A stretch of 64,000 nt of DNA from an uncultured Collinsella sp. (GTDB taxonomy: Bacteria > Actinomycetota > Coriobacteriia > Coriobacteriales > Coriobacteriaceae). The first letter of the stretch is position 1, and each line of letters begins with the position of its first letter. The DNA is taken from positions 11,366 to 75,365 of the forward strand of contig CABUUJ010000001.1 of assembly GCA_902494715.1 (NCBI GenBank). Direction: 5' to 3'. Positions 1 to 64,000 of this stretch are shown in pieces. The notes beneath the pieces were generated by a model. The model had not been told where the DNA came from. It saw nothing but the letters and a program-made list of their open reading frames with translations, and searched no databases. A program made the translations under genes and the position numbers.

Positions 1-653
1 TCCTCGTGGATGGAATCAATTGCCAGGTCGGCGCCGAGTTTGAGCGCAACCTCGCGCTTGCCTTCGACGGGCTCGAGCAAGACAACCTTGGTGGCGCCGG
101 CGTTTTTAGCAAGCTGCATCATGAGCAGACCGATCATGCCACCGCCGATAACGACAACTGTGCTGCCGGGCTTGATGTTGCACATATCGATGCCGTGCAG
201 GCAGCAGGCGACGGGCTCGGTCATAGCACCCTGCTCAAAGCTGGTGTGATCGCCCAACTTGTAGACTTGCTGCATATCGACGGAGCAGTACTCGGCAAAG
301 CCGCCGTTAACAGTGGTGCCGTAACCGGTCATATGCTCGCAGTAGTGGTTGATTCCGTCGCGGCAGGGTTCGCAGCAGCCGCAGGGATGGTTTGGGTCGA
401 TGCACACGCGATCGCCCGGTTTAAAGCCAGCGACGTCGCTGCCCACGGCCTCGACAACGCCCGCAAACTCATGACCAAGGATCGTGGGCGGGGTAACGTC
501 GGCTGCACCCTTGTCGCCTTCATAGATATGAACGTCGGTACCGCAGACGCCGCAAGCTTTGACGTTGATCAGAACGTCGCGCCTGCCCACGGCCGGCTTT
601 GCCGATTCCTCGACTCTGAGGTCGTGCTTTCCATAGAAGACCGCGCTTTTCAT
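1..653 (-). CDS. Zn-dependent alcohol/polyol dehydrogenase (MDR superfamily); C-terminal part lies beyond the left window edge
   Basis: Reverse complement from ATG (651-653) reads MKSAVFYGKHDLRVEE...NVKACGVCGTDVHIYEG...ILGHEFAGVVE...CGCCEPCRDG...VVVIGGGMIGLL. These are the Zn-ligand Cys/His motifs and GxGxxG Rossmann motif of the family. The gene runs off the window edge, so it is absent from the ORF track. The + ORF 6..677 is its antisense shadow. Confidence 0.85.
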   Translation of the reverse strand, partial: MKSAVFYGKHDLRVEESAKPAVGRRDVLINVKACGVCGTDVHIYEGDKGAADVTPPTILGHEFAGVVEAVGSDVAGFKPGDRVCIDPNHPCGCCEPCRDGINHYCEHMTGYGTTVNGGFAEYCSVDMQQVYKLGDHTSFEQGAMTEPVACCLHGIDMCNIKPGSTVVVIGGGMIGLLMMQLAKNAGATKVVLLEPVEGKREVALKLGADLAIDSIHE

Positions 654-699
654 GGTGACTCCTTAACGTGGCGGTGAATGTTGTAATGAAGTATAGGCA

Positions 700-861
700 T
701 GTCTATAGATATAGACAAGCACATCTAGACAAGTAGAAAAGAAAAATGAAATGCAGCCATCAGCTATGTCAGATTTAACAGGCGAAATACTGGACATATA
801 CCGTTTACGGCCAATAATCAACCGTTTACCGACCGTAGTATTTATGCTAACTTGTCTAGAT
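700..861. promoter_or_regulatory. Operator-like palindrome and repeated 8-mer in the divergent ADH / PTS intergenic region
   Basis: TGTCTATA-ga-TATAGACA (700-717) is an 8-bp perfect inverted repeat. TAGACAAG occurs at 712-719 and 726-733, and as its complement CTTGTCTA at 851-858. The region is AT-rich and lies between two divergently transcribed genes. Confidence 0.4.
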
Positions 862-1010
862 AAGTGATATGATAAAAATAGAAGCGCAAGAAGTCAGGGA
901 AGCGGGCCCACCCGTCCTATTGCACGAGGTACACGCAAACGGCGCGTCTGCGGTCTCGAGTGAAGCCAAAACCGCAGCCGCTCCGAATGAAGAGAGGGGG
1001 ATTCCCCGTC

Positions 1011-2621
1011 ATGATGCAAAAGATACAACGTTTCGGCGGTGCAATGTACACGCCTGCAATTCTTTTCGCATTTTCCGGAATCGTCGTCGGCCTGGGTACG
1101 TTGTTTACCACCGAGGCGATCTTTGGCGAGATGGCCACAGCGGGTCATCTTTGGTTTGATTGCTGGAATGTGCTGCTCCAGGGTGGTTGGACGCTCTTTA
1201 ACCAGATGCCGTTGCTGTTTTGCGTAGCGTTGCCAATCTCGCTCGCGAACAAGCAGAACGCTCGCTGCTGCATGGAGGCTTTGGCCATCTACCTTACCTT
1301 CAACTACTTTGTAATCACAATCTTGGGGCAGTGGGGCCCTGTCTTTGGGGTCGACTACTCTGTCGAGGCGGGCAGCGGTACTGGTCTTGCCACTATCGCA
1401 AGCATCAAAACGCTTGATATGGGCATCATGGGCGCGCTTATCATTTCTGGTATCGCCACGATGCTGCATAATAAGTTCTTCGACACCGAGCTCCCCGAGT
1501 GGTTGGGCGTGTTCTCGGGTTCCGTGTTCATCTATATGATCGGTTTCTTCGTTATGGTTCCGGTCGCTCTTATCGCCTGCCTGGTGTGGCCGCATGTTCA
1601 GGCTGCCATCTCTGCCTTCCAGGGATTCATCCTTTCCGCCGGTACGTTTGGCGTGGGTGTCTTTGCTTTCTTCGAGCGCGTGCTGATCCCTACAGGCCTG
1701 CACCACTTTATCTATACGCCGTTCTATTACGACAACGCGGCGGTCAACGGCGGCATCTTTGCTGCTTGGGCCAACATCCTGCCCCAATTGGCTGCCGATC
1801 CGAGCATTGCTCTTAAGGATGCCGCACCCTGGGCTGCCTATACCTGCCCTGGTTGGACTAAGGTCTTCGGCTCGCTTGGCGTCGCCATTGCGTTTTATAT
1901 GACCGCCAAACCCGAGCGCAAGCAGCGCGTCAAGGCTCTGCTGATCCCGGTCACCCTTACCGCTATGCTTTGCGGTATCACCGAGCCGCTTGACTTCACC
2001 TTCCTGTTCATTGCGCCCGGCCTGTTCGTCGTCCACTGCGTGCTCGGAGCGCTTGGCTGCATGGCTCAAAACCTCCTTGGCGTCGTGGGCATCTTCGACG
2101 GCGGCATCATCTCGATGCTCTCGTGGGACTGGCTGCCCCTTTGGGCCGCACACGGTCTGCAGTACGCCATCTCCATCCTTGTCGGTCTGTGCTTTACCGC
2201 CCTTTGGGTCGTGGTCTTCCGTTTCCTGATCGTCAAGTTCGACTTTAAGACCCCCGGTCGCGAGGATGACGACGTCGAGGTCGAGCTCAAGTCCAAGGCC
2301 GACTACAAGCAAAAGCAGAGCGGTGCTGCTGCTGGCAAATCGGTCGCCCAGAGTAAAGATGATGAGCGCTTGGTGCTTGCCGAGAACATCCTCGATCTGC
2401 TCGGTGGCACGGATAACATCATCGATGTAACTAACTGCGCTACCCGTCTGCGCGTTAACGTCAAGGACAAGAGCGTCGTTGCACCCGAGGCTTCCTTCAA
2501 GGCGATCGGTACGCATGGCTTGGTGGTCCAAGGTCAGTCAATCCAGGTTATCATCGGCCTTACCGTCCCGCAGGTTCGCGAGAAGTTCGAGAGTCTTCTG
2601 AAGTTCGAGAGTCTTCTGTAA
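1011..2621 (+). CDS. PTS EIICB transporter, glucose/maltose/alpha-glucoside family
   Basis: Track ORF 960..2621. Likely start is ATG 1011 (MMQKIQRFGG) with GAGGGGG about 10 nt upstream. It has a multi-TM EIIC body and a C-terminal EIIB with the NCATRLR active-site Cys motif. A GH4 phospho-alpha-glucosidase gene follows. Confidence 0.9.
   Translation: MMQKIQRFGGAMYTPAILFAFSGIVVGLGTLFTTEAIFGEMATAGHLWFDCWNVLLQGGWTLFNQMPLLFCVALPISLANKQNARCCMEALAIYLTFNYFVITILGQWGPVFGVDYSVEAGSGTGLATIASIKTLDMGIMGALIISGIATMLHNKFFDTELPEWLGVFSGSVFIYMIGFFVMVPVALIACLVWPHVQAAISAFQGFILSAGTFGVGVFAFFERVLIPTGLHHFIYTPFYYDNAAVNGGIFAAWANILPQLAADPSIALKDAAPWAAYTCPGWTKVFGSLGVAIAFYMTAKPERKQRVKALLIPVTLTAMLCGITEPLDFTFLFIAPGLFVVHCVLGALGCMAQNLLGVVGIFDGGIISMLSWDWLPLWAAHGLQYAISILVGLCFTALWVVVFRFLIVKFDFKTPGREDDDVEVELKSKADYKQKQSGAAAGKSVAQSKDDERLVLAENILDLLGGTDNIIDVTNCATRLRVNVKDKSVVAPEASFKAIGTHGLVVQGQSIQVIIGLTVPQVREKFESLLKFESLL
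2583..2618 (+). repeat. Perfect in-frame 18-bp tandem duplication (aagttcgagagtcttctg x2) at the 3' end of the PTS gene
   Basis: Copies at 2583-2600 and 2601-2618 encode KFESLL-KFESLL directly before the stop codon at 2619-2621. Confidence 0.95.
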
Positions 2622-2640
2622 ACCATCGTCCATCGAAACA

Positions 2641-2678
2641 ATCGGCCTTGCAGAGCCGGTATGCACCGCAAGGCCGAT
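2641..2678 (+). terminator. Hairpin between the PTS and GH4 genes (possible attenuator or weak terminator)
   Basis: atcggccttgc (2641-2651) pairs with gcaaggccgat (2668-2678). There is no clean T-run directly after it. Confidence 0.35.
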
Positions 2679-2749
2679 TCTGGAGATAAAAAACTCCACT
2701 TCTAGGTAACAATTCCAAACCGTACAGGCCGCGTGCGGGGATGGATTGA

Positions 2750-4120
<1,371 letters not shown>

Positions 4121-4247
4121 GGACTACTGTCTCGAACCCTCACGCATCTCTGCTTCATTTGCGCCGTCGTGGCGTCCGGATTCGCCCGGATGCTGCGGCG
4201 GCGCTATACTTATGCAGTTTGAAGTACCTGTACCAAAAGGAGCTGTC

Positions 4248-5324
<1,077 letters not shown>

Positions 5325-5335
5325 GGACGACGTGC

Positions 5336-5719
5336 ATGTTTAAATATGGCAAAAAAGCCGGCTACATGGGCATCGCGCTGCTGGTGCTTGCGGTGATTCC
5401 GTTGGTGGTAGCGGCGTGTGTCCTTCCTAACATCGGCTCCGAGGTGGCAACGAAGTTTAATGCCGCCGGCGAGGTAACGCGTTGGGGCAAGAGCTACGAG
5501 TTGCTGGCACTGCCGGTGCTCAACCTATTGCTGAGCGTGGCGACGTACTTTACGGCAGGACGCCAGGCTAAAAACAATGATGACTCCGCCGCCATGGCAC
5601 GCATCGTGTGCGAGCGCTACCTGCGCAACGGTTGCATCACGGGTGTGTTCCTCAACGTGATCAACGTTTACTTTATGTACTCGGCGATTACCGGAACGGG
5701 CTTTGGCTTTGGTTTCTAG
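5336..5719 (+). CDS. Small integral membrane protein (tentatively DUF1648/SdpI-like)
   Basis: 127 aa with several hydrophobic helices (IALLVLAVIPLVVAACVL, LLALPVLNLLLSVATYF, ITGVFLNVINVYFMY). It starts 12 nt after the ychF stop. Confidence 0.6.
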   Translation: MFKYGKKAGYMGIALLVLAVIPLVVAACVLPNIGSEVATKFNAAGEVTRWGKSYELLALPVLNLLLSVATYFTAGRQAKNNDDSAAMARIVCERYLRNGCITGVFLNVINVYFMYSAITGTGFGFGF

Positions 5720-5728
5720 CTTGTCCTT

Positions 5729-6118
5729 TTAAGCAACGAGCCTGCACGCATATTCAATGGCTGCTGCGAGGCCGCCGCTCGATCGTGGTTTAAAGACCAT
5801 GTCGGCGGCGGCCTCGTTTTCGTATCCGGCGCCGCGAAGGGCGAGTGCGATACCGGCTTCCAGGAGAAGGGGCAGGCCACGCTGGCTGGTTGCGATTACG
5901 GCAGCCTGATTGAGCGAGCAGCTGTGCGCTTGGCATTGGATGGCAAGTTCACCTTGCGCCGGGCAAGGGACCAGAACGGCGGCGACGCGACTTGATAGCA
6001 ATGCAAATGCTGTGCGCTCATCGGGCGAGAGACATTCTGCTTCAACGACGACGAGCTTGGGCGGTGCGCTGTTTGTGCGAAGCGTGGCTCGGTACGTGCG
6101 GACCGAAGAACCCGACAT
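5729..6118 (-). CDS. Hypothetical protein (129 aa), divergent from an XRE regulator
   Basis: Track ORF 5729..6142. The internal ATG at 6118 (MSGSSVRTY...) has AGGAG 7 nt upstream. I recognise no family. Confidence 0.5.
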   Translation of the reverse strand: MSGSSVRTYRATLRTNSAPPKLVVVEAECLSPDERTAFALLSSRVAAVLVPCPAQGELAIQCQAHSCSLNQAAVIATSQRGLPLLLEAGIALALRGAGYENEAAADMVFKPRSSGGLAAAIEYACRLVA

Positions 6119-6141
6119 AGAAAACTCCTGTGTATTCGGCA

Positions 6142-6165
6142 AAACGTAAACTATAGTTTACGTTT
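6142..6165. promoter_or_regulatory. Perfect 24-bp palindrome, probable operator of the adjacent XRE regulator
   Basis: AAACGTAAACTA|TAGTTTACGTTT lies exactly between the divergent genes 5729..6118 (-) and 6195..6413 (+). Confidence 0.6.
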
Positions 6166-6194
6166 ATGTTCGGCTCCATTTCAAACTCGGCTGC

Positions 6195-6413
6195 ATGGAC
6201 GAACGTGCGAAACAGATTCTTGGCAGGCGGGTCGAAGAGACACGCAGGGACCTTGGTATCTCCAAGGTTGATTTTTGTGTGGCGACAGGAATCAGCCGAC
6301 CCTATCTCGACCGAATCGAAGACGGGACGGCAAATTTCACGCTCAAGGTTCTATTTAAGATCGCGCCCGCACTCGGCATGACGGTGTCAGAGCTTCTCGA
6401 GGGTATCGGATAG
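6195..6413 (+). CDS. XRE-family helix-turn-helix transcriptional regulator
   Basis: 72 aa. LGRRVEETRRDLGISKVDFCVATGISRPYLDRIEDG is a typical Cro/C1 HTH. Confidence 0.85.
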   Translation: MDERAKQILGRRVEETRRDLGISKVDFCVATGISRPYLDRIEDGTANFTLKVLFKIAPALGMTVSELLEGIG

Positions 6414-6435
6414 GGGATACCCGTCGACAACTGGA

Positions 6436-7449
6436 TTACGCCATCGGGATACGGTCGTGGTTGACTTGGCTGTAGAACAGGCGCTGGATTTCGGCGGCAT
6501 CACGTGACTGGCCGAGTGCCCACATGGTCTTGGCCACGAGCGTCTCGGTGGTCATGTCATCGCCGCGCAGAATGCCCGGATGATCGGCGTATGCACGGCC
6601 GACCTCATAAACGCCCAAATCGAGGCCCTCTTCGGGGACCTGCGTGGTCATAACGACGGTGCGGCCCGAATCGACCCAGCGGAAAATCGCCTCCTGGAAT
6701 GACTCGCCGGACTCGCCAAACTCGGGAATACCGCCAATGCCAAAGGTCTCAAGAATTACAGCATCGTAGCTATCGGCTAGGGCGTCCAGGATACCCGGGT
6801 TCACGCCGGGCGTCAGCTTAAGGACAAACACGCGCGGGTCGATGCTGTCGTAGAAACGCACCGGGTTTTCGCCCTGATGAGTGCCGTGGAGCCCGTTGCG
6901 CACGATGCGGTCGTTGCGGATGTAGGCAATGGGCGGATAGTTGACGCTAATGAACGCGTTAAAGCTCATGGTGCGCTGCTTGCGGGCGCGCGTGCCGGCA
7001 ATGGCGACGCCACCAAACACAATCGACACATCGTACGAGTGCTCGTCGAGCGCATAGAGCAGGCTCTGGTACAGGTTGAGTTTGGCATCAGTAAAAGGGT
7101 TGCCCATGGGCTTTTGCGAGCCGGTGAGTACGATGGGCTTGGGGCTGTCCTGAATCAGATAGGAAAGTGCTGCCGCGGTGTAGCTCATGGTGTCGGTGCC
7201 GTGCAGAATCACGAAGCCGTCGTGATCGGCATAACCCTCGACGATGACATCGCGGATACGCATCCAGTCGCTCGGGCGCATATTGGTGCTGTCGATGTTC
7301 ATGGGCTGTACCACGTCGAGCTCGCAGAGGCCCGAGATCTCGGGGACGCTCTGGGCGAGCTCCTCACCGGTCAGGGCGGGGGAGAGGCCGTTGCCGTCCT
7401 CGGTCGATGCGATGGTGCCGCCCGTGGCGATGAGAAGGATGCGCTTCAT
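6436..7449 (-). CDS. ansA: L-asparaginase, type I (cytoplasmic)
   Basis: Track ORF 6436..7521. The likely start MKRILLIATGGTIAS (ATG at 7449) carries the asparaginase N-terminal signature, and HGTDTM occurs later in the protein. Confidence 0.85.
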   Translation of the reverse strand: MKRILLIATGGTIASTEDGNGLSPALTGEELAQSVPEISGLCELDVVQPMNIDSTNMRPSDWMRIRDVIVEGYADHDGFVILHGTDTMSYTAAALSYLIQDSPKPIVLTGSQKPMGNPFTDAKLNLYQSLLYALDEHSYDVSIVFGGVAIAGTRARKQRTMSFNAFISVNYPPIAYIRNDRIVRNGLHGTHQGENPVRFYDSIDPRVFVLKLTPGVNPGILDALADSYDAVILETFGIGGIPEFGESGESFQEAIFRWVDSGRTVVMTTQVPEEGLDLGVYEVGRAYADHPGILRGDDMTTETLVAKTMWALGQSRDAAEIQRLFYSQVNHDRIPMA

Positions 7450-7717
7450 GCTGGTATTCCTATCGTATTTGCCGCCGCAGAGGCGGAGTCGTTCGGCAGT
7501 ATTGTGGCACAGGGCGTCCAATGTTCAAACGTATTACATCATCTGTAACGTTTAGTAACACTTCAATTGCCGTCAAATAGGGGCCCAGGTCGTGCGTTTG
7601 CCGTGCGCTGATGGCAGCGAGGGACGAGAAACCCCATATAACGTGTACACTATGGAGGTTATTTTCGTTCATTCACGCGGGTGGGCACCGGCTCCCCGCC
7701 AACAAGAGGGGGAAACC

Positions 7718-9316
7718 ATGGATCAAAAGGCTTCCGCAAAGGTCCTCGTACTCGACTTTGGTGCGCAGTACGGTCAGCTCATTGCCCGTCGTGTCCGCGA
7801 CCTCAACGTGTATTCCGAGATCGTTCCCTGCGACATATCGGCCGATGAGATTCGCGAGATGAACGCCTCTGCGCTCATCCTTTCTGGCGGTCCGGCCTCC
7901 GTGTACGCCGAGGACGCTCCGTCCATCGATCCTGCCATCTTTGACCTGGGCCTTCCCGTCCTGGGCTTCTGCTACGGCCATCAGATCACGGCCGTGACGC
8001 TCGGCGGCAAGGTCGGTCACTCCGAGGTGGGCGAGTACGGCCGTGCCACTATTACGCGTACTGCCGGCGCCAAGCTCTTTAACTCCACGCCCATGGAGCA
8101 AACCGTGTGGATGAGCCACCGCGACGCCGTGTCCGAGGTGCCCGAGGGCTTTACCGTTACCGCCAGCACCGACGTGTGCCCGGTTGCCGCCATGGAGTGC
8201 CCCGAGCGCAAGATCTTCACCACGCAGTTCCACCCCGAGGTCAAGCACTCCGAGTACGGTCAGCAGCTGTTGAGCAATTTCCTGTTTGAGATCTGCGGCC
8301 TGGAGCCCAACTGGAGCACGGACAACCTGGTCGAGACCATGACGGCCGAGTTCCGCGAGAAGGTCGGCAACGACCGCGTGATTCTGGCCCTGTCCGGCGG
8401 CGTCGACTCCTCCGTCGTGGCTGCGCTGGGCGCCTGCGCCGTAGGCAAGCAGATGACCTGCGTGTTCATCAACCACGGTCTGCTGCGCAAAGGCGAGCCC
8501 GAGCAGGTGGAGGAGGTCTTCACCAAGCAGTTTGACGTCGACTTTATCCACGTCCACGCCGAGGATCGTTATGCCGAGCTTCTGGCCGGCGTGACCGAGC
8601 CCGAGGAGAAGCGCCGCATCATCGGTACGCAGTTCTGGAAAGAGTTCTTCGCCGTGGCGCAGCAGCTCGAGACCGATGGTAAGCCGGTCAAGTACCTGGC
8701 TCAGGGCACCATCTACCCCGACATCATCGAGTCCGGCGCTCGCAAGACGGGTGGCAAGACGGCCACCATCAAGAGCCACCACAACCTGATTCCGTTCCCC
8801 GAGGGCGTGCACTTCGACCTTATTGAGCCGCTCGACCACTTCTTTAAGGACGAAGTCCGCGCGCTTGGTCTGGCGCTTGGCCTGCCGGGTCACATCGTGT
8901 TCCGTCAGCCCTTCCCGGGCCCGGGTCTGGCCATCCGCATCATCGGTGCAGTCGACAAGGAGAAGCTCGAGATCCTCAAGAACGCCGACGCTATCGTGCG
9001 CGAGGAGCTCGACGCCTACAACCAGCGCCTGTTTGAGCAGACCGGCGAGCGCAACTCCGAGCACAGCTGCTGGCAGTACTTTGCGGTCCTGCCCGACATC
9101 AAGTCCGTCGGCGTTATGGGCGACGAGCGCACCTATCAGCGCCCGATCATCCTGCGTGCCGTCGAGTCCAGCGATGCCATGACCGCCGACTGGGCCAAGC
9201 TGCCCTACGACGTGCTGGCCCGCATCTCCGGCCGCATCGTTGCCGAGGTCCCCGGTGCCAACCGCGTGTGCTACGACATCACGTCCAAGCCGCCCGCGAC
9301 CATCGAGTGGGAGTAA
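7718..9316 (+). CDS. guaA: GMP synthase (glutamine-hydrolysing)
   Basis: Track ORF 7592..9316. ATG 7718 (MDQKASAKVLVLDFGAQYGQLIARRVR) has a GA-rich RBS. It has a GATase domain (GFCYGHQ), a PP-loop (SGGVDSS) and the C-terminal PATIEWE. Confidence 0.95.
   Translation: MDQKASAKVLVLDFGAQYGQLIARRVRDLNVYSEIVPCDISADEIREMNASALILSGGPASVYAEDAPSIDPAIFDLGLPVLGFCYGHQITAVTLGGKVGHSEVGEYGRATITRTAGAKLFNSTPMEQTVWMSHRDAVSEVPEGFTVTASTDVCPVAAMECPERKIFTTQFHPEVKHSEYGQQLLSNFLFEICGLEPNWSTDNLVETMTAEFREKVGNDRVILALSGGVDSSVVAALGACAVGKQMTCVFINHGLLRKGEPEQVEEVFTKQFDVDFIHVHAEDRYAELLAGVTEPEEKRRIIGTQFWKEFFAVAQQLETDGKPVKYLAQGTIYPDIIESGARKTGGKTATIKSHHNLIPFPEGVHFDLIEPLDHFFKDEVRALGLALGLPGHIVFRQPFPGPGLAIRIIGAVDKEKLEILKNADAIVREELDAYNQRLFEQTGERNSEHSCWQYFAVLPDIKSVGVMGDERTYQRPIILRAVESSDAMTADWAKLPYDVLARISGRIVAEVPGANRVCYDITSKPPATIEWE
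9301..9315 (+). repeat. Left copy of an exact 15-bp direct repeat (CATCGAGTGGGAGTA), covering the last codons of guaA
   Basis: Identical 15-mer at 19671-19685. See findings. Confidence 0.9.
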
Positions 9317-9342
9317 ACGATATTCGTTGATTTCAAGCCTCT

Positions 9343-9376
9343 GACCTGCGAAAACAGGTCGGGGGCTTCTTATTTT
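9343..9376 (+). terminator. Rho-independent terminator after guaA
   Basis: gacctg-cgaaaa-caggtc followed by gggggcttcttatttt. Confidence 0.6.
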
Positions 9377-10058
9377 GCAACCTCTGTGCGACCTTTGCGG
9401 TTTCGCGCCCCGTGAACAGGGGACGTAGCACTGTTCACGTCTGGGCCCATGTCGGCACCGATCAATGCCCGCGCTGCTTCTGCTTGCGCTTCAGCTTCCG
9501 CTGCTCGAAGCACGTCGCCCGGGATTCCTCGCCAGAGGAGAACTGACCGTTCCTTGCGAAACCGCGAGACCAGCTATATCCGCTTGTTGCGGGCTTGCTT
9601 GAGCTAGCTCCTCTTGAAAGAGCCTATACCTCCGAAGAACTTGTTGTACGTCTCACCGTTCTCCTTGGCCTCGTACTTGACCAAGGCAAGTTCGATAGTG
9701 TAGAGGTAATCCGCCACTTGCTCGAGGCGGTAGTCGGTCATCGAGGTCTTGCGGCGTCGGACGACCCCTTTTGAGAGGACCTTGCCCACCGAGTCGTCTC
9801 GCCCGCGGAACAGAAGGAGCGCATCCTCGCGACCTTCGGCGACCTGTGCTGCGAGATGGAGGGCTGCACCATCGCGCAGGGCCCTTTCCAAAGCGAAGTG
9901 TCGAGCCGAAGTGTTGAGCGTCGGCCCTGAATGTTCAATGGCCGTTGTTTTCTGCCCCTCAAGTGGTGAACTTCTCCTCGGGGCTGTTGATTCCCCCACG
10001 CGCCCCCTTCCGTTCTCTGTGTTCCCCTTATACTCCTTGTACAAGGAGGTAAGAAGTC

Positions 10059-12800
10059 ATGGACAAGACCGCACAGGACAGCTTGGCAAAGAAGCCCGTC
10101 GACATGAGGGACAGGATTCTCGAGCATCTCGAGGCCCTCACCTCTGCCGTCTCGCTCGACGACCTTGCCCGTCTGTCCACCTCCGACATCGCCGAGACGC
10201 TCATCATCTCCAGGAGTCTGGCGAGCCAGTACCTCAACGACCTTGTTCGCGCCGGCCTTGTGGTTAAGGTGGCGGGCAGGCCTGTCCGTTATTTTCATCG
10301 CCGCGCGTTCCAGAAGCGTTTTCAGGTAAAGCTCTCTGCAAGCGAGTACGCCTCGCTCGCCGACCTCATCCAGGCGACGGGAATCGCCGATCACCGTGAC
10401 TTCGCGCGTGCCGTGGGCTTTGACCTGAGCCTCAGCTCCGTTGTCGAGCAGTGCAAGGCTGCGGTTCAGTACCCTCCGTTTGGCCTACCCATCCTCTTGA
10501 GCGGCGGCGTGGGTGTCGGCAAGTCTTTCCTTTCTCGTCTTGTGTACGAGTACGGCAAGAACCAGGGCTTGCTGTCCCGCGACTCCTCCTATGTGCGCAT
10601 CGACTGCGCCGGGGTCCCGGACGCCGCCTCGTTCAACGGGCTTCTTGACGAGTCGATCGCGAAATCGCGCGGGGGTGTGGTTTTTGTCAACGGCATCGAG
10701 GCACTCTCTCCCTCTGCGATGGAGCACTGCCTTGCGACGGCCCTCGGGCTCGATGCCTCCCAGGATGCGCCGCGCGCTCGCCTCGTTCTTTCGACGACGC
10801 TTTCCGCCGATGACCTGAAGGTTTCCTCGGCCTACAGCAAAATGCCCATCTGTGCCCGCGTCCCCTCACTCAAGGAGCGGACCCCCGAGGAGCGCGAGGA
10901 TCTCATCTTGAGCTTCCTGCGCAGCGAGGGGTGCCGAATCGGTTCTGATGTGAAGATCAGCCGCGGCGCATACCGTTGCCTCGTGAACGCGGACTTTTCC
11001 GATAACATCGCCGGCTTGCGCGCCTGCGTGACGAACTGCTGCGCCAAAGCGTTCCTCAATCGCGAGGGCGACTACGTCGTCGTTCGCCCGTATCTTCTTC
11101 CCAGCGGGCTCCTCTCCTCCGCGCAGATTGATCAACAGCCCGACGATGGCGTTCTGATCGACGCGTCCCTGGATGCCGCCGAGAGCACAGGGCCGGTCGA
11201 GCAGGCGCTCGATGCCCTGTGCTCTCTCGATGAGCGATTCTGCGCCGGGGAGCTCTCTGCCTCCGAGCTCGTCTCGCAAGCTGTCTCCGCTGTGCGCGGC
11301 GTTGAGGATCACTTGATCTTCGGCCGCGGCGTTACCTCCTCGAGGTCGCGCGCCTTCGAGCGCATCGTGGGCGCGGTCCTTTCCGACGCAGGCTCTTCTT
11401 ATGGCATCGAGCTTTCGAGGAAGGTCGCTTTTCTGCTGGCCCAGGAGATTTGCCTGCAGTTGTGGCCGGGCATCGGCCTGGCTAAGCGAAAGTCTGCCTG
11501 TGCGGAGCAAATCTCCCATCTCCTCGGTGCCGTGACCTCCGAATTGCCGTTTGCCTCGAGCGTCTCCGATCAGGTCGCCGCAGACGTGGAAGGGGCGCTG
11601 GGAATCTCGCTCGATCACTTCACGAAGACGCTTCTGACGCTGTGCGTCGCATCGGAGTCTCGCGACGCGAAGGCCCTTCGAACGCTCTGCGTCATCTTGT
11701 CCCACGGCTACTCAACGGCGACGAGCATCGCCGACGCGGCGAACCGTATGCTCGGCATGCATGTGTACGAGGCGGTCGACATGCCCTACGACCAGCAGCT
11801 GAAGGACATCGTCGGTCCGCTCCAGCGCCTCGTCGACCGCCATTCCTACTGCACCGGGGTCGTGTTCCTCGTCGACATGGGCTCCTTGGAGGAGGCCTAT
11901 AAGGCCCTCGAGAACGTTACCGACTCCACTATCGGCGTGGTGAACAACGTCTCTACCGGTCTTGCGCTCGAGATCGGGATCGGGCTGCTCGGCGGCAAGT
12001 CCATCGCCGAGGTTCTTGGCGATGCGACCGCCGCGTGCGTGACGCACTGCAAGGTGATCGAGCGCGTCAACCGTGAGGACGCCATCGTCTTCTGCTCCGA
12101 GTCCGGGGTCGACGCCGCGGAGAGGATACGCCAGCTCGTCTCGCAGAGCCTCCCGCGCACCATAGGCGCGCGCCTGCTCACGAGGCCCTTCAAGCAGCTC
12201 GTCGCGAACGGGTCGAATGACGCCGTTTTCTCCGAGCACCGCGTCTGCGCCGTCATCGGCACGGGAGACCCCGGGGTCGCCTCCGTCCCCTTCGTCGCCC
12301 TCGAGGACATCATGTCGACGGCGTCCGCCTCTAAGGTTGATGCCGTGTTCGGCAGGTGGCTTGACGCTTCCGAGCTCTCTTCTTTCCACGAGAAGCTGCT
12401 CTCGAACATGACGCTGCAGAACGTCATCCGCTCCATCACCATCCTCGACCCGGAGCGGCTATTCCACGAGATCGAGAGCGCCGTGCACGAGCTTCAGCGC
12501 AGGACAGGCGAGAAGATCGGCAGCAACGCCATCATTGGGCTCTACGTCCACCTCTGCTGTCTCGTCGAGCGCCTTGTTACCAGAAACCCCATTGAGACCT
12601 ACGTTGGTCAGGACCGCTTCGAGGAGGAGCGTGCCGATTTCATCGAGTCCTTCAGGCAGAGCTTCTCGAGCATCTCGACGCGCTATCGCGTAGAGGTTCC
12701 CGTAAGCGAGATCGCATATGTCTTCGACTACATAAGCGTGAGCGCCGCCCCGGCGCGAGAAGAGCGCCTCGGCTCCTCGGACCTCCTGCTCGACGAGTGA
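10059..12800 (+). CDS. LevR/ManR-like PTS regulation-domain transcriptional activator with a degenerate AAA+ module
   Basis: 913 aa. Domains in order:
- N-terminal wHTH.
- Walker A GGVGVGKS.
- PRD-like segments.
- EIIA(Man)-like segment LCVILSHGYSTATSIADAANRMLG.
- C-terminal PRD (IIGLYVHLCCLVERL).
I see no GAFTGA loop, and the Walker B position reads VVFVNGIE. Confidence 0.8.
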   Translation: MDKTAQDSLAKKPVDMRDRILEHLEALTSAVSLDDLARLSTSDIAETLIISRSLASQYLNDLVRAGLVVKVAGRPVRYFHRRAFQKRFQVKLSASEYASLADLIQATGIADHRDFARAVGFDLSLSSVVEQCKAAVQYPPFGLPILLSGGVGVGKSFLSRLVYEYGKNQGLLSRDSSYVRIDCAGVPDAASFNGLLDESIAKSRGGVVFVNGIEALSPSAMEHCLATALGLDASQDAPRARLVLSTTLSADDLKVSSAYSKMPICARVPSLKERTPEEREDLILSFLRSEGCRIGSDVKISRGAYRCLVNADFSDNIAGLRACVTNCCAKAFLNREGDYVVVRPYLLPSGLLSSAQIDQQPDDGVLIDASLDAAESTGPVEQALDALCSLDERFCAGELSASELVSQAVSAVRGVEDHLIFGRGVTSSRSRAFERIVGAVLSDAGSSYGIELSRKVAFLLAQEICLQLWPGIGLAKRKSACAEQISHLLGAVTSELPFASSVSDQVAADVEGALGISLDHFTKTLLTLCVASESRDAKALRTLCVILSHGYSTATSIADAANRMLGMHVYEAVDMPYDQQLKDIVGPLQRLVDRHSYCTGVVFLVDMGSLEEAYKALENVTDSTIGVVNNVSTGLALEIGIGLLGGKSIAEVLGDATAACVTHCKVIERVNREDAIVFCSESGVDAAERIRQLVSQSLPRTIGARLLTRPFKQLVANGSNDAVFSEHRVCAVIGTGDPGVASVPFVALEDIMSTASASKVDAVFGRWLDASELSSFHEKLLSNMTLQNVIRSITILDPERLFHEIESAVHELQRRTGEKIGSNAIIGLYVHLCCLVERLVTRNPIETYVGQDRFEEERADFIESFRQSFSSISTRYRVEVPVSEIAYVFDYISVSAAPAREERLGSSDLLLDE

Positions 12801-12923
12801 CCTTCCCCGCGCCGCCGCAAGCTGACTGCGCGTCCTCAATAATCCGATAACCCCTTGCCCGGCGCGAATCCGGATAGCGCCGAGGCAGTACCGAACGTAA
12901 AACTTCATTTGATAGGAGCAAAC

Positions 12924-13397
12924 ATGAGTGTTGTTATGGCACGAATCGACAATCGCCTGCTTCACGGCATCATCGTGACGCAGTGGGCCCCGGTGTCGGG
13001 CGCGACCCGAGTCATGGTCATCGACGACAAGGTCGCCGGCGACGAGGTCCTGAAGTCCACTATGAGGATGGCGCGCCCCGCGGGCATGGCCGTCTCGATC
13101 ATCTCCGAGCAGACCGCGCTCAAGAACTTCGCGGCGGGCAAGTACGACCGCGAGAAGGTCTTTGTCATCGCCAAGGAGCCCGAGACGATCCTTCACCTGG
13201 TCGAGTCGGGCATCGAGCTCCCGTCGCTGATCGTCGGCGGCTCGCTCGTCAAGGAGGGCGGCGTCCAGCTCACCCAGCGCGCCTATGCCTCCGCCGAGAA
13301 CGTCCAGAGCTACAAGGCGCTCATCGCCCGCGGCGTCAAGGTGACGGCACAGTTCGTGCCCGCCGACAAGCCCGTCTCCGTCGCCGACCTCATCTAA
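12924..13397 (+). CDS. PTS mannose/fructose/sorbose-family EIIB
   Basis: Track ORF 12855..13397. ATG 12924 follows TAGGAG. MSVVMARIDNRLLHGIIVTQW carries the phospho-His motif of EIIB(Man). Confidence 0.9.
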   Translation: MSVVMARIDNRLLHGIIVTQWAPVSGATRVMVIDDKVAGDEVLKSTMRMARPAGMAVSIISEQTALKNFAAGKYDREKVFVIAKEPETILHLVESGIELPSLIVGGSLVKEGGVQLTQRAYASAENVQSYKALIARGVKVTAQFVPADKPVSVADLI

Positions 13398-13406
13398 GGA
13401 GGGATC

Positions 13407-14192
13407 ATGGTCAACTTCACTATCCTGCAGGTCGTCCTTTTGACCCTGCTGGCCTTCATCAAGCACGTGGACTACTACGGCATCCCGATGATCTTCGTCA
13501 ACTATGCCGTCTTCTGGGGCCTTATCACCGGCGTCGTCATGGGCGACTGGCAGACCGGCCTCGTCATCGGCGGCACCATCCAGCTCATGCAGCTCGGCGT
13601 CGCGGGCTTCGGCGGCTCGTCGATTCCCGACTACGGCACGATGGCCATCATCGCCACCGCCTACGGCGTGACCCTGGGCGCGGACACGGGCCTCGCCATC
13701 GGCCTGCCGGTCGGCATGCTCGGCATCCAGCTCGACGTCATCGTCAAGATCCTCAACGGCTTCGTCGTCGAGAAGTCCCAGAAGTTCTGCAACGAGGGTA
13801 AGTTCAATCAGATGAACGCCATCCTGTGGGTCTGCCCCGCGCTCTTCGGCCTGTGCGCCGCCCTGCCCGTCTTTGTCTCCGTGACGCTCGGCCAGCCCGC
13901 CGTCAACTGGCTCCTCGAGGTCATGCCTCAGTGGTTCCTCTCCGGCCTCACCCTCGCCGGCAAGATGCTCCCGGCCATCGGTATCGCCATGCTGCTCCGC
14001 TACATGCCCACCGGCAAGTACTTCCAGTACCTGCTCGTCGGCTTCTTCCTCTCGGCCTTCCTGAACGTGCCCATCATCGGCGCCGCCATCGTCGGCGTTG
14101 CCCTCGCGATCGCGTTCTACCAGCGTGCCGAGAGGGACACCGAGCTCGCCGCCCACGCTTCCGCAGACGCCTTCATCGGAGAGGATGAGTAA
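13407..14192 (+). CDS. PTS mannose-family EIIC
   Basis: 261 aa polytopic membrane protein (…GGTIQLMQLGVAGFGGSSIPDYG…) in the position and of the size of ManY/LevF-type IIC. Confidence 0.85.
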   Translation: MVNFTILQVVLLTLLAFIKHVDYYGIPMIFVNYAVFWGLITGVVMGDWQTGLVIGGTIQLMQLGVAGFGGSSIPDYGTMAIIATAYGVTLGADTGLAIGLPVGMLGIQLDVIVKILNGFVVEKSQKFCNEGKFNQMNAILWVCPALFGLCAALPVFVSVTLGQPAVNWLLEVMPQWFLSGLTLAGKMLPAIGIAMLLRYMPTGKYFQYLLVGFFLSAFLNVPIIGAAIVGVALAIAFYQRAERDTELAAHASADAFIGEDE

Positions 14193-14194
14193 CC

Positions 14195-15028
14195 ATGGAA
14201 AACGAGAACATCACCGCCGTCGCCGAGGGCAAGCCCTCCGGCTACAAGGTCACCAAGAAGGATCTGCGCAACGCGAACTGGCGCTGGCTCATGAGCGTGT
14301 GCACCTTCAACTACCAGACCCAGCAGGGCGCCTCAGTCGCCTACGCCCTCTCGCCGGTCCTGAGGAAGATCTACACGAACGACGAGGACTATAAGCAAGC
14401 GCTCAACAACCACTTCCGCTACTACAATACCCAGCCTTGGCTCGCCGCCATCATCCTTGGCGCCTGCGTGGCCATGGAGGAACGCGACGGCCTAGCGGCG
14501 GCGGACGCCGTCCAAGACCTGAAGATCGGCACCATGGGACCGCTCGCCGGCGTCGGCGACTCCCTGCTCATGACCATGATCCCGACCATCATGGGCTCCA
14601 TCGCCGCCTACATGGCCATCGAGGGCAACCCCGTGGGAGCCGGCATCTGGTTCGCGCTCATCCTGGCCATCTTCTGGGTCCGCATGCACGCCCTCGAGTT
14701 CGGCTACAAGCAGGGCGTGAAGCTCGTCACCGACTTCAGCGAGAAGCTTCCCAACCTCACTGCCGCCGCCTCCGTGCTCGGCCTCACCGTGGTCGGCTGC
14801 CTCATCGCCTCGGTCATCGGCGTCACCTGCCCGATTAGCTTCAGCTTCGGCGACGTCTCGATGGAGATTCAGCCGCTGCTCGACAAGATCCTGCCTGCCA
14901 TGATCCCCGCCGCCATCACGGGAAGCGCGTATTACCTTCTTACCAAGAAGAACGCGAGCATGACGGTCCTCATCCTCGTGGTGATCGTCCTCGCGATGGT
15001 CGCCTCCGCCGCTGGCATCCTCGCTTAG
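14195..15028 (+). CDS. PTS mannose-family EIID
   Basis: KKDLRNANWRWLMSVCTFNYQTQQGASVAYALSPVLRKIY...HFRYYNTQPW is a typical IID N-terminal region. It starts 3 nt after the IIC stop. Confidence 0.9.
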   Translation: MENENITAVAEGKPSGYKVTKKDLRNANWRWLMSVCTFNYQTQQGASVAYALSPVLRKIYTNDEDYKQALNNHFRYYNTQPWLAAIILGACVAMEERDGLAAADAVQDLKIGTMGPLAGVGDSLLMTMIPTIMGSIAAYMAIEGNPVGAGIWFALILAIFWVRMHALEFGYKQGVKLVTDFSEKLPNLTAAASVLGLTVVGCLIASVIGVTCPISFSFGDVSMEIQPLLDKILPAMIPAAITGSAYYLLTKKNASMTVLILVVIVLAMVASAAGILA

Positions 15029-15054
15029 CTTCGACCCAAGAGATTGGTGAATCA

Positions 15055-15453
15055 ATGAGAAAGATAGTTGTGGCGAGCCATTCCCTTCTCGCCCAGGGCT
15101 TCAAGGACACCCTCGAGTTCCTTACGGGTAAGAGCGACGCCGTCAACGCCGTGTGCGCCTACGTGAACGACAACGGCGAGGGGCTCGACGCGGCGGTCGA
15201 GGCGGCTCTTTCGGGCACTGACGAGGTTGTCGTCCTCACCGACGCGCTCGGCGGCAGCGTGAACCAGCGCTTCTCCCGCTTCGCCTCCGACCGGATCCAC
15301 GTGATCGCGGGTGTCAACCTCCCGCTCGCCATGACGGTCGCGCTCGCGCGCCCCGACGAGAAACTCGACTTCGACGCCCTCGTCGACGAGGCGCGCCAGC
15401 AGATCGTCTACGTGAACGGTGCCAGTTCCGCCGAGTGCGAAGACGACGAATAG
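15055..15453 (+). CDS. PTS mannose-family EIIA
   Basis: MRKIVVASHSLLAQGFKDTLEFL has the His in the position of the EIIA(Man) active site. 132 aa. Confidence 0.8.
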   Translation: MRKIVVASHSLLAQGFKDTLEFLTGKSDAVNAVCAYVNDNGEGLDAAVEAALSGTDEVVVLTDALGGSVNQRFSRFASDRIHVIAGVNLPLAMTVALARPDEKLDFDALVDEARQQIVYVNGASSAECEDDE

Positions 15454-15465
15454 AGGAGGTCGACG

Positions 15466-16590
15466 ATGAGAGAGTTCCTTAAGGACGTGTGGATGCACGG
15501 CGGTGAGGAAAGCCGCGCCATCACCCCCGAGAACATCACGGGCGAGAAGGGCCGTGCCGCCATGTCGGCCAGCCACCTCGGCGTCGGCCGCAAGGGCTCG
15601 TGCTGCGTGCCCCTTGAGTCCGGCGAGACCATCACGCTCGCGGACATCGAGGGCCCCGGCATCATCCGCCACATCTGGATGACCGTCCCCGACAAGACCG
15701 CCGCCGGCAGCTTCGTCATGCGCGACCTCGTGCTGCGCTTCTACTGGGACGACGAGGAGACCCCCTCGGTCGAGTGCCCTGTCGGCGACTTCTTCTGCAA
15801 CGGCTTCGGTGAGCGCGCCATCGTCAACTCGATGCCCATCTGCGTGAACCCGACGGGCGGCATGAACTGCTACTTCGAGATGCCTTTCAGGAAGCACGCC
15901 AAGGTCACGCTTACGAGCGAGCACCCCGGGTTCATTAAGTACATCTTCTACACGTTCAACTACGCGCTCACCGACGTGCCGGACGACGCCATGTACTTCC
16001 ACGCCCGTTTTAACCGCGAGCGCAGCACCCGCAGGGGCGTCGACTACACCGTGCTCGACGGCGTGCGCGGTAAGGGCTACTACGTCGGCACCTACATGGC
16101 CCTGTGCGCCCTGGAGCGCTATTGGTGGGGCGAGGGCGAGATGAAGTTCTTCCTCGACGGCGACGAGGAGTTCCCCACGGTCACCTCGACGGGAGCCGAG
16201 GACTACTTCGGCGGTGCCTGGGCCTTCCTCGACAGGCCGCCCCACGCGCTGCCCGAGGCGCAGTGCTTCAACACACTGTTCGCCGGCTACCCGTACCGCT
16301 CGACGCGCGACGCCACGCGCGACCGCTTCAGCGCGGGCAAGCCGAACCCGAACCCGATGCTCGCGACCAACGACGACGCGCTGCCCAGGCATGGCCTCTA
16401 CAGGTGGCACCTTCCCGACCCGATCTCGTTCAAGGAGGACCTGCGCGTGACGTTCCAGGACCTCGGCAACGACGACATCAAGCTCTATGAGCGCGAGGAC
16501 GACATCTCCACCGTCGCCTACTGGTACCAAAGCGAGCCGCACGCCGTGCTCGCCCCGTTTGCCGCAAGGCAGGACCGCGTGCCCAGGTAG
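15466..16590 (+). CDS. DUF2961 / glycoside hydrolase family 172-like protein, cytoplasmic
   Basis: 374 aa. GPGIIRHIWMT...LRFYWDDE...GDFFCNG...MNCYFEMPF...YFHARF...WWGEGEMKFFLDGD...TGAEDYFGGAW matches my memory of the DUF2961 (GH172) jelly-roll family. There is no N-terminal hydrophobic signal. Confidence 0.75.
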   Translation: MREFLKDVWMHGGEESRAITPENITGEKGRAAMSASHLGVGRKGSCCVPLESGETITLADIEGPGIIRHIWMTVPDKTAAGSFVMRDLVLRFYWDDEETPSVECPVGDFFCNGFGERAIVNSMPICVNPTGGMNCYFEMPFRKHAKVTLTSEHPGFIKYIFYTFNYALTDVPDDAMYFHARFNRERSTRRGVDYTVLDGVRGKGYYVGTYMALCALERYWWGEGEMKFFLDGDEEFPTVTSTGAEDYFGGAWAFLDRPPHALPEAQCFNTLFAGYPYRSTRDATRDRFSAGKPNPNPMLATNDDALPRHGLYRWHLPDPISFKEDLRVTFQDLGNDDIKLYEREDDISTVAYWYQSEPHAVLAPFAARQDRVPR

Positions 16591-16669
16591 GGTCGCCTCG
16601 AAACAAGCCAACGTTATGGGCGCCCGCGGTTGACCATGACTGCGGGCGTCCCTTTGTAAGGAGGATCAC

Positions 16670-17554
16670 ATGAGCGAAAAGCAAATGAGGCTCGGCGCCC
16701 TCGAGGCCGGCGGGACCAAGATGGTCTGTGCCGTGGTGTCCGGCGACGGCGAGGTCCTCGACCGTATGGAGACCCCGACGCTTATGCCCGCCGAGACCGT
16801 CCCACAAATGGTCGAGTGGTTCACCGCCCGTGATGTGAACGCGTTGGGCATCGGCGCCTTCGGCCCGACCTGCGTCGACCCCAACGATGAGCGCTACGGT
16901 TCCATCCTTCAGACGCCCAAGCTCGCGTGGCGAGGCTATGGTCTTCGCGCCGCGTTCGCCGACGCCCTCGGGATTCCGGTGGCCTACGACACGGACGTGA
17001 ACGTTGCCTGCCTCGGCGAAGTAGTCTTCGGCTGCTGCAAGGGGCTCGAGGACGCCGTCTACGTGACCATCGGCACCGGCGTGGGCGCGGGCGTCATGTG
17101 CGCGGGCAGGCTCCTTCACGGCATGCTGCACCCCGAGGCCGGCCACATGCTGGTAAGGACCCGTCCCACCGAGGAGGGACGCTGCGTCTGCCCGAGCCAC
17201 GCGAGCTGTCTCGAGGGCCTCGCCTCCGGCCCCGCCATCGCCGCGCGCTGGGGAAAGCCCGCGGCCGAGCTCGCGGACAACGCTGAGGTGTGGGCGCTCG
17301 AGGGGGATTATCTGGGGCAGATGTGCGCGAACCTCGTGCTCATGTACTCGCCTCGCCGTATCGTCCTCGGCGGCGGCGTGATGCACCAGGAGCAGCTCTA
17401 CGGCATCGTCCGCAAGAAGACCCTCGAATATCTGGGTGGCTACATCCAGACCGCCGAGCTTAAGGACATAGAGAGCTACATCTGCGCCCCGGGCTGCGGC
17501 GGCGACCAAGGAATCCTTGGCGCGGCCGAGCTGGCAAGAAGGGCGCTCGCGTAA
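16670..17554 (+). CDS. ROK-family sugar kinase (fructokinase-like)
   Basis: AAGGAGG RBS. MRLGALEAGGTKMVCAV..., a DTDVNVA..GE segment, and the Zn motif CVCPSHASCLEG. It resembles Mak/ScrK-type fructokinases. Confidence 0.85.
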   Translation: MSEKQMRLGALEAGGTKMVCAVVSGDGEVLDRMETPTLMPAETVPQMVEWFTARDVNALGIGAFGPTCVDPNDERYGSILQTPKLAWRGYGLRAAFADALGIPVAYDTDVNVACLGEVVFGCCKGLEDAVYVTIGTGVGAGVMCAGRLLHGMLHPEAGHMLVRTRPTEEGRCVCPSHASCLEGLASGPAIAARWGKPAAELADNAEVWALEGDYLGQMCANLVLMYSPRRIVLGGGVMHQEQLYGIVRKKTLEYLGGYIQTAELKDIESYICAPGCGGDQGILGAAELARRALA

Positions 17555-17586
17555 CTTGCGCTCTCTCCGCCATACAACGCGTTAAG

Positions 17587-17635
17587 AAAAGACGAGCGCT
17601 TCTTGCCAATTGGGCGGCAAGAAGTGCTCGTCTTT
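17587..17635. terminator. Strong bidirectional hairpin terminator between convergent genes
   Basis: aaaagacgagcgcttcttgcc / ggcaagaagtgctcgtctttt gives a stem of about 20 bp with one mismatch. A- and T-runs flank both sides. Confidence 0.8.
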
Positions 17636-17649
17636 TGCATTTTTGCCTC

Positions 17650-18480
17650 TCAAAATCTTATTTTCACGATTTGCATTTTCATCCCGTTGTCACCGACCCT
17701 TGCGAGAAACCGGAAAAAGCCGCTGACGGAAGGGTCTCTCAAATCGTTGTAACCCAGCATATGGCCGCGACTTGTGACCTGCAGACGGCTGTCCCACGCG
17801 CCGATTTCCTTGGCGGCATCCGAAACCGCAAAATATGCCCCCACATCCTTGATTTTTGCAGTCTTAAGCCATGTTTTTGCGATCATCTTTACTGCCGTCC
17901 GATTGGCAGCATCAAAGACCAGCACACCGCCGGGGAAAGCGTCCGCCATCTCCCGCACCAGTTCCCGGACCTGCTGGGTCAGAAAGTAATAGAACACCCC
18001 GGAGGCAAAGAACACCACCCCGCCGGAGGCATCGATTTTGCTAAACCATGCGGTGTCTTTCAGGTCACAGGGGATATTTTGTTCTCGATCCCCGGCGGGC
18101 AGTAGCTGCTGCCGCAAGGCAATCACATCCGGGAAGTCCAGATTGTAGATCTTGCATCTACCGTTGTCGCAGGTTCTGCCGGTGTTGTCCAGCCCGCAGC
18201 CCAGATTGACCACCGCCGCATTGGGGTGGCCTTTCAGGTAATCCCGCACCTCGAAAGCAAGATCACTCTGCCGTGTGGCCACCTCGAGCGCACCAAAGCG
18301 CTGCATCAGGCTGCGGGAGTTTTTCTCTGCCTCTGAAAAGTCGTAGTCGATTTGGTCGAGCAGACGAACCGCTGTTTCATCCCTATAAAGGTTCGGGTAC
18401 AGCTCCGTACACAGCTTCCGGGAATACAGCGGAAGGATCAGCGTCTCCTGCACGGTGTTTTTCTCAATTTTACATTTCAT
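17650..18480 (-). CDS. SAM-dependent O-methyltransferase (LCM / TcmP-like family)
   Basis: Track ORF 17650..18654. ATG 18480 (MKCKIEKNTVQETLILPLYSR) has a GAGGAAGG RBS. VVNLGCGLDNTG is SAM-binding motif I. Confidence 0.75.
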   Translation of the reverse strand: MKCKIEKNTVQETLILPLYSRKLCTELYPNLYRDETAVRLLDQIDYDFSEAEKNSRSLMQRFGALEVATRQSDLAFEVRDYLKGHPNAAVVNLGCGLDNTGRTCDNGRCKIYNLDFPDVIALRQQLLPAGDREQNIPCDLKDTAWFSKIDASGGVVFFASGVFYYFLTQQVRELVREMADAFPGGVLVFDAANRTAVKMIAKTWLKTAKIKDVGAYFAVSDAAKEIGAWDSRLQVTSRGHMLGYNDLRDPSVSGFFRFLARVGDNGMKMQIVKIRF

Positions 18481-18491
18481 AGGTTCCTTCC

Positions 18492-18746
18492 TCAGTGAAT
18501 AAAAACTGTCATAAGTGCCGCCGCCAGCACAGCCGCTATGACCGTCATGCCTATCGCCATGTGCAGGATGGATGCAAAAATGTTTGCCCCGCCGCCGCAG
18601 CCGCAATCCAGCACCTTGGCATTTGGCGCAAGTCGTAGAAATTGAAGTCCCCACTGCGCCACAGGGCTGTGGCCCAGATTCATCATGGCAACCATAAGTT
18701 TTCCGCCGAGTCCCACGGGCTTGCGGGTGTTTTCAAAGAACGACAT
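18492..18746 (-). pseudogene. Truncated class I SAM methyltransferase (N-terminal ~55 aa plus unrelated hydrophobic tail)
   Basis: MSFFENTRKPVGLGGKLMVAMMNLGH...KVLDCGCGGGANI is followed abruptly by FASILHMAIGMTVIAAVLAAALMTVFIH and a stop. A full-length member of this family would be more than twice as long. The next gene starts 12 nt downstream. Confidence 0.45.
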
Positions 18747-19362
18747 CTGGCCTCTCCGATTTCGTGCATTCCGCATAGGTCAACGGGAACGAGGCCTTCA
18801 GCACCGCGCTTTTCTGCACCGCCCAGCCGTTTTGACGCAGGAAACGTAGGTATTCCTCGCTTGTCCACCTGCTGTGGAGGGGGAATCCCGCCATACTCAT
18901 GAAAAAGGCTTTTGCCTTGCCGGAAACCGAGTTTCCCGCGTGGGTGAAGGTTGGCGCGATGAGCACGCCGTCGTCCTTCAGCACCCGCCTGATTTCTTGT
19001 AGGGCCTTTTCCGGATGCGGCACTATGTGAAGCGCGTTGGACGCGATCACCACTTCGAAGGACTTCTGTGCATAGGGCAGGCGGAACATATCTTGTACGG
19101 AAAAGTGCAGCTTTGCGGATTGATTGTCCCGCTTTGCTTCAAGGATCATCTTTGCAGAAGCGTCTGTAGCTTCGATGTGTGCCGCCGCATTCACGATGCT
19201 CTTTGCGATAAGCCCCGTGCCGGTGGCAACCTCCAGTACGGTTTTTGCTTTCACTACCGGCCTGATCAGCTCATACATCTTCTCATACGCCGCCCGGTCC
19301 TTTCGCATGAAACGGTCGTACCGACCGGCATTCTTGTCCCAGAAGCCCTTGCGTCCGTGCAT
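18733..19362 (-). CDS. Class I SAM-dependent methyltransferase
   Basis: Track ORF 18733..19377 begins at a TTG. ATG 19362 gives MHGRKGFWDKNAGRYDRFM... Motif I is VLEVATGTGLIA, with DDGVLIAP later. Confidence 0.8.
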   Translation of the reverse strand: MHGRKGFWDKNAGRYDRFMRKDRAAYEKMYELIRPVVKAKTVLEVATGTGLIAKSIVNAAAHIEATDASAKMILEAKRDNQSAKLHFSVQDMFRLPYAQKSFEVVIASNALHIVPHPEKALQEIRRVLKDDGVLIAPTFTHAGNSVSGKAKAFFMSMAGFPLHSRWTSEEYLRFLRQNGWAVQKSAVLKASFPLTYAECTKSERPDVVL

Positions 19363-19379
19363 GGCTGTCGCCCCCAAAC

Positions 19380-19397
19380 AGTTAGAGCTATCTAACT
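19380..19397. promoter_or_regulatory. 7-bp perfect inverted repeat upstream of the methyltransferase operon
   Basis: AGTTAGA-gcta-TCTAACT lies 18 nt upstream of ATG 19362. Confidence 0.4.
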
Positions 19398-19670
19398 ATA
19401 ACACACGAATCATGCAGCAAGATAAGGCTAACCTTATTCTCTTGGCTAAGACGCATCTCTCCGACCCTTTGAATCGCCCCTTTTCACGCCACCCGCTACG
19501 AACCCCGGCGGAAACCAGGGAGTGATTAAAGGAGCGACCTGCGGTTTTGCGAATCAATTGAGTCATTCCCGAAACCGCGAATCAAGGGCCTGATTTGCTC
19601 AAATTGCGCACGAATCAACCATCGGGCGGTACGACGCGACACGCATCGACAACACTCGGACTGGATTAGT

Positions 19671-19685
19671 CATCGAGTGGGAGTA
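19671..19685 (+). repeat. Right copy of the 15-bp guaA-3'-end direct repeat (CATCGAGTGGGAGTA, followed by G to give ...IEWE-stop)
   Basis: Exact match to 9301-9315. Read in frame it gives VIEWE*, mimicking the guaA C-terminus. Confidence 0.9.
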
Positions 19686-19811
19686 GTAATAGAACATTTG
19701 CTCTTGTTTTTCATACGGTTTCGTACGGTTCCGATGGCGACCGATGGGGACGTTTCGCAACCGCCGCCGCACCTGCAAGCCACATGGTTTCACAATCGGG
19801 CAAAAACTCAG

Positions 19812-19840
19812 AAGGCTCCTCGTGAAAAACGAGGAGCCTT
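19812..19840. terminator. Bidirectional hairpin terminator downstream of the Fe-ADH gene
   Basis: aaggctcctcg-tgaaaaa-cgaggagcctt. A T-run follows on the minus strand (ctgagttttt). Confidence 0.75.
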
Positions 19841-19882
19841 CCTGTTTCCTTCAGCGCGGGCGGATTGGGACCCGCTGCTGAT

Positions 19883-21046
19883 CTAGAGGCACTCGGTCAG
19901 AATCTGGAATACCTCGCTGCGCTCCAGTTTCTTGGCGCAGCCGCCGGTGAGCACGCAGGTGCCCGCAACCTTGTGCAGCGTCTCGTCGGACGCGTCGGAG
20001 CCCATCTCGGCGAAGCTCGTGGGAAGCCCCATCTCGCCGATGAACGTCTGCAGGCGGTCGATGCCTTCGAGCGCCACCGTAAGGTCGTCTTTGCCCTTGG
20101 CGTCGACGCCCCACACCTCGCGCGCCCAGCGGGCGAACTGCGCGGGCGCCTCGGGGGCCAGGTGGCGGTAGAGCGCAGGGTGGATGACCGCGAGGCCCAT
20201 TCCGTGGTTGGTGTGGGTGTACGCGCCGTACTGGTGCTGGATCATGTGCGCCTGGAAGTCCGTTGACTTGCCGATCTTGAGCACGCCGTTCTCGGCCATG
20301 GCGGAGTCGTATACGAGCTCGCTTCTGGCATCGAGGTTCTGGTCGTCGTCTGCGATGATCCGCATGTTGCGGATGACGTTACGCTGGATGGCGAGGTTGA
20401 TGTCGTCGGTGACATTGCGCCCGCGCGGGCTTCCGAAATAGCTCTCCATGCAGTGCGAGAGCGTGTCGAACGCGCCGCTCATGAACTGCGCGTGCGGTAC
20501 GGTGAGTGTGAGCGCCGGGTTGAGCGCCGCCCACATGGGCATCGCCCCAAGATAGGCGCCCTTCACGTGCGTCTCCTCGTTGGTGATGACGGCGCCGTTG
20601 TTCTGCTCGGCGCCCGTGCCGGAGAGCGTCACGATGCAGCCCATGGGGATGAACGAGCTCGGCATCTTGCCGTCGGCGTGCTCGAACGTCTCGATGTCCT
20701 CGTCAAGCATCGCCTGCGCGGAGGCTACCTTGCAGCAGTCGAAGACCGACCCGCCGCCGACGGCGAGAATGAAGTCGACCTGCTCCTCGCGTGCGAGCGC
20801 GGCGCCTTCCTGGCACTTCTCGTAGGTCGGATTGGGCATGATGCCGCCGAAGTCCACCACGCGCTTGCCCGCGCTCGTGAGCTTATCGACCACGTGGCCG
20901 TAGACGCCGGTTCGTTTGACCGAGCCTCCGCCGTAGGCGAGCATCACTGTCTTGCCCATGGCACCCATCTCGGCGTCGAGTGCCTGGTCCATGGCCCCCT
21001 CGCCGAAGTAGTTCCTGACCGGGTAGTCGTACGTGAATGAGTTCAT
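19883..21046 (-). CDS. Iron-containing (group III) alcohol dehydrogenase
   Basis: Track ORF 19883..21385. ATG 21046 (MNSFTYDYPVRNYFGEG) follows TAGGAGG. Family motifs GGGSVFDCCK and HMIQHQYGAYTHTNHGMG are present. Confidence 0.9.
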   Translation of the reverse strand: MNSFTYDYPVRNYFGEGAMDQALDAEMGAMGKTVMLAYGGGSVKRTGVYGHVVDKLTSAGKRVVDFGGIMPNPTYEKCQEGAALAREEQVDFILAVGGGSVFDCCKVASAQAMLDEDIETFEHADGKMPSSFIPMGCIVTLSGTGAEQNNGAVITNEETHVKGAYLGAMPMWAALNPALTLTVPHAQFMSGAFDTLSHCMESYFGSPRGRNVTDDINLAIQRNVIRNMRIIADDDQNLDARSELVYDSAMAENGVLKIGKSTDFQAHMIQHQYGAYTHTNHGMGLAVIHPALYRHLAPEAPAQFARWAREVWGVDAKGKDDLTVALEGIDRLQTFIGEMGLPTSFAEMGSDASDETLHKVAGTCVLTGGCAKKLERSEVFQILTECL

Positions 21047-21089
21047 GGCAATTCCTCCTAGTAAGTTATCAGTGCGGTCTGACGCTCGT

Positions 21090-21941
21090 CTACACGTTGC
21101 GCACGAGCCCGGACATCCATTCGATGGTGGCGGGGTCGTGGTGGTCGAAGAACGCGCTGCGTCCGGTGTCGAGCGCGGCGATGGCGACCATCTCGTCGTC
21201 GCCCAGCGCGAAGTCGAAGACGTCGAAGTTCTGCTCCATGCGATCGCGGTGCGTGCTCTTAGGGATGCAGACCACACCGCGCTGCAGCAGCCAGCGCAAC
21301 ACGACCTGGGCGACCGTCTTGCCGTGCGCCTCGCCGATGCGAGCGAGGACCTCGTTGCGGAAGAGGTCGTTTCTGCCCTCCGCAAAGGGCGCCCAGCCCT
21401 CCATGGCTACCTCCTTGCCGACCATGTACCCCTGCGCCTCGCGCTGCTGGAAGAACACGTTGCACTCGACTTGGTTCACGGCGGGGGCGATGCGGTTGAA
21501 CGAGATGAGGTTTGCGAGATGATCGGGGTAGAAGTTAGCTGTGCCTATGGCGCGGATAACGCCCTGCTCGTAGAGCTCCTCCATGGCGCGCCACGCGCCG
21601 AAGACGTCGCCGAACGGCTGATGGATGAGGTAGAGGTCGACGTAGTCGAGCCCCAGCCGCTTGAGCGACGCGTCGAAGCCGCGCTTGGCCCCCTCGTAGC
21701 TCACATCCGACATCCACAGCTTGGTCGTTACGAACACCTCGTCGCGCGGCAGGCCGCTCGCACGAATGGCGGCCCCGACCGCCTCTTCGTTGCCGTAGCT
21801 CGCTGCCGTGTCGAGCAGCCTGTAGCCGACCGAGAGTGCGTCCTCCACGGCGCGCTGACATTCCGCGGCGTTTGGGATCTGATACACGCCGAAGCCGAGC
21901 TGCGGCATCCTGACGCCGTTGTTCAAGGTGATGTAGTCCAT
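21090..21941 (-). CDS. Aldo/keto reductase
   Basis: [21 protein letters not shown]...[14 protein letters not shown]...TTKLW carries the catalytic Asp/Tyr/Lys context. Confidence 0.9.
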
Positions 21942-22046
21942 GGTGCCTTCCTTTCTCGCAACTTGACGTATCCACCATACGAGGGGCGCCGCGCCGACGG
22001 AAGTTTCCGTTGGTGAGGGTTCTATAACGCTGGGGTGCGCACAGGG

Positions 22047-22238
22047 TTATAACCTGCGGGTTCTAGGCGTCACCTCAAAGAGATCGGCGCCGAGCTCGTC
22101 GGCGATGGCCTGAGCTACGACAGCGGTGTGGCCCTGTGCCGAGTAGTAGGCCACGAGGACGTTGCCGTCTGCAGCGGGCACTGCGGCGGGCTCGTCCTCG
22201 ACAGCCGACTGGTCCTCGGCGGCGGCTTGGTTGGTCCG
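22047..22238 (-). pseudogene. Internal fragment of a flavodoxin-like gene (no start, premature end)
   Basis: The minus-strand frame reads ...AAAEDQSAVEDEPAAVPAADGNVLVAYYSAQGHTAVVAQAIADELGADLFEVTP, then RTRRL-stop. The flavodoxin N-terminal motif (VLVAYYSxxGxT) is present. There is no start codon in frame and the C-terminal two thirds are missing. Confidence 0.45.
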
Positions 22239-22252
22239 TTATCGTCTGAGCG

Positions 22253-23101
22253 CTACTCCTGCGCGTCGAAATCGGGGCGCATGGCCAGGTAGCCCTCGAG
22301 TGCTTCCTCAGTGGCGGTGTAGTAGGTCATGGTCCCGTCGAGCTTGGCAATCTCGGCCATCTCGTCTTCGGTGAGGGAGAAGTCGAAGATGTTCGCGTTG
22401 TCGGCGATGTGGGCGGGGTTCTTGGAGCCGGGGATGATGGAGGTGCCCATCTGCACGTGCCAGCGCAGGATCACTTGGGCCGGGGTCTTGCCGTACTTCT
22501 CGGCGAGAGCGACGAAGACGGGCTCCTCCAGAAGACCTTTGTCGCCGTGGCCGAGCGGGTACCACGCCTCGATCACCGTGCCGTACGGCGCGAGGTGGGC
22601 GCGCAGGTCGCGCTGGGCGTGGTAGGGGTGGCACTCAACGGTCACGAGCTGCGGCTTGATGTCGGCGACCTCGATGACCTCGGCAATCTTGTCTTGCGGG
22701 AAGTTGGAGAGGCCGAGGGCGCGCACCTTGCCCGCGCGGTAGGCCTCCTCCATCGTGCGCCACGCGGCCAGGTAGTCGCCTACCGGCTGGTGCAGGATGA
22801 GCATGTCGACGTAGTCGAGCCCCAGACGCTGGAGCGTGGCGTCCACCGCCGGCATGCCCGCGTCGTAGACGCTCGGCCAGAGCTTGGTGGAGACGAAGAT
22901 CTTGTCGCGCGCGATGCCGCTCTTGGCGATGGCACGGCCCACGGCGCGCTCGTTCATGTAGGCGTTGGCGGTGTCGATGTGCTCGTAGCCAGCCGCGAGC
23001 GCGGCGGTTGCGGCCGCCTCGGCCTCGGCCGGGGTCATGAGGAAGGTGCCCAAACCTTCGATGGGCATCTCTACGTCGTTGTTGAGCTTCAGATACTCCA
23101 T
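22253..23101 (-). CDS. Aldo/keto reductase (paralogue of 21090..21941)
   Basis: MEYLKLNNDVEMPIEGLGTF...IDTANAYMNERAVG...STKLW. Confidence 0.9.
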   Translation of the reverse strand: MEYLKLNNDVEMPIEGLGTFLMTPAEAEAAATAALAAGYEHIDTANAYMNERAVGRAIAKSGIARDKIFVSTKLWPSVYDAGMPAVDATLQRLGLDYVDMLILHQPVGDYLAAWRTMEEAYRAGKVRALGLSNFPQDKIAEVIEVADIKPQLVTVECHPYHAQRDLRAHLAPYGTVIEAWYPLGHGDKGLLEEPVFVALAEKYGKTPAQVILRWHVQMGTSIIPGSKNPAHIADNANIFDFSLTEDEMAEIAKLDGTMTYYTATEEALEGYLAMRPDFDAQE

Positions 23102-23230
23102 GGTCTCCTCCTTAATGGTGACTTTTCGAATACAAGGCTACGGCGTTTACTGACGTGCGAGAAGTTCACGTTGGAATGATGGATATAACCATGGGGTATA
23201 TACGGCACATAATGCGTGACAGGAGGATCG

Positions 23231-24130
23231 ATGTACAACCCGCAGCTTGACACTTTCATCCGCGTGGCGGAGGCGGGCAGCTTCTCCAAGGCGGCACAAG
23301 AGTCCTTCATCACGCCCACGGCCGTCATCAAGCAGATGAACCTGCTGGAGTCGCGGCTAGGCCTTACGCTGTTCCACCGATCGCATCAGGGGCTTTCGCT
23401 TACGCGAGCAGGCAGGTCGCTGCTTGCCGACGCCCGCCATATCGTGCAGTACTCTCAAGAATCAATCGCACGCGCCCGCGTCGCCGAGCGCGGAGAGAAG
23501 CGCATCATCCGCGTGGGAGTGTCGCTCATGACGCCCAGCACGCCGCTCACGAAGCTGTGGCCGAAGGTGAAGGAACGTTGCCCTGGCATGAGCCTTCAGG
23601 TGGTCACGTTTGAAAACACACCCTCGGCGGCGCGCGGTTTGGCGAACCTCGGGCAAGACATGGATATCGTGGCGGGGATTTTCGACGATGCCTTTCTTAA
23701 AGAGCGCGGGTGCCTGGGCCTCGAGCTTTCGCGCGAGCCGCTCTGGTGCGCCGTTCCCGTCGACAGCGAACTCGCCAAACGCGACATCGTCACATTCGAC
23801 GACCTCCACAATCACAGTCTTATGCTTATACGCCGGGGCTGGAACGCCGAAATCGACCGCGTGCGCGACGAGATACTCTTGCATCATCCTCAAATCGCGC
23901 TCGTAGACTTCCCGCAATATCGGGCGGAGGTGTTCAATCGCGGTGCGAACGAGGACCTCGCGCTTGCGACGCTGCCGTTGTGGGCCAACGTCCACCCCAT
24001 GCTCAAAACCGTCCCTACCGATTGGGACTGTCTCGTGTCTTACGGGCTGCTTCATTCGTCGCACCCCGCAGGCCATGTGCGGGAGTTCCTCGATGCGGTG
24101 TCTGCCGCGCTCGAGGCAAAGCATCGATAG
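23231..24130 (+). CDS. LysR-family transcriptional regulator
   Basis: Track ORF 23216..24130. ATG 23231 follows AGGAGG. MYNPQLDTFIRVAEAGSFSKAAQESFITPTAVIKQMNLLESRLGLTLFHR is the LysR HTH. It is divergent from the AKR genes. Confidence 0.9.
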   Translation: MYNPQLDTFIRVAEAGSFSKAAQESFITPTAVIKQMNLLESRLGLTLFHRSHQGLSLTRAGRSLLADARHIVQYSQESIARARVAERGEKRIIRVGVSLMTPSTPLTKLWPKVKERCPGMSLQVVTFENTPSAARGLANLGQDMDIVAGIFDDAFLKERGCLGLELSREPLWCAVPVDSELAKRDIVTFDDLHNHSLMLIRRGWNAEIDRVRDEILLHHPQIALVDFPQYRAEVFNRGANEDLALATLPLWANVHPMLKTVPTDWDCLVSYGLLHSSHPAGHVREFLDAVSAALEAKHR

Positions 24131-24272
24131 GCAATCGCGAGCAGATGCGCTTATGCCTATGGGAATAACGGGAACTGGCTTCTGAGCTTGCGCTTTGATA
24201 CCGTCGAGTACCGCCTGATGCTGTTTCGGCGTCGCCATAGAGCAAAGCCATCAGCGAAATAACGGGAATAAC

Positions 24273-24308
24273 GGCCTCCGAACCTTCTGGTTCGGAGGCT
24301 TTCTTTTT
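24273..24308 (+). terminator. Rho-independent terminator
   Basis: ggcctccgaacc-ttct-ggttcggaggc followed by tttcttttt. Confidence 0.7.
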
Positions 24309-24361
24309 GCATGTCCGCCTAAAACGACTCCTTGCCAAAGCCCCTTGAGCATCGGGCGGCA

Positions 24362-24802
24362 TTATTGAGTGTGGGCGTTATCGTAGGTATCTTTGATTTC
24401 TTCTGGCAAATTGTCGGGAATCAACGCCTTCACTCTATCCTCGTTTCCATCTTGGATCGCCTGCTCGTAGTACCAGCATTTGAACTTCAACATGTCCAGC
24501 GCGCGGTTCATCTTCGCGATCTCCGACTCCATGTGGGCCTTCCGCTCCTCGAACATGGCCTTGCGCTTGGGATATGTCGATGGGCCCTCCGCACACCATT
24601 CCATGAACAGTCGGATGTCCTTAATCTCCATCCCAGCCTTCTTTAAGCATTCGATGACCCGAAGCGCCTCGAGTTCTGTATCGCCGAATCGGCGAATGCC
24701 CGACGCCCGCTCCAATCCCGGGAACAGCCCCTGCTTGTCGTAATACCGCAGCGTGGAAACGGGCAGACCGAACATCTCCGCTACCTGTCCGATTGTGTAC
24801 AT
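24362..24802 (-). CDS. MerR-family transcriptional regulator
   Basis: Track ORF 24362..24817. ATG 24802 gives MYTIGQVAEMFGLPVSTLRYYDKQGLF..., followed by a coiled-coil region. Confidence 0.9.
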   Translation of the reverse strand: MYTIGQVAEMFGLPVSTLRYYDKQGLFPGLERASGIRRFGDTELEALRVIECLKKAGMEIKDIRLFMEWCAEGPSTYPKRKAMFEERKAHMESEIAKMNRALDMLKFKCWYYEQAIQDGNEDRVKALIPDNLPEEIKDTYDNAHTQ

Positions 24803-24833
24803 GGCCCCTCCGGACAAATCTCGAATTTACTCC

Positions 24834-24855
24834 TTGACCTAAAGTCAGCTTTAGG
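24834..24855 (+). promoter_or_regulatory. MerR-type promoter/operator: TTGACC -35 overlapping a 7-bp dyad
   Basis: TTGACC (24834-24839). CCTAAAG-tcag-CTTTAGG (24838-24855) is a perfect dyad, followed by TATTAC. It lies in the divergent MerR / CMD-cupin intergenic region. Confidence 0.55.
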
Positions 24856-25078
24856 TATTACCTTTATTTTCGTCAATACAAATCGGGAGCGCAAGGGATT
24901 TTCGCCAAAGGCGCACGCTTGCCGGAACGGTATTCGCCGGCGGCTTGAACGGCGTGGGCGAAATCGGCGGGCATCCCGCTCTTGAGCAGGCGCGACGAAT
25001 GGGCACAGGAGTCTAGGCGCGGCTTAGCTGGACGGAAGCAGTTTTGCACTCAAAACCATCGACAGGAGGAAATCGATC

Positions 25079-25843
25079 ATGGCAATCAAACAGACAGCGG
25101 GCAGAGATGCCCTGGGGGACTTTGCTCCCAAATTCGCACAGCTCAATGACGATGTACTGTTCGGCGAGGTGTGGAGCCGAGAAGACAGGCTTTCCCTTCG
25201 AGACCGCAGCGTGGTGACGGTGGTTGCCTTGATGGCACAGGGGCTGACGAACTCTTCGTTCCAATATCATCTGATGTCCGCAAAGAACAACGGCGTGACC
25301 AGGGCGGAGATAGCGGAAATCCTTACGCACGCGGCGTTTTACGCAGGCTGGCCCAAGGCATGGGCGGCCTTTCGCATGGCGAAGGAGGTCTGGGCGGATA
25401 GCGATGCCGCCGACGCAAGAACCAAGCATCAAAACGAGATGGCCTTTCCCATCGGTGCCCCCAACGACGCATTTGCGAAGTACTTTATCGGGCAAAGCTA
25501 CCTCGCGCCCCTTTCCACCGAGCAAGTCGGCGTTTACAACGTGACGTTTGAGCCCGGCTGCCGCAACAACTGGCACACCCATCACGCCAAAAGCGGCGGC
25601 GGGCAGATCCTCGTCTGCGTGGCTGGCCGAGGGTTTTACCAGGAATGGGGCAAACCGGCACAGGAGCTGTGCCCCGGCGATGTAGTAAATATTCCCGCAG
25701 GCGTAAAGCACTGGCACGGTGCGGCGCCCGATAGCTGGTTTTCCCATCTCGCGGTGGAGGTTCCGGGCGAGGAGGCCTCCAACGAGTGGTTGGAGCCCGT
25801 GGACGACGATCAATACCTTAAAGCGACTGACAAGGAGGTTTAG
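25079..25843 (+). CDS. Carboxymuconolactone decarboxylase (AhpD-like) domain fused to a cupin domain
   Basis: N-terminal half: LSLRDRSVVTVVALMAQG...ILTHAAFYAGWP. C-terminal half: GCRNNWHTHHAKSGGGQILVCVAGRG...GDVVNIPAGVKHWHGA (cupin His cluster). Confidence 0.85.
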   Translation: MAIKQTAGRDALGDFAPKFAQLNDDVLFGEVWSREDRLSLRDRSVVTVVALMAQGLTNSSFQYHLMSAKNNGVTRAEIAEILTHAAFYAGWPKAWAAFRMAKEVWADSDAADARTKHQNEMAFPIGAPNDAFAKYFIGQSYLAPLSTEQVGVYNVTFEPGCRNNWHTHHAKSGGGQILVCVAGRGFYQEWGKPAQELCPGDVVNIPAGVKHWHGAAPDSWFSHLAVEVPGEEASNEWLEPVDDDQYLKATDKEV

Positions 25844-25845
25844 GT

Positions 25846-26817
25846 ATGGAACAGTTGAATCTGACGCAGGAATGGGACAAAGTGTTCCCCAAAAGCGACA
25901 AGGTTGAGCACAGCAAGGCGACCTTCCATAACCGATACGGCATCACGCTGGTGGCTGACGTCTACGTGCCTAAGAACGCGGAAGGCAAGCTGCCCGCCAT
26001 CGCCGTCAGCGGCCCTTTTGGCGCGGTGAAGGAGCAGTCCTCCGGTCTGTACGCGCAGAAAATGGCGGAGCTGGGCTTTTTTGCAATTGCCTTTGACCCG
26101 TCCTATACCGGCGAGAGCGGCGGCACGCCCCGCTATGTAGCATCGCCGGACATCAACACCGAGGACTTCTGCGCAGCGGTGGATTTCCTCTCTGTGCAGG
26201 AAAGCGTTGACCCGGAGCGTATCGGCATCATCGGCATCTGCGGTTGGGGCGGCATGGCAGTCAATGCGGCGGCCATCGACACCCGTATCAAAGCTACCGC
26301 GGCTATGACCATGTACGACATGACCCGTGTGACCGCCAACGGCTATTTTGACGCCGAGGATTCCGAGCAGGCGCGCTTTGAAAAGCGGAAAGCGCTGAAT
26401 GAGCAGCGCACCGAGGACTATAAAAACGGCAGCTATGCGCTGGCGGGCGGCGTGGTCGATCCGCTACCGGAGGATGCGCCGCAGTTTGTAGCGGACTATT
26501 GCGCCTACTACAAAACTCCGCGAGGCTATCATCCCCGCAGCCTGAACTCCAACGGTGGCTGGAATGCGACGTCTTCGCTGTCATTTTTGAATATGCCGAT
26601 TTTGCAATACAGCAGCGAAATCCGCTCTGCTGTGTTGCTGGTGCATGGCGAGAAGGCGCACTCCCGCTATTTCAGCGAAGCCGCGTACGGCAAGCTGACG
26701 GGGGACAACAAGGAATTGCTCATTATCCCTGGTGCCAGCCACACCGACCTTTACGATCAGATGGACATCATTCCGTTTGGAAAGCTGAAGGCATTCTTTG
26801 AGGAATATCTGAAATAA
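25846..26817 (+). CDS. Alpha/beta hydrolase (dienelactone-hydrolase-like, Cys in the nucleophile elbow)
   Basis: 323 aa. The GIIGICGWGG nucleophile elbow and a C-terminal PGASHTDLY His region are present. It starts 3 nt after the preceding stop. Confidence 0.8.
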   Translation: MEQLNLTQEWDKVFPKSDKVEHSKATFHNRYGITLVADVYVPKNAEGKLPAIAVSGPFGAVKEQSSGLYAQKMAELGFFAIAFDPSYTGESGGTPRYVASPDINTEDFCAAVDFLSVQESVDPERIGIIGICGWGGMAVNAAAIDTRIKATAAMTMYDMTRVTANGYFDAEDSEQARFEKRKALNEQRTEDYKNGSYALAGGVVDPLPEDAPQFVADYCAYYKTPRGYHPRSLNSNGGWNATSSLSFLNMPILQYSSEIRSAVLLVHGEKAHSRYFSEAAYGKLTGDNKELLIIPGASHTDLYDQMDIIPFGKLKAFFEEYLK

Positions 26818-26962
26818 GGCGTGCCTTGATTCAATGCCAAGTCTCCAGCAACGATTCTTCTAAAGAGTGGGAGTAGCTGAAACGAGGCGATTGATTAACT
26901 CCATTCGTTTTGGCTACAAGAAAACATGCCGTGCGCCTGCGGCATGAAGGAGGGAGATTTCT

Positions 26963-27493
26963 ATGAATATCGTTGTATTGAGTGGTAGCCCGCGCAAGGG
27001 TGCCAATACCGACACCATGGTCGAGGCGTTTGCCGAGACCGCGCGCGAGGGCGGCCATACGGTCGAGGTCGTCCGCGTTGCCGGCAAAAAGATCGCTGGT
27101 TGTCTGGGATGCCAGTACTGCTTTACCCATGAGGGCACTTGCGTGCAGAAGGACGACATGGCCGACGTGATCGAGTCGCTGAAAGGCGCCGACATGGTTG
27201 TCTTCGCTTCGCCTATCTACTGGTTTGATATCACTGCGCAGGAGAAGGCCGCCATCGATCGCCTGTACGCCTTCGGTGCTACGGGCTTCCCGTTCACCAA
27301 GACGGCCCTTTTGCTCGATAGCCACAGCGAGGGCGTCTATGACGCGGCGATCGCCATGTACAAGTCAACCTGCGCGTACTGCAAGTGGGAGGACCAGGGC
27401 ATTGTCACCATCAGCGGTATGACCGAGCGCGACAGCATGGCATCCTCGCCCAAGTTGGAAGGGGTGCGAGAGCTCGCTCGCAAGCTCGCCTAA
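26963..27493 (+). CDS. Flavodoxin-like NAD(P)H-dependent FMN reductase / iron-sulfur flavoprotein family
   Basis: MNIVVLSGSPRKGANTDTMV...GCLGCQYC...VVFASPIYWFDITAQ. GGAGGGAG RBS. Confidence 0.85.
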   Translation: MNIVVLSGSPRKGANTDTMVEAFAETAREGGHTVEVVRVAGKKIAGCLGCQYCFTHEGTCVQKDDMADVIESLKGADMVVFASPIYWFDITAQEKAAIDRLYAFGATGFPFTKTALLLDSHSEGVYDAAIAMYKSTCAYCKWEDQGIVTISGMTERDSMASSPKLEGVRELARKLA

Positions 27494-27601
27494 GGGCAAG
27501 AAGAACGCATGGCAATCGGTGCTGGTGGAAATGCCTGCTGCCCTTACCAAGAGGATTGCTGATTGCCATGCAACGATGCGCCAGCGGACAATTCCGGCGT
27601 G

Positions 27602-28696
27602 CTAAAACGCCTTCTCGTTCAAGAATTCCCTGAACGCGGGGATGTCGAAGCCGACGAGGCCACGTCCACGTTCCCCGATAACGCCGTCCTCGAGAAGTCG
27701 GCGTTTGTATTGGCTTGCGTAGTTGCTGGCGACGTCCATGCGTTTGGCTATCTCCGAGACCCTGCTGGGGCCAGAATCGGGCAGCATCGCGAGCAAAAAC
27801 TCAATGTCTTTATCGGAAAGCTCCCGATAGGTCGTTTCGAGAATTCGATCGCGCAGCTCCATGCGGGCAAGCAGAGAACCCTGCTGTACATCAGGTGCAC
27901 TGATTTTGGGCGAGTTCTCCGAAACATCCCATGTGCGATATCCGACGAGCTGCATCATATAGGGAAATCCGTCGACGGCCTTCACGGCATCCTCGAGCGC
28001 TTCTGGCGTGATTGAGCGGCCTCCGGCCTCAACGGTTTTGCGGAATGCGTTTGCAATTTCAACGTCAGTGATTCGTCCCAACTGATGATATTGGGAACGC
28101 CTGAGGAACGAGACGGAATCGTTACGCAGCAACGCCGATACTTTGTAGGGCAGTCCTGCCATGAGTAGGGCAACTTTTTTACCTTCGCGTACAAAGTGCT
28201 GGTAAACAGAGGCAAATTGAAGCATTTCTTCGAGATCGACGGTGACTTCATCGATGGTGATGAGAAGTCCGATGTCATGTTTTTCGAGTTGCTTAAAGAT
28301 GCCATTCATGCGCGTGCGCCAGTTGCCCTGAGCCTCTTGAGCATATGTCCAATCGATGCCCACTGGGCCAATTTGAACACCGTTTATGCGCGCGTGAGGC
28401 TGTGAGAGGTAGCTATCTGCGGCTTCTTTGGTTCGCTCGATAATATCTTCGAGCATGCCTGGCATGGCGGAGACATTTGCTGCGATCCAGCCGTGTTCAA
28501 GCGCCGTTTCTGAAAGGAGCGAGAGAAGCGCCGTCTTGCCCGTTCCCCTTGCGCCAGTAAAAATGGTCGACAGGTTGGGATCTCCCGGGCCGTTGATAAA
28601 GCCACGGTTGATGTCACGCAGGATATGCTCGCGACCCGCTAGAAAGGGAGGGACGCTTCCAAATGTTGGGGTAAAGGGGTTCTTGCTGTACTCCAT
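27602..28696 (-). CDS. STAND/Orc1-Cdc6-like AAA ATPase with C-terminal winged-helix domain
   Basis: Track ORF 27602..28750. ATG 28696 gives MEYSKNPFTPTFGSVPPFLAGREHIL... Walker A is GARGTGKTAL and Walker B-like is LLITIDEV. The C-terminal wHTH is PSRVSEIAKRMDVASNYASQYKRRLLEDGVI. G+C is lower than in the neighbours by eye. Confidence 0.75.
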   Translation of the reverse strand: MEYSKNPFTPTFGSVPPFLAGREHILRDINRGFINGPGDPNLSTIFTGARGTGKTALLSLLSETALEHGWIAANVSAMPGMLEDIIERTKEAADSYLSQPHARINGVQIGPVGIDWTYAQEAQGNWRTRMNGIFKQLEKHDIGLLITIDEVTVDLEEMLQFASVYQHFVREGKKVALLMAGLPYKVSALLRNDSVSFLRRSQYHQLGRITDVEIANAFRKTVEAGGRSITPEALEDAVKAVDGFPYMMQLVGYRTWDVSENSPKISAPDVQQGSLLARMELRDRILETTYRELSDKDIEFLLAMLPDSGPSRVSEIAKRMDVASNYASQYKRRLLEDGVIGERGRGLVGFDIPAFREFLNEKAF

Positions 28697-28706
28697 GGTA
28701 GCTCCT

Positions 28707-28760
28707 TTGCAAGTTTTGCTAATTTTTGCAAGTTTTGCTAACTTTTGCAAGTTTTGCTAA
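28707..28760. repeat. 3 x 19-bp tandem repeat (TTGCAAGTTTTGCTAA core) immediately upstream of the ATPase start
   Basis: Core copies at 28707-28722, 28726-28741 and 28745-28760 with period 19 bp. Only the 3-nt spacers differ (ttt / ctt / cga). Confidence 0.95.
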
Positions 28761-28870
28761 CGACTGACCAAAGGGCATCGAAGCAGTGACGCTGACATTT
28801 TTTACGCAGAAAAATAAGCAGAAATCAATTTATCTGCGTTAAAAAATAGTTGAGAAGAAAAACGACGAGT

Positions 28871-28898
28871 CCCGGGCGCAATGCCGTTGCGCTCCGGG
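28871..28898 (-). terminator. Terminator downstream of the topoisomerase subunit A gene
   Basis: cccgggcgcaa / ttgcgc(t)ccggg hairpin. On the minus strand it is followed by ctcgtcgtttttcttc. Confidence 0.6.
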
Positions 28899-28941
28899 CC
28901 CCGCTGCTTTGTAAAACCATGACGGTTTGGCAACCGTTGTT

Positions 28942-31182
28942 TTAGTCAAACAAACTCGGCATGTCGTTTTCCTTCATGAGGGCACCGGCAGAAGGCAGGC
29001 TCTGCGCGGTGAACTTCTCGGCCGAGACGCCGGCGCCAAGAATTTCCTCGGTCGTGCCGACGGTGGTGACCGAGCGGCCCTTCTTGGCCGTAAAGGCCTG
29101 TACGCCCTGCGTGTTGGTGGTCGTCTTGGTCTTGAGCAACGACGTGTTGAAATTCATCAGGCGGTAGTCGCTCGAGACCAGCGCGATGTCGCGATCTTCC
29201 TTGAGCACCTGGGCATACAGCAGCTTGCTGCCACCGTAGATGGCGTTCTTGAGGCGCTTGCGGTTGGTTTTGGTGACGTATCCGGCAAGTGCGACACGCA
29301 CCACGCGGCCGTTTTCAAAGACAAACAGCACGTCGGCCTTGTAGTCCTCGGGGTCGATGACCCAGATGACGCTCTCGTCGGGTTCCATCTCAAGATCGGT
29401 CGGCAGGTACGAGCCCAGCTGGGCCGACTTGGTGTCCTCAAACGCCGCAACCTTGCACTTGTACACCTGGCTCTTGTTGGTAAAGACCAGCAGCTCGTGC
29501 GTGTTGGAGGACGGGAACTCGATAAAGGGTTTGTCGCCGTCCTTGTACTTAAGCGTGGTCGCCTTCTTGAGCACACGGTCCGTCATCTTTTTAAGGTAGC
29601 CCTCGCGCGAAAGCATGATAGTAACCGGGTACTCCTCGACCTCGGGCTCCAGGCTTACCTCGATAACCTCGTGGGGCTCGATCCTGCCCGTGCGACGCGG
29701 CATCACGTACTTCTTGTTGACCGCGGCCAGCTCGTCGCTGATGACCTTCTTGATGTTCTCCTCGCTGGAGAGGATCTCCTCAAGCTCGGCAATCTCACCT
29801 TCGAGCTTAGCAATGTCCTTGGTGCGGTTGAGGATGTACTCCTCGTTGATGTTGCGGAGCTTAAGCTCGGCAACAAACTCGGCCTGGGTCTCGTCGATGT
29901 CGAAACCCTTCATAAGGTTGGGCACGACCTCGGCCTCGAGTTTGGTGCCGCGGATGATGGCGATGGCCTTGTCGATGTCGAGCAAGATGGCCTCGAGGCC
30001 GTGCAGCAGGTGCAGGCGCTCGGATTTTTTGCCCAGGTCAAAGTTAATGCGGCGACGCGTGGACTCAATACGCCACTTGACCCACTCGTGCAGAATCTGG
30101 CGCACGCCCATAACACGGGGATAGCCGTCGACGAGCACATTGAAGTTGCACGAGAACGAATCCTGCAGCGTGGTCGAGCGATAGAGCTTCGCCATGAGCT
30201 TATCGGGGTCGACGCCGCGCTTAAGGTCGATAGCGATGCGCAGACCCGAAAGGTCGGTCTCGTCGCGGATGTCGGCGATCTCCTTGACCTTGCCCTCTTT
30301 GGAAAGCTTGACGATGCGCTCGATGATGACATCGGTCTTGGTGGTGTAGGGGATCTCGTACACCTCGATGATGCGCTCTTCGGGAATCCAGCGCCAGCGG
30401 GAGCGGATCTGGAAGCTGCCAAGGCCGGTCTCGACAATCTTTTCCATCTCCTCGCGGCGGTAGATGATCTCGCCGCCGGTCGAGAAGTCGGGCATGGGCA
30501 TGTACTCGAGCAGATCGCAGTCGGGATCCTGCAGGTAGTGCATCGTGGCGGTGCAGACCTCGTTGAGGTTGAAACCGCAGATGTCAGACGCCATGGCGAC
30601 GCCGATGCCCTTGTTGGCCGAGACGAGGATGTTGGGGAACGTGGTGGGCAGCAGGCGAGGTTCCTTCATGGCGCCGTCGTAGCTGTCAACGAAGTCGACT
30701 GGGTCCTTGTCGATGTCCTTGAAGATCTCGGCACTGATGGGGGAGAGCTTGGCCTCGGTATAACGCGAGGCGGCGTAGCTCAGATCGCCCGAATAATACT
30801 TGCCAAAGTTGCCCTTCGACTCCACGAAGGGGGCGAGCAATGCCTCGTTGCCGGTGGCCAGACGCACCATCGTCTCGTAGATCGCGGCGTCGCCGTGCGG
30901 ATTGAGCTTCATGGTCTGGCCCACGATGTTGGCGCTCTTCTGGCGCTCGCCCTTGAGCAGACCCATCTTGTACATGGTGTAGAGCAGCTTGCGGTGCGAG
31001 GGCTTAAAGCCGTCGATCTCGGGGAACGCACGCGAGACGTTGACGCTCATGGCGTAGGGCATGTAGTTGACCTCGAGCGTCTGCGTGATCGGCTGGTCGG
31101 TGACCTCGGAGTGCAGGCCGATGACGTTCTCGGCGTTGACCTGCTTTTTCTTTGGCTGGGTTTTCGTCTTCTTCTTTGCCAC
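28942..31182 (-). CDS. Type IIA DNA topoisomerase subunit A (ParC-like; no GyrA box seen)
   Basis: 746 aa. VNYMPYAMSVNVSRAFPEIDGFKPSHRKLLYTMY...NPHGDAAIYETMVRLA...AASRYTEAKL (active-site Tyr). The C-terminal domain is short and I see no QRRGGKG-type GyrA box. Confidence 0.9.
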   Translation of the reverse strand: MAKKKTKTQPKKKQVNAENVIGLHSEVTDQPITQTLEVNYMPYAMSVNVSRAFPEIDGFKPSHRKLLYTMYKMGLLKGERQKSANIVGQTMKLNPHGDAAIYETMVRLATGNEALLAPFVESKGNFGKYYSGDLSYAASRYTEAKLSPISAEIFKDIDKDPVDFVDSYDGAMKEPRLLPTTFPNILVSANKGIGVAMASDICGFNLNEVCTATMHYLQDPDCDLLEYMPMPDFSTGGEIIYRREEMEKIVETGLGSFQIRSRWRWIPEERIIEVYEIPYTTKTDVIIERIVKLSKEGKVKEIADIRDETDLSGLRIAIDLKRGVDPDKLMAKLYRSTTLQDSFSCNFNVLVDGYPRVMGVRQILHEWVKWRIESTRRRINFDLGKKSERLHLLHGLEAILLDIDKAIAIIRGTKLEAEVVPNLMKGFDIDETQAEFVAELKLRNINEEYILNRTKDIAKLEGEIAELEEILSSEENIKKVISDELAAVNKKYVMPRRTGRIEPHEVIEVSLEPEVEEYPVTIMLSREGYLKKMTDRVLKKATTLKYKDGDKPFIEFPSSNTHELLVFTNKSQVYKCKVAAFEDTKSAQLGSYLPTDLEMEPDESVIWVIDPEDYKADVLFVFENGRVVRVALAGYVTKTNRKRLKNAIYGGSKLLYAQVLKEDRDIALVSSDYRLMNFNTSLLKTKTTTNTQGVQAFTAKKGRSVTTVGTTEEILGAGVSAEKFTAQSLPSAGALMKENDMPSLFD

Positions 31183-31227
31183 GATTTCCTCTTGAACTTC
31201 TTAAGGGCCGTCGTTATCGATTTGCTG

Positions 31228-33225
31228 CTACTGCAGGTCCAACTGGTCCAGGTATTCCTTGCCGTGCTCCGAGATATGGCGCTTGCGGCCCGCCTCGTCG
31301 TTGCCCAGCAACAGGTTGAACATGGTTTCCATCTTGGTGACGTCCTCGGGCTCCACCTTGATCAGGCGGCGCGTCTCGGGGTTCATGGTGGTGAGCCACA
31401 TCATGTCCGGATCGTTCTCACCAAGACCCTTGGAGCGGTTGATGGAGCACTTCTGGTCGCCAATCTCTTTGAGGATGCCGTTCTTCTCGAGCTCGGTGTA
31501 GGCAAAGTAGGTCTTTTCTTTGCAGTTGATCTCGTAGAGCGGCGACTCGGCGATATACACGTAGCCCTCGTCGATAAGCGTGGGCACCAGTCGATAGAGC
31601 ATGGTGAGCACAAGCGTGCGGATGTGGTAACCGTCGACGTCGGCGTCCGTACAGATAATGACCTTGTTCCAGTTGAGGTTGTCCAGGTCGAAGGCGCCCA
31701 GGTTCTTGATGCGCTTGTCCTTGATCTCCACGCCACAGCCCAGCACGCGCATAAGGTCCATGATGATGTCGGACTTAAAGATGCGCGGATAGTCCTCCTT
31801 TAGGCAGTTGAGGATCTTACCGCGGACGGGCATGACACCCTGGAACTCGGCATCGCGCGAGGTGCGAATGGCACCTGCTGCCGAGTCGCCCTCTACGATG
31901 TAGATCTCGCGACGGCTCTTGTCCTTGGAGCGGCAGTCGATGAACTTCTGCACGCGGTTGGCCATGTCGGTCTTCTGCTGCAGGTTGGTCTTGATGCTCT
32001 GGCGTGTCTTCTCGGCGTTCTCGCGCGAGCGCTTGTTGATGAGCACCTGCTCCATGATCTTGTTGGCGGCGTCTTTGTTCTCGATCAGGTAGGTCGAGAG
32101 ACGCTCCTTAAAGAAGGCCGTCATAGCCTGCTGGATAAAGCGGTTGTTGATGGCCTTCTTAGTCTGGTTCTCGTAGGACGTCTGGGTTGAGAAGCAGTTG
32201 GTCACCAGCACCAGACAGTCCTGGACGTCCTGCCATTTGATGCCGCTCTCGTTTTTGTTGTATTTGCCCTGTTGCTTGATGTAAGCATCGATGGCGCTGG
32301 TCAGAGCGCTACGGGCGGCCTTCTCGGGCGAACCGCCGTTCTCGAGCCATGACGAGTTGTGGTAGTACTCCTGCATCATGAAGGTGCGCGAGAAGCACAT
32401 GCACGCGGTAATCTTGACGTTGTAGTCGGGCAGGTCCTCGCGATCGCGACCGCGACGGTCGGCCTCGATAAAGAAGGGCTCGGTGAGGTAGTCGGTACCG
32501 ACCTTCTCGAGCACGTAGTCTTCGATGCCCTTGGGATAGCAAAAGTCCTCTTCGGTAAATTCGCCGTCGTCGCCCTCGATGCGCAGGCGGAAGGTCACGT
32601 TGGCGTTGACCACGGCCTGGCGGCGCATGGTCTCGCGATACCAGTCGTGGGGGATGCTGATGGAGGTAAAGACCTCAAGATCGGGGCGCCACTTGATGGT
32701 GGTGCCGGTGCGGTTCTCGTCGCTGGGCTCAATCTCGAGTGCCTTCTTTTTGGCACCGACGACCTTGCCCTTCTTAAAGTGCAGGGAGTACTTGTTACCA
32801 TCGCGCCAAACCGTGACGTCCATGTACTCGGAGGCGTACTGGGTCGCGCACGAGCCCAAGCCATTGGTACCGAGCGAGAAGTCGTAGTCGCCGCCCTGGT
32901 TATTGTTGTATTTGCCGCCGGCGTAGAGCTCACAAAAGACGAGCTCCCAGTTAAAGCGCTTCTCGGAGGGGTTCCAGTCGAGCGGGCAGCCGCGGCCGTT
33001 GTCCTCTACCTGAATGGAGCCATCGCGAAAGGCGGTAAGGGTGATGAGCTTGCCGTAGCCCTGGCGCGCCTCGTCAACGGCGTTGGACAGGATCTCGAAG
33101 GCAGCGTGTGCACAGCCATCGAGTCCGTCCGAGCCAAAGATAACGGCAGGGCGCAGGCGTACGCGTTCCTCGTCCTTGAGCTGGCGGATACTGTCGTTAC
33201 CATAGTTTGCGGTGTTTTTTGCCAT
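31228..33225 (-). CDS. Type IIA DNA topoisomerase subunit B (ParE/GyrB family)
   Basis: 665 aa. It has a GHKL ATPase N-terminus (FEILSNAVDEA..., GGKYNNNQGG...GTNGLG) and a Toprim domain (EIYIVEGDSAAG, ICTDADVDGYHI). Confidence 0.9.
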   Translation of the reverse strand: MAKNTANYGNDSIRQLKDEERVRLRPAVIFGSDGLDGCAHAAFEILSNAVDEARQGYGKLITLTAFRDGSIQVEDNGRGCPLDWNPSEKRFNWELVFCELYAGGKYNNNQGGDYDFSLGTNGLGSCATQYASEYMDVTVWRDGNKYSLHFKKGKVVGAKKKALEIEPSDENRTGTTIKWRPDLEVFTSISIPHDWYRETMRRQAVVNANVTFRLRIEGDDGEFTEEDFCYPKGIEDYVLEKVGTDYLTEPFFIEADRRGRDREDLPDYNVKITACMCFSRTFMMQEYYHNSSWLENGGSPEKAARSALTSAIDAYIKQQGKYNKNESGIKWQDVQDCLVLVTNCFSTQTSYENQTKKAINNRFIQQAMTAFFKERLSTYLIENKDAANKIMEQVLINKRSRENAEKTRQSIKTNLQQKTDMANRVQKFIDCRSKDKSRREIYIVEGDSAAGAIRTSRDAEFQGVMPVRGKILNCLKEDYPRIFKSDIIMDLMRVLGCGVEIKDKRIKNLGAFDLDNLNWNKVIICTDADVDGYHIRTLVLTMLYRLVPTLIDEGYVYIAESPLYEINCKEKTYFAYTELEKNGILKEIGDQKCSINRSKGLGENDPDMMWLTTMNPETRRLIKVEPEDVTKMETMFNLLLGNDEAGRKRHISEHGKEYLDQLDLQ

Positions 33226-33359
33226 ACTCGCTCTCTCGGTGTTCCTTTGCTGCGTTTAAGTCATATAGATAGTCAAGGTAGCATAGCCCAGCCCACAGAC
33301 GATTCCAACCAACACGAAATCCATCGAACAATCGTTCGAGTTTAGGCTGAAAAGAGCTC

Positions 33360-33392
33360 ACTCGGACAAAACCGAGTCGGTTTTGTCCGAGT
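33360..33392. other. Perfect 15-bp-stem hairpin in the divergent parE-like / XRE intergenic region
   Basis: actcggacaaaaccg-agt-cggttttgtccgagt. There is no clear U-tract on either strand. Confidence 0.6.
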
Positions 33393-33544
33393 AAGTTTGA
33401 ATAGCGAACCGAAGTTGTAATGTCCGCATGGCGATGGCAGACATGGTTTTCATAATGACAGATATAGTTGACATTGCCTGATGGATGCAATATATTTCTG
33501 TCATGTTGCAACGGATATCTGTCCATTACTACGAAAGGAACTCC

Positions 33545-33775
33545 ATGCCGGGTAAAAAGAACCTACGCATGAAGGCGGCGCGCGCGGCGGTTGGCCTTTC
33601 GCAAGCTGACTTGGCCCAGACCGTGGGCGTTACGCGCCAGACTATCGGCCTAATCGAGGCGGGCGGCTATAACCCCACGCTCAATTTATGTGTGGCGATC
33701 TGCAAAGCGCTACGCGTTACGTTGAACGATCTGTTTTGGGAAGACGGGATCGACGTCGACCCTAACGCTCTTTAG
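33545..33775 (+). CDS. Small XRE-family HTH regulator
   Basis: Track ORF 33485..33775. ATG 33545 gives MPGKKNLRMKAARAAVGLSQADLAQTVGVTRQTIGLIEAGGYNPTLNLCVAICKAL. Confidence 0.85.
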   Translation: MPGKKNLRMKAARAAVGLSQADLAQTVGVTRQTIGLIEAGGYNPTLNLCVAICKALRVTLNDLFWEDGIDVDPNAL

Positions 33776-33784
33776 GAGTCCACT

Positions 33785-34369
33785 ATGAAATTTGAAGATC
33801 TGAAAATCGTGCAAAAGTGGCGTGAATATGCCGGCCCAAAGGACGAGCGCCTGGAGGCGGAAAGCGCAAAGATCTACAGGATTGGTTTCGTGCTGCTTTC
33901 GTTTGGCATGTTGATGATCTTTTTCTACCAGTTTATAGCTCGACAGGTTGCGTGGGTTCACAGCGACGCCAGTGAAATGCCGCACGGCTTTGCAACGCCG
34001 TTTGAGGCCGCCATGTACGCATGGCTCGTTATCGTGATGCTGATTTGTGCGGTGCTGCAAACGCGAAAGGGCTATGTCGATACCAATCGTTTTGGGCAAA
34101 CCGAGCATCTTCCTGTTGGGTATTTCCTGCTTGTCAGCGGTCTTAGCGGCGCCGCGTTCGCGCTTGTTATTGCCGCAATGCGCTGTATCGCTGAGGCGCA
34201 GATCGTACCGCTCGAAAGCGTCTTTTGGTTGGCGAACCTGGCCACGGGCGTGTTCTGCGGTGCGACGATTTTCATAGCCACATTTGCCGCTCTGTGCGCA
34301 TCGTTCTTCACGGCGAAAAAGCGTCGCGCCAAGCTTGAGGAAGAACTCGACTCCACTGACGATATCTAA
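33785..34369 (+). CDS. Membrane protein (about 4 TM), partner of the preceding small XRE regulator
   Basis: 194 aa with hydrophobic helices (IGFVLLSFGMLMIFFY, AWLVIVMLICAVL, YFLLVSGLSGAAFALVIAAM, LATGVFCGATIFIATFAALCASFF). Confidence 0.7.
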   Translation: MKFEDLKIVQKWREYAGPKDERLEAESAKIYRIGFVLLSFGMLMIFFYQFIARQVAWVHSDASEMPHGFATPFEAAMYAWLVIVMLICAVLQTRKGYVDTNRFGQTEHLPVGYFLLVSGLSGAAFALVIAAMRCIAEAQIVPLESVFWLANLATGVFCGATIFIATFAALCASFFTAKKRRAKLEEELDSTDDI

Positions 34370-34459
34370 TGCGCAATGGGCTGGCTCTGGGTATCCAGAA
34401 CCAGCCCATTTTGATGTTCGATGAGCCGAGTCGGCGTCTCTCGCAAAAGTAACTAGGAG

Positions 34460-37400
34460 CTAGCGAGGCTTATCCGAATTGGCCTCCTTGGCGGTGTCTT
34501 TTTCGAGCGCCGTGCGGCGGGCACTGTAGGTGACGAGGCCGGCGCCTGCCGCGGCGAGTGCAGCTGCGGCTGCCGTAAGGGGAGCATTGACATCGCCCGT
34601 GCCAGCGAGCGCGCCCGCTTTTCCGGAGCGCTTGATATTGCCGTGGTCCTTGCCACTGCCGGAGCTGCTTCCGCCGGAGCCGCCGCCCTCGTCAGCACCG
34701 CCGCCACTTGAGCCACCATCGCCGTCTGCTGTCATCGGGGCGTCGTGAAGTCCTGTCGTATCCGCGCTGTCGCATACGCCGACCTGAACTTCTGAGCGTT
34801 CGCATGCCGCGTCGGGCACATGAAGCTCGTGCAGTATGGCACCCAGCGCCGAGTTTGCGCCCGGTCGAATTTCCTCGAGCGTTACGGGATCGAGCGCCAC
34901 CAGATTACGCGCCTTCGCATATAACGTTACGCGTTTGCCCACTTCGTCGCTCCAACTCTCGGGAATGGCGAAGCTCATGCGGAATTGTGCCGTGCAACCC
35001 GGTGCCAGCACGGCGTTGCCGTTGTCGGCTACCAGCGGGTGCGTTGCAAAACGTGCGCCCAGCGTCTCGAGCGCGTACTTCACGTGTGCCATATCGTTGG
35101 CCGAAGCGTTCTCGGCAAGCTCCGGATCGTAGATCGAAGCCATACGTGCGTTTGTTCCGAATCCGATGGATGCGCTGGAGAACGGCTGGCTGGAGCCCTC
35201 TCGGTACAGATCGATCGTGCCGGCGGTCAGCAAGGTGTTGCCGTCGTTTCGCACCGTGACCATGAAGGATTCGCCTGCTGCTCCGGGCACCACCGCGCCC
35301 GAGGTGGCGACCGCGCCCGTCGGAGTGGCACACGCCACCAAGGGCACTTCGATGCCGTGTAGTTCTGCCTCGCTCTTCTCCGCGCTCACAATGTGCGTGG
35401 CGAGCGCGGAGAGCATGCCCCCCGACGTCAAAAATGTCGTTATCTGATCGACGGGATGGTCCAGCTCGCACATCACGAACGGCTCCGTAAACAGATCACC
35501 TGCCAAGGTGCTGGCGAAGATGCGGAAGTGCTTGCCCATCACTGCTACTGGGTTGCCTTCTTCGTCGTAGGTTTGCCCCACCTTGCCATCGGTGTTCTCT
35601 ACATAGAGCACGCACCTGCCGTTGTTGCTTACGCTAAACGATGCCGGGCCACAGCCCGCGGCGCCCACGGGCTGCGTTGCAAATGCCGATGCGCCTCGTG
35701 CCCAAGTAATATGCTGCAGCTGCTCGTTGACGGTAGCCAAAAAGCCCGTGTGTTGCGGCCACGGCACCGCGTGGGGTACTGCCGCATCTGGCGACATAAC
35801 GCCCCAGCCCGCAATGGACTGGCCGATCACGGCGTACGATGCGCAGCCGCAACCGTCTGCGGTCTCGTACGCAACGGGCACCACCATTTTGCCGTTGATA
35901 TTCTCGGGCTCGCCCAGCTCGATACTCGACGGTGCTTGCGGAAAGCGGAGAACTTGGCGGAACGTCAGGCTGTCGCCCGAAACGTCCGACCATAGGGTAA
36001 AGCACTCCAGCGCAACCTCAGCCTCGCTGCCGAGCGCCTTTTCTGCGGTGGTTCCGCGGCGGTGGAGGTAGGCACCCGACAGGCGCCCGTCGACCAGCGT
36101 CTTGCCCACCGTGATACGCGGGCACTGCAGGCAATGGTAGCCATCCTCTTGCAGGCGGCCGCGCGAGATGCTGCGCCACGACGTGTGCGACATCACGCGA
36201 ACTCCGCCGTTGCTTATGCGCAGGCGCACAACGGACAGTATGCCGGATGTGCTCGCCGCATCGAAAAGGGTGTTGTCGCCGTCGGGGCGCTCGCCCGAGA
36301 CCAGCAGCACGTAGGCGTCCTGGTTTCTCCTCCCGTCTGTATATTCCACCACGTCGAAGTCGTAATCGAATATGCCGTTGCGCTCCACGTCGCCCTCGCC
36401 AAACCCAAGGGAGAAGTCCACGGGCGTGGGAGCGGACCACGTGCCGTTCGTTTTTGTATGCACCACCAGGCGCGAGCGACCGTTCTCGCCGTAGCGCACC
36501 GAGGCGATACGGAACAAGCACTCCACGCCGGCGATTATCGCCAGCTTCATGTGGGCTTCGCTGAGCACGCCGGAAAACAGCACGTTGTCGCTCGAGGGCT
36601 TGATGCCGCCACGCTCGTCCTCCGATACACCGGCTGAATTGGCGTTGGGGTCCGCAACGGCGTCCTTCGCCTGCCTGATATGGGTGTACTCATACATCGG
36701 CGCGGCGTTTTCGTCGTTCTCTATCAGTGCGTGGACGAAATGCTCGATCTGTCCCGTGTCGTCGCTTTCTGCATCCGCCTCGAGCTCAATGCGCGTGACC
36801 GACCGGTCCCAATCGCGTACGGTAGGCGCGACATTCCTTGCAGTGGCTTTAACCTCGGCGCGCGCGAGCAGCTCGGCGTTGGTGACAATGGTGGCCGATG
36901 CGATAAATTGCGGAACGCCGCCCGCCTCGGCGTTGCCGGCTGAGCCGAAGCAGGCATCTAGTGTATAGGGCGTATCTCCACCCAATGCGAGCTCAGAGCG
37001 CTGGAGTACATACTGGTCGCCGTTGTTCACCGACATATTCCACGAATCGAGGAGTGTGGGCCACGACCCCGACCAAGCCTTGGTGGTCCACTTGAACATC
37101 ACGAACTGGAGTATCACATCGACATCGACGTCTGCACCTACGCGCAGTCGCGGAAGCTGGTGTCCATCAGCCTTCTCGTACCCAATGAACAGCGTGAGGG
37201 ATGCGGCGCCGCGCACGGCAGACGAAGCGACGCCTGCAACGCCGGCGCCAAAGGTGACGGCAAGCCCGATCTGGATGGTGAACGAGCCCGAGGTGTTTGA
37301 ATAGTCGAGCGATATGTTTTTGAAAAACGCCGCGCCGCTACCGTGCGTGTGGGCGCCCACGGCGAGCGCCAGTTTTGCCAGCACCCAGGGGTTGACGTTT

Positions 37401-38827
37401 AGGAAAAACGGCACCGGTCCTAGGGTAAACTGCTCGGTCCAATTGAGGTCGGTTCTTACCTGGAAGAGGGCCTTAATATTGCCGTATGCGGGGTCGTTGT
37501 TGTTACCCCAGGTTTTGCCCACCCAATCGTAGGCGAGCGAGCCGTACAGCTGTGTGGCGATATCCATCGTGAACAGCGGCGTGCAATGGTGACGAAGGAG
37601 CTTGGTGTTTCTTGGATCGGTGCCCGAACCGGCACTCATCCTCTTGTACTGATTCCACTTCCCCTCCATCTCGTCGAGGTAGCGGTTTGCCTGCTTGGCG
37701 CCCGACTCGCGCGGCGATTTCTTCCAGTATTCCGGATCAGGGTTGCCCGAATCGTTCATATAGCTAGCTGGTTTGTACCCTCCGCCAAACAGCACGTATC
37801 CAGCAAACGAGAAATCGAACAGAATGGGAAATGTGGGCATCCAGCACGTGAACTTATTGCCGCCGATACCGGGAAACGCCGCGGGGAAATCAAACGGAGT
37901 GATCTCTTGGTCCATGGTGGTGGGAATGATGGTGGTCGAGCCCGATTCCGCCTTTGCGGCCGGCGCGGTGACAACGGCCATAGGGGATGAGAGCGTGTAG
38001 GTTTTGCCCTGGTAGTCGAGCATAAAGCGCAGCTTGCACCCTTCCTCCAGAAGGCCCGAAGCTGCATCGAGGAACGTGTCTTCAAGCGTGAACGTCGCCA
38101 GATTATCCGCGCCCGATGCGCTGACCTTGATCTGGCCGATCTGTGTGACGGTTTCGGTTGAGCTGCCCGCAGCGGGCATCACTTTATTGATATGCAACGT
38201 TGCCTGCCCGCCCTGCGGCAGATGAGCCTGCACGGTAAAAGCGTGCGTGTCGGGCTGGTCGTTTGCTGCTTCGTCCGCTGGCATTGCCATAAACGTGGCG
38301 TCGGCGTACTGGATGTCCCATTCGTCGAACGTGAGCTGTCGAAAGTACGGCTCGCCATCGGAGAGCGGACGTGTGGGTGCGGTAATAGCGGTGCCGCCCT
38401 GGATACGCGCAAGGGGAATCTCGACATCGCGGTAGCCTGCCATGCTAATGGAGATGCCGCCGTTAAAGTCGTACGCGTCGAGAAGCGTTGCCTCGTCCAC
38501 GTAGCCTTCTGAAAGAGGGGCGACCTCAAAGATGGCCGTGCCTTCGTCATCGGTCGTGGCGGTGAGCTGCTTGCCTGCGGCATAGCGCGATATGAGCGTG
38601 ACCTGGGCACCCGTGATGGGCGTATTCTTGTTGGCGACGTCGACCACGACCACACCAAACATGGTGCGCGAGAGCACCAAGACCTTGAAGGGATCATCTT
38701 CGTCGGCGTATGCCTCGGCGGGGGCGAACGGCAATATGAAGGCGTTTGCGCTTCCCGGCACGCGCGGCAACATAATGCTCGCCAGCGAGGACGCTCCGGC
38801 AACAAGTAACGAACGGCGATCAAGCAT
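34460..38827 (-). CDS. Very large secreted cell-wall-anchored protein (Tat-type signal, LAGTG sorting signal), function unknown
   Basis: Track ORF 34460..38959. ATG 38827 follows GGGAG and gives MLDRRSLLVAGASSLASIMLP...SANA (twin-Arg signal). The C-terminus has a Gly/Ser linker, LAGTG, a hydrophobic stretch and RR (sortase-E-type LAxTG signal). About 1455 aa, with no other domain I recognise apart from a possible Ig/CarboxypepD_reg-like segment near the N-terminus. Confidence 0.8.
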   Translation of the reverse strand: MLDRRSLLVAGASSLASIMLPRVPGSANAFILPFAPAEAYADEDDPFKVLVLSRTMFGVVVVDVANKNTPITGAQVTLISRYAAGKQLTATTDDEGTAIFEVAPLSEGYVDEATLLDAYDFNGGISISMAGYRDVEIPLARIQGGTAITAPTRPLSDGEPYFRQLTFDEWDIQYADATFMAMPADEAANDQPDTHAFTVQAHLPQGGQATLHINKVMPAAGSSTETVTQIGQIKVSASGADNLATFTLEDTFLDAASGLLEEGCKLRFMLDYQGKTYTLSSPMAVVTAPAAKAESGSTTIIPTTMDQEITPFDFPAAFPGIGGNKFTCWMPTFPILFDFSFAGYVLFGGGYKPASYMNDSGNPDPEYWKKSPRESGAKQANRYLDEMEGKWNQYKRMSAGSGTDPRNTKLLRHHCTPLFTMDIATQLYGSLAYDWVGKTWGNNNDPAYGNIKALFQVRTDLNWTEQFTLGPVPFFLNVNPWVLAKLALAVGAHTHGSGAAFFKNISLDYSNTSGSFTIQIGLAVTFGAGVAGVASSAVRGAASLTLFIGYEKADGHQLPRLRVGADVDVDVILQFVMFKWTTKAWSGSWPTLLDSWNMSVNNGDQYVLQRSELALGGDTPYTLDACFGSAGNAEAGGVPQFIASATIVTNAELLARAEVKATARNVAPTVRDWDRSVTRIELEADAESDDTGQIEHFVHALIENDENAAPMYEYTHIRQAKDAVADPNANSAGVSEDERGGIKPSSDNVLFSGVLSEAHMKLAIIAGVECLFRIASVRYGENGRSRLVVHTKTNGTWSAPTPVDFSLGFGEGDVERNGIFDYDFDVVEYTDGRRNQDAYVLLVSGERPDGDNTLFDAASTSGILSVVRLRISNGGVRVMSHTSWRSISRGRLQEDGYHCLQCPRITVGKTLVDGRLSGAYLHRRGTTAEKALGSEAEVALECFTLWSDVSGDSLTFRQVLRFPQAPSSIELGEPENINGKMVVPVAYETADGCGCASYAVIGQSIAGWGVMSPDAAVPHAVPWPQHTGFLATVNEQLQHITWARGASAFATQPVGAAGCGPASFSVSNNGRCVLYVENTDGKVGQTYDEEGNPVAVMGKHFRIFASTLAGDLFTEPFVMCELDHPVDQITTFLTSGGMLSALATHIVSAEKSEAELHGIEVPLVACATPTGAVATSGAVVPGAAGESFMVTVRNDGNTLLTAGTIDLYREGSSQPFSSASIGFGTNARMASIYDPELAENASANDMAHVKYALETLGARFATHPLVADNGNAVLAPGCTAQFRMSFAIPESWSDEVGKRVTLYAKARNLVALDPVTLEEIRPGANSALGAILHELHVPDAACERSEVQVGVCDSADTTGLHDAPMTADGDGGSSGGGADEGGGSGGSSSGSGKDHGNIKRSGKAGALAGTGDVNAPLTAAAAALAAAGAGLVTYSARRTALEKDTAKEANSDKPR

Positions 38828-38983
38828 CTTTGGCTCCCATCCCGCAGGTATCGGTGGAAATAATCCAATTTTGCGAGAAGGCATCCTGTCACGGTAGTGC
38901 CGTCCGAGGGCCAAAATGTCCAATTTGAGCGAGCGAAGCGCCGGGGCTCCGGGGCGCACGTGCCGCGCTAGGCAGTCTGGCCG

Positions 38984-39988
38984 CTAACGCAGCATATGAG
39001 CGACCAGTTCGGTGCGCGTGCCGATGCCAAGCTTTGCATACACACTGGATAGGCGGTTTTTGACAGTGCCCGGCGATACTCCCATATGACGAGCGATTTC
39101 GGCGTTGGTCCATCCGCGGCAGGCGAGCATGGCCATGGTGAACTCTGTGGTCGTCAGGTCGTCAGCCACGTCCTCGCCCGAATCGGGGTTGTGGATGCGC
39201 CGCCAGCCGTAGCTGAATCGGTACGTGATCTCGATGATGCGCGCGAAGTCGTCAGGGTATTGCGTTTTTAGGCACGCCTCGATGAGCCCCTGTAAAAGGC
39301 CGTGATGCTCGCCAATGAGCTCGATAAGGCCGTCGGGACGCGCAATGTTCCAAGCGGTTCCGAAGTGCGTTTTTGCGGCGTCGATGTCCTTGAGGCTCAT
39401 GCATGCCATGGAAGCTGCCAGGTGAAGGAACAGTTCCGAGATCGGATAGCTCCCCTGTTTCATGATCAGGGCGTTTTCCGCCATGCCCAGACTGCGGCCG
39501 TATTCGCCGTGCAGATACAAGGCGTGCGCCATCACGTAGCTGGCGAACAGGCGCAGGCCTTCGGGCAGATGCGCTGCAAGTGGATAAAACTCTTCGGCGG
39601 AATGCGGGGAAGGCAAGTGCAGCAGGACGCTCGCGGCCGAGGCGAACAGGATATGCGTGGCGTGGATGGCGGGCGATTCCTCGTCGGCCGGCGTATCGAG
39701 GATGCCAGCAAGGCACCGGCGGGCGTCGGCGATACGGTTGAGCGACAGGCTGGCGTATCCGCAGATAAAGCATGCGGAATAGCGCAGCGCGGGATCGGTG
39801 GCGTCAAGATAGGGGCGTGCTGCCTCGGCGGCGAGAGTGGCCTGTCCGCGAAAGTACAGCGCTTCTGCCGTGGCGATGGTGCGTGAATCGGGGTCGGAAA
39901 TGCCTGCAACCGCATCGTCAATCTGCCCCGGCACAAAGGCAGTGCACATCAACGGCATGGGAACGCATGGGTAGCCATCGCAGTCCAT
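38984..39988 (-). CDS. LuxR-family transcriptional regulator (helical-repeat N-domain plus C-terminal HTH)
   Basis: Track ORF 38984..40024. ATG 39988 has GGGAGATGGAAG upstream. The C-terminus EFTMAMLACRGWTNAEIARHMGVSPGTVKNRLSSVYAKLGIGTRTELV is the LuxR/FixJ HTH. Confidence 0.85.
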   Translation of the reverse strand: MDCDGYPCVPMPLMCTAFVPGQIDDAVAGISDPDSRTIATAEALYFRGQATLAAEAARPYLDATDPALRYSACFICGYASLSLNRIADARRCLAGILDTPADEESPAIHATHILFASAASVLLHLPSPHSAEEFYPLAAHLPEGLRLFASYVMAHALYLHGEYGRSLGMAENALIMKQGSYPISELFLHLAASMACMSLKDIDAAKTHFGTAWNIARPDGLIELIGEHHGLLQGLIEACLKTQYPDDFARIIEITYRFSYGWRRIHNPDSGEDVADDLTTTEFTMAMLACRGWTNAEIARHMGVSPGTVKNRLSSVYAKLGIGTRTELVAHMLR

Positions 39989-40056
39989 CTTCCATCTCCC
40001 AACAGCTGGCAACAATAGCAGCAATTGTACTCCTGTTGCTCGGGACCCCTTTCGTT

Positions 40057-41208
40057 TTACTGTTCGGTTAACGCTACGGATCGTTTTGGAAGGCTTACGA
40101 GCATGGTGGTCCCGTTCTCGGAACTTATTTCAACCTCTACCGTGCCACCGTGAAGCGTTGCAATCTCCCAAACGAGCGCTAGTCCGAGTCCTGCGCCGCC
40201 GTATGCCCTGCTGCGGGATTTATCCAGGCGAAAGAACGGTTGGAAGATGCTCTCTCGGTACTGCTTGGGTATTCCCGGGCCCTCATCTTTGACTCGCAGG
40301 AGCACATGGCTGTCGCTGTCGCTGATGGAGACGTTGACAGTCGAGCCGGAGCGGCTGTAACGGATGGCGTTTTCGACCAGATTAAACACCAGCCGATAGA
40401 GGAGCGTATCACTTCCGATTGTCAAAGCGTCTCCGGCGCAATCGAGGGTTACGTCCTTATTCTCGGCAAGTGGCGCAAGGTCGGTGAGGACCTCTTCGGA
40501 CAAGGGACCAAGTTCAACACCGTCCTCGCAAGGAACGCTGCGGAGCTCACTCATCTCGAGCAATACCTTGGTCATCCGCGACATTCGCTCGGTTTGTTCT
40601 TGTAGCAGGCCGAGCAGCTCGGCTGTTTCGGGTTGCAAGCCGGAGTGCTCGGAGATGAATAGTTCAATCTGTGCTTGCATAAGGGCGAGCGGGGTGCGCA
40701 GCTCGTGTGCGGCGTTGCCGGTAAACTGACGCTGTGCAGAGAACCCTTCGCCAAGACGGGCGATCATGTCGTTGAAAGAGGCGCTGCATCGTTGTAACTC
40801 GATGGGCACATCTTCACTGAGTCTGATTTCGCTTAGGTTGTCAGGCTGCACACGCTCAACCTGGGCTGCAAAAGCTCGTAGCGGTTTGAGTGCACGGCCG
40901 CTCACAAAGTATGCCAGCACGCCGCCAAGGAGTGTGACTCCAGCCGTGATGCGCCAGGCTGTCGTGCCAAAAGACTCCTGTGCGTCGTTTACGACGATCG
41001 TGACCTCGTCATCGAGGGTCGCTTTCGTTGGGTCGAACGCCTGGGGCGAATCTTCGCCGGTTGCGTTAAAGGCCGAGATGTCACTGCCGATGGCATCCAT
41101 GTAGCGCATGCCCGTATAGCCGACCAGACAGTTCGTCAGCACGCATGCCGCACACGTGAGCAGTGCCGTCATAATCGTTATGCGCCATTGCAGCGAAAGC
41201 CTTTTCAT
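40057..41208 (-). CDS. Sensor histidine kinase (two TM, HAMP, HisKA, HATPase)
   Basis: H-box NAAHELRTPLALMQAQIEL, N-box LVFNLVENAIRYS, G-box GGAGLGLALVWEIATLHGG. Confidence 0.9.
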   Translation of the reverse strand: MKRLSLQWRITIMTALLTCAACVLTNCLVGYTGMRYMDAIGSDISAFNATGEDSPQAFDPTKATLDDEVTIVVNDAQESFGTTAWRITAGVTLLGGVLAYFVSGRALKPLRAFAAQVERVQPDNLSEIRLSEDVPIELQRCSASFNDMIARLGEGFSAQRQFTGNAAHELRTPLALMQAQIELFISEHSGLQPETAELLGLLQEQTERMSRMTKVLLEMSELRSVPCEDGVELGPLSEEVLTDLAPLAENKDVTLDCAGDALTIGSDTLLYRLVFNLVENAIRYSRSGSTVNVSISDSDSHVLLRVKDEGPGIPKQYRESIFQPFFRLDKSRSRAYGGAGLGLALVWEIATLHGGTVEVEISSENGTTMLVSLPKRSVALTEQ

Positions 41209-41879
41209 TCACTGTCCTCCATAACGTAGCCCTCTCCAATCCGATTGCGAATCGGGTCGTATCCCAAAGCGCTGCGCAACTTTTTTCGGAGTGACGAGAT
41301 ATGAACGCGGGTTGCGTTGCTAAAGCTGTTCACGCCGCTATCCCAAACGTGCTCGATAAGCTCCTCTTGGCTTACCGGTCGCCCCTGATTAAGCATCAGG
41401 TATTCCAAGATTCCCGTTTCCTTGCGTGTAAGAGATAGAGCCTCACTGTCCACGGAGGCGATACGCGCCTTGGTGTCAAAGCGGAGCTTTCCGCAGGTTA
41501 ATACTATGTCGCTTTGTGCGAAGCGCCTGAGGGTAAGGCTGCGGATCCGTGCCGCAAGTTCGTCCAGATGAAACGGCTTGGTGAGGTAATCGTTGGCGCC
41601 GGCATCGAGTCCGTCAACCTTATCGGATACTTCGCCACGCGCGGACAGAATCAGCACCTTGGTCTCGCAGTCGGTTTTCCTAAGTTCCTTGAGCACGGTC
41701 ATGCCATCGATACGGGGAAGGTTGAGGTCGAGTACCACGAGGTCAAAGACTTCGACGCCCAGCAGGTCGAGCGCCTCCTGTCCATCGTGACAGCAGTCGA
41801 CGCTGTACGCCAAGTTTCGCAAACTGCGCGCGATTGCATCGCACAGTGCTCGCTCGTCTTCGACGATCAAAATACGCAT
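41205..41879 (-). CDS. OmpR-family response regulator
   Basis: Track ORF 41205..41897. ATG 41879 follows AAGGAG and gives MRILIVEDERAL...LVVLDLNLPRIDG. It has a winged-helix C-terminus and a 4-nt overlap with the kinase gene. Confidence 0.9.
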   Translation of the reverse strand: MRILIVEDERALCDAIARSLRNLAYSVDCCHDGQEALDLLGVEVFDLVVLDLNLPRIDGMTVLKELRKTDCETKVLILSARGEVSDKVDGLDAGANDYLTKPFHLDELAARIRSLTLRRFAQSDIVLTCGKLRFDTKARIASVDSEALSLTRKETGILEYLMLNQGRPVSQEELIEHVWDSGVNSFSNATRVHISSLRKKLRSALGYDPIRNRIGEGYVMEDSE

Positions 41880-41969
41880 AACAGTCTCCTTGCACATTCC
41901 AAATCGCGCTTAACACGGATTTTATAGTCGATATGGTCCAATGGTCGCGTAACGAAAGGAGTGGTCAGG

Positions 41970-42116
41970 TTGTTCAAAGCGGTAAAACCCGTGGTACAGG
42001 TCGCTTTGTTGATCGTCGGAATTGCCATGGTGTGCTTTGGCGTTATGCGTGGCGAGGCGGATGCCGTGCTGGCCAAAGCGATTAGGCTGTGCTTGGAGTG
42101 TATCGGAATTGGATAA
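41970..42116 (+). CDS. 48-aa membrane micro-protein with C-terminal CxxC (CD1871A-like), not in the ORF track
   Basis: AAAGGAG (41954-41960), then TTG 41970. (M)FKAVKPVVQVALLIVGIAMVCFGVMRGEADAVLAKAIRLCLECIGIG-stop has one TM helix plus CLEC. It is in the same position as small CXXC genes that, as I recall, precede polyferredoxin/TlpA pairs in Clostridia. Confidence 0.55.
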   Translation: MFKAVKPVVQVALLIVGIAMVCFGVMRGEADAVLAKAIRLCLECIGIG

Positions 42117-43011
42117 AAGAGAAAACACTGCGTCGCATGTTTTGGCCCGATTTCGCGGATTCATTCAGGCGGCGGCGACGCTGGTCACCAATATTCACCT
42201 GCCAAACTTTGCCAAAGGCGGCATCTATCAGGGCGCGGGAAAAACAGTCTGCGTACCTGGACTTAATTGCTATTCGTGCCCCGCGGCATCGGGTGCGTGC
42301 CCCATCGGGTCGTTCCAGTCGGTGGTGGGTTCATCCAAGTTCAACTTTTCTTACTACGTCACCGGTACGCTCATTTTGCTCGGCGTGCTGCTGGGACGCT
42401 TTGTATGCGGCTTTCTATGCCCGTTTGGCTGGCTGCAGGAGCTGCTTCATAAGATTCCCGGCAAAAAGTTCTCCACGAAAAAGCTCAAGCCGCTCACGTA
42501 CATCAAGTACGTCGTGCTGCTGTTTGCCGTGGTGCTGCTGCCCGTCTTGGTGGTTAACGACGTGGGCATGGGCGACCCATTCTTTTGCAAGTACATCTGT
42601 CCGCAAGGTGTGCTCGAGGGCGCCATTCCGCTGGCAATTGCCAACGCCGGCATTCGATCTGCGTTGGGACATCTCTTTACTTGGAAACTTGCCGTTCTCA
42701 TTGCCGTGGTAGTGCTGAGCGTTTTGTTCTACCGCCCCTTCTGCAAATGGATTTGTCCACTCGGCGCATTCTATGCGCTCATGAATAAGGTGTCCTTGTT
42801 GGGGATTCAGGTTGACGCGTGCAAATGCGTCTCGTGCGGCAAGTGTTCAAGGGTTTGTCGGATGGACGTTGATGTGGTCCGTGCGCCCAATCATGCCGAA
42901 TGTATCCGGTGCGGAAAGTGCATCGGGGCCTGTCCCGTCGATGCCATCAGCTATCGCTATGGCCTGGATGTGTCGGCGGAAAAGCTTCCCTTGACCGCCG
43001 ATAAAAAGTAA
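42109..43011 (+). CDS. Membrane-bound 4Fe-4S binding protein (NapH/polyferredoxin-like)
   Basis: In frame with track ORF 42022..43011. TTG 42109 overlaps the micro-ORF stop; the start is uncertain. Cys motifs present: PGLNCYSCPAASGACPIG, CPFGWLQE, CKYICPQG, and two ferredoxin motifs CVSCGKCSRVC and CIRCGKCIGACP. Confidence 0.8.
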   Translation: MDKRENTASHVLARFRGFIQAAATLVTNIHLPNFAKGGIYQGAGKTVCVPGLNCYSCPAASGACPIGSFQSVVGSSKFNFSYYVTGTLILLGVLLGRFVCGFLCPFGWLQELLHKIPGKKFSTKKLKPLTYIKYVVLLFAVVLLPVLVVNDVGMGDPFFCKYICPQGVLEGAIPLAIANAGIRSALGHLFTWKLAVLIAVVVLSVLFYRPFCKWICPLGAFYALMNKVSLLGIQVDACKCVSCGKCSRVCRMDVDVVRAPNHAECIRCGKCIGACPVDAISYRYGLDVSAEKLPLTADKK

Positions 43012-43040
43012 ACAAGCTTCGACAAAACGGAGGAATGACT

Positions 43041-44012
43041 ATGAAGCTTTCTAAGATTGCGGCCCTGTTTATGGTGCCGGTATTGGCCTTGTGCCTTGTG
43101 GCATGTTCGGCGCCCGGTGGCAATGTGAGCGAATCTGCGAGCTCCGATCCTAAGATCGCAGAACTCACTGCGCAGAAGCCGGCCAATGCCGACGAGGCCG
43201 CCGAGCTGTATGCGAAGCTCATGCAGAAGGAGAACGAGATCTTTTCGAGTGATAACGCGCTGTGGGAAAAGGTATTCAATGCGGCAAATAAAGACTCGGC
43301 AATGATTGAGGACGGCAGCAATTACGGCGATTTCCTGCTCAAGACCATCGACGGTGCCAAGGATGAGTTCACGGCGGATGAGCTTAAGACGCTCAAGGCC
43401 GGTGCGCAGCAGATCAAGGAGATCGAGGACAAGCTCGAGAGCTTGGAGAAGGAGTTCCCCGGCTGTGGAAGCACGCCGAGCGCGGGTGAGAGCGTCGACG
43501 CTTCGGCCGCTGGCATGACGGCTGGTGCCAATGCTTCGAGCGAGGCGACGAAGTTCCCCAGCTTTACGGGCAAGGACCTGGATGGCAACGACGTGAACAG
43601 CGACGAGCTGTTCTCTAAGAACAAGGTCACCGTCATGAACTTCTGGTTCACCACTTGCAAGCCGTGCGTGGGCGAGTTGGGCGACCTCGAGGACCTGAAT
43701 AAGGAGCTTGCCAAGAAGGGCGGCCAGGTCGTGGGCGTCAATTCCTTTACGCTCGATGGCAACAAGGGCGAGATTGCAGATGCCAAGGACGTGCTGAGCA
43801 AGAAGGGTGTGACATATAAGAACATCTGGTTCAAGTCGGATAGCGAGGCCGGTAAGTTTACGTCAAATTTGTTCTCGTTCCCGACAACCTACGTTATCGA
43901 CCAGAACGGCAACATCGTAGGGGAGCCCATCGTGGGCGCCATCAGCTCCGCCGAGCAGCGCGCAGCACTCGACAAACTTATCGACCAGGCGATTGCGAAT
44001 AGCGAGCAGTAA
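43041..44012 (+). CDS. TlpA-like thioredoxin-fold lipoprotein (redoxin)
   Basis: MKLSKIAALFMVPVLALCLVAC has a lipobox. The C-terminal redoxin domain reads VMNFWFTTCKPCVGELGDL (CxxC). ATG 43035 is an alternative start. Confidence 0.85.
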   Translation: MKLSKIAALFMVPVLALCLVACSAPGGNVSESASSDPKIAELTAQKPANADEAAELYAKLMQKENEIFSSDNALWEKVFNAANKDSAMIEDGSNYGDFLLKTIDGAKDEFTADELKTLKAGAQQIKEIEDKLESLEKEFPGCGSTPSAGESVDASAAGMTAGANASSEATKFPSFTGKDLDGNDVNSDELFSKNKVTVMNFWFTTCKPCVGELGDLEDLNKELAKKGGQVVGVNSFTLDGNKGEIADAKDVLSKKGVTYKNIWFKSDSEAGKFTSNLFSFPTTYVIDQNGNIVGEPIVGAISSAEQRAALDKLIDQAIANSEQ

Positions 44013-44091
44013 AAAACGCGTAAGGGATGGCGAGGATCGTGCGCCGCTGTGCGAAGTAGTCCGCTCCCTTTCAAGATAAGCTCCACCATAT

Positions 44092-44118
44092 AGAGGTCCC
44101 GCTCGGGACCTCTTTTTT
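44092..44118 (+). terminator. Rho-independent terminator
   Basis: agaggtccc-gctc-gggacctct followed by tttttgg. Confidence 0.8.
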
Positions 44119-44265
44119 GGGCACCGTCCCGTTCGTTTTTTGGCGCGGTTCCTTACATTCCTCACTGGCGCCGGCAAAAAATGGGGATAGAGTAGGACAA
44201 GCGCGTCGAATACGAACGGCGGAGGAGAGCGGGCAAGTGCGCCCGCGCAGGAGAGGTTGCCGTCC

Positions 44266-47200
44266 ATGCTGGAGCTCAAAGGAATTTGCAAAAGGTACGT
44301 CACGCAGTCGTTTACGCAGGTGGCGCTCGACAGCGTGAGCCTGGCTTTTCGCGATAACGAGTTCGTGGCCATTCTGGGCCCCTCGGGCTCGGGTAAAACT
44401 ACGATGCTCAACGTTATTGGCGGACTCGACCACTTTGACTCGGGCGACCTGCTGATCGATGGCATTTCGACCAAGGACTTTCACGATCGCGATTGGGATG
44501 CCTATCGCAACAATCGTATCGGCTTTGTGTTCCAGAGCTATAACCTCATTCCGCATCAGACCATTTTGGAAAACGTGGAGCTGGCGCTCACGCTCACGGG
44601 CGTGGGGCATGCCGAGCGCCGCCAGCGTGCGCGCGAGGCGTTGGAGAAAGTCGGCCTGGGCGAGCACGTTAACAAGCGACCGAGCCAGCTTTCGGGCGGG
44701 CAGATGCAGCGTGTGGCCATCGCCCGCGCCCTGATTAATGACCCAGAGATCGTCCTTGCCGACGAGCCGACCGGCGCTTTGGATTCAACGACATCCGTAC
44801 AGGTCATGGATCTGCTCAAGGACGTTGCGCGCGACCGTCTGGTCGTCATGGTCACGCACAATCCCGAGCTGGCGTACCAGTACGCCACGCGCATCGTCAA
44901 CCTGGCGGACGGCAAGATCACCGACGATTCCGACCCCTTCGATGTTGCCAAGGCCGCGCGTCGCGAGGCTAAGCCTACGCGCAAAACCTCGATGAGCTTT
45001 GTGACGGCGCTGGGTCTTTCTGCTCGAAACCTCATGACCAAGAAGGGCCGTACGGCCATGACTGCCTTTGCGGGTTCGATTGGCATTATCGGCATTGCGG
45101 CGATTCTGGCGCTGTCCAATGGCGTAAACGGCTACATCAAAAAGGTCGAGGAGGATACGCTCTCGAGCTACCCGCTCACCATTTCCAAGCAGGATTACGA
45201 CCTGTCGTCCATGATGGGCGGACAGGGGGCCACGGATGACGATGCGTCCAAGAACGAGGGCTCGTCCGACGACGGCACCGACGGCAAGGCTCGGGGAACT
45301 GATAAGATCCCTGTGGTCACGGCCGTAAAGGATATGTTTGCGAGCGTTAAGTCCAACGACATGACGAGCTTTAAGGCATGGCTCGATGCCGGTGGCGACG
45401 GCATCGATAAAGAAGTCAATGCCATCCAGTACGGTTATGGCGTGACGCCGGTTGTCTATCGTGCGGGTAAGGGCGATGAGAAGCCTGTCCGGCTGGTGCC
45501 CAACGCTATGACCGAGGCCATGAGCGGAGGCGCGAGCTCGGCGGCAACGGTGAGCATGGAATCCATGGGAACCTCGGTCTTTAACGAGATGATTGACGAC
45601 CAGAGCTTGCTCGACAGCCAGTACGATGTCGTCGCCGGTCATTGGCCCACGTCTGCCAACGAAGCCGTGATGGTGCTTTCGAGCCGTGGAACGGTGGGCG
45701 ACTACACGCTCTACAGCATCGGCGCGCTGGATATCAACGAGCTCAACGACCTGGTTAACAGCGCCATGACGGCTGACGGTAAGATCGAAACGCCCGAGAC
45801 CGGTACCGACTTTACCTACGACGATGCGCTGTCCACGACGTTTAAGGTGCTGTCGCCGGCCGATGCCTATCGCAAAAACGAAGAGACCGGCATGTGGACC
45901 GATATGTCTGGCGACACCGACTTTATGGCTGCCAAGGTTGCCGACGGTATCGACGTGCACATTGTGGGCGTGGTGCGACCCAACGAGACCGCCAACGCGA
46001 GTGCATTGTCCCCAGGCATTGCCTATACGCATGCGCTGACTTGCCAGCTTATGGAGCGCGCCGCCGATTCGCAGATTGTGCAGGAGCAGCTCGCCCACCC
46101 CGAGACGGATGTCTTTACGGGCAAGTCTTTCGATGAGCTGCAAGGCGAGGCCAAACAAGGCGTGGATCTGAGCAGTATGTTCAGCGTGGACGAGGCGGCG
46201 CTCAAGAGCGCGTTCTCGTTTGATGCGTCTGCACTCTCGGGTGCGGCCGGCGGTATGGACCTTTCTGGTATCGACTTATCCGGGTTGGACATTGACCTCT
46301 CGGACGTTGGCAAGGACATCGACTTCAGCGACATCATGGCACAAGCACCGGCTCCAGATTTCTCGGGCATCTTTGACGGTCTGGAGCTCACGCCCGAGCA
46401 AATGCAGCAGGTGGGAATACTTGCCAACCAACTGTTTGAGGGCTTTTTGCAGTCTGATCAGTTTAAGGCGCTGTCACCCGAAGACCTTAAGGACGCGTCA
46501 AAGCTCTCTGCCGCATTCTCGACGTATCTTGAGAATGATGCCGCAGCCCAGCAATGCCTGGCCCAGCTCAAAGCGCTCGGCGGCGATGCCCTGGCCGAAC
46601 GCCTGCAGCAGGCGATGACCGACTATGTGCAAAAGCAGCTGGCTCCGTATTTGCAGCAGGCTATGGATCAGGTGATGAAGTCGATCAGCGATCAGATTGC
46701 GGCGACGGTGTCAGCTCAGCTCAAGGCGGGCGCGGCAGGGCTTATGGACCAGATGGCGACGCAGATGTCGTCGAGTTTTGCCAACCTGGCGAGCGCTATG
46801 CGTGTGGATGCGAGCGCCTTTGCTCGTGCCATCCATTTCAACATGGACGCCGAGGATCTGAGTTCGCTCATGATGAGTTATGCCAAGGCATCGCAGCTTA
46901 CCTATGACAACAACCTGACCACACTGGGTTATGCGGACGAGGCGGACCCCATCTCAGTCAAGATTTTCCCGCGCGACTTTGAGGCCAAGGAGCGCGTACT
47001 CGATCACATCGATGCGTACAACAAGCAGGTCAAAGCCGCTGGCCACGATGATCGGGCAATTTCGTACACCGACTACATGGGCATCATCATGGGTTCGGTG
47101 ACCGACATTGTGAACACCATCAGCTTGGTGCTCATCGCATTCGTGAGTATCAGCCTGGTGGTGAGCTCCATCATGATCGGCATCATCACCTATATCAGCG

Positions 47201-47520
47201 TGCTGGAGCGCAAAAAGGAGATTGGCATCCTGCGCGCGATCGGCGCGTCAAAGCGCAACGTGGCCAACGTGTTTAACGCCGAGACCTTTATCGAGGGCCT
47301 CATCGCCGGCGTCTTTGCTGTTGTCGTCGTGGTGGCCGTGAGCTTCCCGGTCAATGCTTGGGCGCTTGCGGTCAAACAGGTCCCCAACCTAATGAGTCTG
47401 CCCGTGCAGGATGCGCTGGTGCTCATTGCGATTTCGGTGCTGCTAACGGTCGTCGCCGGTCTACTGCCTGCCCGCAGCGCATCCAAAAAAGACCCCGTGG
47501 AAGCCTTGCGCTCCGAATAA
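44266..47520 (+). CDS. Fused ABC transporter, ATPase plus MacB/FtsX-type permease with a very large extracytoplasmic region
   Basis: ATG 44266 follows AGGAGAGG; the track start 44257 is a TTG. Walker A is GPSGSGKTT, signature [15 protein letters not shown], Walker [11 protein letters not shown]. The C-terminal FtsX reads [13 protein letters not shown]. Confidence 0.9.
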
Positions 47521-47551
47521 TGCGACAAAGGGACAGTCCCTTTGTCGCATT
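47519..47551. repeat. Palindromic repeat unit, copy A (15-bp perfect stem), overlapping the ABC stop codon
   Basis: aatgcgacaaaggga-cag-tccctttgtcgcatt. Related copies at 53704-53736 and 54019-54048. The flank aaatcggggtctaattac resembles 53748-53766. Confidence 0.8.
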
Positions 47552-47695
47552 GAGACCCTTGCGAAATCGGGGTCTAATTACCGTTCGGCAGGTTAAGAAC
47601 TCCCTCTCCCCGCTTAATGCTTGACGAAGAGTCCTCTGGTTTATATACCTATCGGTAGGCATATAGGATGTATTGCCGATAGAAATGGAGCAACC

Positions 47696-48976
47696 ATGAC
47701 TCTCACCACACCAGCCAAAAAAGATTGTCTCCGTGAAAGCGGCGCATTTGCTTGGGTCGTCGTTATTGCGCTCGGCTTAATGTCCGCCGGAACAACTGGC
47801 ACATATAGCATTATTGCCGGCTCATTCGTTGCTCCAGTATGTGAAGATCTGGGCTTTGATTACACTTCTTTTTCTTTCTATTTCACCGCGATTCTTCTTG
47901 GCCTTGCGCTTGGGCTTCCGCTTTTGAGTCGCTTCATTCCAAAAGTAATCGGCAAACCATGGCATATTTGCATTGAACTCGTCCTTATTGCTGCCGGCGC
48001 CGCAATGGCGTTCTACACCGAGGTCTGGATGTTCACCGTCTCCGCCGCAGTGATCGGCATCTGCTTTTCGTTTACAACGGGCGTCTGCATGTCCGATGTC
48101 ATTGACCAATGGTTCAGCAAATCGTCCGGTCTTGCCATCGGCCTCGCTTGGGGCGTTAATTCTCTCTGCACGCTGTTATTGAGTCCTGTCGTTACGCTGG
48201 TCATCGAGCAGCAAGGCTGGCGTACGGGATACATCGTGCTTGCGGCCGTTTCTGCAGCTATGATTTTGCCTGCAAGCGCATTTATCATTCGCCTTAACCC
48301 CTCTGATCGCAACATGCTTCCGTACGGAGAGACCGCCTCCGAAACCCATGAGAGCTGCAGCGCCGATGAGCAGGAAGATGTCCTTTCGGGCATGGCACTC
48401 CGCGATGCCGCGAAAACGCCGTCTTTTATTCTCTGTGCCCTTTTGCTTTGCGTGGCGCAGCTCACCTGCTGCATGAACCAGCTGTTTCCAACCTATGCAA
48501 GCGAGGTCGGTTTCAATCCTATCGTAGGAAGCTTAATGGTCTCGGCAGCTTCACTCTCCGATATCTTACTAAATCCCTTCGTGGGCAAAACATGCGACAA
48601 GCTTGGCGCTATTAAAGCAACGGTCGCATGGACAGGTGTCAGCATTCTTTCATTCCTGCTTCTTATCATTGGCGGAAGCAATGAGACCGTTTCCATCATT
48701 GCAGCTGGTGTAAACGATGTCATGTTCGCCATCGTTGGAACCGCAATGCCGATGCTTCTCCTCTCGCTTTTTGGATCACGCGATTTTGGAAGGATCTATT
48801 CGATTGTTTGCTCAGCGGGCTATGTCGTCGGTGCTTTTGGAATGCCGGTCATGATGAAGGTTTACGGCATGGCAGGGTCATTCCAGGGAGTATTTATCTT
48901 CTGCATTGCCTGCAACCTTATGATTGCTGCGTTTGCTATCGTTTCCGGCTTTCTCAGTAAGGCTGCTGAAAAGTAA
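47696..48976 (+). CDS. MFS transporter (paralogue 1)
   Basis: Track ORF 47621..48976. ATG 47696 gives MTLTTPAKKD... 12-TM pattern. Roughly 60-65% identical by eye to 52354..53619 (shared AWVxVIALGLMSAGTTGxYSxIAGSFVAPVCE...). Confidence 0.85.
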   Translation: MTLTTPAKKDCLRESGAFAWVVVIALGLMSAGTTGTYSIIAGSFVAPVCEDLGFDYTSFSFYFTAILLGLALGLPLLSRFIPKVIGKPWHICIELVLIAAGAAMAFYTEVWMFTVSAAVIGICFSFTTGVCMSDVIDQWFSKSSGLAIGLAWGVNSLCTLLLSPVVTLVIEQQGWRTGYIVLAAVSAAMILPASAFIIRLNPSDRNMLPYGETASETHESCSADEQEDVLSGMALRDAAKTPSFILCALLLCVAQLTCCMNQLFPTYASEVGFNPIVGSLMVSAASLSDILLNPFVGKTCDKLGAIKATVAWTGVSILSFLLLIIGGSNETVSIIAAGVNDVMFAIVGTAMPMLLLSLFGSRDFGRIYSIVCSAGYVVGAFGMPVMMKVYGMAGSFQGVFIFCIACNLMIAAFAIVSGFLSKAAEK

Positions 48977-49010
48977 TAAGCGCCGATTGCATCGGCATAG
49001 ATTGCCACGC

Positions 49011-49060
49011 AACAGGGGTCGACTCCAAGCCAGACTGGAGTCGACCCCTGTTTTCGTTTT
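49011..49060 (+). terminator. Rho-independent terminator after MFS paralogue 1
   Basis: aacaggggtcgactcca / tggagtcgacccctgtt gives a 17-bp stem, followed by ttcgtttt. Confidence 0.85.
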
Positions 49061-49113
49061 AAAGGTTGCCCGCAGGCACCGTGGGTGCCAACATGCGTTT
49101 CAGCTTGGCTGGT

Positions 49114-49692
49114 CTATTTGAACATAAGCTCGACTATTCCCGCCCAAACCGCTTTTTCATCAATATCCTCACCTTGAGCGACCGTATTGCTCGCTCCCTC
49201 CAGAACGGTATAAAGAATTTGTACGTAGAGCATCACGTCGGCGCTATCGGAAAACGCGCCAATCTCTACACCATGAAGAAGGATGTCTTTAAGCGCATCC
49301 ATGGTTCGTTTGGTCGCCGTCGCTTGACGTTCCTGAACTGCAGGAATTCGATTTGATTGAACGCTAACCTCGGCCAGCACGCGCCGGCGCTTTTCATCGC
49401 TTCGATAGCCACCTATAACTGAATTGCCGAGCTCGATAAGCGCGGCCTTGAACCCGTCCCCATCGACTATTAGCGAGTAGTCGCGCTGATAGTCGATGGT
49501 CGGAAACATGCTGTCCAAGAGCGTAGTGAAAATCTCCTCTTTAGAGGGAAAGTAGTAGTACACCGACGGCTTGGATATACCGACAAGGTCGCAAATCTTT
49601 CCGATAGACGCTTTGTCATAACCGACTTCTGCCACAAGATCGTACATTGCGTCCAATATTTTTTTTCTTGTGCTCACGCTGCATTTCTCCAT
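49114..49692 (-). CDS. TetR/AcrR-family transcriptional regulator
   Basis: TRKKILDAMYDLVAEVGYDKASIGKICDLVGISKPSVYYYFPSKEEIF is the TetR HTH. Confidence 0.9.
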   Translation of the reverse strand: MEKCSVSTRKKILDAMYDLVAEVGYDKASIGKICDLVGISKPSVYYYFPSKEEIFTTLLDSMFPTIDYQRDYSLIVDGDGFKAALIELGNSVIGGYRSDEKRRRVLAEVSVQSNRIPAVQERQATATKRTMDALKDILLHGVEIGAFSDSADVMLYVQILYTVLEGASNTVAQGEDIDEKAVWAGIVELMFK

Positions 49693-49916
49693 TGCAAATC
49701 ACTTCCGCACTACCAACATTATTAAGGATGGCAACGGAACATCAATTCGTGTCCAAACATGACCACTATATACGGTGAACGGTATGTATCAGTAGGCGAG
49801 CGGCAAACATTCAAAACTATCTACCGAACGGTAGGTATAGTAGTACTATAGCAGGTGAAACCCCGCTATTGTCGCGGCCGGACAGCATCGCGGGAAACCC
49901 GACGGAAGGACCAACC

Positions 49917-51155
49917 ATGTACGAGAATTATCGTATGCCGGGCGAGTTCGAGAAGCGCTCCAACGTCTATGTGACATGGCTTCCCGATTACATCCGTGCA
50001 GAGGGCTACGATAACCGCCAGCCCTGCGTTGACGTGATTAAGGCTCTGCTCGAGTATGGCGACGTTACGGTCAACCTCAATTGCGGCACCCCCGGCTCCT
50101 ATGAGGAGGCTTGCTCGCGCCTGAAGGAGGAGGGGGTTGATCTCGATCGCATTGAGATTACGCAGTTCGAAGACTCCAACTTCTATGTCCGCGACAACGG
50201 CCCCAGCATCATGGTCGACGATAAAGGCCATTCTTATATGGTCAACCCCGCTTGGACCTATTACGGCGTGTGGGACAAGAACTCCCCGGAGTGCCAGTCC
50301 GCACGTAAGGCAGCCGTTCACATGGCGGTTGCGCTCGGTTGCTTCGATATTGTCAATTCCGAAATGGTTTCGGAGGGCGGCGACCGCGAGTTTGACGGTC
50401 ACGGCACTCTAATCGCCATCGAGGACACGGAATGCCGCAAGCGTAATCCCGAGTTCACGAAAGAGGAAGTAGAGGCCGAGTATAAACGCATCTACAACCT
50501 CAACAAGGTTATCTGGCTTCCGCAGCCTATGCTCGAGGACGACGACTATCGACTGGGCATCCTCGACGAGAAGGAAGACGGAACTCCCATCTTTGGCATG
50601 AGCTTTGCAGCTCACATTGATGAGATGTGTCGCTTTATCACTCCGAACAAGATTCTTCTTGCCGAGGTGTCCGATGAAGAGGCAGCCTCGAGCAAGGCTG
50701 GCGCAGAGTCTCGTCGCCGCATTGAGGCGGCCTACGAGATCCTGAGCAACGAAACGGACTGGGAGGGTAAGCCCTTCGAGATCGTTCGTATGCCCACCGC
50801 CGAGCCGATTGAAGTCGTTATCGCCCCTGGCGATGAGGATTACGAGCTCTATAAGGGCTTCATCGACGAAATGGGCGGCAAGTTTATGGATGGCACTCCC
50901 TGGCCCGAGGGCCCCGTCCACTTCTACGCAGCAGCGAGCTACTGCAACTTCCTCATCTGCAATGGCGTCGTTCTTGGTCAGCGTTATTACCACGAGGGCA
51001 TGAACGAAGTTGTGAAGGAGAAGGACGAGCAGGCCAAAGCCGTTCTTGAGAGCTGCTTCCCCGATCGCAAAGTCATCATGATTGACTCTCTCGCGCTTAA
51101 CCTGTCCGGCGGCGGCGTGCACTGCTGGACCAAGGACGTGGCAGCCAGCTGCTAG
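49917..51155 (+). CDS. Agmatine deiminase / porphyromonas-type peptidyl-arginine deiminase family protein (guanidino-group hydrolase)
   Basis: Track ORF 49869..51155. ATG 49917 gives MYENYRMPGEFEKRSNVYVTW... Family motifs present: FYVRDNGP, SEGGDREFDGHGT, AAHIDEMCRF, and the C-terminal catalytic Cys motif LSGGGVHCWT. At 412 aa it is longer than the canonical AguA as I remember it. Confidence 0.8.
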   Translation: MYENYRMPGEFEKRSNVYVTWLPDYIRAEGYDNRQPCVDVIKALLEYGDVTVNLNCGTPGSYEEACSRLKEEGVDLDRIEITQFEDSNFYVRDNGPSIMVDDKGHSYMVNPAWTYYGVWDKNSPECQSARKAAVHMAVALGCFDIVNSEMVSEGGDREFDGHGTLIAIEDTECRKRNPEFTKEEVEAEYKRIYNLNKVIWLPQPMLEDDDYRLGILDEKEDGTPIFGMSFAAHIDEMCRFITPNKILLAEVSDEEAASSKAGAESRRRIEAAYEILSNETDWEGKPFEIVRMPTAEPIEVVIAPGDEDYELYKGFIDEMGGKFMDGTPWPEGPVHFYAAASYCNFLICNGVVLGQRYYHEGMNEVVKEKDEQAKAVLESCFPDRKVIMIDSLALNLSGGGVHCWTKDVAASC

Positions 51156-51277
51156 CGAGCCTTTGAGCCTGCACTGTCTGATTTAGGCGCCACACTTACT
51201 GCTCCCCGAGGGATATCCGTGTCTCCCTCGGGGACACATTCGACATTCATCTATCACTAAATGGAAAGGAAATAGGC

Positions 51278-52342
51278 ATGAACAACAGCCTCCGCGGTCG
51301 CGACTACATCAACATCCATGATCTCTCCTCCGAGGATTTCCGCTATCTCATCGATCTTGCCTGGAACCTTAAGGCTCAGAAGAAGTCTGGTGTCGACCAG
51401 CGCTACTTCCCCGGCAAAAACGTCCTCGCCAACTTTGAGTGGGGCTCGACCCGTACTCGTTGCGCATTCGAGACCTCCTGCAACGATTTGGGCATGGGCT
51501 TCACTTATCTGACCAACTCCCACATGGGTGACTGCGAGACCGTCAAGGATGCCATGCGCGTCTTTAACGGCATGTATGATCTCATTGTCTACCGCGCACA
51601 GAAGGACGAGCAGTTCCTCTATGACGTCGCCGACCTGGTTGACATCCCGGTCATCAATGCCCTTACTCTCGGCGATCACCCGACTCAGATGCTCGCTGAC
51701 GCTCTTACGATGGAAGAGCAATGGTGCGGTCTGCGTACGAGCCGCGGCAAGAAGATGGCTTTCGTTGGCAACTGCGCCGGCGCCCCGGTGTGGTATGGCC
51801 GCCTGTGCGCTATGCTCGACATGGACTTCCTCGCCATCGGCCCCGACGACCTCCGTCATCAGATGTGCAAGGAAATGATCGAAGAGGTGGAGGCCTGCTA
51901 CGCCAAGTACGCTCCCAATAGGACCTTTACCATCACCTCTGACCTCGATGCCCTGGATGGCGTTGACGTTATCGTTACCGAGGAGTGGCGCTACATCAAC
52001 CCCGAGTGCGGCGAAGAGGTTCTGGATCCCGACGACTACAACTCCTGGCTGGGCGATGCCGAGTCCCTGTACCCCTATCGCGTCACCAGCGAGCTGTGCA
52101 AGCGCACCAACAATCCCGACATCTTCTGCATGCATGAGCTTCCCTCTGTCCACAACGCAGATCACCGTGTTGGCAAGATGCTCCTCGACCAGTGCAAGAA
52201 CGACCTCCATCGCGAGATCATCACCGAGGGTTTCGAGATTGCCGACGAGTGCTTTGAGGCCAACGCTTCGGTCATCTTCCGTGAGGCAGAGAACCGTCAG
52301 CACACCATCAAGGCCGTTATGTGTGCTCTTCTGGGTCTCTAG
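51278..52342 (+). CDS. Aspartate/ornithine carbamoyltransferase-family protein with non-canonical second-substrate motifs
   Basis: The carbamoyl-phosphate motifs WGSTRTRCAFE and HPTQMLAD are present. CMHELP replaces the OTC HCLP motif, and TEEWRYIN sits where DxxxSMG is expected. Confidence 0.8.
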   Translation: MNNSLRGRDYINIHDLSSEDFRYLIDLAWNLKAQKKSGVDQRYFPGKNVLANFEWGSTRTRCAFETSCNDLGMGFTYLTNSHMGDCETVKDAMRVFNGMYDLIVYRAQKDEQFLYDVADLVDIPVINALTLGDHPTQMLADALTMEEQWCGLRTSRGKKMAFVGNCAGAPVWYGRLCAMLDMDFLAIGPDDLRHQMCKEMIEEVEACYAKYAPNRTFTITSDLDALDGVDVIVTEEWRYINPECGEEVLDPDDYNSWLGDAESLYPYRVTSELCKRTNNPDIFCMHELPSVHNADHRVGKMLLDQCKNDLHREIITEGFEIADECFEANASVIFREAENRQHTIKAVMCALLGL

Positions 52343-52353
52343 GAGTTGTATCA

Positions 52354-53619
52354 ATGGAAAATGCAAAGTTAAAGAGCAGCAAGGTCTACGCATGGGTTCT
52401 CGTAATCGCGCTTGGCCTCATGTCTGCTGGTACGACTGGATCCTATAGCGTAATCGCCGGCTCCTTCGTCGCGCCCGTGTGCGAGGAGTTCGGGTTTGAC
52501 TATTCAATCTTCTCGTATTACTTTACCGCGACGCTCATCGGTCTTGCGGCGGCGCTTCCGTTTGTCGGAAAACTCATCCCCAAGGTTGTTGGCAAGGTTT
52601 GGCTCCCCGTCGTCGAGCTTATTCTGCTCGCCGCCGGCGCAGGCATGGCCTTCTACACCGAAGTCTGGATGTTCATCGCCGCTGGCGCCCTGATTGGCGT
52701 TTGCTTCGCCTTCACCACCGGCGTCGCCATGTCCGACGTTATTGACCAGTGGTTCAAAAAATCTGGTGGCCTGGCAATCGGTCTCGCTTGGGCAGTGAAC
52801 TCGATTTACATGCTCATCATGAGCCCCGTCATCACCTCTGTCATCGAGGCCGCTGGCTGGAGGACTGGCTATCTGGTGCTCGCTGGCGTCTCCGCCGTGC
52901 TCATTCTCCCCGCTTCCGTCCTGATTATCCGCTATAAGCCTCAGGACAAGGGCATGCTGCCCTATGGCTACGTCGAGGGCGAGACGGTCACCGAGACCGA
53001 GGAGACGACCGAGGATAGCACGCGTGGCGTTAGCTATGCGCGCGCCATTAAGTCGCCTGCCTTCTTCTTCTGCATCGGCTTCCTCTGTCTCGTTCAGCTC
53101 ACTTGCTGCATGAACCAGCTCTTCCCGACGTATGCTTCCGAGGTTGGTTTTAGCCCCATGGTGGGCGGCTTCATGGTATCCGCTGCATCGCTCTTCGATC
53201 TGTTCCTCAACCCGATCGTCGGCACCACTTGCGATAGGTTCGGCAGCACGAAGGCCATTCTGGGCTGGCTCGCTGTCTCCATCCTCTCCTTTGTCATGCT
53301 CATGATGAGCAGCGGCAACTCGACGCTTAGCATCCTCGCAGCAGGCGTGAACGACGTAATGTACGTCATCGCTGGCACTGCCCTGACCGTTTTGGTTATG
53401 GATGTCTTTGGCTCCCGCGATTTCGGTCGCATCTTCGCGCTGATCTGCTCCGTGGGCTATATCGTCGGCGCCTTTGGCATGCCCGTTATGATGAAGGTCT
53501 ATGAGCTTGTCGGCTCCTTCCAGGGCGTCTTCATCTTCTGCATCGCATGTAACGTTATTATCGGCCTGTTCTTGCTGCTGGCAAAAAAGACTGGTAAGAA
53601 CCTCTCCTGGGACGAATAG
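52354..53619 (+). CDS. MFS transporter (paralogue 2)
   Basis: Track ORF 52321..53619. ATG 52354 follows TAGGAG and gives MENAKLKSSKVYAWVLVIALGLMSAGTTGSYSVIAG... Confidence 0.85.
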   Translation: MENAKLKSSKVYAWVLVIALGLMSAGTTGSYSVIAGSFVAPVCEEFGFDYSIFSYYFTATLIGLAAALPFVGKLIPKVVGKVWLPVVELILLAAGAGMAFYTEVWMFIAAGALIGVCFAFTTGVAMSDVIDQWFKKSGGLAIGLAWAVNSIYMLIMSPVITSVIEAAGWRTGYLVLAGVSAVLILPASVLIIRYKPQDKGMLPYGYVEGETVTETEETTEDSTRGVSYARAIKSPAFFFCIGFLCLVQLTCCMNQLFPTYASEVGFSPMVGGFMVSAASLFDLFLNPIVGTTCDRFGSTKAILGWLAVSILSFVMLMMSSGNSTLSILAAGVNDVMYVIAGTALTVLVMDVFGSRDFGRIFALICSVGYIVGAFGMPVMMKVYELVGSFQGVFIFCIACNVIIGLFLLLAKKTGKNLSWDE

Positions 53620-53703
53620 TTCGATTCGTCTTAGACATACGCTGTAGGGCTTAACCTGCAGCCGCTTTGGGGCATCGACTAACATCGGTGCCCTTTTTCA
53701 TCG

Positions 53704-53736
53704 AATGTGACAAAGGAGCAGCCACTTTGTCACATT
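53704..53736. repeat. Palindromic repeat unit, copy B
   Basis: aatgtgacaaag-gagcagcca-ctttgtcacatt, followed like copy A by tgag...aaatcgaggtctaatac. Confidence 0.75.
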
Positions 53737-53750
53737 GAGTGGCATGTAAA

Positions 53751-53934
53751 TCGAGGTCTAATACTTTTCCGAGAAGTGAACGGCCATACTTGGACCTCCG
53801 AAGCATCGACATTTTTAGACGTCAAACCCGCAGGATTTGGCTGGCAAAACCGCAGGAAATTGCATCTCGAAAGTGCCGATGCTTCGGGGGCCCGTTTTCA
53901 TTCGTTCACTTCTCGGGAAAAGAATTAGACCTCG
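53751..53934. repeat. Nested inverted-repeat element of about 185 nt (MITE-like or structured RNA)
   Basis: Outer arms: cgaggtctaatacttttccgagaagtgaacg (53752-53782) and cgttcacttctcgggaaaagaattagacctcg (53903-53934), about 30/32 complementary. Inner arms: ccgaagcatcg (53798-53808) and cgatgcttcgg (53877-53887). Confidence 0.75.
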
Positions 53935-54018
53935 TTGTATGGGGTGCGGCTGGAGGGTGGTCATCGTTCAGTAGCTACCTCTTCCTTGTGAATCGCCTGA
54001 AGCGCAAGGCATAATGCA

Positions 54019-54048
54019 TGTGACAAAGGGACGGCCCCTTTGTTGTGT
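54019..54048. repeat. Palindromic repeat unit, copy C (degenerate)
   Basis: tgtgacaaaggg-acggc-ccctttgttgtg shares the GACAAAGG / CCTTTGT core with copies A and B. Confidence 0.55.
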
Positions 54049-54067
54049 TGATATGAGAGAAGAGTAG

Positions 54068-55021
54068 ATGATCCTTTCGCTGGCCCCCATGGAGGGGATT
54101 ACCGGGCATGTGTTCCGTCGCGTGCATGCGGAGTGCTTCGGTGCGCTCGATTGCTATTACACGCCGTTTTTGCCGCCGCCGCGGGTGGGAAACCGCTTTG
54201 GCGGCAAGGCGTTTAAGGAGATCGATCCTGCCAATAACCAGGGGCTCAACGTGGTGCCTCAGCTGATGTCCAAGAACGCGGACGAGTTTGCGTGGGCGGC
54301 ACAGGTGCTCGCCGACATGGGCTACCGCGAGGTCAATCTCAACCTGGGTTGCCCTTCGGGAACGGTTGTCGCCAAGGGCAAGGGCTCGGGTTTCTTGCGC
54401 AATCTCGACGAGCTCGAGGCGTTCTTAAGCGATGCGTGCGAGCGGTCGCCGTTGCCGGTGTCGGTAAAGACCAGGCTGGGGCTGGAGAATGACGACGAAT
54501 ACGAGCGCGTGCTCGATCTGTATTGCCGCATGCCGTTGGCAGAGCTCATTGTGCATCCGCGCGTGCAAAAGGACCGCTATACGGGTTCGCCGCGCAAAGA
54601 GTTTTATGGCGAGACGCTGGAGCGTGCGCCGTTCCCCGTGGCCTATAACGGTGACATTTTTGATCTTGAGGATATGGACGCGCTGGTGGAGGCCTATCCC
54701 GGCACGCGCCATGTGATGTTGGGGCGTGGCCTGCTCGCGAACCCCGCTCTGGCTCGCATGGTCAAGGGCGGCCCTGCTGCAACGGCTGCTGAGCTGCAGC
54801 GCTTCCACGACACGCTGTTTGCGGCATATGCAGAAGAGATTGGCGGCAATGCGGTCTTCCGCATGAAGGAGTGGTGGTTCTACGCCAAGTGCGCTTTTGC
54901 TGATCCCGCTACCGTCCACAAGATCGTACGCAAGACCAAAAAGGTCGACGAATACCGCGCTGCCGTCGAGCGCGTCTTTCGCGAACAGCCGCTTGCACCC
55001 ATAGCTCGCTTCCACGGCTAA
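54068..55021 (+). CDS. tRNA-dihydrouridine synthase family protein
   Basis: MILSLAPMEGITGHVFRRV...VNLNLGCPSGTVVAKGKGSGFL...VSVKTRLG are typical Dus TIM-barrel motifs. Confidence 0.85.
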   Translation: MILSLAPMEGITGHVFRRVHAECFGALDCYYTPFLPPPRVGNRFGGKAFKEIDPANNQGLNVVPQLMSKNADEFAWAAQVLADMGYREVNLNLGCPSGTVVAKGKGSGFLRNLDELEAFLSDACERSPLPVSVKTRLGLENDDEYERVLDLYCRMPLAELIVHPRVQKDRYTGSPRKEFYGETLERAPFPVAYNGDIFDLEDMDALVEAYPGTRHVMLGRGLLANPALARMVKGGPAATAAELQRFHDTLFAAYAEEIGGNAVFRMKEWWFYAKCAFADPATVHKIVRKTKKVDEYRAAVERVFREQPLAPIARFHG

Positions 55022-55085
55022 CTAGTCATCGGGAGCGTTCTTTAACGACTGGTCATTTAAGGACGTCCCCAACGACTATGTAGCA

Positions 55086-55150
55086 AAAAGCTGTACACCA
55101 GCATCCAAAGATGTCGAAAAATGTCGACTATGGATGCTGGTGTACATGTT
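55086..55150. repeat. 65-bp direct repeat, copy 1, containing a 16-bp perfect hairpin
   Basis: aaaagc-TGTACACCAGCATCCA-aagatgtcgaaaaatgtcgacta-TGGATGCTGGTGTACA-tgtt. 61/65 identical to 56165-56229. Confidence 0.9.
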
Positions 55151-55172
55151 TGGGTCCGACGGGGGAGCGGGC

Positions 55173-55439
55173 CTAGGCAATCAGTGCATCAAGTATAATG
55201 ACCTCTCTGAGCCGCTCCGTGCGTGTTTGCCCATGGCGTTTGGCTTTTTCGTCAAACGCCTCAAGAATCGATTCGCCCACACGTGCTGATATAACGACGC
55301 TCGGCTCATCGGAGATTGGTGGCCTTCCCAACTTGATGGTGCGACCTTTCGGCCACTCATCTTTTTCGTAGGCTTCCGCGGCTTTCTTCAACTCTCCGGG
55401 AGCAAACCCCATCATCTTTTCGAGCTGCTTAGCATCCAT
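55173..55439 (-). CDS. Small ribbon-helix-helix (CopG-like) protein, possible orphan antitoxin/repressor
   Basis: Track ORF 55173..55514. ATG 55439 follows AGGAGG and gives MDAKQLEKMMGFAPGELKK...VVISARVGESILEAFDEKAKRHGQTRTERLREVIILDAL (beta-strand then two helices pattern). No partner gene is adjacent. Confidence 0.6.
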   Translation of the reverse strand: MDAKQLEKMMGFAPGELKKAAEAYEKDEWPKGRTIKLGRPPISDEPSVVISARVGESILEAFDEKAKRHGQTRTERLREVIILDALIA

Positions 55440-55842
55440 GGCGCCTCCTATCGATCGACATAATGTCGAGCGCCGGTTCTCGGATTCTCTTTTTGTATAC
55501 AATTTTGTAGACAAAAATACAAGCAGTTCATCGGGCTAATTAGCTTGTTTTGACCCGCCTGTTCGATAGGAAATGAGCATTGACGGCTTCGATACTCCTT
55601 TGCTTTTCAGCTTGGAATTTGGATGCTCATTGAACTTCCGGAGGGGAGCCCTTTATTAAGCTATCGAGATTCTGGGCAGGAGCTCTCACTGGTCTTCGGT
55701 AATGGGGCCAGCTTAATTCGCGACACAGTGTGTCGCGAATGGGAGTAGTCGTTAGGTGTCCTTCAATGGCTACTCATATAAGAACGTCCAAGTGTCGGAT
55801 TTTGTCATTTAGTGTCGTTCTCAGCGACTATTCTGGAGGGTC

Positions 55843-56091
55843 GTGGTCAAAAAAGGCAAATATGAGTACTGTTGCCATTATGGTTGCATTTATTTTGCTA
55901 TAAATTGTAGCTCCAGATGAGATTTGTTCCCATTAAGAGCTACTTTTATTGAACATATGAGGAGAAATAACGTCGTCTGCGGACGAGTGGAACGTTGAAT
56001 AGTTCCTGAAGTGATCAAAATCGCTGCTACTAAACAGGTAGCAGTACTCATATTTGCCCTTTTTTGACCACAGCCCTCTCGGAAACCTTTC
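55843..56091. repeat. Pair of ~29-bp inverted repeats enclosing ~190 bp of AT-rich DNA
   Basis: gtggtcaaaaaaggcaaatatgagtactg (55843-55871) against cagtactcatatttgcccttttttgaccac (56062-56091). They are complementary apart from one extra base. Confidence 0.8.
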
Positions 56092-56164
56092 CAGAGGCGT
56101 CAAACAGCCATAATCCAAAGGTCGCCTCAAACAATTAGCCGGCTAAGAGCGTCCGTGACTACCC

Positions 56165-56229
56165 AAAAGCTGTACGCCAGCATCCAAAGATGTCGAAAAA
56201 TGTCGACTTTGGATACTGGCGTACATGTT
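56165..56229. repeat. 65-bp direct repeat, copy 2
   Basis: aaaagc-TGTACGCCAGCATCCA-aagatgtcgaaaaatgtcgacttt-GGATACTGGCGTACA-tgtt. One stem change relative to copy 1 is compensated (A-T to G-C) and one is not. Confidence 0.9.
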
Positions 56230-56269
56230 CGGCCGTATGGGTTGGGGTGGGCCGGTTGCAATGCGCGTG

Positions 56270-56515
56270 CTAGAGCAGGTTCTTCTGCACCCATGCGATG
56301 ATGTCGCTCGATTCGTAGAGTGGCTTGCCGTCGATGAACAGGCAGGGAACCTGGCGCTTTCCGCCGACGGCGATGAGCGTCTGCTCGGCTTCGGTATCGG
56401 TCGAGATATTGCGCTCGGGGATGGTCACGCCGTTATCGGCAAGGAAACGCTTGACCTTTATGCAGTACGGGCAGCCGGTCATAACGAATAGTGCGAGCTC
56501 ATGATTAGTAGCCAT
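56270..56515 (-). CDS. Glutaredoxin-like protein
   Basis: Track ORF 56270..56554. ATG 56515 gives MATNHELALFVMTGCPYCIKVKRFL...GKRQVPCLFIDG (CPYC active site). Confidence 0.85.
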   Translation of the reverse strand: MATNHELALFVMTGCPYCIKVKRFLADNGVTIPERNISTDTEAEQTLIAVGGKRQVPCLFIDGKPLYESSDIIAWVQKNLL

Positions 56516-56566
56516 GGGTCTCCAATCGGTTGAGGTTTCGATTGAAATACCCAAAGCAGCCGCGGT

Positions 56567-57394
56567 CTATGCGCGCGTCAACGACGACTCGATGGCCTGG
56601 ACCAGAAACGCCGTGGCTCCGGTGCCGCAGGGCTTGTCGTAGTAGTCAACAAAGCGCTGATCGGCAAGATAGCCGTGGGCGAGGCCCAGGTATGCTTCGT
56701 CTTGGGGCTCGTGTCCCCAGTTAAGGGCAATCCATCGACGGTGCATTGCGACAAGTTTGTGGGCCTCGTTGCTCTCTGGGTCGCCAATGCCCATGGCAAT
56801 CGAAAGCTGGCCCAGAACAGCGCGTTCAAGTTCCTTCATGTCGTTCCATGTCTGAGGATCCATGTCCAGCAGCGCCTCGTTTGCCGCATCGATAGCCTCA
56901 TCGCCATAGCGCGCCCGCGCCTCGGCACCGTAGCGCTCCTCGTTTTCCTGCACGGTGCGCCAGCGCTCCAGTTGCGGCAGGACGGCGCCCATGAGCGAGA
57001 CGGCTTCGTCGAGCGACATGCCGGTGTCTTGTGCCAGTCGCGGGGCACAATCCTCGATCATTGCCTCCATGGTGGTGTCGTAGGTGTACTTGCCGTGGTC
57101 GTAGCACCACTTGCAGTAATGGTCGGTCGTGGCGCCCGTGGCATCGGTGCCGCAGTCGTCGGACGTGAGTATCATGCCGCAGCTCTGGCAATAATGCTTG
57201 GGCATTTCGAGCAGGTGGGACAACGGCTCTCCGGTTACGGCTGCAATGAGCTTCATCATGTCGATGCCCGGTGTGACCTCGTCGCGCTCCCAACGGCTGA
57301 CGGCTTGGCGTGTGACGAAGAGCTTGGCGGCGAGCTGCTCTTGGGTAAGGTGATGGGCGCGACGGATGGCAATGAGCTTTTCTGCAAAGGCCAT
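56567..57394 (-). CDS. XRE HTH / zinc-ribbon / TipAS-like three-domain regulator
   Basis: Three segments: an N-terminal HTH (LTQEQLAAKLFVTRQAVSRWERD), a central Cys cluster CQSCG...YCKWCYDHG, and a C-terminal helical domain (...HRRWIALNWGHEP...YLADQRFVDYYD) resembling the TipAS antibiotic-recognition domain. Confidence 0.75.
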   Translation of the reverse strand: MAFAEKLIAIRRAHHLTQEQLAAKLFVTRQAVSRWERDEVTPGIDMMKLIAAVTGEPLSHLLEMPKHYCQSCGMILTSDDCGTDATGATTDHYCKWCYDHGKYTYDTTMEAMIEDCAPRLAQDTGMSLDEAVSLMGAVLPQLERWRTVQENEERYGAEARARYGDEAIDAANEALLDMDPQTWNDMKELERAVLGQLSIAMGIGDPESNEAHKLVAMHRRWIALNWGHEPQDEAYLGLAHGYLADQRFVDYYDKPCGTGATAFLVQAIESSLTRA

Positions 57395-57526
57395 AGCGGC
57401 TCCTTTCTGCTGGTTGATGGCTTAAGCATACGCGGCGGCAGGCGCCCTTCCAAGCAACCGTTGGTTGCACGACAGGAGTCCGCGGCGAAGAATTGCGCGC
57501 AATGCCCCACGCCTCCATGCCGTACA

Positions 57527-58273
57527 ATGACCGGCATGGAACCTATTGCACACATACATACCGACCTGCCGCAGAAGTTCGGCATTCCGCGCAACAGCTT
57601 TTTGGCGCCTCATCTGCAGGGACGCATCGTTTTTGAGCCGGAATTTGCCTCCGATGCAGCGGTTGAGGGTCTGGACTCCTTCTCTCACCTGTGGCTGCTG
57701 TGGCGCTTCGAAAACGGAACGCCGGGCGGCACGGCTAAGGACATAGCTGCCGATGCCAAGTCGCAGGACAGGTCTGGCACCAACGCAAAATGGTCGAAAA
57801 CTGTGCGTCCGCCGCGCCTGGGTGGAGCCGAGCGTGTGGGCGTCTTTGCCACGCGCAGCCCGTTTCGCCCTAATCCCATCGGTCTCACCTGCGTCAAGCT
57901 CGATCGTGTCGAGTTCACCGACGATGGCCCCATCATCCATGTGCTGGGGGCCGACCTGCGTGACGGCACGCCCATCTACGATATCAAGCCCTACATCCCG
58001 TTTGCGGACTGCCACCCGGATGCAACGGGCGGCTGGATTGAGGAGGCTCCGTGGCAAGAGCTCGATGTTGAGTTTCCGCAAGCTCTGCAGGATATGGTCC
58101 CGCCCGCAAAGATTTCTGGCTTGGTCGAGGTTCTACGCCAAGATCCGCGCCGCGCGGGCAGCAAGCACGAGCCAAACCGTGTCTATCATCTGGCCTACGC
58201 CGGGCTCGACATATCGTTTACGGTCGACGAAACCCAGCTAACCGTAGTCGCCGTCAACGACGCGCAAGACTAA
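57527..58273 (+). CDS. trmO: tRNA (N6-threonylcarbamoyladenosine37-N6)-methyltransferase TrmO (YaeB/TsaA family)
   Basis: This is the C-terminal part of track ORF 56675..58273. (MTG)MEPIAHIHTDLPQKFGIPRNS...SHLWLLWRF...RVGVFATRSPFRPNPIGLTCVKL...DGTPIYDIKPYIPFAD. The start is 57527 or 57536. Confidence 0.85.
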   Translation: MTGMEPIAHIHTDLPQKFGIPRNSFLAPHLQGRIVFEPEFASDAAVEGLDSFSHLWLLWRFENGTPGGTAKDIAADAKSQDRSGTNAKWSKTVRPPRLGGAERVGVFATRSPFRPNPIGLTCVKLDRVEFTDDGPIIHVLGADLRDGTPIYDIKPYIPFADCHPDATGGWIEEAPWQELDVEFPQALQDMVPPAKISGLVEVLRQDPRRAGSKHEPNRVYHLAYAGLDISFTVDETQLTVVAVNDAQD

Positions 58274-58384
58274 CCAGCCATTCGTCCGCACCCGTCAAAT
58301 TAAGCGCCAAACTCCGCGCCAAAACCGCCCACGCTGGTGGACAATAACGCCTACCAAAACAATCACTTTGCACGGGGGCTCAGC

Positions 58385-59599
58385 ATGAAATACGACTTTA
58401 GCTCGCTTATCGACCGCCACGGCATGGACTCCATCGCCGTTGACTCCTGGGGCGAGATCCCCGGTATGGCTCCGAACGCACCCGACGAGGGCTTCGACCG
58501 CATTCCCATGTGGGTGGCCGACATGAATTTTGCCACGGTGCCCACGGTCCAGGAGCACATCATTCAGCGCGCCCAGCATCCCATGTTTGGCTACTTTAAC
58601 CCGCGCGCCGAGTACTTCGACCGCATCATCGAATGGCAGAGTCGCCGCAATGGCGTCGAGGGCCTGCGCCCTGAACATATCGGTTACGAAAACGGCGTGC
58701 TGGGCGGTGTCGTGTCGACGCTGCGTGCGTATGTTCAGCCAGGCGATGCGGTGCTGGTCCACAGCCCCACCTACATCGGCTTTACCAAGTCCATCGAGGC
58801 CGCGGGCTATCGTATTGTCCACAGCCCGCTTAAGCTCGACGACCAGGGCGTGTGGCGCATGGACTTTGAGGACATGGAGTGCAAACTCGCCCAAAACCAC
58901 ATTCATGCCGCGGTGTTCTGCTCGCCGCACAATCCCTGCGGTCGCGTGTGGGAGCGCGACGAGATTGAGCGAGCCATGGATATTTATCGCCAGCACGATT
59001 GCGTGGTGATCTCGGACGAGATTTGGTCCGATATCATCCTGCCGGGGCACAAGCACATCCCGACGCAGTCGGTGAGCGAGGACGCCCGCATGCGCACGGT
59101 TGCCCTTTACGCACCCAGCAAGACCTTCAACCTGGCGGGTCTGGTCGGCAGCTACCACATCATCTACAACGAGACGCTGCGCGACCGCGTGTGCGCCGTG
59201 TCCAACAAGACTCACTACAACGAGATGAACGTCCTCTCCATGCATGCGCTTATCGGCGCCTACCAGCCGCAAGGCTACGAGTGGGTGGACGAGCTCAACC
59301 AGGTGCTTGCCGGCAATATCGACTACTTCTGCGATTACGTGGACGAGCATTTTGAGGGTGTGTCCTATTCACGTCCGCAGGGCACGTACATGGTGTTTCT
59401 GGACTGCACCGAGTGGTGCCGAGAGCATGGCCGCGATATTCAGTGGTTGCTCGACGAGGGGGCGCGCGTGGGCGTGGGGTATCAGGACGGCCGCCCGTTC
59501 CACGGACCCTGCCACATTCGCGTGAATCTGGCGCTGCCGCTTTCGCGCGTAAGGGAGGCGTGCGACCGCCTGGACCACTACGTTTTTAATGCACGGTAA
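58385..59599 (+). CDS. MalY/PatB-family PLP-dependent C-S lyase (cystathionine beta-lyase-like aminotransferase class I/II)
   Basis: Track ORF 58337..59599. ATG 58385 gives MKYDFSSLIDRHGMDSIAV...MWVADMNF...CSPHNPCGRVW...YAPSKTFNLAG (PLP Lys). Confidence 0.85.
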   Translation: MKYDFSSLIDRHGMDSIAVDSWGEIPGMAPNAPDEGFDRIPMWVADMNFATVPTVQEHIIQRAQHPMFGYFNPRAEYFDRIIEWQSRRNGVEGLRPEHIGYENGVLGGVVSTLRAYVQPGDAVLVHSPTYIGFTKSIEAAGYRIVHSPLKLDDQGVWRMDFEDMECKLAQNHIHAAVFCSPHNPCGRVWERDEIERAMDIYRQHDCVVISDEIWSDIILPGHKHIPTQSVSEDARMRTVALYAPSKTFNLAGLVGSYHIIYNETLRDRVCAVSNKTHYNEMNVLSMHALIGAYQPQGYEWVDELNQVLAGNIDYFCDYVDEHFEGVSYSRPQGTYMVFLDCTEWCREHGRDIQWLLDEGARVGVGYQDGRPFHGPCHIRVNLALPLSRVREACDRLDHYVFNAR

Positions 59600-59609
59600 G
59601 TGAGCACTG

Positions 59610-59651
59610 CATGCGGGGCCTTCTGCCAAGTCGGCTGGAAGGCCCCGCATG
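59610..59651 (+). terminator. 14-bp-stem hairpin after the lyase gene (terminator-like, no clear U-tract)
   Basis: catgcggggccttc / gaaggccccgcatg. Confidence 0.4.
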
Positions 59652-59743
59652 GTAAAACGTCTGTAACCATTGGGCACTCGTGTGGTTTTGTTTGCTATTA
59701 TTTTCTACCATTTCAGTCTGTAAACAGGATCGTCTGGAGCTCG

Positions 59744-60613
59744 ATGAAAAGACCCCGTCGCTCGGTTGCCATATCGTTGTTTGTTGCGCTTGCGGTAGCG
59801 TGCGCCTTTGTCGTAGCGATAGCTGGCTGTTCTGGGCGTAATGACGAAGCCTCGACGTCTGTATTAGAAGGTTTGGACGCCTCGCAAGTCAAAGACGACG
59901 ACCTCAAGACGCTCAATGTTGGCAGCGACCTCTATCCACCGTTTGTGTATACCGACGAGTACGGCGATATCGTTGGCCTGGATGTCGAGATATTAACCGA
60001 GGCTTTGGCTCGCATTGGCTACAAGCCAAAATACCGGCTGATCGATTGGGAAAAGAAGAAAGAGCTGCTGGGGAGCGGCGAACTCGATTGTGTCATGGGC
60101 AGCTTTAGCATGACGGGTCGCGAAAACGAGTATCGTTGGGCCGGCCCGTACCTTGCGAGCCGCCAGGTAGTCGCGGTCGATCCCCAGAGCGATATCTACA
60201 CGCTTGCCGATCTTGAGGATAAGGTCGTGGCGGTCCAGTCCACCACCAAGCCCGAGGACATTTTGCTCAATCGTACAAATGAAAACGTTCTGCAGATCAA
60301 AGAGCTCTACAGCTTTTCGGACCGTTCGTATCTGAACCCGGCGCTCGTCGAGGGTCTGGTCGACGCCATCGCCGCGCATGAGTCCTCGCTGCTCACCTAC
60401 GAAAAAGACTATGGCGTAACGTATCGCATTTTGGATGAGCCGCTGCTAGAGGTTGGTTTGGGCACCGCTTTCGATATCAACGATACGCGTGGCATCGACG
60501 TTAAGCTCACTCATGCCTACCAAGAAATGCTTGTCGATGGCACCATGGAACGTCTGGTGTCAAAGTACTTTGATGACCCTTCGCCATTTTTGAATATGGA
60601 GGGCCTGTCATGA
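59744..60613 (+). CDS. Family-3 solute-binding lipoprotein (amino-acid-ABC-type SBP)
   Basis: Track ORF 59600..60613. ATG 59744 gives MKRPRRSVAISLFVALAVACAFVVAIAGC (lipobox). LNVGSDLYPPFVYTDEYGDIVGLDVEI is the SBP_bac_3 pattern. Confidence 0.85.
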   Translation: MKRPRRSVAISLFVALAVACAFVVAIAGCSGRNDEASTSVLEGLDASQVKDDDLKTLNVGSDLYPPFVYTDEYGDIVGLDVEILTEALARIGYKPKYRLIDWEKKKELLGSGELDCVMGSFSMTGRENEYRWAGPYLASRQVVAVDPQSDIYTLADLEDKVVAVQSTTKPEDILLNRTNENVLQIKELYSFSDRSYLNPALVEGLVDAIAAHESSLLTYEKDYGVTYRILDEPLLEVGLGTAFDINDTRGIDVKLTHAYQEMLVDGTMERLVSKYFDDPSPFLNMEGLS

Positions 60614-62802
60614 TCGATGCGCCCGACCACGCCGCTCAGGGGTGGGGCAATCGTTCGACAGGGGCATGGCTCCTTGTCGCCCTGCTGGGGATAGCGCTCT
60701 CGGTTGTTGCCGGCATGATGAGCTACGGCTACACGACAGCTCAGGCCGAGCAGCGCTTTGCCGACGTTGTCGATTACGTGGCGACGCAGAGCCTTTCCTA
60801 CGATGCATTCAATAGCGCCTATACGACCAAAAACCTGATTCGTGTTATGGAGATCGCAGGAGAGACAGCGCGCGATATGGAGCGCGACGGTTCGGTGGAT
60901 AACGCCATGCTGGAGCAATATGCCGACCAGTTCAACGTGAGTGCACTGATCGTGACGGACGCATCGGGCAATTTGGTGTCCGAGTCCTCGACGGATGGCG
61001 TGGGCTACGAGTCGCTCGCTACGTATCTCAAGGAAGCACCCGTGCTGGAGGTGGCAGCCCATCCGCTTAAGTCCTATACCGCCCGCATTACGCTTTCGGA
61101 TGATTCGGTCGCAGACATTGGCTGCGTAACCCGGCAGGATGACGAGGGCATCGTTATCGCGGTCAGGCATCAGAGCGCGAAGGCAGTTGCAAGCAATACG
61201 CTCAAACTGCAGAGCCTGCTCGGTGGTTATGAGACCATCGACAGTGGCAATATCGTGATCGAAAGCGATGGCAAGGTCGTTGCGACCAATGCCGTTGAAC
61301 CCACCATATTGGGCGTATTCGATCTGCCTGCAACGGATGTCTTTATTGTCGACGGTATTAAGGATCGATGCCTGCCCGGCAAAGTCCGACTGGTCAACGC
61401 CAGCGGCGAGTGGTATTTGGGCACATTTGGAAAAGCGCGCGGGTTCTACGTGTACACCTATGCCTCGGCGCGGCGCTACTTTGAGGTCGTCGCGGCTGTT
61501 GCTGCCGGCGTGCTGGTGCTCTACAGCGGTGTTATAGCCGTTGTTGTGATGGTGCGTCGCCGCGCTGATCGTCGACGTTTGACGGACTTGCTGCAGCAGG
61601 AGCGCGACTATGGCGACAAACTGGCAAAGGCAGCGCGTGAGGCCTCGTCTGCCAACTCGGCAAAGACGGAGTTTTTGCGTCGCATGAGCCACGATCTGCG
61701 CACGCCCATCAACGGCATTCGCGGTATGGTTGAGGTCGGCGATGCCAATGCGGACGATCTTCAAAAGCAGACCGAGTGCCGCTCAAAGATCTGGATGGCA
61801 TCGGGACTGCTGCTCGACCTTGCCAACGAGGCCCTGGATATGAGTCGCCTGGAGAGCGGGCAGGTCGATCTGGAGCTTGTTCCCACAAACTTGGTGACCC
61901 TCAACCACGAGGTGCGCGATATTCTGGAGCGCCAGGCCGAGGAGCGTCTGGTGACAATTATCTGCGACCAGCAGACGCTTAATCATCCCTATGCGCGGGT
62001 GAGTGTGACGCACCTCAAGCGCTTGTTGCTCAATATTGCCGGCAATGCCGTCAAGTACAACCGCCAGGGCGGCTATGTTCGCCTGGTGTGCCGCGAGGTG
62101 GAGCCAGCGGATGGCGTCCCCGTCTATGAATACACGATCGCCGACAACGGTATTGGCATGAGCGAGGAGTTCCAACAGCGCCTCTACGAGCCGTTTTGCC
62201 GTGAGGGACAACAGGTGGAAGGCGCTTCATCGGGAACTGGCCTGGGCGCGCCTATCGCAAAACAGTTGGTCGAGCTTATGGGCGGAACCATGAGTTTTAC
62301 GAGCGTCTTGGGGCAGGGGACGACGTTTACCATCCGCCTGCCGTTCGAGAAATGCAAGCGCTCCGAGATTCCTCAGGCTGTGCGCGTGGACGCGGGAGAC
62401 GGCGATGCACTCCAGGGCTTGCGCGTTTTGCTCGTAGAGGATAACGATCTGAATGCCGAGATCGCGCAGTTTACGCTCAGCCGTACCGGTGCCGTCGTGA
62501 CACACGCTAGGGATGGTGAGTCTGCCGTCGAGATATTTGCCGCGAGCGTGCCGCACGAGTACGACGTGGTGTTGATGGACATCATGATGCCGGGCATCGA
62601 TGGCCTTGAGGCCACACGTCAGATTCGAGCACTCGATCGCGAGGATGCCGCGACCACGCCGATTATCGCCGTGAGCGCCAACGCCTTTGCCGACGACCGC
62701 AGGCTTTCGCGTGAGGCGGGCATGAACGCGCACCTGAGTAAACCCGTGAGCTCGCAGGAGCTCATTGAGGCGCTTGCGCACATAGCCGCCGACGCTCTAT
62801 AA
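60610..62802 (+). CDS. Hybrid sensor histidine kinase / response regulator
   Basis: 4-nt overlap (ATGA) with the SBP gene. It has a TM-bounded sensor region, H-box FLRRMSHDLRTPINGI, HATPase GTGLGAPIAKQLVELMGG, and a C-terminal REC domain (VLLVEDNDLN...VLMDIMMPGIDG). Confidence 0.9.
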   Translation: MIDAPDHAAQGWGNRSTGAWLLVALLGIALSVVAGMMSYGYTTAQAEQRFADVVDYVATQSLSYDAFNSAYTTKNLIRVMEIAGETARDMERDGSVDNAMLEQYADQFNVSALIVTDASGNLVSESSTDGVGYESLATYLKEAPVLEVAAHPLKSYTARITLSDDSVADIGCVTRQDDEGIVIAVRHQSAKAVASNTLKLQSLLGGYETIDSGNIVIESDGKVVATNAVEPTILGVFDLPATDVFIVDGIKDRCLPGKVRLVNASGEWYLGTFGKARGFYVYTYASARRYFEVVAAVAAGVLVLYSGVIAVVVMVRRRADRRRLTDLLQQERDYGDKLAKAAREASSANSAKTEFLRRMSHDLRTPINGIRGMVEVGDANADDLQKQTECRSKIWMASGLLLDLANEALDMSRLESGQVDLELVPTNLVTLNHEVRDILERQAEERLVTIICDQQTLNHPYARVSVTHLKRLLLNIAGNAVKYNRQGGYVRLVCREVEPADGVPVYEYTIADNGIGMSEEFQQRLYEPFCREGQQVEGASSGTGLGAPIAKQLVELMGGTMSFTSVLGQGTTFTIRLPFEKCKRSEIPQAVRVDAGDGDALQGLRVLLVEDNDLNAEIAQFTLSRTGAVVTHARDGESAVEIFAASVPHEYDVVLMDIMMPGIDGLEATRQIRALDREDAATTPIIAVSANAFADDRRLSREAGMNAHLSKPVSSQELIEALAHIAADAL

Positions 62803-62804
62803 GC

Positions 62805-62844
62805 ATATGGCCTGGTTCCAAGGTGGGTTGGAACCAGGCCATAT
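62805..62844. terminator. Bidirectional hairpin between convergent genes
   Basis: atatggcctggttcca / tggaaccaggccatat gives a 16-bp perfect stem. Confidence 0.7.
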
Positions 62845-62871
62845 TGTTATTGATGAGGCCTGCTTAGGGGC

Positions 62872-63351
62872 TTACTTTTCCTGAATCTGCTTGCCGCAGA
62901 GATGCTCAATCGTAATCTCGTAGAGCTGGACGCCCTTAATGTCCTTGGCGATTTCCTCTTCGACTTCCTCGGCGGAAGGGTAGTACTTAAGGGCGAGCTG
63001 GCGGACTTTGTCTTCGATAAACGCGGGAGTGTCGTTCGCCAGGCGACAGCGGCCAAAGACCACGGTACTCATAACGTAGGGAGCCCAGTCACCGTCCTTG
63101 TGCCACTCGTTGCCGTAAACGGTAAAGCAGACCTTGTCATCGCGCTTGAGTGCGTCGACCTTGTGGCCGGCTTTGGCGCCATGGAAATAAATCTTGTCGT
63201 GCTCGGCGTCAAAGAAGTAGTTGACGGGAATGGCGTACGGGTAGCCATCGTCGCCGTTGACGGCAAAGACGCCGCGCTTGCAGGTAGCGAGCAGTTCGCG
63301 CGCTTCCTCGTCAGTGATGGCGCGTTTCTTTCGACGTAAGGGCCTAAACAT
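62872..63351 (-). CDS. Pyridoxamine 5'-phosphate oxidase-family flavoprotein (Nim-like)
   Basis: Track ORF 62872..63390. ATG 63351 gives MFRPLRRKKRAITDEEARELLATCKRGVFAVNGDDGYPYAIPVNYFF...IYFHGAKAGHK. Confidence 0.8.
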   Translation of the reverse strand: MFRPLRRKKRAITDEEARELLATCKRGVFAVNGDDGYPYAIPVNYFFDAEHDKIYFHGAKAGHKVDALKRDDKVCFTVYGNEWHKDGDWAPYVMSTVVFGRCRLANDTPAFIEDKVRQLALKYYPSAEEVEEEIAKDIKGVQLYEITIEHLCGKQIQEK

Positions 63352-63393
63352 CGTTGGCTTCCTTTCTGGTCGTGCGTGGTGGTTGAGCACAAA

Positions 63394-64000
63394 CTATAGC
63401 GAAACGGATCCGTTTTTCTTGATGCGGGCGAGTATGTTTTTGAGCTTGTTAAAGTCGAGCGGTTTGGACAGATGGGCGTTCATGCCGGCGTCGTGTGCCG
63501 CCTTGGCGTCCTCGGCAAAGGCATTGGCGGTGAGCGCGATGATGGGGATATCGGCTGCATCGACCTTCTCGCTCAGGCGAATCGCGCGGGTTGCCTCGTA
63601 ACCGTCCATGTCCGGCATCATAATGTCCATCAGGATCGCATCGAAGCTGCCGGCGGGATGAGACAGGTACAGATCGACGACTTCGTTGCCGTTGACGGCG
63701 CGGGTGACCACGACGCCCTCGGATTCTAGCAGCGTCTGGGCAATCTCGGCATTCAATTCGTTGTCTTCGGCGAGCAGCACGTTCATGTCGGCGAGCGAGC
63801 AGTCGAGCGCCCTCTCGACCGTATTCGCCCGCGCCCGGGGGTTCTTGTCGATATCGATCGGAATTTCCACGTAGAACGTGGTGCCCACATGGAGTTCGCT
63901 GGTGACTTCGATGGTGCCGCCCATCAGTTCAATAAGCGACTTGACGATTGGCATGCCCATACCGGTTCCTTGGAACTTGCTGCGCGCATCGTCACCTTCT
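63394..64000 (-). CDS. Hybrid sensor histidine kinase, C-terminal part (HATPase end plus REC); N-terminus beyond the right window edge
   Basis: The reading frame continues upstream of track ORF 63394..63960 (…GTGMGMPIVKSLIELMGGTIEV...). The REC domain reads VLLAEDNELNAEI...ILMDIMMPDMDG...SKP. Confidence 0.85.
   Translation of the reverse strand, partial: EGDDARSKFQGTGMGMPIVKSLIELMGGTIEVTSELHVGTTFYVEIPIDIDKNPRARANTVERALDCSLADMNVLLAEDNELNAEIAQTLLESEGVVVTRAVNGNEVVDLYLSHPAGSFDAILMDIMMPDMDGYEATRAIRLSEKVDAADIPIIALTANAFAEDAKAAHDAGMNAHLSKPLDFNKLKNILARIKKNGSVSL

What the first reader, a model, noticed from the sequence alone, without database searches (positions are those of the whole stretch)
49917..53619. 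Agmatine-deiminase-family enzyme plus a carbamoyltransferase with altered substrate motifs, MFS transport and no carbamate kinase: a possibly new guanidino-compound pathway
- **Classical pathway for comparison.** The agmatine deiminase pathway is AguA, putrescine carbamoyltransferase, carbamate kinase and an APC-type antiporter.
- **The deiminase here.** It is unusually long (412 aa) but keeps the catalytic GGGVHC.
- **The carbamoyltransferase here.** It keeps the carbamoyl-phosphate motifs (STRTR, HPTQ). It has HELP where OTC/PTC-type enzymes have HCLP, and TEEWRYIN where the DxxxSMG ornithine loop sits.
- **Other differences.** Transport is by two MFS paralogues, regulation is by TetR, and no carbamate kinase is encoded nearby.
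- **Hypothesis.** An acidic residue in the second-substrate pocket suggests a differently charged amine product. This would be deimination of an unknown guanidino compound to a ureido compound, followed by phosphorolysis.
Basis: partly seen in the sequence, partly recalled or inferred. Interest (0 to 1): 0.7.

Follow-up and report, generated by a model that had tools for sequence, protein, structure and literature searches.

The report
Uncharacterised deiminase–carbamoyltransferase catabolic operon
A gut Collinsella carries a TetR-controlled operon that pairs a divergent agmatine-deiminase-like enzyme with a divergent ornithine-carbamoyltransferase-like enzyme and MFS transporters; the pair recurs as a module in several gut bacterial phyla, and it most likely breaks down a still-unidentified guanidino compound the way arginine and agmatine are broken down for ATP.

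Summary
Window 47.6–53.7 kb encodes MFS1, TetR on the minus strand, a 412-aa PF04371 deiminase, a 354-aa OTC-fold carbamoyltransferase and MFS2. The carbamoyltransferase has STRTR and HPTQ, HELP in place of HCLP, and TEEWRY plus an insert in place of DxxxSMG. There is no carbamate kinase anywhere in the 64 kb.

**Neither enzyme belongs to a curated family.**
- Both score far below every curated agmatine deiminase (AguA), ornithine carbamoyltransferase (OTC) and putrescine carbamoyltransferase (PTC) model.
- The transferase fails the published PTC and OTC signatures.

**The pair is a conserved, co-evolving module.**
- It occurs in Collinsella, Eggerthellaceae, Lactobacillaceae and Clostridia.
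- It almost always sits with a TetR gene and an exchanger-type transporter (MFS, NhaC-type or YfcC/DcuC-type).
- In 6 of 10 distinct contexts a bona fide arcC carbamate kinase is also present.
- A missing kinase is therefore local to this window, not a trait of the pathway.

- The Glu of HELP occurs only in a subclade; most family members have HMLP.
- The Glu covaries with an Arg in the 240's loop.

**Best reading.** This is a third deiminase → transcarbamylase (→ carbamate kinase) pathway for a guanidino substrate that is not arginine and probably not agmatine. I could not identify the substrate. No paper in the held library characterises the family. I rate it a new variant of a known kind, of moderate to high interest.

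The parts
47579..47657 (.). Two operator-like sites (TACCGTTCGGCA at 47579–47590, TACCTATCGGTA at 47646–47657) upstream of MFS1
   Evidence: Each is a one-mismatch copy of the exact palindrome at 49822–49833. Three of the four window matches to TACCGNNCGGTA lie in the two promoter regions of this locus; 1.27 matches are expected by chance.
47696..48976 (+). MFS transporter 1, paralogue of MFS2 (mechanical ORF starts at 47621)
   Evidence: PF07690 at 91 bits. Weak best NCBIfam hits to L-lactate, bile-salt and oxalate:formate MFS families. About 63% identical to MFS2. GC3 is 0.55 against 0.72–0.76 for the enzyme genes.
49011..49052 (.). Strong hairpin terminator between the convergent MFS1 and TetR genes
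   Evidence: 17-bp stem with 10 GC pairs, followed by a T-run.
49114..49692 (-). TetR-family regulator, divergent from the enzyme operon
   Evidence: PF00440 at 47.5 bits. A TetR gene flanks the module in 10 of 10 distinct contexts; one of these also has a PucR regulator.
49821..49834 (.). Putative TetR operator CTACCGAACGGTAG, about 80 bp upstream of the deiminase start
   Evidence: Perfect 6-2-6 palindrome. Analogous palindromes sit just upstream of the first operon gene in L010, L091, L089, L093, L003, L086 and L095.
49917..51155 (+). Divergent PF04371 (agmatine-deiminase-like pentein) guanidino-group deiminase, 412 aa
   Evidence: PF04371 at 180.6 bits, but AguA equivalog at 150 bits against a cut-off of 382. 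Catalytic C403, H233, D235 and D93 are invariant. Two family-conserved insertions flank the active-site lids. AlphaFold2 (AF2) model pLDDT 91; best structural matches are AguA-type enzymes at 21–27% identity.
51278..52342 (+). Divergent OTC-fold carbamoyltransferase, 354 aa (FEWGSTRTR, NSH, HPTQ, TEEWRY plus insert, HELP)
   Evidence: PF02729 and PF00185. Below every NCBIfam OTC, PTC, ATC, AOTC and YgeW cut-off. AF2 model pLDDT 92; OTC fold with TM 0.85–0.91. Family signature.
52354..53619 (+). MFS transporter 2, last gene of the operon
   Evidence: PF07690 at 123.6 bits. An orthologous MFS follows the enzymes in L010, L091, L093, L094, L089 and L001.
53669..53694 (+). Terminator-like hairpin closing the deiminase–transferase–MFS2 operon
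   Evidence: 10-bp stem with 6 GC pairs, followed by a T-run.

Best explanation
**What it is.** The locus is a TetR-repressed catabolic module of the arginine/agmatine-deiminase type, built from enzymes outside the known families.

**Proposed steps**
1. An MFS carrier imports a guanidino compound, probably in exchange for the amine product.
2. The pentein deiminase uses Cys403/His233/Asp235/Asp93 to hydrolyse the guanidino group to a ureido group, releasing NH3.
3. The OTC-fold transferase phosphorolyses the ureido compound to carbamoyl phosphate plus the free amine.
4. The amine is exported.
5. A carbamate kinase converts carbamoyl phosphate to ATP + NH3 + CO2. In this Collinsella the kinase is encoded outside the window or is absent. 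If it is absent, carbamoyl phosphate would feed pyrimidine or arginine synthesis.

**Substrate.** It is not arginine and probably not agmatine; I could not identify it.

**Shown**
- The domain and fold assignments.
- Intact catalytic and carbamoyl-phosphate-binding residues.
- Loss of the ornithine and putrescine specificity determinants.
- Conserved linkage and co-evolution of the two enzymes.
- The association with TetR, exchanger-type carriers and arcC.

**Inferred**
- The reaction chemistry.
- The catabolic direction.
- Antiport.
- TetR control through the TACCGNNCGGTA sites.
For: **Conserved module**
- The deiminase and transferase are adjacent, or separated only by a transporter gene, in all 10 distinct contexts examined that hold both enzymes:
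  - Collinsella (window, L006–9)
  - Gordonibacter An230
  - Eggerthella sp. YY7918
  - Lactobacillus sp. YT155
  - a second lactobacillus-like contig
  - two other Coriobacteriia contexts
  - three Clostridia-type contexts
- Their pairwise identities correlate across loci, r = 0.85 over 55 pairs.

**Catabolic, ATP-yielding logic**
- arcC lies in or beside the cluster in 6 of 10 contexts. The in-operon kinases scanned (L089, L003, L091) score 355–406 bits on TIGR00746 and clear the carbamate-kinase subfamily cut-off.
- No downstream catabolic enzyme is conserved. This fits export of the amine, as in the arginine deiminase (ADI) and agmatine deiminase (AgDI) pathways.
- The clostridial clusters use NhaC-type and YfcC/DcuC-type carriers. 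Both types have precedent as arginine/ornithine exchangers of ADI pathways (PMC5300872).

**Machinery intact**
- STRTR, HPTQ, H.LP and ENRQHTIKA are invariant in the transferase.
- Cys, His and two Asp are invariant in the deiminase.
- Both AF2 models are confident.

**Different specificity**
- The OTC ornithine binders are replaced: K53 by W/M, the N167 region by small residues, and the SMG loop altogether. Only the acid at position 231 is kept, as Glu (roles from PMC4581275).
- The PTC signature is absent (PMC3282769).
- In the deiminase, the position of Asp89 of the Medicago truncatula agmatine iminohydrolase (MtAIH), which holds the agmatine ammonium through a water, is never acidic. The position of MtAIH Asp220 is variable. 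A conserved 19-aa insert sits between it and the catalytic His.

**Regulon**
- The exact palindrome lies upstream of the operon, with near copies upstream of MFS1.
- Comparable palindromes occur in relatives.
Against: - No biochemical or expression data exist for any member, and the substrate is unknown.
- No carbamate kinase is in the window, and I could not search the rest of this genome. ATP yield in this organism is therefore unproven.
- H. pylori and C. jejuni agmatine deiminases are also very divergent from AguA yet use agmatine. Divergence alone does not prove a new substrate.
- Loss of the OTC lysine also occurs in PTC, so a carboxylate-free, agmatine-like substrate is not excluded.
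- The transporter evidence (basic-amino-acid-type carriers) and the transferase evidence (no carboxylate-neutralising Lys) point in somewhat different directions.
Confidence: 0.6

Rival explanations
1. It is simply a divergent agmatine deiminase pathway: agmatine → N-carbamoylputrescine → putrescine + carbamoyl phosphate. It would have arisen independently of the AguA/PTC/AguD system and uses MFS, NhaC-type or YfcC-type carriers instead of the APC antiporter.
For: - PF04371 membership; the nearest structures are all agmatine deiminases.
- The transferase lacks the carboxylate-pairing Lys, as PTC does, and keeps an acidic residue at the D231/D227 position that could hold a distal ammonium (PMC3282769).
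- The window's deiminase keeps DDD at the position of MtAIH Asp218–220.
- Public annotations call the proteins 'agmatine deiminase family'.
Against: - AguA and PTC equivalog models are missed by wide margins.
- The PTC 230-loop signature, HCLP and helix 13 are absent.
- The Asp89 equivalent is never acidic, and the Asp220 equivalent varies (D/E/Q/N/L) across the family.
- Two conserved insertions remodel the lids that recognise the distal end of agmatine.
- Eggerthellaceae are known to carry canonical, agmatine-induced AgDI operons. One 'second' operon there was not agmatine-responsive (PMC10234575), though I did not show that it belongs to this family.
Confidence: 0.2
2. It degrades a basic amino acid related to arginine, such as L-homoarginine, L-canavanine, D-arginine or an N-alpha-substituted arginine. 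This would be a variant ADI pathway whose transferase releases lysine, canaline, D-ornithine or N-acyl-ornithine. This is a more specific form of the best explanation.
For: - Clostridial members pair the enzymes with a YfcC-like 'putative basic amino acid antiporter' (170 bits) or with NhaC-type carriers. Both carrier types serve as Arg/Orn exchangers elsewhere (PMC5300872).
- The acidic residue at the D231 position, which binds the alpha-amino group in OTC, is invariant as Glu.
- One relative sits next to a GntR–DDAH-like–amino-acid-permease unit.
- One lineage carries an HSL-type acetyl-esterase-like hydrolase inside the operon.
Against: - The Lys that neutralises the alpha-carboxylate in OTC is replaced by Trp or Met in every member.
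- No conserved new Arg or Lys is evident in the second-substrate domain.
- None of the candidate compounds has any direct support.
Confidence: 0.25
3. It is a detoxification or nitrogen-scavenging system rather than an energy pathway. The deiminase would neutralise a toxic guanidino compound or xenobiotic, with MFS efflux under TetR control, and the transferase would merely recycle the ureido product.
For: - The TetR plus MFS architecture is typical of efflux and detoxification loci.
- Four of ten contexts, including the window, have no kinase nearby.
- Bacillus mycoides and B. toyonensis carry the deiminase alone, with a MerR regulator and a nearby AmiS/UreI channel.
Against: - Tight co-evolution with a carbamoyl-phosphate-forming transferase, and repeated operonic linkage to arcC, are hard to explain without energy or carbamoyl-phosphate harvest.
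- The carriers in Clostridia belong to exchanger families, not drug-efflux families.
Confidence: 0.1

Closest known systems
Agmatine deiminase pathway (AguA, putrescine carbamoyltransferase PtcA/AguB, carbamate kinase AguC, APC antiporter AguD; E. faecalis, S. mutans)
   Same: - The same three-step logic and the same two enzyme superfamilies: PF04371 pentein deiminase and OTC-fold transcarbamylase.
- Carbamate kinase in the operon of many relatives.
- A dedicated carrier.
- The transferase lacks the OTC lysine before STRT.
   Different: - The deiminase is only 21–27% identical and about 45 aa longer, with two conserved lid insertions. It lacks the Asp89-type acidic residue.
- The transferase is 25–26% identical to PTC. 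It lacks the DVW(Y/W)(G/W)(V/L/I) loop, HCLP and the C-terminal helix 13.
- Carriers are MFS, NhaC-type or YfcC-type rather than APC.
- The regulator is TetR rather than LuxR-type AguR.
Arginine deiminase pathway (ArcA, catabolic OTC ArcB, ArcC, ArcD/ArcE)
   Same: - The transferase is closest in sequence and fold to OTCs: 31–34% identity, TM 0.85–0.91.
- NhaC-type and YfcC-type carriers have ADI precedents.
- The same energy logic applies.
   Different: - The deiminase is of the PF04371 type, not the PF02274 ADI type.
- K53, the N167 region, DxxxSMG and HCLP of OTC are all replaced.
- The protein scores below the TIGR00658 cut-off.
- Some Collinsella species carry a separate canonical OTC–arcC pair (L050, L058, L063, L068).
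Diaminopropionate and diaminobutyrate carbamoyltransferases (DPTCase and DBTCase of viomycin, zwittermicin and padanamide biosynthesis)
   Same: They are unknotted members of the OTC branch with an acidic residue in HxLP (HDLP) and an altered 240's loop that keeps the Trp (PMC4581275).
   Different: - They are anabolic enzymes in antibiotic gene clusters.
- Their loop motif is (T/S)RWQ(T/S)(T/M)G, against TE.W here.
- Most members of the present family have HMLP, not an acid.
YgeW-type and oxamate-related catabolic transcarbamylases of anaerobic purine degradation
   Same: They are catabolic transcarbamylases coupled to carbamate kinase in gut anaerobes, and were long annotated as OTC- or ATC-like with unknown substrate.
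   Different: - YgeW is a knotted transcarbamylase; this protein scores 50 bits against a cut-off of 453–500.
- No deiminase partner is involved there.

Membership tests
Pentein / PF04371 guanidino-modifying deiminase superfamily | Pfam PF04371 above the gathering score, five-bladed pentein fold, and the catalytic Cys, His and two guanidinium-binding Asp | tested here: met
   180.6 bits against a cut-off of 25. Foldseek TMq 0.72–0.75 to AguA-type structures. C403, H233, D235 and D93 are invariant in 22 family members.
Agmatine deiminase AguA (TIGR03380 / NF010070) | Score at or above the curated equivalog cut-off | tested here: not met
   150.5 bits against 381.8, and 151.5 bits against 483.
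Agmatine deiminase AguA (TIGR03380 / NF010070) | Acidic residues that hold the terminal ammonium of agmatine (MtAIH Asp89 through a water, Asp220 directly; PMC6447857) | tested here: inconclusive
   The Asp89 position is N/S/L/M in all family members. The Asp220 position is Asp in the window protein but D/E/Q/N/L across the family, and a conserved 19-aa insertion follows it. This is alignment-based, with no ligand model.
Agmatine deiminase AguA (TIGR03380 / NF010070) | Catalytic preference for agmatine | not testable with these tools
   Needs an enzyme assay.
Transcarbamylase superfamily (PF02729 + PF00185) | Both domains present, the SxRT, HPxQ and HxLP motifs, and an unknotted OTC-type fold | tested here: met
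   120.8 and 71 bits. STRTR, HPTQ and HELP present. TM 0.85–0.91 to OTC structures.
Ornithine carbamoyltransferase (TIGR00658 and PRK models) | Score at or above the curated cut-off | tested here: not met
   192.7 bits against 280.85; best PRK04284 score 237 against 515. The next-best hits of the family profile in the library do pass TIGR00658.
Ornithine carbamoyltransferase (TIGR00658 and PRK models) | Ornithine-binding residues: Lys two residues before STRT, DxxxSMG, and the Cys of HCLP (PMC4581275) | tested here: not met
   Trp, TEEWRY plus insert, and Glu respectively. All ~70 canonical OTCs fetched carry K / SMG / HCLP.
Putrescine carbamoyltransferase (TIGR04384) | Score at or above the curated cut-off | tested here: not met
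   157.8 bits against 500.
Putrescine carbamoyltransferase (TIGR04384) | Published signature (PMC3282769): STRT and HCLP; no Lys two residues before STRT; 230-loop (Y/W)(G/W)(V/L/I)X; about 20-residue C-terminal extension forming helix 13 | tested here: not met
   STRT is present and the Lys is absent (Trp). However, HELP or HMLP replaces HCLP, and the loop reads R-Y-I-N (G-F-F-T in Clostridia). The protein ends level with OTC C-termini: query 353 of 354 aligns to residue 334 of the 336-aa chain 7xjt.
Diaminopropionate/diaminobutyrate carbamoyltransferases | HDLP and (T/S)RWQ(T/S)(T/M)G (PMC4581275) | tested here: not met
   HELP or HMLP, and TE.W followed by a variable residue.
Deiminase-type substrate-level-phosphorylation pathway (functional class shared by ADI and AgDI) | Deiminase, catabolic transcarbamylase, carbamate kinase and a substrate/product carrier encoded together | tested here: inconclusive
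   The window has three of the four; no kinase lies in its 64 kb. Six of ten related contexts have arcC in or beside the cluster. The rest of this genome could not be searched.

The most novel reading that the evidence does not exclude
The module defines a third, previously unrecognised deiminase / transcarbamylase / carbamate-kinase energy pathway. It is found in gut anaerobes: Coriobacteriia, Lactobacillaceae and Clostridia.

It would act on a guanidino compound for which no deiminase route is known. Candidates are creatine or guanidinoacetate, homoarginine, an N-substituted arginine or agmatine, or a guanidino drug. The transferase would then be a new substrate class within the transcarbamylase family.
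Probability: 0.5. Interest if true: 0.75.

Novelty: new variant of a known kind. Interest (0 to 1): 0.62.

Why it matters
Only two deiminase → transcarbamylase → carbamate-kinase pathways are established: the one for arginine and the one for agmatine. Both are important energy and acid-resistance systems in gut, oral and food bacteria.

A third, cross-phylum module with its own enzyme families would:
- add a new substrate to the small list of transcarbamylase specificities;
- correct widespread mis-annotation, since these proteins are currently named 'ornithine carbamoyltransferase', 'agmatine deiminase family' or 'hypothetical';
- point to a guanidino metabolite that gut bacteria turn over for ATP, which may bear on host creatine, arginine or drug metabolism.

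The close homologues are abundant in public metagenomes: the 90%-identity clusters hold 1,259 and 4,637 member sequences. Cultured carriers exist, so the question can be tested directly:
- Lactobacillus sp. YT155
- Raoultibacter timonensis
- Adlercreutzia equolifaciens
- Eggerthella sp. YY7918
- Gordonibacter sp. An230

Tried and rejected
1. **Carbamate kinase in the window.** tblastn with four kinases found nothing. Pfam scans of 20 other window ORFs found only unrelated genes: PTS, GH4, asparaginase, GMP synthase, gyrB and others.
2. **Genome-contig scan.** The scan could not be repeated. It therefore could not show whether this MAG has arcC or a canonical aguA/ptcA.
3. **HELP as the key determinant.** Rejected after the family alignment and the motif census.
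4. **Non-canonical ADI acting on L-arginine.** Rejected because every ornithine-binding determinant is lost.
5. **Literature.** Nine full-text searches were run, eight of them for a characterised member or for a deiminase acting on guanidinoacetate, guanidinobutyrate, homoarginine, creatine and similar compounds. None found anything relevant.
   - The one suggestive item is an E. lenta 'second agmatine deiminase operon' that agmatine does not induce (PMC10234575).
   - I could not link it to this family: no E. lenta protein appeared among the top homologues.
6. **Pocket geometry.** The structure tool returns no coordinates, so I could not analyse the pocket or dock ligands.
7. **Substrate clues from neighbouring genes.** No conserved downstream enzyme was found. 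The lineage-specific extras (HSL-type esterase, flavodoxin, DDAH-like protein) are too sporadic to use.
8. **Explicit phylogeny with PTC, DPTCase and AOTCase sequences.** Not built, because those sequences could not be imported. HMM cut-offs, signatures and the profile score gap were used instead.

Full report
**1. What is in the sequence**

The window is 100% identical over the transferase gene to an uncultured Collinsella sp. MAG (CABUTO010000004.1). It is 97–99% identical to three further Collinsella species-level genomes.

Between 47.6 and 53.7 kb lie five genes:
- MFS1: likely start 47696, end 48976, plus strand.
- A TetR regulator: 49114–49692, minus strand.
- A 412-aa PF04371 deiminase: 49917–51155. 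It has a good Shine–Dalgarno sequence.
- A 354-aa carbamoyltransferase with both OTCase domains: 51278–52342.
- MFS2: 52354–53619.

Strong hairpin terminators sit at 49011–49052 and 53669–53694. There are therefore two transcription units, MFS1 alone and deiminase–transferase–MFS2, with TetR divergent from the second.

A perfect palindrome CTACCGAACGGTAG lies about 80 bp upstream of the deiminase. One-mismatch copies lie at 47579–47590 and 47646–47657, just upstream of MFS1. Three of the four window matches to TACCGNNCGGTA fall in these two promoter regions, against 1.27 expected by chance. I read them as the TetR operators. This places MFS1 in the same regulon.

**2.

Alignment to solved OTCs shows:
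- FEWGSTRTR, where OTCs have FEKxSTRTR.
- HPTQ retained.
- TEEWRYINPECGEEVLDPDDYNSW in place of TDVWVSMGE.
- HELP in place of HCLP.

The deiminase ends in GGGVHC. MFS1 and MFS2 are about 63% identical. tblastn with four carbamate kinases finds nothing in the 64 kb, although it detects kinases of 42–77% identity elsewhere.

**3. Neither enzyme belongs to a characterised family**

Curated model scores:

| Enzyme | Model | Score (bits) | Cut-off (bits) |
|---|---|---|---|
| Deiminase | AguA equivalogs | 150 | 382–483 |
| Transferase | TIGR00658 (OTC) | 193 | 281 |
| Transferase | PRK04284 (best OTC subfamily) | 237 | 515 |
| Transferase | TIGR04384 (PTC) | 158 | 500 |
| Transferase | YgeW | 50 | 453–500 |
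| Transferase | AOTC | 47 | 288 |

- AF2 models are confident, with pLDDT 92 and 91.
- The transferase model gives an unknotted OTC fold: TM 0.85–0.91, 31–34% identity to OTCs and 25–26% to PTC.
- The deiminase model gives an AguA-type pentein fold: TMq 0.72–0.75, 21–27% identity.
- A profile of 17 family members searched against 1.84 billion representatives returned three full-length family representatives at 535–622 bits. The next full-length hits, at about 300 bits, are genuine OTCs that pass TIGR00658. The family is small and discrete.

**4. Specificity determinants**

The roles of the residues below are taken from PMC4581275 and PMC3282769.

*Transferase*
- The family invariably replaces the OTC Lys two residues before STRT with Trp or Met; PTC has Gln there. 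That Lys pairs with the ornithine carboxylate.
- The GDxxNN region is replaced by G(N/R) followed by small residues.
- DxxxSMG is replaced by T-E-x-W plus a variable stretch.
- An invariant N-S-H sits in the 80's loop.
- The PTC signature is not met: DVW(Y/W)(G/W)(V/L/I), HCLP and the roughly 20-residue helix 13.

*The Glu of HELP*
- It is confined to a subclade: Collinsella, Gordonibacter An230, Lactobacillus sp. YT155 and a related contig.
- About 125 of about 150 family sequences have HMLP.
- 21 of 22 HELP proteins carry Arg right after TExW. No HMLP protein does.
- The Glu is therefore better explained as half of a covarying pair than as a free substrate-binding acid.

*Deiminase*
- Residue mapping is onto the Medicago truncatula agmatine iminohydrolase (MtAIH; PMC6447857).
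- The catalytic Cys/His/Asp/Asp are invariant.
- The Asp89 position is never acidic. In MtAIH it contacts the agmatine ammonium through a water.
- The Asp220 position, the direct contact, is D/E/Q/N/L across the family.
- Two conserved insertions remodel the loops that close over the distal end of the substrate. One is 19 aa, between Asp220 and the catalytic His. The other is about 14 aa, in the gate-keeping loop, and contains DGTPWPxG.

**5. A conserved, co-evolving module**

Gene order in the contexts examined:

| Context | Gene order |
|---|---|
| Gordonibacter An230 | TetR(−) / deiminase – transferase – MFS |
| Eggerthella sp. YY7918 | TetR – flavodoxin – transferase – MFS – deiminase – TetR |
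| Coriobacteriia contigs L089/90 | TetR(−) / MFS – deiminase – transferase – MFS – HSL-type esterase – arcC |
| L093 | TetR(−) / deiminase – transferase – MFS |
| Lactobacillus sp. YT155 | TetR(−) / deiminase – transferase – MFS – arcC |
| L094 | deiminase – transferase – MFS – TetR |
| Clostridia-type L003 | TetR – transferase – NhaC-type – deiminase – arcC – Gate-domain protein |
| Clostridia-type L088 | PucR – YfcC/DcuC-type – transferase – deiminase – arcC |
| L095 | TetR – transferase – deiminase – NhaC-type, with arcC 4.5 kb away |
| L086 | (arcC C-terminus) – TetR – transferase – deiminase – NhaC-type |

- Named carriers of close homologues also include Adlercreutzia equolifaciens, Raoultibacter timonensis, Rubneribacter, Enterocloster asparagiformis and Angelakisella.
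- Pairwise identities of the two enzymes correlate across loci, r = 0.85 over 55 pairs.
- A carbamate kinase lies in or beside the cluster in 6 of 10 distinct contexts. Its absence here is a local feature, not a trait of the pathway.
- Some Collinsella species carry a canonical OTC–arcC pair elsewhere (L050, L058, L063, L068).
- No further catabolic enzyme is conserved, which points to export of the amine product as in the ADI and AgDI pathways.
- NhaC-type and YfcC-type carriers both have precedent as arginine/ornithine exchangers (PMC5300872).
- Each lineage has its own palindrome immediately upstream of the first operon gene.

**6. Interpretation**

The best-supported mechanism is a TetR-controlled pathway of the ADI/AgDI type:
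1. Uptake of a guanidino compound.
2. Deimination to a ureido compound.
3. Phosphorolysis to carbamoyl phosphate plus an amine.
4. Export of the amine.
5. ATP formation wherever a carbamate kinase is available.

Arginine is very unlikely, because every ornithine determinant is lost. Agmatine is possible but disfavoured; I put it at about 0.2.

The data do not identify the substrate, and two lines of evidence pull in different directions:
- Loss of the carboxylate-pairing Lys, with an acid retained at position 231, suggests a product with a distal cationic or polar group and no alpha-carboxylate at the OTC position.
- The clostridial carriers suggest a basic amino acid.

**7. Novelty**

- Eight of the nine full-text searches looked for a characterised member or a comparable deiminase; none was found.
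- Public annotation calls these proteins 'ornithine carbamoyltransferase', 'agmatine deiminase family protein' or 'hypothetical protein'.
- An E. lenta study noted a second 'agmatine deiminase operon' that does not respond to agmatine and may act on 'a related compound' (PMC10234575). I could not show that it belongs to this family.
- I classify the finding as a new variant of a known kind of system. The architecture and chemistry are those of ADI and AgDI. The enzyme families, the carriers, the regulator and, most probably, the substrate are new.

**8. Limits**

- There are no experimental data for any member.
- The rest of the Collinsella genome could not be searched for arcC or aguA/ptcA.
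- No model coordinates were available for pocket analysis.
- No explicit tree with PTC or DPTCase sequences was built.

Noticed in passing
window 47696–49692 versus 49917–53619: MFS1 and TetR have GC3 of about 0.55. The deiminase, transferase and MFS2 have 0.72–0.76, like the flanking genes. The locus looks mosaic. The Collinsella enzymes are closer to Lactobacillus sp. YT155 (69% and 63%) than to Eggerthellaceae (58% and 50%), which suggests cross-phylum transfer of the module.
   Followed up: partly
L086 1–10465 (metagenome contig ERZ27260868 k119_831): The contig starts with a carbamate-kinase C-terminus 96% identical to a Collinsella kinase. Directly downstream is a second subtype of the module (HMLP, 340-aa transferase, NhaC-type carrier). 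After that comes a GntR–DDAH/ADI-like (258 aa)–amino-acid-permease unit. A Collinsella-like organism may therefore carry a different subtype next to arcC.
   Followed up: partly
L092 8001–9242 (Bacillus mycoides CP036132.1): Soil Bacillus (mycoides, toyonensis) carry a 49%-identical deiminase of this family. It has no transferase, only a divergent MerR regulator and an AmiS/UreI-type channel about 0.5 kb downstream. This may be a stand-alone detoxification or nitrogen use of the same substrate.
   Followed up: no
L089 7080–8024 and L090 6857–7801: A hormone-sensitive-lipase-type esterase (Abhydrolase_3; weak hits to acetyl esterase and chloramphenicol hydrolase) is inserted between MFS2 and arcC in one Coriobacteriia lineage. 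It may hint that the natural substrate arrives as an ester or acyl conjugate.
   Followed up: partly
window transferase residues E287 (HELP) and R238 (TEEWR); family-wide: The Glu of HELP and the Arg following TExW covary almost perfectly: 21 of 22 HELP members have the Arg, and none of about 125 HMLP members does. This suggests an ion pair bridging the HxLP loop and the 240's loop.
   Followed up: yes
window 47519–47551: A perfect 16-nt inverted repeat with a 1-nt spacer (AATGCGACAAAGGGAC/GTCCCTTTGTCGCATT) sits exactly at the stop codon of the upstream 1087-aa ABC ATPase–permease fusion gene. It has no T-run, so it may be a protein-binding site rather than a terminator.
   Followed up: no
window 27602–31803 and 34460–38959: Large ORFs (382 aa minus strand, 958 aa plus strand) have no Pfam hit at E ≤ 1e-5. 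A 1499-aa minus-strand ORF was not examined. Some may be spurious overlaps in this GC-rich genome.
   Followed up: no
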